Assembly (NCBI RefSeq): GCF_006345805.1
Contig: NC_042997.1
Location: 110,546,001 to 110,610,000, forward strand
Direction of reading: 5' to 3'
From: Octopus sinensis
Lineage: Eukaryota
DNA length: 64,000 bases
The translations under genes were made by a program, and so were the position numbers. Below, piece after piece: positions 1-64,000 of this stretch (position 1 is the stretch's first letter; the number at the start of each line of letters is the position of its first letter). The notes under the pieces were generated by a model. That model worked only from the letters and a program-made list of their open reading frames with translations. It was not told the origin of the DNA and searched no databases.

Positions 1-198
1 ATGGTCGTAGTCTAATGACTGAAGCAAAATAAAATATGAAAAAATAATTGTACATCAGACTGGAGCCTGGTGCAGCCTCCTGGCTTCCCAGACCCCGGTC
101 GAACCATCCAACCCATGCCAGCATGGAAAACGGACGTTAAACGATGATGATGATGAATCGATGAAATGAGATAAAGGAATGTTCCAAGGATTATTTAC

Positions 199-284
199 CT
201 CACAACATCCATGGAACCGGCTCCAGCTTTGAAGAAGTCTGTTGTGTCTTCGATTTCTATATTTAATATAGCTTTCCAAATTTC
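199..284 (-). CDS. ALDH1L1: ALDH1L exon (86 nt) [28 protein letters not shown](R), ACP-like domain
   Basis: attttccag acceptor, AG|GTAAAT donor; carries the 4'-phosphopantetheine Ser motif. Confidence 0.95.
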
Positions 285-3200
285 CTGGAAAATAAAATTA
301 AAAAAATAAAATAAAAACAAATGTGTTTTCAGATAAAAAATGTTTAAAATGAATGCGTTTGGCAGGGTGGGGGTAAGAAAGAAGGCAAAAGAAAGAGGGT
401 TAGGGTGGGGTGGGGTATTTGGTGGTAGTGGTGATGGTAGTAGTGGTAGTAGCAATATCAGCAGCAGTAGTGGTGGTGGTGGTGGTGGTGGTGGTGGTGG
501 TAGAAAAGGTAGAGAGAGAATACTGTGTAAGTCTAAGCTAGAGGGTAGTAGTAGTAGGAGGAGGAGTAGGAGTAGAAGTGGTGGTGGTGGTGGTGGTGGT
601 AAATGAGAGAGCGAGAGAATCTGTATGCCAGAGGTTGTATTGTAGTGGTCACTGAATCTTTGTGGTGGTCATTATAGTAAGCAGAAGGGATAGAAGAGGA
701 GACGGCATAGTTTAGTGGTCCGGCGGTGTGGTTGCAGATCGGTGAGCGAGTCTTAGATGAGGTCATTGTAGCAACAATAAAAGAGTTAGAAAAAGAGAGA
801 AGAGACAGTGGTGCTATCTGTGGGCCAGAGGTTGGATTGTTTTGGTGAGTCTTTACTAATCCTCTGGATGATTCTGTTTTAGATACAGTCCAAAATGGTT
901 CGAGGAAATTTCACTGTAGGAAAGTTTTTGCCATAGGAAAATTCACCAGAAATTTCATCATCATCATCATCATCGTTTAACGTCTGCTTTCCATGCTAGC
1001 ATGGGTTGGACGATTTGACTGAGGGCTGGCAAACCAGATGGCTGTACCAGACTCCAATCTGATCTGGCAGAGTTTCTACAGCTGGATGCCCTTCCTAACG
1101 CCAACCACTCTGAGAGTGTAGTGGGTGCTTTTATGTGCCACCGGCATGGGGGACACTCAGGTGGTACTGGCAATGACCTCGCTCGAATCTTTTACACATG
1201 CCACCAGCACAGGTGCCAGTAAGGCGATGCTGGTAATGATCATGCTCTTTTACATGCCACCATAAAAGACACCATTTCACTGTAAGAAATTTCACCACTA
1301 GAAATTTTGCTGTCGGAAAATCTTTGCCTGCATCTGTAATGCTCTTCTTTATTGCAAGAAATATGGTGACAAGACCTTGAGTTGATCCTTTGTTGGATCA
1401 CATGGAGAAGTCTTCAAGAATGTTTACCGAATCTCTTAATTTTGAGAAAGGTGAGAGGGCAGTGGTGGTGGGGTATTTGTTACTTTACCTTGAGGTTTGA
1501 CTCCATAGAAACCTCTTCTGCTGTCAGTTCTAATTTCTCTGCTGAATCATCAACTTTACCATATTTGGAAGCTTTGATCATCTTGCCACTGGCCAGTTGC
1601 AGCTGGGAGACATTCACCTGGAAAAGAAGCAGGTTTTAGAAATGGTAGCAATGTCTGCAGAAGGGTCTACTAAAACGCTAGTTCTCAACTGGGGTCCATA
1701 TTACATTTTGTGGGATCCGTGCAAGCAAAATGGTAAATTGGGGATCTACAATTAATATTTTAAGGGTCGATAAAAAATTTTGATTTAGATGTATTTGTTG
1801 CAAGAAAACAAAAAAAAAAAAAAGGTTTCTTTCTGTAACGTTTTACGTAGTCCAACCTCTGCAAAGGAAATGTATGATCAACAAAATAGGAATTTTGAAA
1901 GAAGAATCTATAAAACAGCTAGCAGGGGCGAGGGGGGGGGCACTAAAATTAAATAGTAATCAATGGGGTCCTTAGAGAAAACAAATGGTTGAGAACCATT
2001 GGTCTATAGGAATAATATGAACAAATAAAAGAGAAAACATTCTGTTATGACAAGTGCGAAAATACGACTGACATGAAAACCAAATGTTGAGGTTGGTTCC
2101 AATATTCTTAGTGTAATAAACCAAGAAATATTAATTAACTAGCTGAGGTACCCGGTAATAAATTACCATTAATATGATGTCTGTTTATAGCCGTGAAACA
2201 TTTTTCATCAAATTTTGACATTTTTCAAAAATTTTAAATCTATATTTGACGAAAAAATAGCAGAGTCTGGTAGCGAACCCGTGTTGTCGTCATTTTTGTG
2301 CATGTGCGTAAAATGGTGAAATTTTATGCTTTGGGGCAGATTTTGTCAAACTGATGTCATGACAGCTGGTGCACAAAATGCCTAAATTTTCCTTAAGAAA
2401 TAAAATGGTCCTACTTAAGCAAAACCTGAAATGCTGGGGAATTAAAACAACAAATTGAAATAATAAGTTTTAGCAAATCAAAACAATTCGCATTGAAATG
2501 AAAAATTAGCAAATGCTAATGAGATTACCATTAATAAGCTGTCTGTTTATACCCATGAAACATTTTTCATCAAATTTCATCATTTTTCGTTAAATTGATG
2601 TCACGATGGCCAGTGTGAAAAATGCCAAAATTTTACGATTAATGAAAGATCGATGCTGATTAAATATCGATTTTTAAAAAATTCCAAGTGCATAAGTGAC
2701 CGCATGGGCATAAGCCCCACACACATGTCAAGTTTCATCAAAGTCTGTTAGATAGCCTTGGAGGATTTAAGGTAACAAATCCACAAACACACAAACTTGC
2801 CATTTATTATTACAGATTGTTACACAAGATGAAGAAAAAGACTAATTAGTTTAATAATAAATTCTGTTCGCAAATACCAAGAGGAATAAATTTGTAAATT
2901 GGTAAAGACCGAACAAATCTTAAATTTTGTTACAAATTTATCTCCAGGAATATTCCAAAATATAAACTTGCTTACCATTTTATTATCATTTCCGAAAAGA
3001 ATCATTCCATTTTTATGTACAATGGCTGGCTTGGAACATCCTTCAATGGCAACTTCAGTTCCTCGTGGCACTAACCGATTCCATAATTTTGAACCACTGA
3101 AAGTAACTTGCTGTAAATAAAGGGCATATATTTATATATACATGATCATTATATATATATATATATATATATATATAAGTTCAGCAAAATTTTGATTCAA

Positions 3201-3493
3201 ATGAATATGGTACTTAAGTTAAAGGCACCAGAATTTTGTATGGTATTATCCATATAAATCAAATGGGGTGATTATAATCAAAATAAGCAACAAGGATATC
3301 CAAGGTAGTGTAGTACAATTGTTTCATGCTACTTCATTTTATTAAACACTGTCCATTTAATTAAAAAATTTTATATGTGGCTGAAGATTGCTCGACATTT
3401 TAAAACTGATGTAATACTTACAGTGTTTAATAAAATGAAGTAGCATGAAACAATTGTACTACACTACCTTGGATATCCTTGTTGCTTATTTTG

Positions 3494-3541
<48 letters not shown>

Positions 3542-4170
3542 AAAGTAAACAGAAAATGGAGAAATATTGATCAACAACAATTGACTTACATCAATTATTA
3601 TTTTTTTAATTCAATACAAATAGATTGCATATGGGATGCAGTTTATTTGTATTGAATTAGAAAATAACAGTTGATGTAAGTCAATTGTTGCTGATCAATA
3701 TTTCTCCATTTTCTGTTTATTTTAAATCTGATTCCTGATAAACTCATGTTTATCTTTGTCTTTACCTGTAATCTATGAACATAATATGCTTGCATATGTA
3801 TGTCCAGGGTTAACATAGTTAATTATACCAGTAGCATAACAGATACTTTACTTTTATCCCTTAAACGGTTATTCCAACCTCTAACTCTACTAACCTTATA
3901 TATATATATATATAAATTTAAATAGAGGTTAAAATAGCCACCTTAAGGGATGGAAAATATCTAATGAATTACTGGTTTGTTACCTATTATTTTGTTGTGA
4001 ATAGTAATATTCCTAAAATAATAGGTTTAAGTATAAAACTTTGTTAAAAAAATATTCAAATTAAAATCCAGAAAATGGAGTAGCAGCAGTAATATAATTT
4101 ATTAACATGTTGAATTTTTGCAGTTAATAAATTATATTATCTCTATTTCTCCATTTTCTGGATTTTAATT

Positions 4171-4215
<45 letters not shown>

Positions 4216-4383
4216 TTTTTTTTTCTCTCCTTGTTTCTTTTCTGTGTATCTTTCTGTTGAAGAGCGTAGGCTCGAAACGTAAAAGACTTGTTTTATTTAT
4301 ATTCCTGAGCACCATACTAATACAATTGTTTGTTTGTATTCCACCTGCCTTCATCTTTTGTTTATTTTCATAAAGCTTCCCGT

Positions 4384-4414
<31 letters not shown>

Positions 4415-7400
4415 AGTGAAGAAAACATATTACATATACAACCTGCACACATGTAAAATGTGGTGTTAGGATTGTCCCGACATCTGTTCCATAGGCACAC
4501 CAGAATACTGTTGGAACATTCCAATAAAAACAGCAACCCCAATGTAAGCAAAACGGGCCAGACATTGTCTTACAGCACAGGGAACAAAAGTCATGCACCA
4601 TTGTAGAGATCAGCTGCTTAGCATCCAACCCACGACAGCCCTTTAAATACCAACCCACCTGAGACCACCATCCCTGATTCTATAATACAAATTTTCCATT
4701 TTAAAATGACCTATATCAAAACTTTTCATCAAAATTTTGCGTTAATTTATGTTCCAAACACTGGATTCTTAATGACAAACTTGTTTTACTGGATTATTTT
4801 TTAAAAATTAATTGAAAAAAGGAATCAGAGTAGTTCAACAGAAATATGGTAACAAAAGGGTTAAAGTGATCTAAATTAAAATGGTTCATCAAAGTTTCAT
4901 GTTAATTTAAATTCCAGACACTAACTCAATTATTTATAACAAAGTTTTTTTTTACTAAATTCTTTGTTATTTCAAATTTAATTGAAACAAAGCAGTGTAT
5001 TTTAACAGAAATATGGTAACAAAGGGGTTAAAGTGATCTAAATTAAAATTGCCAAAACAAATAATAATTCCATATTATCAACATTCCACCCAACAGTTAT
5101 CTTTTATCATTTACATTTTGTGTTTCTATATTTTAAATACCCTGACCTCTTTTAAACATTTCTATTGTAAAACAATTTCAAACTTCTGTTGTGTGTGGGT
5201 GGGTGGGTGGTAGGAGATGGAATTGTCACTTGTCCCAAATCAAATTCTGTGGAGTGCTTTGTCTGTCAAAGGCTCACGCCATTCATTAACCTTAGCTCTC
5301 ATTATCTATTCTCATCACATGATTATAATCAGTCTTTTGTTGCTTTATCTTCACAGAAGAGATTAACTAAATTCACTCCTAAGGTCACAAGATATTTTCA
5401 ACAGGTCCTTTGTCTTCCATTTCTCATTTTGTATTCACAGCAGACATTCTAATAAAACACAACAAATGCCACTTTTTAAAACATCCTGTTTTAAAAGCAG
5501 GTGAGTCACTGGAGTGCCAAACTAGTGGCAATGTGACCAATAGCTGTGACATTGGCTCAGTGTGCATAGCTGAAAAAGATAGCATGGATATTGATTGGTT
5601 AATTAGAGTCCTAGTTAATTAATTATAGCACTATTTTATGCCAAATATTGGACTCAATATGTGTAATGACAGCTAGTAAAAACAGTTGGTGATTTTAGCT
5701 AAAGGAGTCTCTATGTGATTGTTAACCAAAGCTGCAGGAAATAGCAACCAAATTTCCCTCAAATTACATCCTACTATCTTCAAAAAGAAAGGTTACATTA
5801 GATATATTGTGTCTGAAAAATCGACAACTATAAATGCGAATAACACCAGCAAAAGAATGAATGAGAAACACAGACACTGAACCACACACCAAAGGATAGA
5901 AATACATCACCAATATCAAGTTGTAACAGTTCTGGCCTGAAGAACACACACACACACACACACACACACAATAAGTTTCCATACAGTTATCTTCCATTTC
6001 TAATAAGTCAAACTTAGATACTTGTCCCTCTGCCATGTAGTGGGATTGAACTTAGAACTATGTGCTCGCAAAACACACTTCTTAACCAGTCACACCTGCA
6101 CCCATTTTACTTAAAACATGGAAAGCAAAGAGGCCAACCAAAGTTACATGTACTAGAAGACACAACAATATGACATTGAAGTCATCCAGGGGTGACCCTC
6201 TCACCTGCGTCATCTCTATAATCTAAGTTTTCTAGTTGTGGTACCTTTATGATCCAAGTCTTCCAGGGGTGACCCTGTGATCCAAGCCTTGTTGTGATGA
6301 CTTCTAGGACGGATGTTATTAGCGATCCCTCCCCGATGCCGTAAGTCTTCTAACAATCCCTCCCCGATGCCGTAAGTCTTCTAACGATCCCTCCCCGATG
6401 CCGTAAGTCTTCTAGCGATCCCTCCCCGATGCCGTAAGTCTTCTAGCGATCCCTCCCCGATGCTGTAAGTCTTCTAGCGATCCCTCCCCGATGCCGTAAG
6501 CCTTCTAGCAATCCCTCCCCGATGCCGTAAGCCTTCTAGCGATCCCTCCCCAATGCCGTAAGTCTTCTAGTGACAATCTCACAGCCTAATTCTTCCTGTG
6601 GACTTCTATGACCTCAATCTTCTACTGATGACCTTGTGACATAAGTCTCCGTGGGTGTGGGGGTCACCTAATATATATCATACATGTCAGAATTCACTCT
6701 CTCGTTAAGTTTTATAGACCTACCTGTCCATCAATCGTGGCCCAAGCTCCAGGAACTTTGTCGTTACCTCGAATATAATTATGGATAGCTTCTGCTGGTT
6801 GATCCCAGTTTATCTGAAATAGAAAGACAGCTGATTATTTCTTTTAAGCTAAAGACCAAATGTCCGTAATGTTTACTGGATTCCTTGTAATCAGTGAGAA
6901 TCCATCAGAGCGATTCGCACTCTAATTTCTTGGTAAAATAAAAGTGTTTATACTTGAATATATTAATTTCAAAGTTTGGCACAAGGCCAGCACTTTGAGG
7001 GGAGGGGGTAAGTTGAGTCCATCAACCGCAGTATTTGATTGGTATTTATTTTACCAACTCCAAAGGAACGAAAGGCAAAACTCAACCTCAATGGAATTTG
7101 AACTCAAAACATAAAGACATACAAAATGCCACAAAGCATTTTGCTTGGCATGCTAACAGTTCTGTCAGCTCTCCATCACAACAACAACAACAACAATAAT
7201 AATTAAGGTCAAGAATTTTATAAAATTTCAAGAGAAAATGAAATAATTCTTGTTTTTTTTTTTTTTGAAATGGTGAATCTCAATAATAGGATATAAATAT
7301 TTGGTTGAAGATAAAATCCCCTTCTGCTCTCCAAAAAATGATATTTAGAAAAGAAATTCTTACTTTAACAAGGGATTTTTTCAAAAGTGCTTCATAACTT

Positions 7401-10400
7401 GCTCCTTCTTCTGGCTGAATAATTTTAGGGGCCCGGTTTTCAGAAATGAGTTTCACAGCATAGTCCTAAGAAAATTTAGATGAAAAGAAATTTTAAAAAA
7501 CAAAAAAAAAAATATGAGATTTCAACAGAACAGACAGAAAAAAATAATGAAAGAGAAATCATCATCATCATCATTTAACGTCTGTTTTCCATGCTGGCAT
7601 GGGTTGGACGGTTCGATTGGGATCTGGGAAGCCAGGAGGCTGCACCAGGCTCCAGTCTGATCTGAGAAGGTTTCTACAGCTGGATGCTCTTCCTAATGCT
7701 AACCACTACAAGAGTGTAGTGGGTGCTTTTTACATGCCACCGGCACAGGGGCTAGAGTGGGCTGGCATTGACCACGATTGGATGGTGCTTTTTATGTGCC
7801 ACCAGCACGGGAGCCAGTCAAGGTGGTGCTGGCATTGGCCACGTTCGGATGGTGCCTTTTACGTGCCAGCAGCACAGGAGCCAGTCGGGGCAAGGGGGCT
7901 GGCATCAACCACATTCGGATGGTGCTTTTTACGTGCCACCAGCACGGGGACCACAACTACAATTTCCATTTGATTGTGATTTGATTTCATTTTAATTATA
8001 TAATTAACATTTAATTATATAATTAAATGTTAATTGATAAATAAGAGTAAACTGAGTCCTTGCTACACTGTTTTGTCTCCATTTTTTGAAGGTGAATTGA
8101 TTGAAAGGGGTGAGTAGAGAGAGAGAGAGAGAGAGTGTGAGGATAGAAAATGAACAAGGATGAGGGAGTGGTGAAAATAAGTGTATAATATGAGAAACAG
8201 AGCGGCTGGTCTGAGAGGGTGACAGAGGAGTGAGTTATGGAAGAGAGAATGATGACAGGGAGTAATAGAGAGAGGGGAAGTGATGGTATGGAGTAATGGG
8301 AGAGAGATAATGATGTCAGGGAGTAATGAAAGAATTGCAATGAAGATAGGAAGTAATGGAAGAGAGAGTGATAGGAGGAGTCTGTGGGGAAACGGACAGT
8401 GATGGTGGTTACACATTTTCTAGGAAGAGAGAGAGCAAGTGATGGATAGTGATAGAGATAGGGAATAGTAAGAAAGGATGATGGATAGCAATCACAAGGA
8501 ACCCAGGAGAGAGTGAGTAATGGCTAGCTGTACAGAAGAATAGTATGTCAGATGGAAACAGTGTATTTGTAAAAAGGAGAGAGATGAATGATAGGGAGAT
8601 GAGAGGTTATCAAAGAGACTGGGAGTGGAAGGAAATGGAGACCTCAAAAGAAAAAAAAATGTACTAAAACCCAGATGTAGAAATATTAAACAGTGCAGCC
8701 TCCATTGGTACCATCATTTTGATGCTTTTTTTATACTAAAATGCAAATACTAAAATGCAAAATTTTATACTAAAATGCAAATAGTGGCTTGAGTAAATTG
8801 CGTTGAACATTTTATACTAAAATGCAAGTAGTGGCTTGAGTAAATTGATTATCGTTTGAATGGAAACAAACTGAGATCAGGGATATTTCTTTGGTCTTGC
8901 TTAGGACATGACAACCACTCTAATACTGGAGTCATAAATGCTGGAGTCGGAATATTATTTGTAGTTGGTGGTTAGGAAGGACATCCAGCTGTAGAAATCA
9001 TTGAAAAGCAAACATTGGCACATGTTGAAGTCTGGACCCATCAAACCATCCAACCAATGCCAATGCACCAACATAAATGATGATGATGATGATGATGATG
9101 ATATAAGATTTTTGTCATATTTACCATGGCTTTAATTCCTTCCGGAAAGAGAAATCGGTTGTATAAAGTTTCCACTGTGTCATCAGGGGTGATGTAGGTA
9201 TGTCGCTGTAAGAGGATCGGTCCTGTGTCAAGCCCATCATCAGCCCAGAAGATTGTAAAACCAGTTTTTGTATCTCCTTCAATCAAAGACCTACAAAAGA
9301 AGAATTTAACAGCAAATAAGCTTTGATTTGAAGACACTTTAATGTGGTCAGACAACAGACTTTACAGGGCTCCTCAAAGTGGAATGGTACTGATCCCTGG
9401 ATATGCAAGAAGAATTTACATGGGCATAGGAGACAAAAAGAGGGTGACAAAAGCATTTGTAGAGGAGTTATTTTGTCCCCTATTTAATCTTTTTTGTCCC
9501 CTATTTAAACTTTTTATCTTTTGTTTCAATCATATCACTGTGACCATACTGAGGCACCACCTTGAAAGATCATAGGTGAATGAATTGACCCCAGGACCTT
9601 GTTTTGAACCTGGTATACATTCCGTCAGTCTCTCTTGCTAAACTGCTAAGTTACAGGAACATAAACAAACCAACTCTGTTTGTAAAGTGGTGGTGGAGAC
9701 AAACACAAAGACACATACATACACATGCATATATACAATAGGCTTCTTTCAGTTTCCATCTACCAAATTCACTCACAAGGCTTTGGTCAACCTGAGGCTA
9801 TAGTAGAAGACACTTGCCCAAGGTGTCATGCAGTGGGACTGAACCTGGAACCATGTGGTTGAGAAGCAAGCCCCTTATCACACAGCCATGTCTGCAGTGG
9901 TTGTTTTTATTGCCTGTGCGTGCATGCATGTAATATAGCATGTAGTTTACATCTAATGCACAAAATGTGTGTATATTTTATGGTAACGTAATGTGTGACA
10001 ATTTTTATTACACACAACTTAATAAACCCTTTACAAAACTGTTTAATGTTTACATCCTTTGACAATCACTGATGCCAATGGCTGTCCATAAAAGAAATTT
10101 GCTCCATTCTACAGTGTCAGCATTTAAGTTAATGATGACAAAAAATGATGCTGACAACATTTAAATTGATGATAATGAAGTTGAGATAGAGGACAATGTA
10201 ATCTTGACTGAAGATGCCAATTTCAGGGCTGACGATGACAAATTGGAGGTAGGACAAATCTGCAGGGGAACTACAGTATACAAGTCAGGACATTACCTAA
10301 TGCTAAATGTGCAGTGGCTGCCTTTATTACATATATGGAAATAACCATGAATTTTCACAATGTCTTCCAAATTATATACTTAAGATTGTGAAAGAAACCC

Positions 10401-13400
10401 TGTGTATGTGTATGTACTTCAACATTGTTCATCACATCACATCTAATATACAACAATATCCCAACGCATCTCACCCCCACCTATTACTGGGAATGATTAA
10501 ATGGCCTAAAATTAAACAAACCAGGTCATAAAAGACTAAGCAAAACCTCTCAGCTACTCAATGGAACATAGATTAACATAGCTGCAGCATTGTACAGATC
10601 AGGGGTTGGCAATAGATAGCCAATCTATTATTTCTTTATTGCCCACAAGGGGCTAAACATAGAGGGGACAAACAAAGACAGACAAACGGATCAAGTCGAT
10701 TATATCGACCCCAGTGTGTAACTGGTACTTATTTAATCAACCCTGAAAGGATGAAAGGCAAAGTTGATCTCGGCAGAATTTCGACTTTGCCTTTCATCCT
10801 TTCGGGGTCGATTAAATAAGTACCAGTTACACACTGGGGTCGATGTAATCGACTTTATCTATTGCCAATCGACTGTGGCTCATAAATGGGCCCCTGAAGT
10901 GTTCTGTGTTGGTCTCAGACTGTCTCTAAAAATGTTTCAAATTTGCCACAGTCCATTGGCAACAGATGGGCTATCTATGGCCAAGCCCTGATCTGTACAA
11001 TACTACAGCTATTTGCAGGGCTTAACTCTGTCTCATGACCTCTATTTGCAGTCAGCTGGATTGGACCTTTGACCGTTAAATAAAATATCTTTATTACAGT
11101 TACAATGGCATGCAAGTGATCAAGTGACTCCCTCATCCAGTGAAGACTGGCCAGCTGTAGCTTTCTCACAGGCTGCAAGAGTTAGTAAAATCTGTAACGC
11201 ATCAGTTTCCATAGTGTTCAGTAGATAAGAGAGAAAACAATACAAAACCAGCTCAGAACACCGCACCACATGGCAATATCACACCAAACACACATATGCA
11301 CACACACACACAGCCACATTTATCCATACATTCACACACACACACACAGCCATGCACACACAGAGCCCTACTCTACTCACACATCAACACACTGCCAGCT
11401 TTAATCAGGTCTTATCACAGACAAAAGCCATTTCTACCTGGAATAACCTTTACAACATTCTTTTGTGAAAACAAAACAACCCAGCACCATTCTTAAGACA
11501 AGAATCCAGTGAGAAGTTAATGGGGGAAGAGGGTCCCACAGTTTGAAGGGCCCAGTGTTAATCTATGTCTGCAGCTTGCTGCTAAGAACGAACAGAGACA
11601 CTCTGTTAATTATGATGATCCAATCAACGTGACAGCTCACTCTGTGAAATTAATGTACAAGTGGCTGAGCGCTCCACAGACATGTGTGCCCTTAATGTAG
11701 TTCTCATGGGGATTCAGCATGACACAGAATGTGACATGGCCGGCCCTTTTGAAATACAGGTAAAACTCATTTTTGCCAGCTGAGTGGAGTGGAGCAATGT
11801 GAAATAAAGTGTCTTGCTCAAGGACACACTACACCACCAGGAATTGAACTCGTGGCCTTATAATCATGAGTCAAATACCCTAACACACTAAGCCATGCAC
11901 CTTCATAAATAAAATCCTGAGTAAATGCTAAGTCTCACAATCTCAGACAATCCTTCGCGGTGAACCCCTACTCTGCCCCCCCCCCCCACACACACACACG
12001 CACATATCTCCGCTATTGCAAGACACCTATTCCCATCCTGCAATCAAATTCCCATCCGAGTTCGACTTTGCTTTTCATTCTTTCGGGGTTGATAAATCAA
12101 GTACCAGTTGAATACTAGGATCCATCTAATCGACAGGCCGCCCCACTCTCCCCAAAAATTTCGGGCTTTGTGCCTAGAATAGAAAAGAATATTTTAACCT
12201 CTCAACGCCTGGCACAAAGTCGACTCCTCGTCTTTACTACAGTCCCACTCAGTTAAAGTGTCTTGGTCAGGCAAGTTACTTGGCAACGTCACCAGTGCCG
12301 GTGGCGGCACAAATAAGCACCCAGTGCACTCTGTGGTATGGTTGACATTTAGGAAGAACACTCGGCCAGAGGAACCATGCCAAAGTAGACAGTGTAGCTT
12401 GGCCCAGTCTTCTGGCTCACCAAGTTCAAATTCCGCCGAGGTCGACCATTAATGTCAAGTTTGAATACTTTCGGCGTGCGGGAAATCACACGAAAAGGTC
12501 CTTTATAAGGAGAAATAAGAGGTCATTTGACAGAATCATCACGAACAAAAACATGTGTCCAAGAATCAAGATCTGATGGCACATTAGAAGGAGAATTTTG
12601 GTGTTGGGGACCCATAGGAGGAAGGGCAGAAAAATATCTGCGTAGTCAAGCAACATAAGACTCTAAATTAAGAGACTGTGACTTGTCTGGCACCAACATC
12701 GTACCAGGCAATGCCAGTGTGGTACCATACAAGAACTCAGCAGAAGAAAAACCAAGGTCTGCTTTAATCGCAGTCCGACATCCAAGCAGGACGATAGGAA
12801 GAAATTCAGTCCACGACTGGATTCGGCGAGGCACGCAACGCGGCCTTAAGTTGCCTGTGGAAACGCTCCACCATCCCATTTGAAGCGGGATGGTAACTAG
12901 TGGTGCGTACATGATGCATCCCCAGGATTCGTGATAACTCACAAAATAAAACAGCTTCGAATTGTCGACCACGATCTGTGGTTACACTGGACGGTACACC
13001 GAACCTAAAAATCCAGTTAGACATGAAAACTTTCGCAACAGTTTCAGCAGAAATGTCTGCTATAGGAATAGCTTTCGGCCAACGTGAGAAACGATCGATA
13101 CAAGTTAAAATATATGAGAAACCGCAACTGACAGGCCATGGTCCAACCAAATCAAGGTGGACATGGCGAAAACAGGCCTCAGGAGAAGAAAACTGTCCAA
13201 GTGGAGCACGAACGTGTCTATGGACTTTAGCACTCTGGCACCTCAAACAAGAGCATGCCCAAGAGGTAATTGATCGTCGCATATTGGGCCAGAAGAACCG
13301 AGCAGTAACAAGCTTTACTGTGGCAGAGATACCCGGATGTGACAATGAATGAAGAACATCAAAAACAGAACATTGATGTTTCTCAGGTACTAACGGCCTG

Positions 13401-16400
13401 GGAGAACCGGTGGAGATGTCACAAAGAATAGAGCCTTCTGCTGAAGGGAGCGGACGGTAGGCAAATTTACAATTGATAAACTTGGGCGAAGTTAAATCCA
13501 ACTCCGCTAAAGGTGGTTGATCCTGCGAAATAGCAGTTAAGTCAATTGCTGCAGGAGAGGAAATGGAATTGACAGGGAGTCTAGAGAGAGCATCAGCTGG
13601 GACGTTCTCCTTCCCTGGCACATGTCAAATGTCACTTGTAAACTGAGAAATATAATCCAGGTGATGGAAAGCACGAGGGGAGAGTTTATCCATTTTAGAA
13701 GATAGTGCAAACGTAAGGGGCTTGTGATCAGTATAAATCACAAACTCTCGTCCCTTGAGCTGGTGCTGAAAATGCCGAACTGACAGATAGATCGCTAGTA
13801 ACTCACGATCAAAAGTACTATATCTGCGTTCAGCAGGCTGCAGCTGGCAAGAAAAGAAAGCCAAAGGTTTAGTTTCACCATCTATGGTGTGCTGCAAGAC
13901 AGCGCCAATTGCAGAATCTGATGCGTCCACAGATAAAGTAAGTGGAGCATCAGGAGCCGGATGTGCTAGAACAGGAACTGAAGCTAGTTCCTTTTTAACT
14001 AACTCAAAGGCAGACAGTGCTTCAGCTGAAAGAGTAAGACGGGCGTCTTTTTTAGAATTGCCCTTTAGCATCTGCATTAAAGGAAATGACTTGTCTGCAC
14101 ACCGGTTTATGAAACGTCGATAGAAATTAACTATACCCAAAAAATGGTGAAGTTGATGCAAAGAAGAAGGTGGTGCGATGCGCTGAATTGCATCGACTTT
14201 AGATGAGAGAGGTTTGATTCCACTCGAATCAATACAATGACCGAGAAAATCAAGAGATGATTGCCCAAAAACACACTTGTCTGGATTAATGCAAACACCA
14301 TAGTCGCAAAGACACTGAAAAAGCTGAGACAAGTGCTGGAGATGATTTTCATGCATATCACTTGCGATGAGGATATCATCGACATAAGCAAAAACAAAAT
14401 CAAGTCCACGAACAACTTCATCTATAAAACGTTGGAACGTACTAGTGGCGTTCCGCAAACCAAAACTCATGTATAGAAATTCGAAACAACCAAAGAGAGT
14501 GGTAATTGCCGTTTTAGGAATATCGTCTGGGTTGACCAGTATTTGATGATAAGCACGTATGAGGTCAACCTTAGAAAAATGGTACAGCCATGAAGATTCG
14601 CTGAAAAGTCATTAAGATTCCTAATTGGATATCTGTCAGGAATCGTCACAGAATTTAGACGCTGATAATCTCCCACCGGGCGAAAATCTGTATCCCCTTT
14701 TCGAACTAAATGAAGGGGTGATGCCCATGGACTGGTGGATGGGCATATCAGACCAAGCTGGAGCATATGCTCAAACTCAGCCCTAGCCGTTTTAAGATGG
14801 TCAGGTGCAAGACGCTGTGGGCACGAAAAAACAGGCAGCCCAGTAGTTGTAATGAAATGGAGTGTGGAGTGTATGGGTTTTGCCATTTTAAAAGTAATAT
14901 CGAGTAGCTCTGGAAAAGAAGCCAAAAGAGAATGAAAAACATCTCCAGATGTAGCAACAAAAAATGTCGGGCTAAGAGCTGAATCGGTAGATTCTCTGGT
15001 CAGCATGGAGAGTGTAGTTGAACTGTCAACTAGCCTCCGACGTCTGACATCTACCAATAGATCAAAGTTATTTAGAAAATCCACACCTAAAATAGGATGC
15101 GGAATGTCAGCAATGACAAAAACCCACTGAAAATCTCGACAAAGATTTATGTCACAAGGTGTAAAGAGATCTGACCGAATGTGGCTATTGGTGACGAGTC
15201 AATAGCGTGCAAGGTAACATTAGATCGTTTTGGCCTGTCGGTTGTGAGACACAGAGGCCAAATGCTGCAACAAGAATCACTGTCCATTAAACGACAGACA
15301 TTAAACGATGATGATAACATTGCTAGTACTCTATCAGAAAGACCAAGATCCCTCTGCAAAGCTAAGTAATACTTGACCCTGATCAGCTGCTGACTCCTTA
15401 CAGAGCTCAAGTGAGGCCCATGCTGCAGTATCGTTCCCATCTTTGAATCAGAGCAGCTGTTGTGTTTACACAGGTAACTTCAACCACATCCAACCAAGTT
15501 GTTCAACTGAGAGACAAAGATCCACGCATCGACACATTACAAACACTTGTCTCCTCAGGCGTATTGCTTCCCTTCTGTTTCTGCAACAACTTCTACAGAT
15601 GCTGGCATGGCTGCAAGGTAAAGAAGCTCCCTTCACAACCGTATGGTTCCGGGTTCAACCCATTCATGGGGGTATTTTGAGCAAGTAGGTTTTACTTTAG
15701 CTGTGGATTGACCAATGTTTTGTGAAGGGAATTTGATAGGGAGAAATTGTATGGAAGCCCATTATGTGTGTGTGTCTCTCTTTCCACTGAGTTACATCCA
15801 AATAGCCTCTCCATCCAGGCCAACCCACCATCATTTGACTCTTGTCTTTCCATCACTTCATTATGTTGCACAAAACTCTCTACTAGTCCTTCTTCCCCGC
15901 CACTGCAACTCTCTTTAATCCTGCCCTAACATTAACCCAGCACAGACCAACTTGCACTGACCTCACCAGTCTGGGGGAACAGGCCAAAGGTTACTGGCAC
16001 TGCCCCTCTCCCCACTCAGTGAAGCTTTTGTAAAAGCAGACTTATAGGGACAAGACATTCCAGTTGTAACCATCCTGTCTTTTTTAGTGTATCTAGGACT
16101 ATACTACCCAACGTGTTCTTCGTTAGCCAAGATGATGTGAGGCTGATCAATCTGTTATTTCTAGTAGGCAGAGCAACCACACTGTAGTTCTTTTATTATC
16201 TTATAAAAAAATTTCAGGTGAAGGAGGTCGAGTATTCCAAGGTAAACTTAGACCAGATAATATGGTTTTCAAGTGGCACTTGCTCAATTAACAGTACACC
16301 TTCATATTTTTATTACAAAGAAAGATAAACACACCCACCCGATCACGCACACACACATACAGGGTTTAGATAATTATTCTTGATAAAATCTGATTAATTA

Positions 16401-18509
16401 TTCAACCTGTTTACGTAAGATGTTTATTAGTCCATAGCTTCAAGCCTGAACAACTACCAACACCTTCCCCCCCACACACACACACATACACTCTTGTCTT
16501 TGTACTACTTCCATAATTCTGTCCCACAATTCTTTATATTCTACAGTTCTATATTTAAGAGAGGAGGAATTATGTACATTATTTATATTTGACGGATATT
16601 CGTCCTCATCTTGTTTGTTGTTAACACAACATTTCGGCTGATATACCTTCCAGCCTTCTTCAGGTGTCTTGGGAAAATTTCCAACCTGGGTTCTCATTCC
16701 TAAGGTTTTTTCGATGTTATTATTATTAAGATTATATAGGACTGAGGTAACTCCTCCAGAAGTTATAGAGAATTGTTAACTCTCTTCTATTTATTTCTCT
16801 ATAACATCTGGATGAGTTACCTCAGTCCTATCATCATCATCATTGTTTAGCATCCGCTTTCCATGCTAGCATGGGTTGGACGGTTCAACTGGGGTCTGGG
16901 AAGCCAGAAAGCTGCACCAGGCCCAGTCTGATCTGGCAATGTTTCTACGGCTGGATGCCCTTCCTAACGCCAAGTCCTATATAATCTTTAAAAAAAATGA
17001 AGTAGACTGACATGCAATTTTTGAACCTGTGGAAGGCACGCTAGATGCCGAAATATCGTTCAACCAATTTCACATGATAACTATGGCACTCTTCTATTTA
17101 TTTCTTTATTATTATTATTATTATTATTATTATCATTCAGGTCACTGCCTGGAATTGAACTCGGAATCTTGGGGTAAACCACTACACCATATTCTCTTTA
17201 AACCTTCTTTGAGACCAATCCTGGCTCTGTGATACAAACTTCCTTATTGGAATCATAAAACCAAAGGCAATCATCGTCATCATTTAGGGTCCACTTTCCA
17301 TTCTGGCATGGTTTGACTGGAACTGATAAACTGGAGAACTGCACCAAGCTCCATTTTGGTTTGGTTATTATGGGCTGGATGCCCTTCCTAATGCCAACCA
17401 CTCTACAGAGTGTACCTGGTGCCTTTTATGTGCTACTGGCACAGGTGCCTTTAATGTGTTTGATAAATTAAAACCTTGCATCAAACTTTCAGGTGTTGTA
17501 GTTTTCTTGTTAGGGGTGGGTGGAACACACAGGTCGGGGGGGGTAGTGGATAGCAGTGATACAGTGGCATGGGGCCAAGAGAGCAGGATTGGGGAGTGGG
17601 GGTAAGCATAATGCATGAAGTGGAAACGTGAGGAAGAGATGTAGGTCGGTTTGGTGTGGTAGAGAGTGTGAGAAGCTTTCTTTGTAAAGTGTGGGTGGGA
17701 CATTCAGTGCTTCTAGAACTAAGTTTCACTGATGTGGGTGAGTTGGGTCAGTCTTGTCACATTCTGTACCATGCTGAATCTCTTTGAGAACTATGTTAAG
17801 GGCACACATGTCCATGGAGTACTCAGCCACTTGCACTGTAATTTCACAAGAAATTGCCAGTTTTATAAAATTGTTAGATTTAACCCCCCCCCCCACACAC
17901 ACACACACACTTATAATAAAAATGATGGCAGTGACTTCACTGTTATTGTGTGCAGATGGTACCCATGGGTAATTCCCACCACCACCACCACCATGACCGT
18001 TAAGAACAACAAAAGGTTATTTCTACTTTTGCTGTTAAGTGGTTAATGTCAGGAACGCAGCTAAACCACTTGCGACAATAAATCAACCACAGACACACAC
18101 ATACACACACACACACACACATGCACATGCGTGCACACACACACACACACCACACACACACACACGTATGGAGAAACGAATGTAAAACGTGGCACATGGA
18201 GAAATGAATGTAGAACGTGGCACAGCAGCTGTAACAGCTACAGTCAACCCCTCCCACCACGCCCACCCCTCAGCAGTTTGTATTTGCATGTTTATGATTC
18301 TGCCAGAGAAATGTTTGAAAGAGAAAGAGAGAGAATAAGTGTGGTGTTATATTTCAATGTTTATGACTGGGCATGTACTACTTGTAGAAACCATTGAGGC
18401 AGGCTGGAAATATTTATTATCACAAAAGATAAATCTTATCACTGACATAGCAAACCACTTCAACTTGATTAATACAGTCACAGGGTGTAAACAAGGGGAG
18501 GGGCTAAGC

Positions 18510-18574
<65 letters not shown>

Positions 18575-20489
18575 TATTCTCTCTCTCTTTCGCTCTTTCT
18601 CTCTCTCTCTCTCTGACTTCAGTTGAGGAGGGTTTGTTTGCTTAAGTTGCATGTTTTAATAAAGACCTTTTTATATAACAATTACTTATAAACTTGATGC
18701 AAGCACAGCTGTGTGGTAAGAAGCTTACTTCCCAACCACATGGTTCTGGGTTCAGTCCCACTGTGATGCACCTTGGGCAAGTGTTTCCTACTATAACCAC
18801 AGGCTGACCAAAGCCTTGTGGATGGATTTTGTAGACAGAAACTGAAAAGTCTGTCATATATGTGTGTGTCTGTGTAAATATGTATAGAGAAGAGTAGAGA
18901 ACAACAAAAACCTTTCTATTTTGTTTTCTATGACCTCAAAAAGGCCTTTGATTCTGTCCCAAGGAAGGTCTTCCGATGCTTCGGCTGCCCCAATCAGTTC
19001 ATTTCCGTTGTACAGAGATTACATGACAGTATGACTGGAACCATCTTCCATCAAAACTGTCTGAAGATTTCCTCATCTCTGGAGGATTAAAACAAGGATG
19101 CGTTTTGGCCCTGACGCTCTTCTCCCTGAACCTTTCAGCAATGTTTTCGTTAACTGCCCTTGGACAATCCAGGGGTCAACATTAGGTACCAATGATGGCG
19201 GAGGATATTTCAACCTTGCCAGATTGAAGTCATGAAGACTGACCAGGAAGTAAAAAAGAAATCACTAAACTTCAGTATGCTGATGACAATGCAGTGCTCT
19301 GCCACTCCAGTGGACAGCTTCAAGAATCAGTGAATAACTTCACAAATGCTTACACTTGGTGTGGCCAAAAAGTCAACATCAAAAAGACAAAATTCCTGGC
19401 ACAACCAGTTCTAAGTCAAGAAACTCCTGACCTCAACATTACCATTTTAGAGATGCCACTGGAGAAAGTTAACCACTTTTCATACTTAGGAAGTTTGCTT
19501 TTGAACAAGTGCACATCATAAAAGGATGTGAAGAACTGATTAAGAGTGGCTCACACCGCATTTAGTGGGCTCACGAAAAGGGTCTTTTCGTGAACCACAA
19601 AACAAAATTGAATGTCTACCAAGCAGTTGTGATCTCCACTCTACGATTATGAAACCTGAACTCTTTACCAAAGCAGCACCAAATAACTAGGGTAATTTCC
19701 GCTCTATTATGAATATTGAATGGAACAACTATGTGACTGATGTCTCCATTTTGGAGAGAACTAAAAGCAGCAGCATTGAGGCTACCACCCTGAAACAGCG
19801 TCTGAGATTGGTGGGACATGTAGGAAAAATGAAAGAAACCAGGCTGACTCATCAAGTTTTATATGGTGAACTTACCACCAGAAGAAGACTCCAGAGCCGT
19901 TCCCTCCCAAAGCCTGGGACATTGAGGCTCAGGACAGGCTCGTCTGGCATCATTCCATCTCCACTGTGACAGACCGTTTTGAAGCTGAACGAGAGAGGAA
20001 AGAGGAAGAGAAATGACAAGGAAAGAAAATGGAGGCTGCAACAACCAAAGCCTCCACCATGGGTCCCTTGTGAACTTTGCAACAGACGCTTCCATGCAAG
20101 AATCAGCCTCTTTAGTCATCAGAGGGATAGACACAAACAAATGGGAAGAAGCGGCCAAGAAGAAACCAAATAAATTATCGGACACACGATAAAGTGCTGA
20201 TTATGATGATGTGTGTGTGTGTGTGCACGCGAGTGTCCCCCCCACCACCACCACCACACCTACCACTTGACAACTGGTGTTGGTGTGTTTATGACCCTGT
20301 ATGGTGTTAGGAAGGACACCACCCAACCACAGAAACTACCCGAAATGTTAGAAATGAGAGCGGAATGGCTCTCTGACATGTCAAAGAGACCAATAACTCT
20401 AAGAACTGATTTGGCCTATGATGATTACTCTAACCCATGCCCACATAGAAAATAGATATAAATGATCATGATGGCAATGACAATACATA

Positions 20490-20530
<41 letters not shown>

Positions 20531-21997
20531 GTATGTATATATAGGAAAATGTGTTGTTGAAAATCTGCATGGAAACACGCCACCCTCTTTTGTTATATAT
20601 AATATAAATAGATATATATATATGCATATATACATATATGCACATATACATACATATATGCACATACTTACATATATATGCATATACAGGTACAGAATGT
20701 CACAAAACATAAACAACATGAAATACAAAAATGACATGGATTACAAAATACGAAAACAACATGGAAAATGAAGGCAAACCTGGGTATGAGAACAACGAGA
20801 GAAACAAATAGAAAGCAAGACAAGTAACAACATAAAGAATGACTCTTGATATATATATTATATTATTATATGATTGAACACCAGGCATCCATTTCCAAGT
20901 AAGTTTATATATAATTGAAACTTATAGGAAAGCAAAAGATGAAGACAGGTGTAGGAACAAGCAGGTGTATTAGTTTGATGCTTAGGAAAAATGGAAAAGT
21001 CTTTTACGTTTCGAGCCTAAGCTCTTCAGCAGAAAAGAATGAGAAAGTAAACAGAGAGAGAATGAAAAAAACTTGTAGATTTCAGCAGTCCAACATGGCC
21101 AATATCTATATATATATACTAGCATTATGACCCGTCTTTGCCGGGTCATAGTGCTAGTGCATGTATATATGTGTATATATATGTGTACATATTACATGTA
21201 CATCTATATATATATATATATATGTGTACATATTACATGTACATCTATATATATATATATATATGTGTACATATTACATGTACATCTATATATATATATA
21301 TATATGTGTACATATTACCTGTACATCTATATATATATATATATATGTGTACATATTACATCTATACATCTATATATATATATATATGTACATATTACAT
21401 CTATACATCTATATATATATATATATATGTGTGTACATATTACATCTATACATCTATATATATATATATATATATGTGTGTACATATTACATCTTACATC
21501 TATATATATATATATGTATATGGCTACATATTACATCTATACATCTATATATATATATATATATTATATATATTATATATAGATATATATATATATATAT
21601 GTGTGTACATATTACATCTATACATCTATATAATATATATATATGTGTACATATTACATCTATACATCTATATATATATATATATATATGTGTACATATA
21701 CCTATCTATACATCTTATATATATATTATATAGATATATATATATATGTGTACATATTACATCTATACATCTATATATATATATATATATATATGTGTAC
21801 ATATTACATCTATACATCTATATATATATATATATATGTTGTGTACAATTACATCTATACATCTATATATATATATATAATATATATATATGTGTACATA
21901 TTACATCTATATCATCTATATATATTATATAGTATGTGTACATATTACATCTATACATCTATATATATATATGTGTGTGTACATATTATTACATTCT

Positions 21998-22049
<52 letters not shown>

Positions 22050-22659
22050 ACATATTACATCTATACATCTATATATATTATATATATATTATATATATAT
22101 ATATATGTGTACATATTACATCTATACAATCTATATATATATATAGTGTACATATTACATCTATACATCTATACATATATATATATATGTGTACATATTA
22201 CATCTATACATCTATATATATATATATATATATGTGTACATATTACATCTATACATCTATATATATTATATATATATATGTGTACATATTACATCTATAC
22301 ATCTATATATATATATATATATATGTGTACATATTACATCTACATCTATATATTATATATATATGTGACATATTACATCTATACATCTATATATATATAT
22401 ATATATATAGTGTACATATACATCTATACATCTATATATATATATATATATATGTGTACATTACATCTATATATATATATATATATATATGTGTACATAT
22501 TACATCTATACATTATATATATATATATATGTGTACATATTACATCTATACATCTATATATATATATATATGTGTACATATTACATCTATACATCTATAT
22601 ATATATATACATATATATGTATACATATTACATCTATACATCTATATATATATACATCT

Positions 22660-22711
<52 letters not shown>

Positions 22712-23492
22712 ATATATACATATTATATATATATATATATACATCTATATAATACAAAATACAAAGCTATATCTTGATATCGCTAGTGATAACAATACTA
22801 AAAATATATAACAGACTGGAATTGTAGGACTATTCCATTTTTGCACACTAATTTTATTTTTAATTTATTTTCATTCATGTGAAACCACTTATTCAAGTTC
22901 AAGTCATTGATGCAATTTTATACCAATTGCTATTTTTACTTTTGTAATGTTACGATTATATTATACTTTAGTTTGATTTTAATTATTACTTACTACATAT
23001 AATTCAATTATTATTATTATCTCTAATTTTTATTGTTACAGTGAAAGTATCTGACATAAAATAGAGAAATGTTTTTGTTTCACTTTTAACACGTAATACT
23101 GAAATAGTGGAGAAGATATGATATTGCTATGGGCTCGCCCTAGGCAAGAAGTTGAACTTTTTTTTGCCCATGAAACTACATGGACCCTAAGTAAGGCAGG
23201 TGTAAAATTTGAATGAAATTGGTTGTGTAGTTCTCAAGTTTTAGGGAAACACACAAACAGACAGACACACATTCTCAGTTTTATATATATTGAGATGTAT
23301 ATATATATATATATAAGGATAAGATCGTTAATTTAAATTAAATAGCAATCTTATCAAGTGGTCATCATGGAAATAAAAACCTTCAAAGGTAATAATTATT
23401 ATTAAAATTATAACTTAGGGTGGTTTTAGAGATCATGGCTGCTATTTTCAGCATGGTAGTATCTCGTAGATACCCTAAGTTATAATTTTATT

Positions 23493-23543
<51 letters not shown>

Positions 23544-25252
23544 GCACATGCTGGTATCACATAAAAATCCCTTGATGCCACATATAAAGTTCCTGAGCTG
23601 GTGGCATGGAAAAAGCATGCTGTACACTGTGTAAAGTGGTTGGCATTAGGAAGGGCCTCCAGGTGTAGAAACCATGCCAAAACAAGCAATTGGAGCCTGG
23701 TGCAGCTCTCTGGCTTGCCAGTTCCATGTCAAACCATTCCACCCATGCCAGCATGGAAAACAGATGTCAAATGATGAGGATATAAATATGAATAGAGTGA
23801 ATTACTGACCAATTGATTGCAGATGCTCCTCGGTGGTGTGGAAGAATGGAAGGATGGTAAACAATCGTTTGGTGCTTAGGGTAGAATATCACCTCTGTTG
23901 GAATGAATTGTGAGCAAAATGGTAAAACATTTAACTCAACATTAAGACTTTTGTATTGTTCAACCACTTCTGGAATTGGAACCTTTTTCTCTTGCCATCT
24001 TTTATACTTGAACACTGGGGTGCCATTCTTGTGCGCTTGGGCAGCTGCAAAATCAAATAGAAAGGAAACCAGATTAATGGAATCTTAGCAGAGAAATTAT
24101 TAATTAAATAATTTTAAAGTGAATCAGAACCAGATGCTTTCACAGAAGACTGGAAATGATAAACACACACACACACACACCTTCTCAATTTACAACCAGG
24201 TTCCATTCCGACTGACCGGTCGTAAGTCGACCTGGTCGTATGTCAGGTTTATATTTTTCAACATTATTTTCATTCAAACAGATTATAAAAATATGAAACA
24301 CAATAATTTAATTCCTAATTATTGAACATAATGTGAAAAATACTTAATGTGTATTCTATTGTACTGTAAATATCTGTTGAATATTTGTTCTGGTAGATAA
24401 CGTTCTTCAATTAATTTATCAAAACTATCAACAAATTTTGGGGTTCCATCTTCTCCTGTGACACGTATGTTATGCAAAGCAAATCTTTTTTTTTAAATGC
24501 ATAAACCACCCATTACTAGCCTGAAAAATTTTGTGCATAATCATCTCCTGAGCATGATTTTAAAGTCTGAAACAGACTTCTAGCCTTTGTTTGCACTGTG
24601 AGAAGGCTCAAGGGTGTCTTTTTCTAAATTTAATCTTCCATCCATATGAATAACAATTTCTCCGTTCCATGGAAGGGTTCCTGTCATTGTTTGGTTAAAA
24701 CTGTAGACTTTGCAGGTGCAAAACCTTTCACAGCTTCACAAATTATTTCTTTGTCCTTAAGTATCATCATTACAATGGAATGTGATAACTTCAAGTCATC
24801 TGATACTACATTCACTGTGGGATAATCTTCATTTTACAGTCTAAACCATAGCCTGCCTCGACTCCTTAGCTGGCGCATCTGTACATAAAAGCATTTCCTT
24901 TTACCAGTAATTTTAGGGGTATTTCAGATACTATTGCAACTGATGTTTGAAAGCAACTGACAGTGGCTGGCAGTGGATGCTTGGGTCTGAGGGAGACCTG
25001 CATTGCCAGATGCTGCCACAGTTATCATATGAACAACTGCCCAATTCCTGAAAACCAATATTTTGTTTATTTATTTTTTATGGTTGTAAGTGCGGATGGT
25101 CATAACTCACATAGGTCCTAAGTCGAGGAGAAGGGGTGTGTGTGTGTATCGTTCCTATTATGTTAAACAGTTGTATGTCCAAATTTGGCCAAATGAGTCT
25201 TTTTTTAATATTTACTTTTGCTTGAAAGAGCCAGTTCTTTTAGTCCAGCCTA

Positions 25253-25290
<38 letters not shown>

Positions 25291-27467
25291 CGTGCATGTG
25301 CGTGTGTGCGCGCATGTGTGTACTCTCACACACACACACATATATATATTCATGAACTGTGGCACTCTGTTAGTTATGACGATGAGGGTTCCAGTTGATC
25401 CGATCAACAGAATAGCCTGCTTGTGAAATTAATGTGCAAGTGGCTGAGCACTCCACAGACACATGTACCCTTAACGTAGTTCTCGGGAAGATTCAGCATG
25501 ACACAGAATGTGACAAGGCTTGGCCCTTTGAAATACAGGTACAACAGAAACAGGAAGAAAGAGTGAGAGAAAGTTATGGTGAAAGAGTACAGCAGGGTTC
25601 GCCACCATCCCCTGACAGAGCTTTGTGGAGCTTTAGATCTTTTTGCTCAATAAACACTTACAACCATGATCCTATGACCAAGAGTCTGCTGCCCTAACCA
25701 CTGGGCCATTGCGCCTCCACCATATTCATGATAATATAAGTAATGTTTATCACTACCTAAACACAGGTGTTCTATAAGAACAGACAATACAGTTATTTTA
25801 ACCCCAGGAGGACACCTCCTCTAGCTGGTTGTTCAGTGTGCTTCACACTTGATATATATTGCAGCTATATATTCGAGCTATCGAGACCATCAGACTCTGT
25901 GGTTTCGACCTTATTATGCTTGCTGCAAAGTCAGTGAGTGTGTATCACTTATTTTCTATAAATAGCAAACTGGGGGTGAACTACTGCTATGTCTAGCAGA
26001 TGAGTCTCGATCACTGAGGATGACCATAATAAGGTCAAAACCACGAGGTTTGGTGATCTTCATAGCTGGAATAGTAGGGAGTTCTCTCCCCGCTTGCATT
26101 ATTGATTGAGTGCAAAACACAGAATAACCAGCTGGAGGAGGCATCCTCCTGGGGTTAAAGTAGCAGTATTGTCTGTTCCTCAAGAACACCCATGTTCAGA
26201 TGGTGATAAACATTACTTCTCAGTATAGATATGGCTTTCATCTCTTATAGAGATCTTAACGAGAATATATAAGTAATTATGAATTTATATCAATGTATAT
26301 ACTCATCTGTATACATATATATGTATGTATGATATATATGAGGTCTAATCATTAAGGATCCGAACTGTTGCCAGAGTAACGAAGTTAAAGCACGCAGAGT
26401 GAAGAAGCTGCTTGGCACAGATTGACCTTGAACTCTGTTGTGCATGCGCTCACTTCCACTGTTTACAGCAGTGCTTGGAAGGAAGGTGTGTAGCCTGTGA
26501 TCGTTGCATTGACCATGACAGAAAGTTGAGCTGAGAATCTGCATCAAATTTTGCTGAAAGCTTGGCGATACCTGCTCATGTATGTAAGCATGTGCATACA
26601 TACACACATACATGTTATGTATGTAAATACACACATGTATAATGCTGGACACCTGGTCATGGTGAACTTGGGTGGCGGAACTGCTGGTGTCTTGGATAAA
26701 ACGCTTAGCAGCATTTCATCTGGTTCTAAGTTCTCAGTTCAAATTCTAGTGAGGCTGGCTTTGCCTTTCATCCTTTTTGGGTCAAAAGGATAACATCAGT
26801 TGAGTATTGGTGTCGATGTAATGAACTTACCCACAACTCTTATATTTGCTGACCCCTGTGCAAAGGCATCAAGCTGGCAGAATGGTCAAGCACGCCGAGC
26901 AAAATGCTGAGTGGCATTTCGTTTGCCACTACATTCTGAGTTCAAATCCCACCAAGGTTGTCTTTGCCTTTCATCCATTCAGGGTCAATAAATTAAGTAC
27001 CAGTGAAACACTGGGGTCGATGTAATCAACTAATCCCCTCCCCTGTATTTCAGGCCTTGTACCTCAGTAGAAAGGATTATTATTATTATTATTATTATTA
27101 TAAAAGTGGTGAGGAAGCAGAATTGTTAGCACTCAAGACATATTTAGCAACATTTTCTCCAATTTCCCATTCTGAGTTCAAATCTCACCAAGGTTGATTT
27201 TTGCCCTTCATCCTTTCAAGGTTGATAAAGTAAGCACCAGTCACACATTGGGGGCAATGTCATTGATTAGCCCTCTCCCTCAAAATTGCAGGCCTTGTGC
27301 CCATAGTAGAAAGAATTATTATAATTATCATGTAACTTACCTAGTGGATCCTCTCGCCCTTTGACGTCAGGGATAGTAAAGACTCCAGCAATTTCATGGC
27401 CGGATTTACGTAACAAGTTATAGACCTCAGCGCCAAAAACACTCTGTCCTATAATGGCAATTCTCAT
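199..27467 (-). CDS. ALDH1L1: 10-formyltetrahydrofolate dehydrogenase (ALDH1L1/ALDH1L2 co-ortholog), multi-exon, 3'-partial; exons 27341-27467, 23810-24044, 9125-9290, 7364-7465, 6724-6813, 2976-3110, 1489-1617, 199-284
   Basis: Manually spliced exons (127+235+166+102+90+135+129+86 nt) keep one frame with GT-AG boundaries: [12 protein letters not shown]...[17 protein letters not shown]...WADDGLDTG...[24 protein letters not shown]...[14 protein letters not shown]. Catalytic His106 and Asp142 fall at the same residue numbers as in mammalian FDH. The phosphopantetheinylated Ser motif is present (Ser352). The ALDH domain lies outside the window. Confidence 0.97.
1489..1617 (-). CDS. ALDH1L1: ALDH1L exon (129 nt) [20 protein letters not shown]...ESNLK
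   Basis: cttttccag acceptor, AAG|GTAAAG donor; matches the QLEDGKMILAS and LELTEAE segments. Confidence 0.92.
2139..2816 (-). mobile_element. Non-autonomous Helitron-like element with an internal partial duplication (period about 360 bp)
   Basis: Minus strand begins A|TC at 2816 and ends CCGGGTACCTCAG-CTAG|T at 2139; the ATTACCATTAAT...CTGTTTAT block occurs at about 2162 and 2524. Confidence 0.65.
2976..3110 (-). CDS. ALDH1L1: ALDH1L exon (135 nt) [10 protein letters not shown]...[11 protein letters not shown]
   Basis: tatttacag acceptor, ATG|GTAAGC donor; LILFGNDDKM-like motif. Confidence 0.94.
6324..6571. repeat. 31-bp minisatellite, 8 copies (GATCCCTCCCCGATGCCGTAAGTCTTCTAGC)
   Basis: Unit starts at 6324, 6355, 6386, 6417, 6448, 6479, 6510, 6541. 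Confidence 0.95.
6724..6813 (-). CDS. ALDH1L1: ALDH1L exon (90 nt) [30 protein letters not shown]
   Basis: ctatttcag acceptor, CAG|GTAGGT donor; near-identical to [27 protein letters not shown]. Not in the supplied ORF track. Confidence 0.96.
7364..7465 (-). CDS. ALDH1L1: ALDH1L exon (102 nt) [34 protein letters not shown]
   Basis: ttttcttag acceptor, AAA|GTAAGA donor; matches the AVRLIAEGKAPRLPQPEEGATYE segment of FDH. Not in the supplied ORF track. Confidence 0.93.
9125..9290 (-). CDS. ALDH1L1: ALDH1L exon (166 nt) [23 protein letters not shown]...FPEGIKAM
   Basis: tcttttgtag acceptor, ATG|GTAAAT donor; contains Asp142 (GLDTG). Confidence 0.97.
12443..15290 (-). mobile_element. Older LTR-less Gypsy pol fragment (PR-RT-RH-IN) of a family related to the 48.9-58.8 kb element, in an ALDH1L intron
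   Basis: ORF fragments with [14 protein letters not shown]...[36 protein letters not shown]; colinear with 55090-57945; frameshifts; no LTRs seen. Confidence 0.95.
18900..20210 (+). mobile_element. Degenerate RTE-clade LINE 3' fragment
   Basis: [32 protein letters not shown]-terminal [17 protein letters not shown] zinc finger; (GAT)n-like tail. Confidence 0.88.
21119..23295 (-). mobile_element. Non-autonomous Helitron carrying an internal satellite
   Basis: On the minus strand begins A|TC at 23295 and ends CTAG|T at 21119, with a subterminal hairpin GACCCG-gcaaaga-CGGGTC. Confidence 0.75.
21160..22760. repeat. AT-rich minisatellite, core ATGTGTACATATTACATCTATACATCT plus variable (TA)n, unit roughly 35-45 bp
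   Basis: Dozens of tandem units visible by eye. Confidence 0.95.
23810..24044 (-). CDS. ALDH1L1: ALDH1L exon (235 nt) [13 protein letters not shown]...[17 protein letters not shown]
   Basis: ttttgcag acceptor, TG|GTCAGT donor; contains catalytic His106 (YHPS). Confidence 0.97.
24440..24880 (-). mobile_element. Tigger/pogo-like transposase N-terminal fragment (CENP-B HTH)
   Basis: Degenerate translation [24 protein letters not shown]...STVLTK and [24 protein letters not shown]. Confidence 0.7.
25370..25720 (+). mobile_element. Dispersed SINE-like repeat (family D; copies at about 11610-11900, 17735-17830, 59230-59480)
   Basis: Recurring GTGCAAGTGGCTGAGCACTCCACAGACACATGTACCCTTAACGTAGTTCTC...GATTCAGC sequence. 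Confidence 0.75.
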
Positions 27468-27477
27468 GCTGCTAAGT
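27341..27477 (-). CDS. ALDH1L1: ALDH1L exon containing the internal ATG (27467): [42 protein letters not shown]
   Basis: Acceptor ttttttccag ends at 27478; donor G|GTAAGT at 27340; 127 coding nt from the ATG; formyltransferase N-terminal motif. Confidence 0.96.
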
Positions 27478-27889
27478 CTGGAAAAAAGAAAAACATCAGA
27501 TCAACAAGGAATGGCACTCAAAGGATGGCACTGATTAAGAGAGAGCTTCATAATCCGTTCCATTGATAGAAGTATATCATAAAGAATGAATCGGGTTTGT
27601 CTTTAAAGAACTGCAAAAGGCTTTAGGGTTGATTTGACCAAATGATGAACAACCACAAATCATCACTTAAGACCTACACCAATTTGTTGGTGACATGTAT
27701 GGCACAGTAAACACACACACTCACATGGAGGTTGGAATATCTTCTTAGCTGATAGGAATAGATTGATGCCAACAAGAAATGACCAATTAGACTGCTATCT
27801 AGATAATATCGTGTGTAGAAGATGGGATAACACAGTGGAGTTATGAGTTGGATCTTCAGTGACTGGGATGAAGAACAGTGGTAGGCTAC

Positions 27890-28205
27890 TGATATAGACT
27901 CAAAATATCTTGTGGAAGCATTATCCAACCAAAGTACAAATATATGGGAAATTACCACCTGTATCATCTCTTGTGAAAGGTAGAAGAGTCCAGTTCACTG
28001 GACATTGTTGTAGAGCTGAAAACGAGGTAATTTCTACTCTTTTCCTCTGGAAGCTATCTGCTCGCAATACTAGAGGGTGCACACTCTCCTACCCTGATGT
28101 AATCTCCAGGGATACAGGCATCCAGCAATGCTATGATGGACCATGAGGTCTGGCGTAACATAGTAAATTCCATTGTCTTGACCACAGTCGAACAATGATG
28201 ATGAA
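27890..28205 (+). mobile_element. RTE-like LINE 3' fragment (sister of 46040-46480)
   Basis: HYPTKVQIYGKLPPVSSLVKGRRVQFTGHC; ends GAACAATGATGATGA. Confidence 0.8.
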
Positions 28206-29699
28206 CACAATGCATGTCATGTATTAATGTCTGAGTTCTTCTGTAGCTCAGGGAACCTCATAGCTGAGACTCCTCCTCCTACATTCCAAGAAACCTCCAT
28301 TCATACCCTCCCCCAGTTCCTGTCCTGCATTGTTAACAATGTCAGGCAAGGGAGGTAACTCCCTATCTATAACACCCATAGCGCATTTCAGAATATCACA
28401 AAGGCTATTTTGTAATTTCCATTCATCCATTTTCTCTGCCAACTATTTCTGGGAGGAACTTGGCGATAAAGTTCTCAGGCTCCTCCACATAGGGTCCTAT
28501 CAGAAACAACCATTGCTACACTTTCCTGCTGGATTCCCAAGCATTGCCGACTAAAATTACGAATATTTATCCAACCATCTCATACTTGTCTACCCCTAGG
28601 TTTTCAGCCGGTTGACTCAGCTTGAAGAATGAAGAATTTGTTTTGCGATTCTCCCTGTGACATTCTAATTCCAGGTCCATATTACTAAATCTAGGATCTT
28701 TCAATGCAGAGAAGAAGTTGTAGCTCAACCTGGAAAGACATCCTGATCTCTGAGCTATGCACCCTGTCAAGTAACATTACCCCAGAGAGCCTTCAAAGGA
28801 CCCCCATTTTAACTGCTTCTATTCACAATCATACGCTTTCAGTTATTACCCAACATTTATTTGTTGCCACCATCACCTTATTGGCACATGTGCCGATGGC
28901 ACATGAAAAACAACATTCAAGCATGGTCGTTGCCAGTGCCGCCGGACTGGCCCTGTGCAGGTAGCACATAAAAAACACCTTTTGAGCATAGACGTTACCA
29001 GAACCACCTGACTGGCCCTTGTGCCGGTGGCATGTAAAAGCACCCACTACATTCTCGGAGTGGTTGGCATTAGGAAGGGCATCCAGCTGTATAAACTTTG
29101 CCAGATGAGACTGAAGCCTGGTGCAGCCATCTGGCTCACCAGTCCTCAGTGGAACCGTCCAACCCATGCCAGCATGGAAAGCAGAGGTTAAACAACAATG
29201 ACGATGATGATGATGATGATTCATGACTTGAAGTGAAGATAATGATTTTGGCATTTTTACCAATTTCTCCTCTTCTAAGAATCAAATGCTGAAGCTGGCA
29301 CTTTACTTTTCTAGCATCTGCAACTCCAGCATCCGATTCAGCCTCTTGTCTTCCATCATCATCATCATTTAACGTCCGCTTTCCATGCTAGCATGGGTTG
29401 GATGATTTGACTGAGGTCTAGCAAACCAGACTCCAATCTGATCTGGCAGAGTTTCTACAGCTGGATGCCCTTCCTAACGCCAACCACTCAGAGTGTAGTG
29501 GGTGCTTTTACATGCCACCGGCACGAGAGGCCAGTTTGGTGGTACTGGCAATGGCCACGCTCAAATGGTGCTTTTTACGTGCCACCTGCACAGGAGCCAA
29601 TCCAGCGGCACTGGCAACGACCTCGCTCGAATGTTTCACATATCACTTGTGAATATGAGCCCAAGATATGCAAATTCCACTTGTCTCAATAATGTTCTC

Positions 29700-29880
29700 C
29701 TAACAAGCAAAGTGGACTGGGACGAGTTCTTTGAAAGAACCAATGTTTTCAGTCTTTGCAATCCTAATTCTCATCCCTGCCCTGCAGCACTCGGCAGTGA
29801 ACCCATTCAATGCAACCTGGAGATCACCTTCCGATGAACCAAGTAGCGCCATGTCGTCTACAAATACCATTTCAAACACA
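29700..29880 (-). mobile_element. LINE reverse-transcriptase fragment
   Basis: VFVDDMALLGSSEGDLQVALNGFTAECCRAGMRI.IAKTE matches the FADD region of RTE-type RT. Confidence 0.7.
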
Positions 29881-30937
29881 TTAACAGACCAACACATAAC
29901 AACTTGTAGCCCCCACACACGACTTGGTTGCCTCCGCTTCTTCCTCTTCTACCACCACTACTACAACAGTCACTGCTCTTCAAGACAAATTGGCTGCCAC
30001 ACCAATTCCACCTCTGTTCACCTGTCTCTCCTCCCCTTCCTCCTCCTCCCACCACCTTTACTATGTCTCACTGTCAAGTCCATCTTCCCCAGTACTGCAG
30101 TCCTCTGGAACCACCACCACCATCACTGCATACATTGGCCTATAAAAGTCTGAGTTAAATGTCAACCATCTCAATTTGGGATGTCCTCACAAAGGTCATG
30201 GCTGGAAACCTTTCTCCTTTCTGGAATTAACGAAACATTTTATTTTAGCTGAAACCAAATCTTGTCACCACAATGTACATACAGCATGGCCAGCACTGGT
30301 GTTCACACACACACATATGTATACGTGCATAGATATACACATACATACATAAATACAAATACATGCACATATACACACGTATATGACTGTAGAGATAGAT
30401 GGGCAGATATACATACACACACAGATACTTACACATAAATGCATGCATAAATACACATACATGCATACACACATATACACGTACATAAACACATAGAAGC
30501 ACACAAATATATACATATATCCACACCTGAATACATACGTATGTACACACACATATATACACATGCTGTTGGTTTGATCAGAACGTACATGCTTGAAGTA
30601 AAAACATCAGAATCACAATAAATCATCTCATTCTTAATTCCAGACAATAATGATGATGATGGTTGTTATTTAGCTCCAGATTATTTCTGCTTGAGCAGAC
30701 ATATAATTAAAGACTAACGCGACACCATCACTTTCTTCAATTCAATCTATGGCACTCACTCACTCTCATACACTCATATAGTACTTATCTAGCAATCTAT
30801 ATCAACCCATTTCTCCCAGTCTACACATCTCAAAAAAAAAACCTACCTACTTACATCCCTATCTTTCAACACCCACCCACCTGTCTCTTAGCCTGGACAT
30901 CCATCTACCATTCATATATATATATTATATATATATA

Positions 30938-31330
30938 GGTGCAGGAGTAGCTGTGTGGTAAGTAGCTTGCTTACAAACCACATGGTTCCGGGTTCAGTCC
31001 CACTGGGTGGCACCTAGGGCAAGTGTCTTCTACTATAGCCTCGGGCTGACCAAAGCCTTGTGAGTAGATTTGGTAGACGGAAACTGAAAGAAGCCTGTTG
31101 TATATATGTATATGTATATATATGTATGTGTGTGTGTCTGTGTTCATCCCCCCAACATCACTTGACAACCGATGCTGGTGTATTTACGTCCCCGTAACTT
31201 AGCAGTTTGGCAAAAGAGACTGATAGAATAAGTACTAGGCTTACAAAGAATAAGTCCTAGGGTTGATTTTGCTCGACTAAAAGCGGTGCTACAGCATGGC
31301 CACAGTCAAATTACTGAAACAAGTAAAAGA
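30938..31330 (+). mobile_element. tRNA-derived SINE, full length (family B; other copies at about 40698-41083 minus, 9620-9900, 18700-18860, 33050-33220, 46540-46940, 47755-48030, 63435-63680)
   Basis: A-box-like TAGCTGTGTGG and B-box-like GGTTCAGTCCC head; recurring body and tail ending AAACAAGTAAAAGA. Confidence 0.85.
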
Positions 31331-33890
31331 GTATATATATATATATATATCAAAACAGAAGATTGGAACAATGTTTTGGTATTCTGTATTCACCATTACA
31401 TGTGTTTCATTTGCTAATAGGAGTTACAATATTGTACATATAGCAGGAAGCATGTATAATATTGTATCTCCTATAAGCAAATGAAATGGTGAATAAATAA
31501 TGCCAAAAATTTGTCCACACTCCTGTTTTGGTATTATTTCTATGCAGAAAATATTTCCCAGTATTTTCAATTCTTATGTATTCCTTGCACAAATATAGGC
31601 CTCACCGAGGCAATGACTAGTGACCGAGACCTTTGGAAAGATGCTGTGCTTGAGAAGACTCAGCAAGCCAAATGAGACAATAACCTCATGGCCTATGCCA
31701 GGGGTGTAACCAGCCCACTTATGCATACCTTTCCTTCATTGGACACTAAACTTTGCTTGTGAAGACCTGTTGAGGCAAGTGAAATCGAAATCAAATTCGA
31801 TGACTGGCATCCGTGCTAGTGGAGCGCTAAGAGCACCATCTGAGCGTGATCTTTGCCAGAGCAGCTAACTGGCTTCCTTGTTGGTGGCACGTAAAAAGCA
31901 CCATTTGAGCATGATCGTTACCAATGTCACCTTACTGGCACTTGTGCTGGTGGCACGTGAAAAAACATTTGAGTGAGGTCGTTGCCAGTGCTGCTGGACT
32001 GGCTCCTGTGCAAGTGGCACGTAAAAAACGCCATTTGAGCATGGTTTTTGCTAGTACCACCTGACTGGCCCTCATGCCGGTGGCACATAAAATGCACCCA
32101 CTACACTCTCGGAGTGGTTGGCATTAGGAAGGGCATCCAGCAGTAGAAACTCTGCCAGATCAGATTGGAGCCTGGTGCAGCCATCTGGTTCGCCAGTCCT
32201 CAGTCAAATCATCTAACCCATGCCAGCATGGAAAGCGGAGTCAAACGATGATGATGATATAACATACAGATCTAAGATACTGGAATTAGTAGATGTACTT
32301 CAAGAGGACACACACACACACACAGAGGCAGATAAACTAATCTCAATAAAAACAAACCACTACAAACCATTGATTCCGATAAATATTTTAGCTACTCGTT
32401 TATTATCTTCATTAAAATTCATTAAGTTTTATTGCACTTGTTACTATTGTTGTTGAAGCTGCTGCTGTTGTTGTAGTAAACAAACGAATGATTACAAAAG
32501 GTCGCAATGACCCAGAATTATGTCTTCAGTGACAACTGTTGACAAATTATTTACATAACACATCTCCTTCCTGTCATCCCTGCTACCACTCCACCATTAC
32601 TACCAAGTTCAGGTCAACCCGGAGAAAGCCTATCTCTGATAACAGCCATTCCAAATGTGACCATTCAGCCTTTTCTTTTTCTTCAGTAGTACATAGGACA
32701 CTTTAATCACACCAGGGAAGACAGAACAAATGATGTCCTGTTGTGAAGGTAAAACACATCAGGAGAGATTGGAAAATGGCTGAGGATAAGAACATCCAGC
32801 CTGAGGAAACAATGTCGAGAACTAGAAAACCATGAATGAGAAATGGTAACCTGATTTGTCTTAGAAAAAATTCCTTTTAATTAAGAACTTCCTTAAGGTA
32901 TGACAACCTGTTCAACCCATGCTAACATGCAAAACCAAGCATAAAATAATAATGAGGATGCTTTTGATATAGATTGGTGATGTATCATTTTGATAATGTA
33001 GATATTTGATAAGATTTTAATAACACAGGTGCCAGCACACCTGTGTGGCATAGGTATACAGGTATGGTTGTCTGGTTGAGAAGTTTGCTTCCCAATCACA
33101 CGGTTTCCGGTTCAGTCCCATTGCATGGCACCTTGGGCAAGTGTCTTCTACTATAGCCCTGAGATAACCAAAGCCTTGTGAATGAATTTGGTAGATGGAA
33201 ACTGAAAGAAGCCCCCATCATATATCATCATCATCATCATTATTTAATGTCTGTTTTCTATGCTGGCATGGATTGGGTGGTTTGACAGGAGATGGCAAAC
33301 TGGAGAGCTGCAACATGCTCCAAGTGTCTGTTTTGACAGTTTCTATAGCTGGATGCCCTTCCTAACACCAACAACATTACAGAGTGTACTGGGTGCTTTT
33401 TATGCTTGTGTGTGTGTCTGTCTGTCTCACTCTCCTTGTTTTGAAATCACATGACAGTTATCAACAAGTGTCACATCACAAGTAGTAGCTTTCGTTTCTA
33501 ATAGTCTACAAAACCACATCTAGTCACAGAGAAATTATCTCGCTTGGAAACAAGTGAGGGTTGGCAACAGGAAAGGCATCCAGACATAGAAAAATCTGCC
33601 TTAGCAAACCCCATCCGACTCCTGCAAGCATGGAAAGTGGATTTTATGACAATGAGGATTATGTTAATTACAGTGATTTGCATAATATTGAAGCAATTAT
33701 TTTTTTATTGTATGTATATCCCACCACTAATCACTCAACTGGAAAACTTAATTTACCAGCACAATGACTAGAAATAGCGACCAGAAATAATGACTTCTGA
33801 ATAATGATAAGAGTGGAATGTTGAGACAGAATAAAGCAATAATCTCAACAATATAGACAACATTCACAGAAACAATACAAAGAACTCTTT

Positions 33891-34015
<125 letters not shown>

Positions 34016-34449
34016 ATGTTTCTATATGTAAAAACACATTCTGTGTGTATTTCTATATATATACCTACATGTTGTTGTTGCTGTTTAACCCATTTCAATA
34101 TGATCCGGTAAATCTATGATGAAAGACATTCCATCTTTGATGGTTACATTTATTTTGGCCATAGTGTATCCAGGTGTACATTTGTAAATGTGTCCCTCTT
34201 CTTTCAAGATAGTTGGTTGCCACTTCTTGTAGATCAAGCCACCAAACAAAACTTACTGGAGGCCTTATATACATTCATATGGCTTCCCAACCACATGATT
34301 CTGGGTTCAATCCCACTGCATGGCACCTTGGGCAAGTGTCTTCTACTATAGTCTCAGGCCAACCAAAGCCTTGAGTACTCTAGGGTGTCCAACAAGTCAA
34401 AAATCCCTGATAATTATCCATCATATGTTATTATTCATTTGATGAAATA

Positions 34450-34537
<88 letters not shown>

Positions 34538-34733
34538 TATCATCATCATCAATTAACATGTTTTCTTTGCTGGCAAGGGTTGGACAGCTTGGTAGGGGCT
34601 TGAAAGCTAGAAAGCTGGAGCAGGCTCCAATTGTCTGTTTTGGCATGATGTCTATGGCTCGATACCTTTCCTAATGCCAACCACTTTACAGAGTGGACTG
34701 GATGCTTTTAACATAGCACCACCATATGTGCAC

Positions 34734-34770
<37 letters not shown>

Positions 34771-35486
34771 AAATGACCATGTGTGTATATAAACTTACAT
34801 TTGTTTTTGTTTTTTCCTAGAAGTGCTGAATGTGTATCGTATGATACAAACAAAAAAGTGATATTTCAAACATAATATTGCCGTTAAAACAGCAAAAAAA
34901 TTGGATATTATTAGCCTTATAAGGTGGGAAAAGTTGTCAACAAACAACATATATACACACACACTTCTCCCTGCCCTGCACCCTGGTGAAGAGGATTGAT
35001 TGGCAATAATCCAGTGCTGGTACCATGTAAAAAGCACCCAGTACACACTGTAAAGTGGTTGGCGTTAGGAAGGGCCAACAGCCATAGAAACCAAGCCAAA
35101 TTAGACTGGACCCTGGTGCAGCTCTTCAGCTTTGGTCAAACCGTCAAACCCATACTAGCATGGAAAATGGACATTAGCCCTTTCATTACCAATCCGGCTG
35201 AAACTGGCTCTGGCTCTGAAGGAGAAATGTCTTGTTTTCATAAGTTTTGAATTAAAATCTTCCACCAAACCTTGGTCACAATTTATGCTCCTAACACTAG
35301 TTTAATGATAACTAAGTTATTTTACTACATTCTGCCAGAACCGCCCTGACTGGCTCCCATGCCAGTGGTATGTAAAAAGTACCATCCAATCCTGGTTGAT
35401 GCCAGCCCCCTCTGGCCCCTGTGCCACTGGCACATAAAAAAAGCACCTACTACACTTCCTCATGCCAACCACTCCAAGAGTGTATG

Positions 35487-35544
<58 letters not shown>

Positions 35545-38500
35545 AATATAAGATCCAGGGATTGAGGTGTAGGAAGAAAGTTAGCTTCAAGCAAATCATA
35601 GTAAATATTAAAAAATCTTTCAGGAACAATAGAGGTTTAGTGAGATGGAAAGTTGTGATTTTTTCTTATTGAAGTATGATGAGCTGAAAAAAGGTTTTAT
35701 ATTTCATGGTAGGCGACCACGGTTGCCGGGTGTGCAAATAAGAATAGAAGAGTTAAGGAATAGAGTAGATAAGATCTGGGTTACATATGTTTCATAGCGA
35801 GCAGAACCTCGGAAGTGGTAAATATCCAAGCGAGGTGTGTATTGCAGGCTGCTCTTCAGGTAAAAGATATCTTGATTAAATGAAAGTTTTCATTGTCACA
35901 AAGAGATACATGTTGATGCATGGCAGATTCACTCATACACACACACACACACACATTCACATTTACACACATACGCATTCACACACATACAGTTTGTTAA
36001 ATTAGAATCTCTATGATATACTGATCAGACTAATTAGAACCGATATTAATTACTGGTCTAGATGAGTTCTAACTCTGAGCACATGTAAGTGATAGATGAT
36101 AGAATATTTTAATATCCCCACCCCCAAATTAAATAAATAAATAAATAAATAATAAATAAATAAATGTTATATAAAACGTGGTCAGGGGCCAGACTAAACA
36201 TTAGTTACTATTTCTAGTGAGTAAAAGCGACCGCAAAGAGTTTTGATTCTGAGTTTGTCAGCACCATATCTTGCAGTTAGCCCCCGGGTTGGACCCAACT
36301 GAGCAAATCTATGATCAAAGACGTTCCAGCCCTGACCATTTTGCACAGGACAGACATTTTACTGCTTGATAAGTTTTCCCTTTTTTTTTGTTAGAAGGGC
36401 GGGTGTGATTTAAGAGAAATTTCCCTACTATTTCTAGACGGTAGAACGACCATGTAGATGCTCTTTTGATAGTGAGGGCGGAGTTATTGGAAGGTTAAAT
36501 TGTTGGAAAAAGAACAAGACATGTTCTGCAACATCGTAGACACATGCTGTGTTAAGTTCTTAATGGATCCTACACGTTGTTTATACTTGTATAACAAAGG
36601 TGGATATATTTACAGCAAGTGCCTGGCCTTGGTATGTTAATTATGTCACTAAACAACTTCTCAAAGGAGAAACCTCGAAGAGACTATTCGACCTGTTAGA
36701 AATAGCAGCCAGATCTCTCTCAAAGCACACCTTACTGTTGTGATAATTCACTCTTTTGATCATTGGTCCGCACGATCGAAGCTGACCAGCTTCTGTTTAT
36801 TGAGAGCTATTATTAGCAGTTCTACGCAGATACTCAAGCTGGAATAACATTTAACTTGTGTCACTGCGACCGTTATTATATATATATTTTGTTGCTTAAT
36901 TCGGGATTCAGCAGCGAAATAGAGAGAACTGCTAACACACAAACTGTGTTAAACTACCAAAGCTTTGACTACCTTCAGCTTTTCGTGTCTGTCTCAGAAT
37001 AGAGAAGAGAGTAGGGCACTGAGTTATTTATTATATCCTTCCTGTTGTATACATTTGAAAGTCGTTGGTTGGTATACAGTATGTTATTTCAACAATTCAT
37101 TTATAGATTTTATCAGTTGTTTGGCTACGTGGTTCTGGTCTAGAATTATTGTTAAGGGTCGTATTCTATCGTCTTTGATGTTTTAAAGTTGTTGTGTTTC
37201 TGTTACAACCACGAGATACATCAATAAATGAAGGATTAATATATTTATATAATAAATGTAGCTAAACCCTATGGTATCATATATCATATACAAAACACCA
37301 GTCCCAAATGCAAGTGAAACTGTCCGGGTTTTTCCTCAACTCTGCTGGTTCCCAACATATACAAAACTCCACGCAGTTTTCAATGGCTCGTTACCTCATT
37401 TTCGCATACCTTGCTTGTCATTTTGCATTAATATTTATAGGGCGGACCATGACCACCCTCAAGCACCTATTCTTTATCTTCAACGACCAGAAGTCTTCGC
37501 TAGTTAGGAATACCTACCTTCGCTAGTTAGGAACAAGACTCCCAAACAGACAACCGAGTGATGTTCTTTGTACGCGAGTGCGTGTCTAATTGAATATTCA
37601 GCAAAAGTACAACCAACCAACTTACGATGTTCGACTAAAACAACAACAACAAAAAATATGTCGGGTGACTCCGTCTACATCTTCACACTTTTACGTGTGG
37701 GGAGGGAGGGTGTAATAAGTTATCTTCAAAGCAGACAAACTATTCAAGTAAATACCTATTTCTTTACTACCCACAAGGGGCTAAACACAGAGGGGACAAA
37801 CAAGGACAGACAAACGGATTAAGTCGATTACATCGATCCCAGTGCGTAACTGATACTTATTTAATCGAGCCCCCGAAAGGGATGAAAGGCAAAGTCGACC
37901 TCAGCAGAATTTGAACTCAGAACGTAACGGCAGACGAAATACGACTACGCATTTCGTTCGGCGTGCTAACGTTTTTGTCAGCTCGCCGCCTATTCAAGTA
38001 AATATAAATGACGATGTGAAGCTCTGTAAAAATGAGGGCCGAATCTGGCTGCCAGGCTATTTCTTATCAATTCTCACGAGTCAGCAGTTTGTTTAGACTA
38101 GGACAGACACAACAGTTAAATATACATAAATAAATAAATTCGTTGACACTAAACATGATTTTAGTTAATCTAACCGTTAAACAACATATATGCATGCACA
38201 CAACACTTATGCATATTCATGAACAGGAAACAAAACAATGTCGAAGGAAAGAGAATCGGTAAAAATCGCGAGTTTGGATAAGTGGGTATATTATGGAGAG
38301 GACGGACCCAAAGAGCTAAAGAAAGGGTTTCCATATTTTTTAACATATGCTTAAGGAAAAAAAACCCAGAACAATGAATTGCTTGATTTGCTGAAAGCTA
38401 AGACATGAATATAAATTAAATAAATTCCGGGTAATTATTTTATCGACTCCGAGAAGATTGATACCAACAGAATTTGAACTTGGATACATTAGCTTCGCTA

Positions 38501-39469
38501 AACACGACGTCTTATCACTAGAATACTTCGATAAAACCAAAGAAGTTTATTCGATTTTTAGTATGTTACTGGCACTTATTTTATCGAATAAAATAAGTGA
38601 TTTTGAGAAAATCCCAGCAGGAAGGTCGACTGCCATCGGGATGTACCGAACAAAGTAGAAGGGATAAATTTAAATAGGCCTATACAAGTGAATTTTAAAG
38701 GGAACCCAGGCAAAAAAAAACATTCCTTTAATTTGTGTGTCTGTGTGATTGTCCAGGTATGATAGGAAGAAGAAGCCTGGTAGCCCTACCTTTTGTCTCT
38801 GGGTTAGAGGCAGATGTTTTTTTATGGACCATTTTTGCGATTCTTTCGCTCCCCTCACAGATTCTAAATGCTGCGCTGACGACAACAGCAACAAAGTTTT
38901 CCGACGTAGAATGAAGGAAGTCGCAGAATTATTGCCAAATATAAATAAATTACTTTTTTAAACCCAAAATATTCGAGATATTTGGAGGAGGTGGTCTGCT
39001 AACCACGAAGTTGATGATGCCTCGTCACTAAAGTGAGGTGCATGGCTGTTCTAACGTCTCAGCCTCGCCATCATTCTTCCTGCCAGTCTTCTTGGATTGT
39101 TTCTGTTCATAAAGTGGAAAATATAACTCTAAAGATAAAAAACGGCAAATCAGAACCGAATTTACCTCTTTATATCTCCACTAGCGAATGTATATAAGTG
39201 CCGATATGTATTTAATGTTCATGCGTATACAAATTATGTCTAACTTGTTTAAATTATATTTATCATTTATATAAAACCGGTTACAAATAAAAGTTGGTGA
39301 AAAAGTTTTATAAAGTTATGTTCGTGTGTTATAAAGTTATGTTCGTGTTTTCTAAAACTGTTTTATAACAAAGACTGGAATATTTCAGAGATAATGAGGT
39401 GTGTGGAAGGTTGCACGATAAAAGATAATTGTGAATATAATTTGAAAAACACAAAACATTTTGTCTTAC

Positions 39470-39537
39470 CTCCTCCGTAAAGGCAATATTCGACTAACTG
39501 TCCCAGCTGACAGCGATAACAACCTGTTTATATACAT
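39470..39537 (-). CDS. ALDH1L1: Putative upstream exon of ALDH1L encoding a mitochondrial targeting presequence (MYINRLLSLSAGTVSRILPLRR)
   Basis: ATG at 39537, 22 codons plus AG, then a strong donor GAG|GTAAGA at 39469. The phase-2 end joins the acceptor at 27477 (A CTT AGC AGC ATG) in frame, giving ...[15 protein letters not shown]. The peptide is Arg/Ser/Leu-rich with no acidic residues. Confidence 0.75.
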
Positions 39538-40424
39538 GGGCAAGCTAATATATTCATATATAAGAGGGTGGGTTTGTTCTTATCCTATTATCGTTGGCCT
39601 ACCAACTAGAATTGTTTTATGTTGCTATATATTTATGTCAAACTTTAAGTATTAATGTGTGTTTTTAAGTCCTCTCATCCGCACACATATATCTAATATT
39701 TATATATATATACACTCGTGTATAAACAGCTTCTGGGCACGTTACCTATGTTAAGACTTTTGTTATGGTGTATGTGTGTTGTAAATACACTTTTTTTTTA
39801 GGTTTTCTGTATATTATATGTATGGGTGTGATAGAGGCTAATCCTGTAATTACAAAAGACAAATTATGCCTGTATATCACACCTGAAGTCCTAAACCATG
39901 AGTCCCTAGTTATTAAATTATTCTATGAAAAGGCTGTGGTAATAATAATAATCCTTTCTGCCTGTGTATGCCGACCTCAGCAGTTAGAGATGACGAGGCT
40001 CTCGAAGGGCGAAAATTAAACAAAGCAGCCAGGAGAAGAAAGAGTTAAAGTGTGTATGGGGGTGGAAGACGGGTGCGAGACGACGGGTGCAGACGCAATT
40101 GCTTGTTGGGTGAGAAGGAAGAATGTATTCAGTAAATAAGATTTTGACGAAGATTTAGCGCTAAAACTAGAATTTTGAATGTGATTGGTATAAGCAGTTT
40201 TCTTTGGATGTGTTACAATATGTACCCTTACATCTATTTAATTCTGAATTTGCTTGACTCAGCGTAAGTCTGGGATTATTCGTTTACCAAAGTCATCAGT
40301 TCTTGAGTTAAAGAAGAGTGAATTCTTTAAAAACCAATTTTGTAGTCCAGCCTCAAAATATTGCAGATGAAAACTTCATTGGAGGTAGGGAGGACCGAAC
40401 ACATGCTATATCGATTGTGCAACG

Positions 40425-40659
40425 TAAGGCGGCGAGCTGGCAGAAACGTTAGCACGCCGGGCGAAATGCTTAGTGGTATTTCGTCTGCCATTACGTTCTG
40501 AGTTCAAATTCCGCTGAGGTCGACTTTGCCTTTCATCCTTTTCGGGATCGATAAATTAAGTACCAGTTACGCACTGGGGTCGATATAATCGACTTAATCC
40601 GTTTGTCTGTCCTTGTTTGTCCTCTCTGTGTTTAGCTCCTTGTGGGCAATAAAGAAATA
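40425..40659 (+). mobile_element. tRNA-derived SINE (family C) with an 18-bp TSD; relatives at about 37755-37990, 43820-44035, 62810-63190, 26870-27320
   Basis: TSD TATATCG(A/T)TTGTGCAACG at 40407-40424 and 40660-40677; B-box-like GAGTTCAAATTCC. Confidence 0.85.
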
Positions 40660-42519
40660 TATATCGTTTGTGCAACGATATATCAAGTTTATGTATTCTC
40701 TTTTACTTGTTTCAGTCATTTGACTGCGGCCATGCTGGAGCACCGCCTTTAGTCGAGCAACTCGACCCTAGGACTTATTCTTTGTAAGCCCAGTACTTAT
40801 TCTGTCTGTCTCTTTTGCCGAACCGCTAAGTAACGGGGACATAAACACACCAGCATCGGTTGTCAAGCGATGTTGGGGGGGAGACAAACACAGACACACA
40901 CACACACACACATGTATGTACGACAGGCTTCTTTCAGTTTCCGTCTACCAAATCCACTCACGAGGCTTTAGTCGGCCCGAAGCTATAGTTGAAGACACTT
41001 GTCTAAGGTGCCACGCTGTGGGACTGAATCCGGAACTATGTGGTTGGTAAGCAAGCTACTTACCACACAGCCACTCCTGCGCCTATGTACATGAAAGATT
41101 TATAATACAAAACCACATTAAAATACAAATCCAAAATCGAAGAAAACACAAGCATGGGCGAAGAAAGAAAAATGGAAAAGAAAGAAAAAAACCTTCAATC
41201 AACATCAAGTGCCTCAATGGGTCGCAACTACAAGGTTCAGCGGAATCTACTGAAATAAGTGAACATGATCGAGGCATTACCACAGACGATGGCGGGGTTT
41301 AAGGCGTTGGAACAGGGAAACAACCTCATGGGCATCAACAGACACCTCGGTAAGGCGAGCCACGCACGATAACAAGAACTTCGTTGTCAGCGGCCCAGCC
41401 CCTAAACACCACAAGCCGGAAGAAATAGTTCACTTCCAGGTCCTGATAGTTAAGGATTTTGTTCCGTTCGGCCGCAGAGGCCGTGACCCTCCCATTTACC
41501 ACAGATTACAGGATGTGAGAACGAACAAACACATGCATACGTACTTAGATGCGTATACACATACATCATAAATGCATACGCACATACATGCATATATAGA
41601 CAGATAGATAGAATACGTATATATCCATATACATGTTTGTAAATACGTATGCACACACACACACACACACACACACTCACATCCTTTAAGTTCATTTATG
41701 TGAAACGTTTTTGAGTGCGCTCATAAAAGGTCCTATGCTATCTATTCCGGTTAGAGGTTAGAGAAAAATTATGGGAAGGTTATTAGCCTGGTGCCACCAT
41801 AGCACAAAATGATTCCAGAAATAACAAGAACTTTTGAATGGAAATTAATAAATCCTTTAATGCATTGCTACATAAGATAAGATAAGACTTCCCCTGTTTC
41901 ATTATCAATGGTCTGCTAGTGGGCGACCTCCTTAATTGTCAGCTAACATTTTGTTTTAAGTTTTCCTTTACCAAACCTCATGATATTGCTTCTAATAAAA
42001 TCTTGATTTTTATGATTATACCAACTATGATTTCTGTCTGCTCCCTCAGCCTAACAGATACTGCCCTTTGATCTCTCAGCCTTAGATATACAAGGATTTG
42101 ATAAACTAGTCTATAAAAAAAATGATCGCATAAAAACAAAACAAAAAAATCAGTGAGAGGCAGCGTCTGTAACAATGTATATCTTCTTGATAACTTAGTA
42201 ACTTCCATGCTGGAGTAAGAACAGCATATTCTTTGTCTATCTACTTAATTTCTTACAGATTTTAGGTATAATTATGCTAATGTGGCCATCTGTTCTAATT
42301 TAATTAATTCTATGTCTTTGTGCAGCTGAGGATTGCTCTGCCTTTTAAATTAATGTAATGATTGCATTGTTCAATTAAATGGAGTTGCATGAAACGATCG
42401 TACTGCATTACCTATGGATATCCTTGTTGCTTATTTTGATTTTAATCACCATACTTTGAAATTGTATGGATAATACCGTATATATATGCGTCTAGTTTTT
42501 CAAAAACTAGCATTGAATT

Positions 42520-43480
42520 TTTGGACACAAGTTTTCTGGAGGCAGAATAGTGACAAAGTTATTTTGCAAGCCCACGTCATCCCACATTTATCTCCGCCAC
42601 CGATTCGATCATCTACATCATATAATTCGGTCAAATCCGAAATCCCAATTTTCAAAGATAAAACGAATTCGTACCGACATAAGGGATTACTGGAAACATG
42701 CACATGCTTTTGTACACCATTATGTCAAACGCGGTTATAGTGATTCATGATTAAAGGAAATAGCAAATGACAAAGAAAATCAAACTTTTACGCACAATTT
42801 TAGCAAATAAAGTACAATATGTGACAGAATTCCTTCAGTGATTAACTGGCACCGAAATTTCGCTGGCATTTCAAAAGTATTACATGAAAGTTATCAGCAT
42901 GTTGCGGAAAAATATCCTCGTTTCAAACAAATATTTCCTCGGTCACCTATTGTAGACTTTAGATGAAATAAAAAATGTAAGAGAACTACTAACCTCTACT
43001 TCTGACTCCAAGAAAACTAACATTGGAGTATCTGCACGCTGTACCTTGAAAAGCAGCCGCAAGATAGGTAGGCCCTGGTCATTGTGCAACAACATGAGTG
43101 AGGTGAATTCCATCAGGAATAATAACAGAAATGTTATGATTTATACAAAAGGTGGGACATGTAGAGATTCCCACTTGGTGTATGCAGCAGATTGCACGAA
43201 ACACTACTTGATTTATGTTGGTTGTACAACAGAACAATTAAACAAAGATTGAATATGACGTCAGGCACAATAGCAGTAGTTCGACAGAACTTGCCGAACA
43301 TTTTGCTTCAAACAGCTACAATTTTGGGGAAAAAAACTTGAAAGTGCATATTCTCAGAAAATATTCTGAATCTGCTACACTTTCAGTACTCAAAACGCAC
43401 GAGGAGAAATATATTTGCGTGTTATTAACACCACGTCCTGGAGGAATGAATAAAATGACAGAATTTCATCATATTTACAC
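42520..43480 (+). mobile_element. Degenerate Penelope-like element fragment (post-RT domain plus GIY-YIG endonuclease)
   Basis: KLFCKPTSSHIYL...HHIIRSNPKSQF.KIKRI...YVKRGY, then C..SHLVYAADC...YVGCT.EQLN and LAEHF; multiple stops. Confidence 0.8.
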
Positions 43481-44051
43481 AAAACTATTTGAGTAAATAT
43501 TCCTCTTTTTCCTTTTCTTTTTCTTTTCTTTTTTCTTTTCTTTTCTTCTTTTTCTCTTTCTTTCTTTCTTTCTTTTTGCCAGTTGTAAACTTGAAAATTG
43601 AAGGCTGATGATGTCATTCCATCGACGTGAGAATGCTGGTTACCTTCGTTCATATTTTGGATTTGAATTTCTATAATTTTGAACTTTTATCACTTTTCAT
43701 TTTGAACTCGACAAAAACAGACAAGCTGTTGAAATTTCGTTCAACCAATAAAATATCTATACCAATCGCTCTTTGTATTGTCTATCATCATCATCATCAT
43801 CATCATTATTATTATTTAGGGGGCGATCTGGCAGGATCGTTAGCACACCGGACGAAATGCTTAGCGGTATTTCGCCCGTCGCTATGTTCTGAATTCAAAC
43901 TCCGCCGAGGTCGACTTTGTCGTTCATCCTTTCGGGTCGATAAATTAAGTACCAGTTATGTACTGGGGTCGGTGTAATCAACTTAAACCCTCCTGCCAAA
44001 AATTAGGGCCTTGTGCCTGTAATAGAAAGAATTATCGTCATCATCATCATC

Positions 44052-45750
44052 ATTATTATTTTTCCTTCTTTCTTCAAAATTTCTTCCGTTTCTCGCCGGG
44101 TATTTTCCGTACACCTAGGGCAGAGAAGCTCATTGCATGCATTCCCAGATTACACACGCAAATTCACAGGTAAAATATGTATTTAAAAAATTAATGAATA
44201 AATAAATTCATGAATGGATGTTGTTTTCACAGCGATAATGCTCTTCTCAGTACATGAGCCGTTCCAGTTAACACGATTTTTTGCACTTCCTGTAGGGATG
44301 GTAAGTCTGGTATCATTTTCAAATAGGTTTCAGTGCCTTTTTTTAATCATTCCTAGAGATCCTACAATCACTGGTACTGTAGTCGCCTTAAGATGCCACA
44401 TTTTTTCAATTTCTATTAGCAAGTCTTTATATTTACTGATCTTGTCAAATTCTTTCGCCGCTATATTGTGATCGCAAGGAATACTCATGTCAATTAATAA
44501 ACACATCTTTTTTGTCTGATCTTTTATAATAATATCCGGTTTATTAGCTTTTATAGTTTTGTCGGTATGTACGGGGAAGTCCCATAGAATCGACACATTT
44601 TCTCCTTCAATCACAGCTTCAGGATAGTGTTTATACCATTCGTCAGCAGTTTTGATTTTATAATGCCGACATATTGTCCAGTGTAAATACTGACCGACTC
44701 TGTAATGTCTTGCTTTATATTCTACAGGTGCTAAGATTCTACACTCTGAGATTAGATGGTCTATTGTTTCAATCTCATCGTTACAGAATCGGCATTTTGG
44801 GTCAGCTCCATTTTTTATCACATTGGCTTGGTAGTTCCGGGTTAATAAGCTTTGGTCTTGAGCAGCTAAATATGAAACCTTCACTCTCCGCTTTTAGCCC
44901 TGAGCTTCGTAACCATTGGTGCGTGTGTTTCTGGTCGACATCAGCTTGTTTGCTACGGGCTACATAATTGCCATCTGCTAGCTAATTTTTCATGTGCTTT
45001 TATCTTTGCAATTAATTTTATTTTATTTACACCAGCAGTTGGCGCATTTCCTTCGACCTGATCAATCTGGTGGGTATCTAAGAGATCAGTAGCGAATTTT
45101 TTGCTCTCTTTCAGAATAGAGTGAATTGTTTTCGGTCTTTCGTGTTTTTCAACAAGTTTTAGCATCCAATCGTTGGTTGCTTCAAGGTATTTGGCCAGTC
45201 CGATTGTGGTGGTTTTGTACGTAAGTTCAAGCTGGATCAAACCTCGTCCTCCTTGAGCTCTGGGAAGGTAAAGACGATCCACGTCTGCCTTTGGATGGTT
45301 CATTTTATTACAAGTCAGTAGCTTCAAGGTATTTGGCCAGTCCGATTGTGGTGGTTTTGTACGTAAGTTCAAGCTGGATCGAACCTCGTCCTCCCTGAGC
45401 TCTGGGAAGGTAAAGACGATCCACGTCTGCCTTTGGATGGTTCATCTTATTACAAGTCAGTAGCTTCAAGGTATTTGGCCAGTCCGATTGTGGTGGTTTT
45501 GTACGTAAGTTCAAGCTGGATCGAACCTCGTCCTCCCTGAGCTCTGGGAAGGTAAAGACGATCCACGTCTGCCTTTTGATGGTTCATCTTATTACAAGTC
45601 AGTAGCTTCAAGGTATTTGGCCAGTCCGATTGTGGTGGTTTTGTACGTAAGTTCAAGCTGGATCGAACCTCGTCCTCCCTGAGCTCTGGGAAGGTAAAGA
45701 CGATCCACGTCTGCCTTTGGATGGTTCATCTTATTACAAGTCAGTAGCTT
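44052..45750 (-). mobile_element. 5'-truncated R4/Dong-clade non-LTR retrotransposon (RLE endonuclease)
   Basis: HPKADVDRLYLPRAQGGRGL; CCHC knuckle CRFC...ETIDHLISEC; PD-(D/E)xK motif KPDIII...LLID; C-terminus ...VLRRALSL*; 3' end runs into AAAAATAATAAT(GAT)n. Confidence 0.9.
45183..45750 (-). repeat. Four tandem 142-bp copies of the R4 element 5' end
   Basis: Identical ORF starts at 45372, 45514 and 45656 (period 142). Confidence 0.93.
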
Positions 45751-45754
45751 GCGG

Positions 45755-45960
45755 ATTTATGTTTGCATTTTTATCCAGATTTGGCCAGAACTGGACAGCC
45801 AGAGACGATGTGCTCAACTGTATCGTTGCACTCGTTGCACATTCTGCATTTGGTGTTAGGGCCTGTTTTCGCTATTTTACTTTGATAGTCGTTTGTGATC
45901 AAGCATTAGTCTTTTGCAGTGAGAACCAGCTCTTCTATTTCTGCTTTTAGTCCAGCTCTT
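45755..45960 (-). mobile_element. Second, more diverged R4/Dong fragment (zinc-knuckle region)
   Basis: Translates as AGLKAEIEELVLTAKD*CLITNDYQSKI...KCRMCNECNDTVEHIVSGCPVLA, homologous to 44700-44900. Confidence 0.75.
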
Positions 45961-46039
45961 AAGCCATTCTGACTTTTCACTTAGGCTCGTTTCTCTATCA
46001 GGCCTCGCACAATATTGTTCACGGAGTGATTTTCCCCTC

Positions 46040-46480
46040 CATTTCTTCTTCAGTATGTCTTATAGTTCTGTTTTACTTTTTAGCTCAGAAACCTGGACGT
46101 TATCAAAGAAGCTTGAGAGGCGGTTGGATGGAACTTACACTCGCCTCCTTATGAGAGCTCGAAATCTCTCGTGGAAGCGTCATCCAACCAAAGTACAAAT
46201 ATACGGGAAATTACCACCTGTATCATCTCTTGTGAAAAGTAGAAGAGTCCAGTTTGCTGGACATTGTTGTAGAGCTGAAAACGAGGTAATTTCTACTCTT
46301 CTCCTCTGGAAGCCATCTGCTCGCGATACCAGAGGGCGCACACTCTCCTACCCTGATGTAATCTCCAGGGATACAGGCATCCAGCATCAGGACATCCGTA
46401 ATGCTATGATGGACCGTGAGGTCTGACATAACATAGTAAATTCCATTGTCTCGACCACGGTCGAACAATGTTGATGAGTT
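46040..46480 (+). mobile_element. RTE-like LINE 3' fragment
   Basis: VLLFSSETWTL...RRVQFAGHC ORF ending GAACAATG(T/A)TGATGA; a closely related copy is at about 27890-28205. Confidence 0.8.
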
Positions 46481-46660
46481 CTGTTCTGACGTTTTTTTTC
46501 TCTCTTTGAATCGACCCCAGAAGTTTATTTTTATGCCTGGTACTTAATCCATCGGTCAATTTTGTCGAACCGCTATGTTACAGAGATGTAAACACACCAA
46601 CACCGGTGGTCAAGCGGTGGTGAGGGACAAGCACACACTTACATACACACACGCACGCGT

Positions 46661-46697
<37 letters not shown>

Positions 46698-47573
46698 TAC
46701 ACACACTCACACACACGCTAGCGCAGCAAGTGGGGTGCGGCAGGAACGGCACTTTTAAAGGGGCACCGCTTTTGAGTGTGCTGTAGTCAATATGTGTTTT
46801 TTGTGAGGTCCGGAAGCGGCATGCACTCTAACGCTAATCCATTCACAAGGCTTTGATCCGGCCCCAGATTATAATAGAAGACACTTGCCCAAGGTGTCAC
46901 ACAGAGGGACTGAACCTGGAACCGCAGCCACGCCTGCGCTTGTTTTATCTTCACAAACGCGACAGATTGATTTCTAAAATTCCCCAATTTTCGCATCAGT
47001 AACCAAAGTCTTCTTTTACCCATTTCATTATTCCTCTCACATCTTCACATCCCCCCCCCCCCCAAAAAAAACTTTTCGTTTCAGTATAACCATTTCTGAT
47101 TTTGCAGCAGCTGGAGGATTTTTTTTCCTTTATTTCTCTCTTTTACCTCCCTATTTCGTCTGACACAGTTTTTTTGTCAAAAGCTTTTCTTTTTAATGAC
47201 CTAGTTTGGGCGAATCGCGGCTGTTTGGGTGAGAATGCGATTCAAGCATTAAAGCGGTTAGGATACTAAACATAGATAAGATTCGCACAAGTCTGCCAGA
47301 CGAAAATCAGCCGAAAGCGATCTAAAGTGGGAGCTGTTTAAAGTACTGTCAACGAGAAAAGAAAAAAATAACAGAAACATGCATTTGTATAATTTGATAT
47401 GCCGTCCACATGTTTCTTTTGTAACGAACACGAAGAGCAGATATTTTTAAAGGAAGTAACATAATCTATCGAGACATCTTTTAATAGACGTTCATGATTA
47501 TTGTACTGTATGTAACATGGAAGAAACAAGAAATTAAAAGTAAATTTGGATTTAGAATTCTTTTATTCTTTTG

Positions 47574-47757
47574 GATCTTTTCACTTTGACCGGCAGATTT
47601 AAAAAATAATTTCTTTGTAACTAAACTTTTAAACTTCGTATATTGGTAGAATGTGTTACTTAAAACATCTTTTTCTCTTGGCTTTCTTGAGAAAATTCTG
47701 TAGTTTGTAAGCTATTTGGAAATGATTTTTAAATCTGCCGGTCAAAGTGAAAAGATC
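47574..47757. mobile_element. MITE-like element with about 35-bp TIRs
   Basis: GATCTTTTCACTTTGACCGGCAGATTTAAAAA and its reverse complement at the two ends. Confidence 0.7.
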
Positions 47758-48864
47758 TATTCTTTTACTTGTTTCAGTAATTTTGACTGCGGCCATGCTG
47801 GAGCACCGCCTTTAGTCGAACAAATCGACCCCGGGATTTATTATTTGTAAGCCTAGTACTTATTCTATCGGTGTCTTTTGCCGAACCGCTAAGTTACGAG
47901 GATGTAAACACACCAGCATCGGTTGTCAAGCGATGGTGGGGAGACAGACACCCAAGCATACACACACACAACGGGCTTCTTTCAGTTTCGGTCTACCAAA
48001 TCCACTCTGCTATAGCAGAAGACACTCGCCCAAAGATCAAAACAATTTTAAAATGTGTGTATTTAAGCTCTCGTTTTAAACTTACTATGAATATAAAATC
48101 AAGCATTATCTAAAATGCACGGGCGATTAACACGATCTATGTCGTCTGGACCAGGCACATTTCGTGGGCGAGGTTGAGCAGAGTGACAAAAGGGGCAGCG
48201 AAATGTTAAATAAAGTTAAAGGAATTTAAACAATTAAACAATTTATGTTGTTCAACAGCAAGGCGGAGGAAGAATATTTAATTGTTGCCCACAAACTATA
48301 TTTGGTTTTCTCATTAATAACGATGTGGGTGGGGGCTGGGGGTCAAAGGATTTCAATATTATTCGGAAGGGGAAGGAACGTGACATTTCTCTGAATGAAA
48401 CCCACAGGTTCTAGGCTTCGTTGTAGCAAAGTTAGCTGTCATCACCATCATTATCGTTTAACGTCTACTTTTCCATGCTAGCATGGATCAGACTCGATAT
48501 GTTGAGGCAGGTCTTCTCTGACAGTATGCCCTTCCTGTCGCTCATCCACACCTGTTTCCAAGCAAGGTAATATTTTCTCCATATCTAAACATGTTTTCTA
48601 CGGGTGACTGGAGAAGAACAACATCGCTTGTACGACGAGGATGCTCAATTAGAGCCATCACGTGATGTCTAGACAAGGGCGCGCACACACACACATTGTT
48701 GTATGATGAGCTTCTTACAGTTTCCATCTACCAAACCCACTCATTAGGCTTTGGTTGACCCCAAGCTACAATAGAAGAGTCATACTGTGGTGTTAGTGGT
48801 GTTATGGGCTGTGATGGAGCTATGTGGTGTTGGTGGAGGGGATTGCAGATGAGGTGGACGGAAG

Positions 48865-49282
48865 TGTAGTGATGCTACAGTGTAGGGTTCGGCGCGCATG
48901 CGCAGAATGGGACTACTTCCGGGTGGCCACCGGAAGTCTTCCCCATGCGCATGTGCGGGAAAACATCTCTCGAGCCCGCGAACCTCAAATCTCTCTCTTC
49001 GGCTCAAGACAGCACTGCGATCGGTCACGGTTTTCCTGGCTCTGACAGCCACACACCAGCTTCAACCAACTTCAACCAACCTCAACGACCAACACCAGCA
49101 GTATATCAGAGGCTGTCTATTCCCCCATCAGACAACGTACAACCATGAATCAATAAACCAAGTTGTCTGTTCACCTTTAACCTGAGTTTCGTCTGTTTGT
49201 TTTCTACAAGAATTATTGTATGTGACTAGAAAGGATCTCGACACCCTGCCAGTGCTTCGATGATAGATCCTTTCACGTTACA
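48865..49282 (+). repeat. 5' LTR of Gypsy element
   Basis: TGTAGT...GTTACA, direct repeat of 58381-58798; contains AATAAA. Confidence 0.96.
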
Positions 49283-50431
49283 ATTGGTGACCCCTAGTTG
49301 AGAAAAAGAACAGGATAGAAGAAGACACAGCGAACAGGTTTTTTTTTGGGGCCGAAGAGCGCGGAAATTCACATTTATTTTCCTATTTTCTCCTTTTCAG
49401 CACGGCGAGGTGGGTAAAATAGCCTTATTCATCGCACACAGTACAAAAAAAAAAAAAAAAAACAAAGAAAAAAGAAAACACACACACATTCATTTTTTTT
49501 TCCTTTTCTGTATTTTGTTTTCCTTGTACACACCTATTCCTTTTTTTGCTACCCACGAGGTGCACACACAAACACAATTTTGAATTGCCTTCTCGGTTCC
49601 ACGTGTTCTCTCTCCACTTCTAGACCATACCTTCTGCCCCCTTCTCACAGATTCCTTCCGACAAAGGCATGGCTTCAGGTTTGCCTTCATGGTACTTGTT
49701 AATAATCGTGGTCCCGGTTTTGCACACGCGAATTCGCGCGCGCGCGCGCGCCAGACGTAGGTACTCGATACTCGAGATCCTACGAGGTGACTTGCGCATG
49801 CGCAGTGCAGAATTCGCGCGTGCGCGTTAAACCCCCCCCCCCGGAAAAAAAAAAGGATTTTTTTTAAAGATACCTTTCTGCTTTTTAACACAAAAAGGTG
49901 TTGGATTTAACTAAAAATATATATATGTGTGTGTTGTGTGTATATATAACATATTCAATTTTACACAAAAAAAATTACATAGTCGCTTTCCTCGCGGATT
50001 TACAGATAATGAATTAATTACTATTTTACAGAATAAAATTAATGAATTAATTATATAAATTAAATAATTCTTGAAAATTAATTATTATTAATACTCGAGA
50101 TCCTACGAGGTGACTTGCGCATGCGCAGTGCGCGATTCGCGCATGCGGGTTAAACCCCCCCCCCCGGAAAAAAAAAAGGATTTTTTTAAAGATACCTTGG
50201 TCGCTTTCCTCGCGGATTTACAGATAAATGAATTAATTACTATTTTACAGAATAAAATTAATGAATTAATTATATAAATTAAATAATTCTTGAAAATTAA
50301 TTATTATTAATAATATTTTTTGAACAAAGTAAAAAGTAATTACTTTTTTTTTACAGAAACGCGAACGGGGAATTTCAGTTTAAAGTTTATAAATAAATAC
50401 ATTTCATGTGTAATGTAAAATAGTAGTCAAT

Positions 50432-51580
50432 TAATTAAATACCTTCTTTTTCTGGGGTATTATTCGTTCAAACTCGTCACGTATTTGTAACTTTTCGATG
50501 TAAGTCTTAAAAAGTTGCAGCAGCTTAGCAGAAATGTCACGTTATAATTTCTACAATGCAATGGTTTCAATACACGCGGAAGATCATACCCATTCAAACT
50601 TTATATCATTCTGAAACATCTTTCAGATATTCATCACACGACCGTTTTCATTTTGTCCAAATATTTTTTTTCACAGAAATTCATCAAAATTGTGGAGATT
50701 TTATGACAGTGTAGCAAATTAGTAATCAACTAATTAAATACCTTCTTTTTCTGGGGTATTATTCGTTCAAACTCGTCACGTATTTGTAACTTTTCGATGT
50801 AAGTCTTAAAAAGTTGCAGCAGCTTAGCAGAAATGTCACGTTATAATTTCTACAATGCAATGGTTTCAATACACGCGGAAGATCATACCCATTCAAACTT
50901 TATATCATTCTGAAACATCTTTCAGAATATTCATCACACGACCGTTTTCATTTTGTCCAAATATTTTTTTTCACAGAAATTCATCAAAATTGTGGAGATT
51001 TTATGACAGTGTAGCAAATTAGTAATCAACTAATTAAATACCTTCTTTTTCTGGGGTATTATTCGTTCAAACTCGTCACGTATTTGTAACTTTTCGATGT
51101 AAGTCTTAAAAAGTTGCAGCAGCTTAGCAGAAATGTCACGTTATAATTTCTACAATGCAATGGTTTCAATACACGCGGAAGATCATACCCATTCAAACTT
51201 ATATCATTCTGAAACATCTTTCAGAATATTCATCACACGACCGTTTTCATTTTGTCCAAATATTTTTTTTCACAGAAATTCATCAAAATTGTTGGAGATT
51301 TTATGACAGTGTAGCAAATTAGTAATCAACTAATTAAATACCTTCTTTTTCTGGGGTATTATTCGTTCAAACTCGTCACGTATTTGTAACTTTTCGATGT
51401 AAACCTTTCAATGTAAGTCTTAAAAAGTTGCAGCAGCTTAGCAGAAATGTCACGTTATAATTTCTACCATGCAATGGTTTCAATACACGCGGAAGATCAT
51501 ACCCATTCAAACTTTATATCATCATGAAACATCTTTCAGAATATTCATCACACGACCGTTTTCATTTTGTCCAAAAATAC
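50432..51580. repeat. Tandem 300-bp repeat array in the left Merlin arm (about 3.8 units; about 1.9 inverted units at 53232-53795)
   Basis: Unit starts TAATTAAATACCTTCTTTTTCTGGGG at 50432, 50731, 51031, 51331. Confidence 0.92.
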
Positions 51581-51589
51581 ATCGGGAGA

Positions 51590-52480
51590 TCATACCCCTT
51601 CAAACTCTATACCATTCGGAAGATGTTTCAGAATATTCATCAAGCAATCGTGTGCAGTTTGCCCATATTGTTCCTTCCACAGAAACTCATCAAGGTACGA
51701 GTCCACCATGGTGGAATGTACCCCCATCATCGTTTTAAATTTTCTTTTGGCATTCTTCCAGTAACATTCCACAGAATTTGTGTGTACACCTGTTAGCGGA
51801 TCCACAAAATTCTGGGAATGGTTTACTGTGAAATGGATGTATTTTGGTGTCACATCCATTTCTGCAATACCATTATAGGCGGGCCAGCAATCCGAATGAA
51901 TTGTTGTGCCCGGTCTAATAAATTTTTTGATGATGGGTAGCAGAGTTTCCGAGGAACGGTCAGCTACGAACAGTATGAAGCCTTTTTTGTCTTCTCTGTC
52001 GTACCCTCCAAAGACCCATCTCTCTTGTGGCGTTCTTCCTCTATTGTATTTTCTCTCACATCAGACTTTCATCTACTTCAACAATGTGTCCGACACCACC
52101 AATTTGGTATGGATTCTTCATTAGATTATTGCTACAGATATCTCGCATGTATTGATACCATTGAATAACGCTAGGTTTTGACAATCCAGTCATTGCTATT
52201 GCTCCGGTTATTGTTAGGTTACTGCCCCAACAATATATAACATAAATGAAATCGTGCAGTTTCAACTTGCTATTTTCGAGATACGATTTCTTTCTAATCG
52301 ACTCTTTTTCCCCTTTGTGAGTTGGGCAGCGAAAAATTTTTTCCTGGTTGTGTTTTATAAGAGTCATCTCTCTATGGCATTTTGAGCAAATTGGAGTTGA
52401 GGACTCAACACTTTTTTGTCCTTTAGGAATGAATAGATACTGTCAAAATCTTTTACGATGCTTTCTATCTCATACAACAT
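51590..52480 (-). pseudogene. Merlin/ISXO2-like DDE transposase (about 295 aa) with a few single-base frameshifts
   Basis: Stitched frame: MLYEIESIVKDF...PICSNCHREM...FRCP (Zn ribbon)...QWYQYMRDIC...GVGHIVEVDES...RKYNRGR...WVFGG...TTIHSDCWPAY...HFTVNHSQNFVDP.TGVHTNSVECYW...YLDEFLWK. The D/D/E triad (VDES, HSD, NSVE) is intact. Confidence 0.92.
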
Positions 52481-54532
52481 TTTTTCTTAATTTAACTCAG
52501 TTCAACTGATGAAGATAAACTGAAAATAAAGTTATTTTCAGTATCAGTTAGCTGACTATCATTCAGTTAGCTCTGATTGGTTAGATTTTAGAACTTTCTC
52601 TGTCCCCTCTTTCAAACTAATTTTTGTTGTGGGGGGGGGGGGGAAAGATGAACGATTTAAAATAAATATATCTTAATTGTAGTGTGAGAAAAGTATATAT
52701 ATTCTGATGATAAAATATATTCTTTCAAAACATTTGTTAGTCCTACTATGAAAGATTGTTTTGGGCTGAAACCCAAGTTAACGAAAGTACATGAATAAGG
52801 ATTGACTGTCATGATGTTGAGTCTTATTAGATTCTTGTCCGATTCAGTATTTTGTCATGTGCTTTCTGAAGTAGGCAATAAAAACCTTATAAACAAACTG
52901 TTATCTACATAATACTGTGGTAATTAGACAAACATTAACTGAAATTAATTATGCCTTTCCTAACAGAAAATGACATAATAGTATTTATTATGTGAACATG
53001 TAAAGGAAACTGAAAATTGTGATATGTTCCTCTCATTACTGGCACTTATTAACTTGAGAAAAATAAAAGGCCACATATAGAATGAGATATTCGAAAATAA
53101 AAAAATGTTAAAAGATACTCCTCGGAATTAAAATCATGACAAAGATTTTCAAAATCCCTTTTTTGCGATAGATGGAGATTGCCTGAAGTAAATAAGGGAG
53201 AAGGAGAGAGAAGACAGCAGAAGGAACAGCATTGATGAATTTCTGTGAAAAAAAATATTTGGACAAAATGAAAACGGTCGTGTGATGAATATTCTGAAAG
53301 ATGTTTCAGAATGATATAAAGTTTGAATGGGTATGATCTTCCGCGTGTATTGAAACCATTGCATTGTAGAAATTATAACGTGACATTTCTGCTAAGCTGC
53401 TGCAACTTTTTAAGACTTACATCGAAAAGTTACAAATACGTGACGAGTTTGAACGAATAATACCCCAGAAAAAAGAAGGTATTTAATTAGTTGATTACTA
53501 ATTTGCTACACTGTCATAAAATCTCCACAATTTTGATGAATTTCTGTGAAAAAAAATATTTGGACAAAATGAAAACGGTCGTGTGATGAATATTCTGAAA
53601 GATGTTTCAGAATGATATAAAGTTTGAATGGGTATGATCTTCCGCGTGTATTGAAACCATTGCATTGTAGAAATTATAACGTGACATTTCTGCTAAGCTG
53701 CTGCAACTTTTTAAGACTTACATCGAAAAGTTACAAATACGTGACGAGTTTGAACGAATAATACCCCAAAAAAGAAGGTATTTAATTAATTGACTACTAT
53801 TTTACATTACACATGAAATGTATTTATTTATAAACTTTAAACTGAAAATTCCCCGTTCGCGTTTCTGTAAAAAAAAGTAATTACTTTTACTTGTTCAAAA
53901 AATATTATTAATAATAATTATTTTCAAGAATTATTTAATTTATATAATTAATTCATTAATTTTATTCTGTAAAATAGTAATTAATTCATTTATCTGTAAA
54001 TCCGCGAGGAAAGCGACCAAGGTATCTTAAAAAAATCCTTTTTTTTTTCCGGGGGGGGGGGTTAACCCGCATGCGCGAATCGCGCACTGCGCATGCGCAA
54101 GTCACCTCGTAGGATCTCGAGTATTAATAATAATTAATTTTCAAGAATTATTTAATTTATATAAATTATTCATTATTTTATTCTGTAAAATAGTAATTAA
54201 TTCATTTATCTGTAAATCCGCGAGGAAGCGACTATGTAATTTTTTTGTGTAAAATTGAATATGTTATATATACACACACACACACACATATATATATTTT
54301 TAGTTAAATCCAACACCTTTTTGTGTTAAAAAGCAGAAAGGTATCTTTAAAAAAAATCCTTTTTTTTTTCCGGGGGGGGGGGGTTTAACGCGCACGCGCG
54401 AATTCTGCACTGCGCATGCGCAAGTCACCTCGTAGGATCTCGAGTATCGAGTACCTACGTCTGGCGCGCGCGCGCGCGCGAATTCGCGTGTGCAAAACCG
54501 GGACCACGATTATTAACAAGTACCGCCTTCAT

Positions 54533-57500
54533 TTACGGGGGATATGGGCCTGTGGTTTGCCCAAGTGGAGTGGTATTTTGTTGCACATGCCATTTCTCCA
54601 CAGCAGCAGTTGCACCTGCTATATTCCGGCTTACATCCCCGACTCGCCGCATCGATCAGGGATCTAATAATAAGTCCCCACCCGGATGCACATACGCGTC
54701 TGTGAAAGCAGAAATCCTCCGCCGCAACACACGTTCGGGGAGAGCAATATTCAGATTGCCACGATGGCCGATGGAATACTGGAATTTCCGAATCCATCTC
54801 CATCGCGAGGCCTCTGTGCATGTATAGGGGGCCCTGCGCAAATTTCACTAGCCGAGCGGATTGATGCGCTCTCACGCGGCGAATCGACGATCTATCCCGT
54901 GCGATCGAGCGCCGACAACGCAGTCGTAGTCGCTCTACCAAAAGGGCAGATCGGTGTACCCAGCCGTGCACTTTCAAGCCCTCGGAAAACTAAATCCGGA
55001 GGAGGTGAGCACGTCACCTTCTTCCATCTCGTTTCCAAACATCGTGCATTCTATGTAAAAGATCTGGTGTCGAAGACATTCTTCATGGTAGACACGGTTC
55101 CTGTTGCAGCATCTGGCCCCTTCGTCTGGCTGCAGACAAGCCGAAGCGCTCTTCGATTGTCTTGCATGCTATTGACTCGTCTCCCATAACCACTTACGGT
55201 CAGATTTCGCTGCGCCTCAACCTCAACCTTCGCCGAGACTTTCGATGGGTTTTCGTCATCGCTGACATCCCACATCCTATTCTCGGCGCTGATTTCCTGG
55301 ATAGGTTTAACCTATTGGGTGGATGTCAGGCGTCGGAGGCTTCTTGATAGCACGACGTCGCTCTCTACACCCGACTGGGAGTTCCACCACTGCGGTCCTT
55401 AGCCCGACATTCTTTGTTGCCACCTCTGGAGACCCATTTCACTCTCTTTGGTTTCATTTCCGGAGCTAGTGGACATTGCCTTTAAACCGGAAAATCCTAC
55501 CCACTCGACCCTCCATTTCATCACCACCAATGGGCCACCTGTTTCTCACGCCCTTCTCACGCCCCCGGCGCCTAGCGCCAGACCGACTTAAAACGGCCAG
55601 AGCCGAGTTTGAGCACATGCTTCAACTTGGCATTATACGCCCCTCCACCAGCCCATGGGCATCTCCCCTTCATTTGGCGCGAAAGGGCGAGTCTGATTTT
55701 CGCCCGTTTGGAGACTATCGACGCCTCAATGCCGTCACAATAGCCGATCGCTATCCGATTAGAAATCTCCGGACTTTACAGCAAATCTCCATGGTTGTAC
55801 CATTTTTTCGAAGGTCGATCTGATACGCGCTTACCACCAAATACCGGTCAACCCAGCCGACGTTCCAAAAACTGCAATCACTACCCCTATACCCGGTTTG
55901 GGTGTTTTGAGTTTTTGTACATGAGTTTCGGTTTGCGGAATGCTACTAGCACCTTCCAGCGTTTCATTGATGAGGTTGTCCGCGGTCTTGATTTTGTGTT
56001 TGCCTATGTCGATGACATACTCATTGCGAGCGACACACGAGAAAATCATCTCTCGCACCTTTCTAACTCTTCCAGCGTCTTCGCGCGTATAGCATACGCA
56101 TAAACCCCGACAAGTGTGTTTTCGGACGCTCTTCCCTAGATTTTCTAGGGCATCATATTGATTCGACTGGAATCAGCCCCCTCTCGTCAAAAGTCGATGC
56201 CATTCAACGCATCGCACCCCCCACTTCCTTGCGCCAGCTCAGGCATTATCTAGGGATGGTCAATTTCTACCGACGCTTCATTCCCGGTTGTGCAGATAAG
56301 CTGCTACCTCTCACCAGGCTGTTAAAGGACTCTCCTAGAAAGGACAGTCAAGTCACCCTCTCTGTTGAGGCAGTGACAGCCTTTGAGTCCATTAAGAAGG
56401 AGCTGGCTTCTGTTTCTTTGCTTGCACATCCAGTTCCTGGTGCTTCTCTCTCTTTGACTGTGGACGCATCGGACACTGCCATTGGCGCTGTGTTACAACA
56501 CACAGTGGATGACCATGTTCGACCTCTAGCCTTCTTTTCCCGTCAACTGCAACCAGCTGAACGACGATACAGCACCTTTGATCGTGAGCTCCTAGCGATC
56601 TATCTATCGGTTCGTCATTTCCAGCATCACTTGAAGGGCGAGATTTTGTGATCTATACGGATCACAAGCCCCTTACGTTTGCCCTGTTTTCAAAAACGGA
56701 CAAACTCTCACCCCGTGCTTTTCGGCACCTGGATTTTATCTCTCAATTTACTAGCAACATTCGACACATACCTGGAAAAGAGAACGTTCCTGCTGACGCT
56801 CTCTCTCCTTCCAGTTTGCGCCCTTTCGTCTCCTGCTGCTATCGACTTAGCTGCCATATCGCAGGAGCAGCCACCTTTGGCGTCGTTAGATTTAACTTCT
56901 CCCAAGTTCTCCTGTTGCCAGTTTTCCTACCTTCCGCTTCCGTCAGCCGAAGGCACCATTCTTTGTGACACTTCAACTGGATCTCCCAGGCCACTGGTGC
57001 CTGAGACCCATCAACGCTCAGTGTTTGAAGCACTGCACTCCTTATCACATCCTGGCATCGCTGCCGCCACCCTCAAACTAATCACTTGCTTCGGTTTTTC
57101 TGGCCGAATATGCGTCGCACAATTACTTGTTGGACACGCCCTGCTCCAAGTGTCAACGATCCAAGATTCAACGGCACGTTCGTGCCCCGCTTGGACAATT
57201 TCCCCCCACGGAGGAGGCCGTTTTCGCCATGTCCACATCGATCTGGTTGGACTATGGCCTGTGAGTCGCGGGTTCTCTTTCTATTAACTGTGTCGATCGT
57301 CTCTCCCGCTGGCCAGAAGCCATTCCGATAGCAGACATTTCTGCTGAGACTGTTGCGCGAGCTTTCGTTTCAAACATGGATTTCTCGCTTCGGAGTCCCG
57401 TCCCGATTGACAACTGATCGTGGACGACAGTTTGAGGCCTCGCTATTTCGCGAATTGTCGCGAATTTTGGGTATGCACCATATCCACACCACAAGCTACC

Positions 57501-58270
57501 ATCCAGCGTCTAATGGATTGGTTGAGCGGTTCCATAGACAGCTCAAGGCCGCTCTTCGTGCCTCTTCGGACCCACAGTCCTGGATCGAATTTCTGCCCAT
57601 TGTGCTTCTCGGCTGTCGGACTGCTGTCAAGGCAGACCTGGGGTTTTCTGCTGCAGAGCTGCTGTATGGTACCACACTGGCATTGCCCGGTACGATGTTG
57701 GTGCCAGACACTTCCCCGCCCCATGATCCGGCGACCTATGTCACCAGACTGCGGGAATATTTTCAAACCTTCCGCCCATGCTTCCCAGAAAGCAATCTCC
57801 ACCGTCCCATCTTCCACCGGATATGAACACCTGGTCGCATGTTTTTGTTCGGGACGATTCTGTGAAGGGCCCACTTGTTTCTCCCTAAAAGGACCTTTTC
57901 GTGTGCTTTCTCGCACACCAAGGTTTTCACGATTGAGATAAATGGTCGTTCGGAGACCGTTTCCGTGGACCGTTTAAAAAAAAGGCACATTTTGAGACGT
58001 CTTCATCTTTTGATGACAACCTTGACACACCCACCTATGCACCTTTAACAACACTTTCACCTGCACAAACGCCTTCACCTGCACAAGCGCCTTCACCTGC
58101 ACAAACGCCTTCAACCTGCACAAACACCTTCACCGGCTCCTACAACACCACCCTCGCCGTCAACGGGTGCCCCGAGCACACCGTATGTTACAAAATCGGG
58201 CAGAACAGTGCATTGGCCCAAGAAACTTTCAAAAACAATTTACATTTAACTTTCTTTAAAATGTTTCTTA
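54533..58270 (+). pseudogene. Gypsy gag-pol reading frame, frameshifted (gag start ATG at 49669 is separated by the Merlin insertion)
   Basis: Removing 49691-54532 restores MASGLPSFTGDMGLWFAQVEWYF (gag). Downstream ORF fragments give protease, RT, RNase H and integrase motifs in Gypsy order. Confidence 0.9.
58055..58135 (+). repeat. 18-bp tandem repeat (TTCACCTGCACAAACGCC) in the Gypsy pol tail, encoding PSPAQT-type repeats
   Basis: 4-5 imperfect units visible. Confidence 0.8.
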
Positions 58271-58380
58271 TTGTATAATAGTATGTACCAAGTCTTCTGG
58301 GGGATCGGCAAGCCTTCTGTTTTCTGCAGCACACCACCACAATATTCTGGTTGCCGTACTTCGCACTCGGAGGGGAGCCC

Positions 58381-58798
58381 TGTAGTGATGCTACAGTGTA
58401 GGGTTCGGCGCGCATGCGCAGAATGGGACTACTTCCGGGTGGCCACCGGAAGTCTTCCCCATGCGCATGTGCGGGAAAACATCTCTCGAGCCCGCGAACC
58501 TCAAATCTCTCTCTTCGGCTCAAGACAGCACTGCGATCGGTCACGGTTTTCCTGGCTCTGACAGCCACACACCAGCTTCAACCAACTTCAACCAACCTCA
58601 ACGACCAACACCAGCAGTATATCAGAGGCTGTCTATTCCCCCATCAGACAACGTACAACCATGAATCAATAAACCAAGTTGTCTGTTCACCTTTAACCTG
58701 AGTTTCGTCTGTTTGTTTTCTACAAGAATTATTGTATGTGACTAGAAAGGATCTCGACACCCTGCCAGTGCTTCGATGATAGATCCTTTCACGTTACA
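58381..58798 (+). repeat. 3' LTR of Gypsy element
   Basis: Same sequence as 48865-49282; preceded by the PPT and followed by the GAAG TSD. Confidence 0.96.
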
Positions 58799-59499
58799 GA
58801 AGTAAGGCTTGCAAGGGCCGGTGAGACAGCCAGAGGGCATGTGTGGGCAGGAAGCACGTGTGGCCAGTTCGTGCAGAGACGACAGAGAGACAAGACGTGT
58901 TTAATTCGTGAGAGTGACCGCTGATTTCGCCGAGGTCAACAGGTCAGGCCTTTTGTATTTCTTTCTCCCGTTTGCTTCTTTATCTGTTGTCCTTTTCCGC
59001 CATCACACTACACATACCAAGGTACCACATAGTGGGGCTGAACTCAGGACTATATGGCTGGGAAACAAGTTCCTTGACCACATTCCCACGCCTGTGCCTA
59101 TCTTATAAATGACCATATAGATTTGACCATTTACATAATGAGCTTAATAATTAGTTAAGATGTTGTTGGGAGATAAGAATGACCACACGATAAATATGTG
59201 TTTCCATTAAAAATAAAAACGGCCCTCCATCAGTTACAATGATGAGGGTTCCAAATGGAACAGAATAGACTGTTTGTGAAATTAACATACAAGTGGCTGA
59301 GTACTCCACAGACATGCTTACCCTTAACGTAGTTCTCAGGGAGATTCAGCGTGACACAGAATGTGACAAGGCTGGCCTCTATTGAATTACTGGTACAACT
59401 CATTTTTGCCAGCTGAATGGAATGAAGTAATGAGAAGTAAAGTGTCTTGCTCAAGGTCAAAATGCGCTGCCAGGAATCACACTCATTACCTTAAAATTC

Positions 59500-60140
59500 A
59501 TCATCATCATCGTTTAACGTCCGTTTTCCGTGCTAGCACGGGTTGGAGGGTTTGACCGGGGTCTGGGAAGCCAGGAGGCTGCACTAGGCTCCAGTCTGAT
59601 CTGGCAGTGTTTCAACAGCTGGATGCCCTTCCTAACTCCAACCACTCCATGAGTGTAGTGGGTGCTGCTTTTTACGTGCCACCGGCACAGGTGCCAGGGG
59701 AGGCTGGCAGCGGCCACGATTGGTTGGTGCTTTTTACATGCTGCCAGCACAGAAGCCAGTCAAAGTGGTGCTGGCATCAGCCATATTTGGATGGTGCTTT
59801 TTACATGCCACCGGCACAGGTATCACAACTACAATTTCCATTTGATATTTATTTTGATGTTGGTGTACTTGACTCAATAGATCTCCTCAAGCACAGCAGG
59901 TCACCCTACGATCAAAGGTAAGCACAGCAGGTCGTTCTGCAATCCAAGATACTTTGGATGGGCTGGGGCTATGCGAAACTGGTGCAGGAAGCAATCATGA
60001 ACTCACATTATTTGTCGGGTCTTTGCAGTCACAGCATATCTCCAGAGATCTTGGTCTTTCGTTATTGCTTCTGTGAGGCCCAACATTCAAAGGTCATATT
60101 TGACTACCTCATCCCATGTCTTCCTGGATCTACCTTAAGA
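59500..60140 (-). mobile_element. SINE-like retroposon with a (GAT)n tail and internal tandem ATGGTGCTTTTTACGTGCCACC units (family A; many copies, e.g. 960-1260, 7560-7990, 28860-29220, 29355-29640, 31620-32255)
   Basis: Recurring CATCATCGTTTAACGTCCGCTTTCCATGCTAGCATGGGTTGG...CTGGATGCCCTTCCTAACGCCAACCAC sequence; an 8-bp TSD is visible around the copy at 16832-16972. Confidence 0.85.
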
Positions 60141-60844
60141 TTGTGAACCAAATACCCTAACCGCTACACTACACGCTTTCACTGTGTCTCCATACTTTTA
60201 CGTTAAACAGTTTGTATATAAACAAATGTACAAAGTGTATTTATATCATATTAAAAAAATATTTCTGTGAAGAAGCAGGTAATACTTAAAGCTTTACAAT
60301 ATGGAAGATAAAGAAAATGTAAAAGTGATAGTATGTTGTTTAACTTAAAATGACAGTCCCATAAAAGGGAAGAATGCTACTGTTATTTAGCCCTGTTGGA
60401 CACATTTCCTGTGACCTTATGTTTTCAAAGGACACAAGAAATGTATCAAGTCCAACAGGAAACGATGTTTCCTAGGGCTAAATAACAGTAGCATTCTTCT
60501 CTTTCATGGGACTGTCATATTAAGTTAAATAACATACCATCACTTTATTGTGCTGCTACTGCATAAATCTCTCTGAGAGATTTAGGAATGTATTAATTCT
60601 ATTTTCAAAGAGAATGTTCCAGTTAAATATGTTCTGTGACATGTGTCTGTTATTATAGAAATAATAAAGGATAAAGAAGATGTTTATGCAGAATGGTGTC
60701 TGCAGATAATTATACAGAATGATGTGTGTCATTGTTCAGTTTTATTTCAAGATTTCTTGTCAACAGAGAAAGAGTCAGTTTCTAACCTAGATTCAAGGCT
60801 CCATCATTGGAATTTCAACATCAACAACAGGGTAGTTTTTGCTT

Positions 60845-61110
60845 GTATGTACGTATGTATGTATGTATGTATGTATGTATGCAGGCATGTATGAATGTAT
60901 GTATGTATGTATGTATGTATGTATGCATGCATGCATGCATGCATGTATGTATGTTTGTATGTATGTTTGTCTGTATGTATGCATGTATGCATGTATGTAT
61001 GTATGTATGCATGCATGCATGCATGTATGTATGTATGCATGTATGTATGTATGCATGTATGTAAACATGTATGTATGTTTGTTGTATGCATGCACGTATG
61101 TATGTGTGTA
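60845..61110. repeat. (ATGT/ATGC)n compound microsatellite
   Basis: Tetranucleotide tract. Confidence 0.95.
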
Positions 61111-63672
61111 TGTTTTGTTTTATGTGTGTATTCTCTTGCATATAGTTATATACCTAAACATGTTCACATATATTTAAATGATAAACTTCTGGAAGGTTTT
61201 ACAGATTTTTACAGTACCAGTGATGGATTGGATCTGTAGTCTTTAAATTAGCTTTCTCCTTTTTGGTATTGTGAAGCTTTAAAAACAATAACTGCTAAAA
61301 TCGAACTGCACTCTTCAAAACTTGCACTATGAATAAATACAAGGTAAAATTACTACCTGCTTTAATATCAACTTAATGCAGGTAGTTTATCCCACCCTCA
61401 GCCGAATTTTATTTCATGCAATTGAAAAACTCGCATTATTTATGGGATGACCCAGTATTTATTGCTCATTTCTGTCTCCTCTTTAAACCTTTCCTGATGA
61501 TTTGTCGTCCACTTGAGCACTGTATACTATTAGATTATGGTTATATTACATTATATTACCACTCAAGTACAGAAAGCAGTGTAGTCAATTAACCACTTCC
61601 CCCACAAACTATCAGGCCTTCTGCCTATAACAGAAAGAATTCGGAGGTGACAAACAGACAAAATCATTAGCATGTCAGACAAAAGGTTAAGTGGCAGTTT
61701 CCAAATTCTTTACATTCTGAGTTCAAATACCACCAAGATCGTCTTTGGCTTTCATCCTTACAGGGTTGATATAATAAAGTGTCAATGCAATCGACTCACC
61801 CTCTTCCCTGGTGTTATTGGCCTTTTGCCAAAATTTGAACCTATTGCATCATATTTTAGAAGTGAAAGTGTGTGGCCTTGTGGTTGGGAGTATTGTACTC
61901 TCGGTCTGGAGATCGGGGGTTTCAATTCTCAGACTGGCTGTGCGTTGTTTTCTTGAGCAAAACACTTTATTTCACATTGACCCAGTCCACTCAGCCGTAA
62001 ATGGTTAACTCTGCGATGGACTAACCTTGCAATCAGTGGGGAAGGTTGGCATCATTCGAAAGCTACAACGATGCGAAGTGCATTGTGATCAGCGATGTAT
62101 AACAACATCCGATAGTCTGGTCGATACCAATATATATAAAACGTCAATGAAGTTCCTCATTGGTTTTTTGGAGTTTTTTTTTTTTTTTTGAGAGGCGGGG
62201 GTTTGTTTACGGCGAATTGGCAGAGTCATTAGAACATGGAACAGAGCGCTTTGCGGCATTTCTTCTGTATCTGGGTTCCGAGTACGAATAGAGCGATAGC
62301 CTATTTGTGGTAGACTTAGACGGTCTCCCAGTTTAATACCACCATTTAGCAACTTGGACACCTTTAATAGAGTCTACTCTGTTGCAAGAATTTGGACCAA
62401 GTTTCAGGCCTGAAGATATCGGCTTCCTCCTTTCCTTCTACCAGGCGCCTTGTAACGGGCCGTGATAGTGATAAAGGGGAGAAAATAAAACACAATCTGT
62501 TAATTTGCATTATATATTCGTTTGGTTATGATGCTGAGACGAGACAGTCCCCATTAAAAGGTAGAAGAAAGATTAATTTGAAAATAAATTAGAATCAACT
62601 GTAGAAAGAGAAAAGAATTTGGCTTGCTAACATAAGATAATGGAAACAATATTAAAAGGTTGTTTGAAAACTAGAAACGAAAAAAAATTTTATTTGTCAT
62701 TCTTCAAAGACCTAATTTAACGACGGTTTAACACGAGTTTTCTCCCTTTAAAGAATTACCCCCCTTACCAAACCCAAAATTAGTGAAATATTATTTAGTT
62801 AACGTCGTCCTACAAACCTTTCGACTGCAGGCACAAGGCCTGAAATTTTGAGGGAGGGTGGAAGTCGATTAGATCGACCTCAGTGCTCAACTGATACTTG
62901 ATTTATCGACCCCAAAAGGATGAAAGGCAAAATCGACCTCGGTAGAATTTGAACTCAGAACGTAACGACGGCTGAAATACCTATTTCTTTATTACCCACA
63001 AGGGGCTAAACACAGAGGGGATAAACAAGGACAGACAAACGGATTAAGTCGATTATAACTGGTACTTATTTAATCGACCCCGAAAGGATGAAAGGCAAAG
63101 TCGAGCCCGGCGGAATTTGAACTCAGAACGTAGCGGCAGACGAAATACTTCACCCGGCGTGCTAACGACTCTCCCAGCTCGCCGCCTTCACGTAGCCCTA
63201 CAATGTTGGGGTGTCATGGTTGGAATGCCTTTCATCTTTAATAGCCAACCACATGGAGTTGGAAATGGTAACATTTCACGCTTTCTGTGGGTTTAAATAT
63301 GAGGAAGTCAACTGATTCAGTGGGTCTGAAGGTGGAAAACGCTCCCTACCACCACCCCACCACAATCACCGCCTCACCCACCTCCGCTGTAGCAGCAGCA
63401 GCAGCACCCTCCTCCACCGCCACCGACAAATCTTTTATCTTTTACTTGTTTCAGTCGTTGGACTACGGCCATACTGGGGCACCGTCTTGAAGAAATTTAC
63501 TCAAACAAATCAACCCCAGCTCTCGTTTTTTTTTTTTTTTTCTTTAAGACTGGTACTTATTCTAGCGGTCTCTTTTGCAGAACTGCTAAGTTTTGGGGAT
63601 GTAAACACACCAACTCCAGCTGTCAAGTGGCAGCGGAGGACAAACGCAAATACAAAGACAACAACAGCCCCC

Positions 63673-63706
<34 letters not shown>

Positions 63707-63925
63707 ATATGTGTGTGTGTATGTCACTGCGTGTGTATCGTTGGCGATTTTTTACCTCTATCTTCCTTTCTTTGGATCTTTACTCTTCCTATGTTTCTGA
63801 CGAAAAGCTCTGCTCGAAACGTTAAATCCTCCTTCTTTCTTTCCTTTCCTGAGCGTCCAATAACACTATACTTGTTCACCGTCCTTGCGTTGTTGTGTTT
63901 TCTCTTTGTGTTTTCATGTTTGGAT

Positions 63926-63962
<37 letters not shown>

Positions 63963-64000
63963 AAAAATTAAAAAAAAAAAAAAATATACATATATATATA

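What the first reader, a model, noticed from the sequence alone, without database searches (positions are those of the whole stretch)
49691..54524. Merlin-family transposon with giant (about 1.3 kb) foldback TIRs
Seen: 8-bp TSD, GG-starting termini, an ISXO2-like DDE transposase, and inverted arms 49691-50987 vs 53232-54524 that are near-identical. Each arm has layered internal repeats: a 323-bp-spaced duplication at 49771/50094, then 300-bp units. Established: Merlin/IS1595 elements make 8-9 bp TSDs and, as far as I recall, have TIRs of tens to a few hundred bp. Inference: this is a foldback-type Merlin, architecturally analogous to Galileo among P elements. It may be able to form large hairpins or drive ectopic inversions.
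Basis: partly seen in the sequence, partly recalled or inferred. Interest (0 to 1): 0.8.

Follow-up and report, generated by a model that had tools for sequence, protein, structure and literature searches.

The report
Octopus Merlin transposon with 1.3-kb inverted ends
This is a real, recently inserted but coding-defective cut-and-paste transposon of the Merlin family in an octopus genome, with unusually long (1.3 kb) repeat-filled inverted ends; zebrafish Merlins with about 1-kb ends are already catalogued, so it is a tidy new example, not a new kind of element.

Summary
Window 49691-54524 is a 4834-bp element with GG…CC termini and a perfect 8-bp target-site duplication (GCCTTCAT). Its inverted arms, 49691-50987 and 53232-54524, differ by 4 substitutions and 16 gap columns, almost all single-base length differences in short runs. 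The minus strand carries an IS1595/Merlin DDE transposase broken by two frameshifts.

A second copy in the Octopus sinensis assembly (L001) has the same 1.3-kb-arm layout, so a palindrome misassembly is unlikely.

New points:
- The inner part of each arm is a 300-bp tandem unit that begins with a decayed copy of the last ~33 codons of the transposase. The arms therefore grew by recruiting and amplifying the gene's 3' end.
- The two arms evolve in concert: 37 sites are copy-specific yet identical in both arms, and none are arm-specific.
- The element lies inside an LTR retrotransposon whose 418-bp LTRs are identical, so the insertion is probably recent.

Novelty is modest. A published table of Repbase Merlins lists two zebrafish families with 1000-bp TIRs containing mirrored tandem repeats. 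The growth pattern matches that described for Galileo. The hairpin and inversion ideas remain untested. Verdict: new member of a known kind; interest about 0.3.

The parts
49683..49690 (.). Left copy of the 8-bp target-site duplication, GCCTTCAT
   Evidence: Read directly from the sequence; identical to 54525-54532.
49691..49730 (+). Left terminus, a 40-bp perfect TIR core starting 5'-GG. It contains the motif GGTACTnnTn8GTGGTCCC, which is conserved across related Merlin families.
   Evidence: The 40-mer occurs only here and inverted at 54485-54524. The motif is found at element ends in L001, L002, L003 and L004.
49691..50987 (+). 3'-side arm (left TIR, symmetric part), 1297 bp. Contents: terminal core, (GC)n, GC-rich module A twice, AT-rich module B twice, then the start of the 300-bp array.
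   Evidence: blastn against 53232-54524 gives 1303 columns at 98.6%; 4 substitutions; modules.
50417..51575 (+). 300-bp tandem array, 3.8 units. Read on the minus strand, each unit starts with a decayed copy of the last ~33 codons of the transposase, followed by 3'-flank sequence.
   Evidence: TRF: period 300, 3.8 copies, 97% matches. Unit translation NFDEFL*KKIFGQNENGRVMNILKDVSE* against the real YLDEFLWKEQYGQTAHDCLMNILKHLPNG. blastn 51576-51693 against 53232-53351 at ~80%.
51590..52480 (-). Merlin/IS1595 DDE transposase pseudogene, about 297 codons. Relative to the L001 copy it has a 1-bp deletion near 52404 and a 2-bp deletion near 52057. Catalytic D137, D198 and E239 are retained in the conceptual translation.
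   Evidence: Three-frame translation; Pfam PF12762 and NCBIfam NF033547; alignment with relatives; indel map against L001; coordinates.
52481..53231 (-). Unique AT-rich region upstream of the transposase (31% GC). No ORF and no repeat. Presumed 5' UTR or promoter region.
   Evidence: No ORF. Collinear with L001 within a 94.5% alignment. GC content.
53232..54524 (-). 5'-side arm (right TIR), 1293 bp. Inverted copy of 49691-50987, including about 1.9 units of the 300-bp array at 53232-53803.
54525..54532 (.). Right copy of the 8-bp target-site duplication, GCCTTCAT
48865..49282 (+). 5' LTR of the LTR retrotransposon that hosts the Merlin insertion (context, used for dating)
   Evidence: 418 bp, 100% identical to 58381-58798; TG...CA ends and 4-bp TSD GAAG.
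58381..58798 (+). 3' LTR of the host LTR retrotransposon

Best explanation
This is a copy of an octopus Merlin-superfamily (IS1595-like DDE) cut-and-paste DNA transposon. Its family has expanded its terminal inverted repeats to about 1.3 kb.

Transposition (inferred from the superfamily). The transposase recognises the conserved terminal ~25 bp (GGTACTnnTn8GTGGTCCC), excises the element and reinserts it with an 8-bp staggered cut. That cut produced the GCCTTCAT duplication seen here.

How the arms grew (shown by sequence relationships).
- A ~300-bp segment spanning the last ~33 codons of the transposase and its 3' flank was duplicated in tandem.
- That array was then copied in inverted orientation to the other end of the element.
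- Outer modules of 100 bp and 86 bp were also duplicated.

Concerted evolution. The two arms are kept nearly identical along the element's lineage. The pattern is shown. The process is inferred: gene conversion, or template switching between arms during repair or replication.

State of this copy. It cannot make transposase as assembled, because of two frameshifts. It inserted into a young LTR retrotransposon. It was therefore either mobilised in trans or inactivated after insertion, or some of the indels are assembly errors.
For: - Merlin identity: PF12762 at 73.7 bits and NF033547 at 103.3 bits; 797 homologues, mostly with PF12762, the best at 93% identity in O. sinensis; DDE residues aligned; 8-bp TSD and GG termini.
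- The architecture is a family trait. L001 (O. sinensis CM016862.1, 3899-8199) is collinear with the window element. Its arms, about 1.3 kb, are 99.45% identical to each other, and its array has a 320-bp unit at 1.9 copies.
- Concerted evolution: within-copy arm identity is 99.7% and 99.45%, against 96.1-96.7% between copies for all arm pairings. 37 sites are copy-specific yet shared by both arms, and 0 are arm-specific and shared between copies.
- Gene-end origin of the array.
- Terminal motif conserved across families with 56-93% transposase identity. A sister family (L004, 62% identity) has TIRs of about 360 bp and a 9-bp TSD, which suggests stepwise lengthening.
- Recency: perfect TSD, and insertion inside an LTR element with 418-bp identical LTRs.
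- The same two growth modes, tandem-repeat expansion and recruitment of the region next to the transposase gene, are described for Galileo (PMC3573991).
Against: - Only two copies could be examined. No octopus genome could be searched by DNA, so copy number, the spread of TIR lengths and the existence of an intact master copy are unknown.
- Both copies have frameshifts: the window copy near 52404 and 52057, and L001 in its C-terminus. Current activity is therefore unproven.
- The L001 copy has 4 extra bases between one terminus and its putative TSD.
- The arm differences are nearly all run-length indels. These could be assembly noise, so the exact identity figures and the frameshifts are uncertain.
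- The LTRs could have been kept identical by conversion rather than by youth.
- No paralogous empty site was found.
Confidence: 0.88

Rival explanations
1. Assembly artefact. A palindromic misassembly or collapsed hairpin read created the two inverted arms around a normal short-TIR Merlin.
For: The arms are almost identical. The differences between them are mostly single-base run-length indels of the kind long-read assemblies produce. Raw reads were not available.
Against: An independent copy in a different assembly (GCA_006345805.1) has the same arms, with its own sequence variants shared by both arms. The arms carry different numbers of 300-bp units, 3.8 against 1.9. A perfect 8-bp TSD flanks the outer ends. 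True substitutions exist between the arms.
Confidence: 0.04
2. Composite structure. Two separate non-autonomous ~1.3-kb elements inserted in opposite orientation on either side of a transposase gene, as in a bacterial composite transposon, rather than one element with long TIRs.
For: Short Merlin MITE-like elements with the same terminal motif exist in octopus, for example L003 1810-2016. Nesting of transposons is therefore common in these genomes.
Against: Each arm has the terminal motif only at its outer end. The 40-mer and the degenerate motif occur exactly twice in the window. The inner ends merge into the transposase 3' coding sequence. There are no internal TSDs. The same junctions are present in L001.
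Confidence: 0.03
3. The arms look similar only because each copy is young and came from a different subfamily master. No homogenising process acts between the arms.
For: Both copies look recent: perfect or near-perfect TSDs and high arm identity.
Against: Even then, each subfamily's master must have acquired the same 37 substitutions in both arms, with none arm-specific. That requires arm-to-arm copying somewhere in the lineage. Selection for transposase binding could hardly hold 1.3 kb identical, given that related families share only the terminal ~25 bp.
Confidence: 0.05

Closest known systems
Zebrafish Repbase families Merlin-1_DR and Merlin-N5_DR (and probably Merlin-2_DR)
   Same: They belong to the same superfamily. 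TIR size is listed as 1000 bp, with tandem repeats mirrored in both ends: for example, a 113-bp unit at 5.2 copies at 531-1114 and 3193-3775 of Merlin-N5_DR, and 44/99-bp units at both ends of Merlin-1_DR. Merlin-2_DR has mirrored arrays of a 79-bp unit of about 1 kb (PMC8101967 S1 Table).
   Different: The host is a vertebrate, not a cephalopod. Here the arms are somewhat longer: 1.3 kb symmetric, and 1.9 kb of repeat on the gene's 3' side. The repeat unit is 300 bp and is demonstrably derived from the transposase 3' end. Whether the zebrafish repeats have such an origin is unknown.
Canonical Merlin elements (Feschotte 2004, as summarised in PMC8101967)
   Same: DDE_Tnp_IS1595 transposase of about 300 aa in a single ORF, 8-9-bp TSD, and TIRs beginning 5'-GG (here).
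   Different: The published TIR range is 24-462 bp. Most Repbase entries with a stated size have 20-325 bp. Curated mollusc Merlins average 1635 bp in total length (PMC10294476), against 4834 bp here.
Galileo (P superfamily, Drosophila)
   Same: Long TIRs (up to about 1.25 kb) with internal tandem repeats. Unit number differs between the two TIRs of a copy and between copies. TIRs grow by tandem-repeat expansion and by recruiting the sequence next to the transposase gene (PMC3573991). The repeats are proposed, and partly shown, to be secondary transposase-binding sites (PMC3688188).
   Different: Galileo has an unrelated transposase (THAP plus P-type catalytic domain) and a 7-bp TSD. It has documented roles in natural inversions (PMC2775673), and nothing comparable is shown here. 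The resemblance is one of architecture only.
Sister Merlin family in locus L004 (ENA assembly ERZ25073769; transposase 62% identical)
   Same: The same terminal motif (GGTACTCCTTAACAACAGTGGTCCC), a 9-bp TSD (TTCGATGTT) and already long TIRs of about 360 bp in a 3.9-kb element.
   Different: The TIRs are 3.5 times shorter. No 300-bp gene-end array was seen.

Membership tests
Merlin superfamily (eukaryotic IS1595-like DNA transposons) | Transposase with the DDE_Tnp_IS1595 catalytic domain | tested here: met
   PF12762: E 2.1e-20, 73.7 bits against a cut-off of 27. NF033547: E 1.6e-29, 103.3 bits against a cut-off of 75. Both were run on the conceptual translation bridged across the two frameshifts.
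Merlin superfamily (eukaryotic IS1595-like DNA transposons) | Conserved D, D, E catalytic residues | tested here: met
   D137 (VEVDES), D198 (HSDCW) and E239 (VECYW) align with relatives. D137 is invariant in the 7-sequence alignment.
Merlin superfamily (eukaryotic IS1595-like DNA transposons) | 8- or 9-bp target-site duplication | tested here: met
   GCCTTCAT on both sides. The L004 relative has a 9-bp TSD.
Merlin superfamily (eukaryotic IS1595-like DNA transposons) | Terminal inverted repeats that begin 5'-GG | tested here: met
   GGTACTTG... at 49691 and its reverse complement ending at 54524.
Merlin superfamily (eukaryotic IS1595-like DNA transposons) | Intact ORF and demonstrated mobility (autonomous element) | tested here: not met
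   There are two frameshifts in this copy and a C-terminal frameshift in L001. This bears on autonomy, not on family membership. Mobility is inferred only from the TSD.
Long-TIR / foldback-like architecture (as in Galileo) | TIRs of many hundreds of bp that make up most of the element | tested here: met
   Arms of 1297 and 1293 bp out of 4834 bp, or 54%; 66% with the extended left array.
Long-TIR / foldback-like architecture (as in Galileo) | Internal tandem repeats within the TIRs, variable in number between arms and copies | tested here: met
   300-bp unit at 3.8 against 1.9 copies in the window; 320-bp unit at 1.9 copies in L001.
Long-TIR / foldback-like architecture (as in Galileo) | Causes hairpins or ectopic inversions in vivo | not testable with these tools
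   This needs population or comparative breakpoint data, or physical assays.
P superfamily (Galileo proper) | THAP/P-type transposase and 7-bp TSD | tested here: not met
   The only Pfam hit is DDE_Tnp_IS1595, and the TSD is 8 bp.
Composite transposon (two independent elements flanking a gene) | Each arm is a complete element with termini at both of its ends | tested here: not met
   The terminal 40-mer and the degenerate motif occur only at the two outer ends.

The most novel reading that the evidence does not exclude
The long arms may be a functional, self-maintaining device rather than passive growth. The 5' arm carries inverted copies of the gene's own 3' end and 3' flank. A transcript starting in or outside the outer part of the 5' arm would therefore fold into a stem of up to ~1.3 kb between its 5' and 3' untranslated regions. 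Such a stem could feed small-RNA pathways and give the family a built-in self-silencing or copy-number control. The same hairpin in single-stranded DNA could template arm-to-arm repair, which would explain the concerted evolution. If so, this family would be a tractable model in a cephalopod genome for how long-TIR transposons arise, homogenise and regulate themselves.
Probability: 0.12. Interest if true: 0.55.

Novelty: new member of a known kind. Interest (0 to 1): 0.3.

Why it matters
Merlin is a small and little-studied superfamily. It is notably abundant in octopuses: 191 protein hits in O. bimaculoides (PMC8101967), and 18 families covering 2.2 Mb in O. vulgaris, two of them recently active (PMC13282606).

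This copy gives an unusually clear picture of how a transposon's inverted ends lengthen. The recruited piece still reads as the transposase C-terminus, and the two arms show a clean signature of concerted evolution. That supports the view, developed for Galileo, that long TIRs arise convergently in unrelated superfamilies by the same two routes.

In practice, such elements are hard to assemble and annotate. The O. sinensis copy is annotated as an 'uncharacterized protein'. A curated consensus would improve cephalopod repeat libraries. None of this changes the known picture of transposon biology.

Tried and rejected
- Other copies or fragments in the window: none. Only microsatellite hits were found.
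- A paralogous empty site for the joined flanks, in the window or in L001/L002: none.
- Exact-protein look-ups of four window ORFs, to identify the source assembly or further copies: nothing on record.
- L002 (O. sinensis, 56% identical transposase): only one recognisable terminus and no long flanking inverted repeat. Uninformative on TIR length.
- L003 (O. vulgaris): a nest of several Merlin termini and a ~207-bp MITE-like element. It was too tangled to give a clean TIR length. L003 and L004 were not available to scripts.
- Rfam and tRNA scans of 48.8-58.9 kb: no hits, so the arm modules are not recognisable RNA-gene or SINE derivatives.
- Literature searches for 'Merlin' together with 'foldback' or 'long TIRs' found no paper describing a foldback-type Merlin. 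The 2004 paper describing Merlin is not held.
- Not attempted: scans of the viral, metagenome and prokaryotic genome collections, because they would not contain octopus chromosomes.
- Composite-transposon and misassembly readings were considered and rejected (see rival explanations).
Full report
**Observation**

Window 49691-54524 is a 4834-bp element. It begins GGTACTTGTTAATAATCGTGGTCCCGG and ends with the exact reverse complement. That 40-mer occurs nowhere else in the 64-kb window, and none is expected by chance. The octamer GCCTTCAT directly abuts both ends, at 49683-49690 and 54525-54532.

A self-comparison gives one inverted alignment, 49691-50987 against 53232-54524. It has 1303 columns and is 98.6% identical counting gaps. 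A global alignment shows only 4 substitutions and 16 gap columns. Almost all the gaps are single-base length differences in homopolymers or short runs.

- A 100-bp GC-rich module repeated at 323-bp spacing (49768 and 50091).
- An 86-bp AT-rich module repeated at 219-bp spacing.
- A 300-bp tandem unit with 3.8 copies on the left (50417-51575) and about 1.9 copies on the right (53232-53803).

**What it encodes**

The minus strand between 52480 (ATG) and 51590 (stop) reads as a protein of about 297 residues, interrupted by two frameshifts. Bridged across the shifts, it matches Pfam DDE_Tnp_IS1595 (73.7 bits, cut-off 27) and NCBIfam IS1595 transposase (103.3 bits, cut-off 75).

A search of the large protein collection returned 797 relatives. 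The best is an Octopus sinensis 'uncharacterized protein' at 93% identity, followed by O. bimaculoides and O. vulgaris proteins. The host is therefore an octopus. The exact source assembly could not be identified.

The catalytic D137, D198 and E239 align with relatives. Compared with the O. sinensis copy, the window copy has a 1-bp deletion near 52404 and a 2-bp deletion near 52057. The O. sinensis copy has its own 2-bp deletion, which scrambles its C-terminus. Neither copy is intact as assembled.

**Is the architecture real?**

The O. sinensis locus (L001, chromosome CM016862.1) carries a collinear 4.3-kb element at 3899-8199. It has the same termini, a putative AATTTCTA duplication (with 4 extra bases at one end), arms of about 1.3 kb, and a 320-bp array of 1.9 units.

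Four facts argue strongly against a palindrome misassembly:
- An independent assembly shows the same layout.
- The two arms carry unequal numbers of array units.
- True substitutions exist between the arms.
- The target-site duplication is perfect.

The arms are not separate elements either. The terminal motif is found only at the two outer ends.

**How the arms grew**

Read in the sense of the gene, every 300-bp unit starts with NFDEFL*KKIFGQNENGRVMNILKDVSE*. This is a decayed copy of the true C-terminus, YLDEFLWKEQYGQTAHDCLMNILKHLPNG. At the DNA level, 51576-51693 matches the inner end of the other arm at about 80% identity. The units match each other at 97-100%.

The inner third of each arm therefore descends from an old duplication of the gene's 3' end plus its flank. 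That segment was later amplified in tandem and copied, inverted, to the 5' side.

A sister family (L004, 62% identical transposase) has the same terminal motif, a 9-bp duplication and TIRs of about 360 bp. This fits stepwise lengthening.

The motif GGTACTnnTn8GTGGTCCC is conserved at element ends across families with 56-93% transposase identity, and in a ~207-bp MITE-like element in L003. It is the likely transposase recognition site. This is an inference.

**Concerted evolution**

- Arm identity within a copy is 99.7% (window) and 99.45% (L001).
- Every between-copy pairing, same side or opposite side, is 96.1-96.7% identical.
- Of the variable ungapped columns, 37 are copy-specific yet identical in both arms, none are arm-specific and shared between copies, and 10 are singletons.

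The two arms are therefore homogenised along the element's lineage. The pattern is shown. The mechanism is inferred: conversion, or template switching between arms during repair.

**Age and context**

The element sits about 400 bp inside an LTR retrotransposon. That retrotransposon's 418-bp LTRs (48865-49282 and 58381-58798) are 100% identical, end TG...CA and are flanked by GAAG. The Merlin insertion is younger than that insertion, so it is probably recent. No empty paralogous site was found.

**Comparison with what is known**

The published Merlin definition is met: IS1595-type DDE domain, 8-9-bp duplications and GG termini.

The 2004 range for Merlin TIRs is 24-462 bp. Curated mollusc Merlins average 1.6 kb in length. 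However, S1 Table of PMC8101967 lists Repbase Merlin-1_DR and Merlin-N5_DR from zebrafish with 1000-bp TIRs and mirrored internal tandem repeats, and Merlin-2_DR with mirrored arrays of about 1 kb. That paper also notes tandem repeats inside many Merlins. Kilobase-size, repeat-rich TIRs are thus rare in Merlin but already on record.

The two growth routes seen here are tandem-repeat expansion and recruitment of sequence next to the transposase gene. They are the same routes described for Galileo in D. mojavensis. I found no paper describing this octopus family or calling any Merlin 'foldback'. The 2026 O. vulgaris repeat annotation counts Merlin families without structural detail.

**Verdict**

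This is a genuine long-TIR Merlin element and a new member of a known kind. It may have the longest TIRs yet noted for the superfamily. It also offers a clear view of TIR growth and of arm homogenisation. The hairpin and inversion consequences remain speculation. Interest is about 0.3.

Noticed in passing
window 48865-58798: An LTR retrotransposon hosts the Merlin insertion. Its 418-bp LTRs are 100% identical, with TG...CA ends and a 4-bp TSD (GAAG). The interior shows only short ORFs, so it may be a non-autonomous or indel-laden copy despite the identical LTRs.
   Followed up: partly
window 12631-15084 (minus strand): An older Ty3/gypsy-type fragment with ORFs for reverse transcriptase, RNase H and integrase (Pfam RVT_1, RT_RNaseH, rve). 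It is 73-82% similar to 56067-57763, inside the LTR element above.
   Followed up: partly
window 45034-45885 and 21123-22800: A 142-bp tandem satellite of about 6 units, and a very AT-rich complex minisatellite (GC 0.25-0.29) that produces spurious long ORFs.
   Followed up: no
window 958-1129, 7556-7727, 33225-33396, 59495-59666; inverted at 28981-29213 and 32065-32239: A dispersed repeat of about 170 nt in at least six copies at 61-92% identity. It could be a SINE or a MITE family. It was not classified.
   Followed up: no
window 49793-49805 and 50116-50128, mirrored at about 54090-54102 and 54410-54422: TGCGCATGCGCA palindromes lie inside the GC-rich arm module, two per arm. From memory, this resembles the NRF1-type promoter motif. 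It could be promoter or binding-site material. It was not tested.
   Followed up: no
L003 1810-2016 (O. vulgaris OX597841.1): A ~207-bp MITE-like element bounded by the same Merlin terminal motif. Several further Merlin termini lie nearby at 3904, 7953, 8013 and 8628, so this is a nest of Merlin-derived elements.
   Followed up: partly
L001 6001-6876 (O. sinensis CM016862.1): The gene annotated as 'uncharacterized protein LOC115210589' is this transposon family's transposase. Its last ~25 residues are out of frame relative to all relatives, because of a 2-bp deletion.
   Followed up: yes
window 44330-44884 (minus strand): An ORF with a weak zf-RVT match (25 bits, just below the Pfam cut-off of 27.5). 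It is probably a LINE fragment.
   Followed up: no

What the first reader, a model, noticed from the sequence alone, without database searches (positions are those of the whole stretch)
50432..51720. The TIR tandem repeats are built from decayed pieces of the element's own transposase gene
Seen: about 115 bp of each 300-bp unit is homologous to the transposase 3' end. On the minus strand the unit reads NFDEFL*KKIFGQNENGRVMNILKDVSE*YKV*, versus YLDEFLWKEQYGQTAHDCLMNILKH in the gene at 51590-51705. Directly adjacent, in the opposite orientation, the unit has ATGCAATGGTTTCAATACACGCGGAAGATC (QWFQYTRKI), which matches 24/30 nt of the gene's ATTCAATGGTATCAATACATGCGAGATATC (QWYQYMRDI, about 52137-52166). 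Inference: a collapsed, inverted transposase relic was amplified and copied into both arms. The gene is therefore flanked by sense and antisense copies of its own sequence, a possible built-in source of dsRNA or small-RNA self-regulation.
Basis: partly seen in the sequence, partly recalled or inferred. Interest (0 to 1): 0.75.

Follow-up and report, generated by a model that had tools for sequence, protein, structure and literature searches.

The report
Octopus Merlin transposon with gene-derived arm repeats
A cut-and-paste "Merlin" transposon in a cephalopod-like genome has unusually long inverted ends, and their 300-bp repeats each carry a decayed copy of the last 104 bases of its own transposase gene; this is most simply a structural by-product of end extension, not a demonstrated regulatory device.

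Summary
The main observation holds. Each 300-bp unit carries about 120 nt that are 79% identical (95/120) to the 3' end of the transposase gene plus 14 nt of its flank (window 51576-51693). BLASTN gives E 1.6e-22, and the Smith-Waterman score is 109 against a shuffle maximum of 35.

The gene's C-terminus is conserved in distant relatives, while the units carry stop codons. The units are therefore the derived copies.

The second claim, an inverted N-terminal 30-mer, is borderline: 20/23 core, E 0.008, shuffle p about 0.01, and no extension. Seventeen of its 30 nt also lie in the segment that is colinear with the live gene's own 3' flank.

The element is a Merlin-superfamily transposon at 49691-54524. 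It has an 8-bp target duplication (GCCTTCAT), 5'-GG termini and a DDE_Tnp_IS1595 transposase with two frameshifts. It sits inside a very young LTR retrotransposon.

Its arms are 1.3 kb and 1.9 kb (2.0 kb counting the gene's own end), several times the published Merlin range. The right arm is a 98.6% inverted copy of the outer 1297 bp of the left arm.

My best reading is a tandem duplication spanning the ORF end and its 3' flank, followed by copying into the other arm, as documented for Galileo.

The dsRNA idea is not supported for the coding sequence, because the longest exact match is 17 nt. No other copy could be retrieved. Interest is modest.

The parts
49683..49690 (.). Left copy of the 8-bp target-site duplication GCCTTCAT
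   Evidence: Read directly. It is identical to 54525-54532.
49691..54524 (-). The whole Merlin-superfamily DNA transposon (4834 bp). Its termini read 5'-GGTACTTGTTAATAATCGTGGTCCCGG.
   Evidence: Inverted repeats reach exactly these ends (I5). The TSD flanks them. The terminal 25 bp are shared with a related element in L001.
49691..50416 (.). Outer part of the left arm: 77-bp terminus, then two copies of a GC-rich block (49768-49867, 50091-50190) and of an AT-rich block (about 49983-50093, 50201-50312)
   Evidence: D8, D9, D11. It is mirrored in the right arm (I5, I10, I11, I13).
50417..51575 (.). Left-arm array of the 300-bp unit, 3.8 copies. The innermost copy is the most divergent: it has a 15-bp insertion and its gene-derived part is cut to 92 nt.
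   Evidence: TRF (period 300, 97% matches).
50868..50987 (-). Gene-derived segment of one unit (representative). The others are at 50569-50687, 51168-51286 and 51482-51573 (truncated).
   Evidence: BLASTN gives 78-79% identity to 51576-51693 in the same orientation, E 1.6e-22 to 2.2e-14.
51155..51184 (+). The 30-mer ATGCAATGGTTTCAATACACGCGGAAGATC (representative copy), a possible inverted copy of 52137-52166
   Evidence: It matches 24/30 nt, E 0.008, shuffle p about 0.01, which is borderline.
51576..51693 (-). The live gene's own 3' end (codons for LDEFLWKEQYGQTAHDCLMNILKHLPNGIEFEGV, stop at 51590-51592) plus 14 nt of flank. This is the source of the unit segment. It lies 92 nt, not 300 nt, from the last unit copy.
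   Evidence: (D4).
51590..52480 (-). Transposase gene with a DDE_Tnp_IS1595 domain. The reading frame is interrupted by two frameshifts, one near 52400-52420 in an A-run and one at about 52059-52060. The D (VEVDES), D (IHSDCW) and E (NSVECYW) motifs are present.
   Evidence: (E 8.7e-21).
52137..52166 (-). Gene segment encoding IQWYQYMRDI, the proposed source of the inverted 30-mer
52481..53231 (-). Unique region upstream of the gene (presumed 5' UTR or promoter), with no similarity to the arms except a homopolymer run
53232..54524 (.). Right arm, an inverted copy of the outermost 1297 bp of the left arm (98.6%, 2 mismatches). It holds exactly 2.0 units, with gene-derived segments at 53232-53351 and 53533-53652. 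Its inner end coincides with the first base of the gene homology (TTGATGA).
54525..54532 (.). Right copy of the target-site duplication GCCTTCAT
48865..49282 (+). 5' LTR of the host LTR retrotransposon into which the Merlin element inserted. The 3' LTR is at 58381-58798.
   Evidence: The two LTRs are 418 bp and 100% identical. They have TG...CA ends and GAAG on both sides. RT, RNase H and integrase domains lie at 55.8-57.8 kb.

Best explanation
The region is the left arm of a Merlin-superfamily cut-and-paste transposon (49691-54524) whose terminal inverted repeats have grown to 1.3 kb on the right and 1.9 kb on the left (2.0 kb counting the gene's own 3' end).

The 300-bp repeat most likely began as a tandem duplication of a block spanning the last 104 nt of the transposase reading frame, the stop codon, and the roughly 180-190 nt of non-coding sequence that originally lay between the gene and the outer arm. 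The copy attached to the gene stayed under coding constraint. The extra copies decayed to 79% identity, with stops and an indel. They were then re-amplified or homogenised as a minisatellite and copied into the opposite arm. This is the same pair of processes documented for the P-superfamily element Galileo: tandem-repeat expansion inside the TIR, and recruitment of internal sequence next to the TIR.

What is shown:
- the homology and its direction (gene to unit);
- the element boundaries and family;
- the near identity of the two arms.

What is inferred:
- the order of events;
- the mechanism of copying between arms (recombination or template switching during break or gap repair);
- that the units are by-products with no required function.

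At most, the units may add secondary transposase-binding DNA, or make the arms a longer hairpin in read-through RNA.
For: **Family and boundaries.**
- 8-bp TSD and GG termini.
- DDE_Tnp_IS1595 domain, E 8.7e-21.
- The closest proteins are Octopus bimaculoides ISXO2-like transposases at 70-76% identity.
- The terminal 25 bp are conserved with the related element L001, which has a 9-bp TSD and TIRs of only about 355 bp.

**Homology.** Identity is 79% over 120 nt, E 1.6e-22, score 109 against a shuffle maximum of 35.

**Direction.** The gene's C-terminus is conserved across 14 homologues. The unit copies have stops. The differences are spread over codon positions 9/7/5, as expected for unconstrained decay.

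**Tandem-duplication anatomy.**
- The homology starts abruptly at TTGATGA, with nothing upstream of it.
- The outermost unit runs into unique subterminal sequence.
- The live gene end lies in series with the array (D4).
- The innermost unit is the most divergent.

**Arms.** The right arm is an inverted copy of the outer 1297 bp of the left arm, with 2 mismatches. The arms hold different unit numbers, 2.0 and 3.8.

**Comparison with other Merlins.** Four other Merlin loci show no extra copy of their gene's 3' end and have short TIRs.

**Precedent.** Galileo TIR tandem repeats differ in number between arms, and 121 bp of the post-ORF spacer were recruited into its TIRs (PMC3573991). Internal tandem repeats are known in Merlin (PMC8101967).
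Against: - Only one copy of this family could be examined, so the order of events is not observed.
- The inner end of the right arm coincides to the base with the start of the gene homology. A random breakpoint would do this about 1-2% of the time, so a single older rearrangement breakpoint, or a hairpin-base mechanism, may be involved.
- The last unit and the live gene end are 92 nt apart, not 300, which requires a further 208-nt deletion.
- The jump from 79% (gene versus units) to 98-100% (unit versus unit, arm versus arm) needs either a long decay followed by recent homogenisation, or arms acquired from a diverged sister family.
- The borderline inverted N-terminal match (p about 0.01), if real, indicates a more complex rearrangement.
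- No terminal-TIR motif recurs in the units, so a binding-site role has no support here.
Confidence: 0.62

Rival explanations
1. An internally collapsed, rearranged transposase remnant, with an inverted N-terminal piece abutting the C-terminal piece, arose as a deletion derivative or by abortive gap repair with templated filler. It was then amplified into a 300-bp array and installed in both arms.
For: - The inverted 30-mer lies directly next to the C-terminal segment.
- It shows 24/30 = 80% identity, the same level as the C-terminal piece (79%).
- It is the best hit of the whole central region against the arm, E 0.008, with shuffle p about 0.01.
- From general knowledge of P, Ac/Ds and other elements, short inverted filler copied from nearby sequence is a known product of abortive gap repair.
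Against: - The match is short (23-30 nt), was found post hoc, and has no extension.
- 17 of its 30 nt also align in direct orientation with the 14-17 nt immediately after the live gene's stop codon. The motif therefore belongs to the functional gene's own 3' flank.
- The remaining roughly 165 nt of the unit show no similarity to any part of the gene.
Confidence: 0.2
2. Built-in self-regulation. Sense and antisense gene-derived units give double-stranded or hairpin RNA whose small RNAs repress the transposase, as an internal equivalent of maize Mu killer.
For: - Antisense copies lie upstream and sense copies downstream of the gene.
- The arms are 98.6% complementary over 1.3 kb.
- The gene's stop codon is 14 nt from the array, and no AATAAA or ATTAAA occurs on the gene strand before the element's end. 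Any 3' UTR would therefore consist of unit sequence that the other arm complements.
- Hairpin-driven silencing is established for Mu killer and Ac killer (PMC3440606 and PMC13635294, listed).
Against: - Against the coding sequence the units are only 79% identical. The longest exact run is 17 nt, the best 21-mer has 2 differences and the best 28-mer has 3. Perfect-match siRNAs cannot arise.
- Any long-TIR element would have the same hairpin potential, so gene-derived origin adds nothing to it.
- No transcript or small-RNA data were available.
- The units decayed as neutral sequence.
Confidence: 0.1
3. The units are retained because they carry extra transposase-binding sites that help synapsis, as shown for the long TIRs of Galileo and the subterminal repeats of other superfamilies.
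For: - This is a convergent feature of several superfamilies, discussed in PMC3573991 and PMC3688188 (listed).
- The unit holds a perfect 9+9-bp palindrome, ATTCTGAAA-CATC-TTTCAGAAT, which is imperfect in the gene.
- The unit sequence is kept nearly identical in both arms.
Against: - No 9-12-mer of the terminal 80 bp recurs in the units; the terminal motif recurs only in the outer GC-rich block.
- Relatives transpose with TIRs of 49-355 bp and without such units.
- High identity is equally explained by recent amplification.
Confidence: 0.12
4. Chimeric origin. The arms, with their units, come from a diverged sister Merlin family or non-autonomous derivative and were joined to this gene by recombination. 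On this view the relic derives from a relative's transposase rather than from the element's own gene.
For: - There is a large gap between 79% (gene versus units) and 98-100% (units and arms).
- The junction with the gene is out of register: 92 nt instead of 300 nt.
- Chimeric copies are documented for Galileo.
Against: - The unit translation shares lineage-specific residues with this gene (GQ and MNILK) that the closest O. bimaculoides relatives lack; they have GKT and NVVKH or NVLKH.
- No sister family was available to test this.
Confidence: 0.12
5. Assembly artefact, either a palindromic chimera or a mis-assembled repeat array.
For: - Many homopolymer-length differences separate the arms (16 gap positions against 2 mismatches).
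- There are frameshifts in the transposase and in the host retrotransposon's pol, even though the LTRs are identical. This suggests indel errors in the assembly.
Against: - A perfect 8-bp TSD flanks both ends.
- The termini are conserved with an independent relative.
- About 1.5 kb of unique centre, carrying most of a coherent gene, separates the arms.
- The unit numbers in the two arms differ, which is not what a fold-back read artefact gives.
Confidence: 0.04

Closest known systems
Merlin superfamily of eukaryotic DNA transposons (related to bacterial IS1016/IS1595; Feschotte 2004, summarised in PMC8101967)
   Same: - DDE_Tnp_IS1595 transposase.
- 8-bp target-site duplication and 5'-GG termini.
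- Abundant in Octopus bimaculoides (191 sequences reported).
- Internal tandem repeats are already noted in several Merlin families.
   Different: - Published TIR lengths are 24-462 bp. Here the arms are 1293 bp and about 1.9-2.0 kb, with a 300-bp minisatellite inside both.
- Part of the minisatellite derives from the ORF's own 3' end.
- The relatives sampled here have TIRs of 49-355 bp and no such copies.
Galileo (P superfamily, Drosophila) and Foldback-like long-TIR elements such as Tetris
   Same: - Long, internally repetitive TIRs.
- Tandem repeats of about 136-210 bp whose number differs between the two arms.
- TIR extension by recruiting the sequence that lies next to the TIR, including 121 bp of the spacer after the coding segment (PMC3573991; PMC4079207 listed).
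   Different: - A different superfamily (P/THAP versus Merlin/IS1595).
- In the passages of the Galileo paper that I read (a term search of PMC3573991), the recruited sequence is non-coding spacer and the longest TIRs were in non-autonomous copies. Here the recruited block crosses the stop codon into the ORF, in a gene-bearing copy.
Mu killer / Ac killer (maize): inverted duplications of transposase sequence that trigger small-RNA silencing
   Same: Transposase-derived sequence is present in inverted orientation near TIR sequence, so a read-through transcript could fold back (for the literature; for the anatomy).
   Different: - The killers are separate rearranged loci with near-identical copies of kilobases of the target.
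- Here the relic is 120 nt, 79% identical, sits inside the element itself, and has no exact run above 17 nt.
- No RNA evidence is available.
Bacterial insertion sequences whose transposase reading frame ends inside the terminal inverted repeat
   Same: The end of the gene and the inverted repeat overlap, so the other end carries an inverted copy of the gene's last bases (general knowledge of IS elements; not tested here).
   Different: In IS elements the overlap is a few to tens of bases of a short IR and is not tandemly amplified. Here 120 nt are involved, amplified 3.3 and 2 times, and diverged from the live gene end.

Membership tests
Merlin superfamily (DNA transposon, TIR order) | Transposase with the DDE_Tnp_IS1595 (ISXO2-like) catalytic domain | tested here: met
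   PF12762, E 8.7e-21, 75 bits against a cut-off of 27. The D/D/E motifs VEVDES, IHSDCW and NSVECYW were located. Homologues are annotated as ISXO2-like.
Merlin superfamily (DNA transposon, TIR order) | 8- or 9-bp target-site duplication | tested here: met
   GCCTTCAT at 49683-49690 and 54525-54532.
Merlin superfamily (DNA transposon, TIR order) | Terminal inverted repeats beginning 5'-GG | tested here: met
   Both ends read GGTACTTGTTAATAATCG.... The related element L001 has the same start.
Merlin superfamily (DNA transposon, TIR order) | TIR length within the described range (24-462 bp). This is descriptive rather than defining. | tested here: not met
   The arms are 1293 bp and about 1885-2003 bp. 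The range is quoted in PMC8101967.
Merlin superfamily (DNA transposon, TIR order) | Intact, potentially autonomous reading frame | tested here: not met
   Two frameshifts, near 52400-52420 and at about 52059. They may be real or may be assembly indels.
Galileo/Foldback-type long-TIR architecture | TIRs of about 1 kb or more containing tandem repeats whose number can differ between arms | tested here: met
   3.8 units on the left and 2.0 on the right, at 98.6-100% identity.
Galileo/Foldback-type long-TIR architecture | TIR extension by recruitment of internal sequence adjacent to the TIR | tested here: met
   The right arm ends with an inverted copy of the gene's last 104 nt plus flank.
Galileo/Foldback-type long-TIR architecture | P-superfamily (THAP) transposase and 7-bp TSD | tested here: not met
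   IS1595-type DDE domain and 8-bp TSD. The resemblance is in architecture only.
Mu killer-type hairpin silencer | Inverted duplication of transposase sequence nearly identical to the target over hundreds of bases or more | tested here: not met
   Only 120 nt at 79% identity, with a longest exact run of 17 nt.
Mu killer-type hairpin silencer | Transcription through the inverted repeat and production of small RNAs that silence the element | not testable with these tools
   No expression or small-RNA data were available.

The most novel reading that the evidence does not exclude
The long arms act as a built-in governor. The transposase mRNA has no poly(A) signal before the array, so its 3' UTR consists of unit sequence. 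Read-through transcripts containing both arms fold into a 1.3-kb hairpin, and the small RNAs made from it target that UTR. A Merlin family would then carry its own copy-number-dependent silencing trigger, seeded by sequence recruited from its own gene end.
Probability: 0.08. Interest if true: 0.6.

Novelty: new variant of a known kind. Interest (0 to 1): 0.3.

Why it matters
This element documents, in a cephalopod-type genome, a Merlin transposon whose inverted ends are several times longer than any described for the superfamily. It also shows how such ends can grow, by duplicating and recruiting the sequence next to them, here across the stop codon into the gene.

That extends to a second, unrelated superfamily the TIR dynamics worked out for Galileo. 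It also gives a dated example of a transposon-borne minisatellite: an old relic at 79% identity that was re-amplified to near identity.

The practical consequences are modest. Repeat annotators should expect transposase-like fragments inside the TIRs of this family, and gene predictors may call spurious ORFs there.

The regulatory idea would be of wider interest only if RNA data supported it.

Tried and rejected
1. **Looking for other copies of the family.**
   - The rest of the window gave no BLASTN hit.
   - An exact-product look-up of the 89-aa C-terminal ORF found nothing on record.
   - A protein-database search with concatenated spurious ORFs from the arms and units returned 3744 word candidates, none significant.
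   - Two scans of metagenome contigs, one with the terminal-TIR consensus and one with a unit 26-mer, gave no matches.
   - The O. bimaculoides homologue P0001 has no contig on record, and P0006 lies on a 1-kb contig without flanks.
2. **Extending the gene-to-unit homology upstream of TTGATGA.** By eye, a possible 14-nt-gap alignment seemed to appear, but it was not better than shuffles (p 0.14-0.37).
3. **Homology of the unit's non-coding part to the rest of the gene or to the 5' region.** Nothing beyond the 23-mer and a homopolymer run.
4. **Terminal-TIR motifs inside the units as candidate binding sites.** None found.
5. **The idea that the array overwrote the gene's C-terminus.** Rejected, because that C-terminus is conserved in distant homologues.
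6. **Relatives with the same architecture.** L001, L003, L004 and L005 lack any second copy of their gene's 3' end.
Full report
**What is at the coordinates.**
Tandem Repeats Finder reports a 300-bp unit, 3.8 copies, 97% matches, at 50417-51575. The repeat finder shows the same unit in inverted orientation at 53232-53803, with stretches up to 304 nt that are 100% complementary between the two sides.

**The element.**
- The inverted repeats run outward to 49691 and 54524.
- Both ends read 5'-GGTACTTGTTAATAATCGTGGTCCCGG and are flanked by the same 8 bases, GCCTTCAT, at 49683-49690 and 54525-54532.
- The gene (51590-52480, minus strand) carries the ISXO2-like DDE domain PF12762 (E 8.7e-21). The three catalytic motifs are present.
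- Its reading frame is interrupted by two frameshifts, one in an A-run near 52400-52420 and one at about 52059.
- The nearest proteins are Octopus bimaculoides ISXO2-like transposases at 70-76% identity. The window therefore probably comes from a cephalopod, although the organism was not identified directly.
- These features meet the published definition of the Merlin superfamily: IS1595-type DDE domain, terminal GG, 8-9-bp TSD (PMC8101967).
- The exception is TIR length. The published range is 24-462 bp. Here the right arm is 1293 bp, and the left arm is 1885 bp, or 2003 bp if the gene's own end is counted.

**Nesting and age.**
The element sits in the leader of an LTR retrotransposon whose two 418-bp LTRs are 100% identical (48865-49282 and 58381-58798). 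RT, RNase H and integrase domains lie at 55.8-57.8 kb. The Merlin insertion is therefore very recent.

**The C-terminal claim.**
- BLASTN of the element against itself aligns 51576-51693 with every unit: 79% over 120 nt, E 1.6e-22 for full copies. The left-arm copies are in the gene's orientation and the right-arm copies are inverted.
- A Smith-Waterman score of 109 compares with 22.3 +/- 2.5 (maximum 35) for dinucleotide shuffles.
- The aligned stretch is the last 104 nt of the reading frame, including the stop codon at 51590-51592, plus 14 nt beyond it.
- An alignment of 14 homologues shows that the gene's C-terminal motif (SYLDEFLWRE.YGKT..F.N.L.H) is conserved down to 42-50% identity.
- The unit copies read NFDEFL*KKIFGQNENGRVMNILKDVSE*, with in-frame stops. 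Their differences from the gene are spread evenly over codon positions, 9/7/5.

The gene is therefore the source and the units are unconstrained derivatives. The units share GQ and MNILK with this gene but not with the nearest O. bimaculoides relatives. This points to this lineage's own gene as the source.

**The N-terminal claim.**
The 30-mer is present in all six units and matches 24/30 nt of 52137-52166 in opposite orientation.
- Statistically it is borderline. The local core is 20/23, with a score of 31 against a 99th-percentile shuffle score of 30 and a maximum of 35.
- BLASTN gives E 0.008, and this is the top hit of the 1.5-kb central region against the left arm.
- The protein-level score of 43 is reached by 0.8% of shuffles.
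- The match does not extend.
- Its last 17 nt (AATACACGCGGAAGATC) are also the outer end of the segment that aligns in direct orientation with the live gene's own flank (AATACATCGGGAGATC, 51576-51591).

If the similarity is real, for example as a short templated filler from a repair event, it was already part of the functional gene's 3' flank before the unit was amplified. It was not part of a separate collapsed gene copy. No other part of the unit resembles the gene or its upstream region. I regard this claim as unresolved. Its identity (80%) equals that of the C-terminal piece, which keeps it alive.

**Anatomy that bears on origin.**
1. Gene-to-unit homology begins abruptly at TTGATGA. The 90-100 nt upstream show nothing above chance.
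2. At its outer edge, the first unit grades into unique subterminal sequence at about 50400-50417.
3. The live gene end lies in series with the array but 92 nt, not 300 nt, after the last unit's copy (D4). This implies a 208-nt deletion, which also hides whether the gene's original flank continued like the non-coding part of the unit.
4. The innermost unit is the most divergent, at 92-96% with a 15-bp insertion.
5. The right arm is an inverted copy of the outermost 1297 bp of the left arm, with only 2 mismatches and 16 gap positions, mostly homopolymer lengths. It ends exactly at the first T of TTGATGA.

Taken together, the simplest history has four steps:
- a tandem duplication of a block spanning the ORF end and its 3' flank;
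- decay of the free copies;
- later re-amplification or homogenisation;
- copying into the other arm.

The exact coincidence in point 5 is not explained by a random breakpoint. It suggests that TTGATGA marks one older rearrangement breakpoint inherited by all copies. This could be an inverted duplication that first made the long right arm, or breakage at the base of the hairpin that the arms can form. Both are inference only.

**Comparison with relatives.**
- A 66%-identical relative on an ENA contig (L001) has nearly the same terminal 25 bp (GGTACTCCTTAACAACAGTGGTCCC), a 9-bp TSD and TIRs of about 355 bp. It has a 125-bp tandem repeat on one side only, and no second copy of its gene end.
- Three more distant Merlin loci (L003-L005) also lack extra copies. 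The Tigriopus element has 49-bp TIRs.

The hyper-extended, gene-derived arms are therefore a derived feature of this family, not a general Merlin trait. No further copy of this family could be retrieved.

**Function.**
- No motif of the terminal 80 bp recurs in the units. The terminal GAATTCGCGCG motif recurs only in the outer GC-rich block. A binding-site role for the units is therefore unsupported here, although it is shown for Galileo's long TIRs (PMC3688188, listed; PMC3573991).
- For the small-RNA idea, the gene and the units share no exact run above 17 nt. The best 21-, 24- and 28-nt windows have 2, 2 and 3 differences. Perfect-match siRNAs against the coding sequence are excluded, and only mismatch-tolerant targeting is conceivable.
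- The arms could form a 1.3-kb hairpin in any read-through transcript. The gene strand also has no AATAAA or ATTAAA between the stop codon and the element's end. A 3' UTR made of unit sequence is therefore plausible and would be complementary to the other arm. That property belongs to the long TIRs as such, not to their gene-derived origin, and it cannot be tested without RNA data.

**What is known.**
The closest documented precedent is Galileo in Drosophila mojavensis. There, tandem repeats inside the TIRs expand and contract independently in the two arms, and internal sequence next to a TIR is recruited to lengthen it. This includes 121 bp of the spacer after the coding segment (PMC3573991). 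Internal tandem repeats have been noted in Merlin families (PMC8101967). Hairpin-triggered silencing by inverted transposase duplications is known from Mu killer and Ac killer, but the defining feature of high identity over long stretches is not met here.

**Verdict.**
- This is a new structural variant of a known kind of element, of modest interest.

Noticed in passing
window 48865-58798: The Merlin element is nested in the leader region of an LTR retrotransposon with 418-bp LTRs that are 100% identical (48865-49282 and 58381-58798). The LTRs have TG...CA ends and GAAG on both sides. RT, RNase H and integrase domains follow in Ty3/gypsy order, but the pol region is split into many short ORFs. 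Identical LTRs alongside a fragmented pol suggest either a non-autonomous copy or indel errors in the assembly.
   Followed up: partly
window 50907-50928 versus 51613-51633: Inside the gene-derived segment, the unit has a perfect 9+9-bp palindrome (ATTCTGAAA CATC TTTCAGAAT). The live gene has an imperfect one whose central 4 nt are the reverse complement. This stretch matches the gene better in inverted than in direct orientation (score 31). That looks like a quasi-palindrome corrected or flipped by template switching.
   Followed up: partly
window 49768-50312 and 53906-54447: The outer part of each arm is itself a duplication. A GC-rich block (CTCGAGATCCTACGAGGTGACTTGCGCATGCGCAGTGC..., followed by C11 GG A10 GG T7-8 homopolymer runs) and an AT-rich TAATTAA-type block each occur twice per arm. 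About 115 bp are inserted between them in the outer copy.
   Followed up: no
window 52621-52643: A G13 run followed by AAAG lies upstream of the transposase gene. It is the complement-type match of the C11GGA10 runs in the arms. Homopolymers of this length are prone to length errors in long-read assemblies.
   Followed up: no
window 7722-7945, 28899-29039, 29501-29633, 31882-32092, 59659-59821: Short arrays with 64-67-bp periods share a core of the type GGTGCTTTTTACGTGCCACCGGCACAGG, found in both orientations. This is probably a dispersed SINE or satellite-like family of this genome.
   Followed up: no
window 45179-45750; 6320-6570; 21164-22751: Other conspicuous tandem arrays: 142 bp x 4.0 (98% matches), 31 bp x 8.1 (95%), and a 1.6-kb degenerate (TA)n tract.
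   Followed up: no
L001 9856-10399 and 10530-11030: The related Merlin element on the ENA contig has a 125-bp x 4.3 tandem repeat. It also has a dense cluster of GGAATACCCAAC motifs in both orientations between its gene and its right TIR. These are candidates for subterminal binding-site repeats in that family.
   Followed up: no
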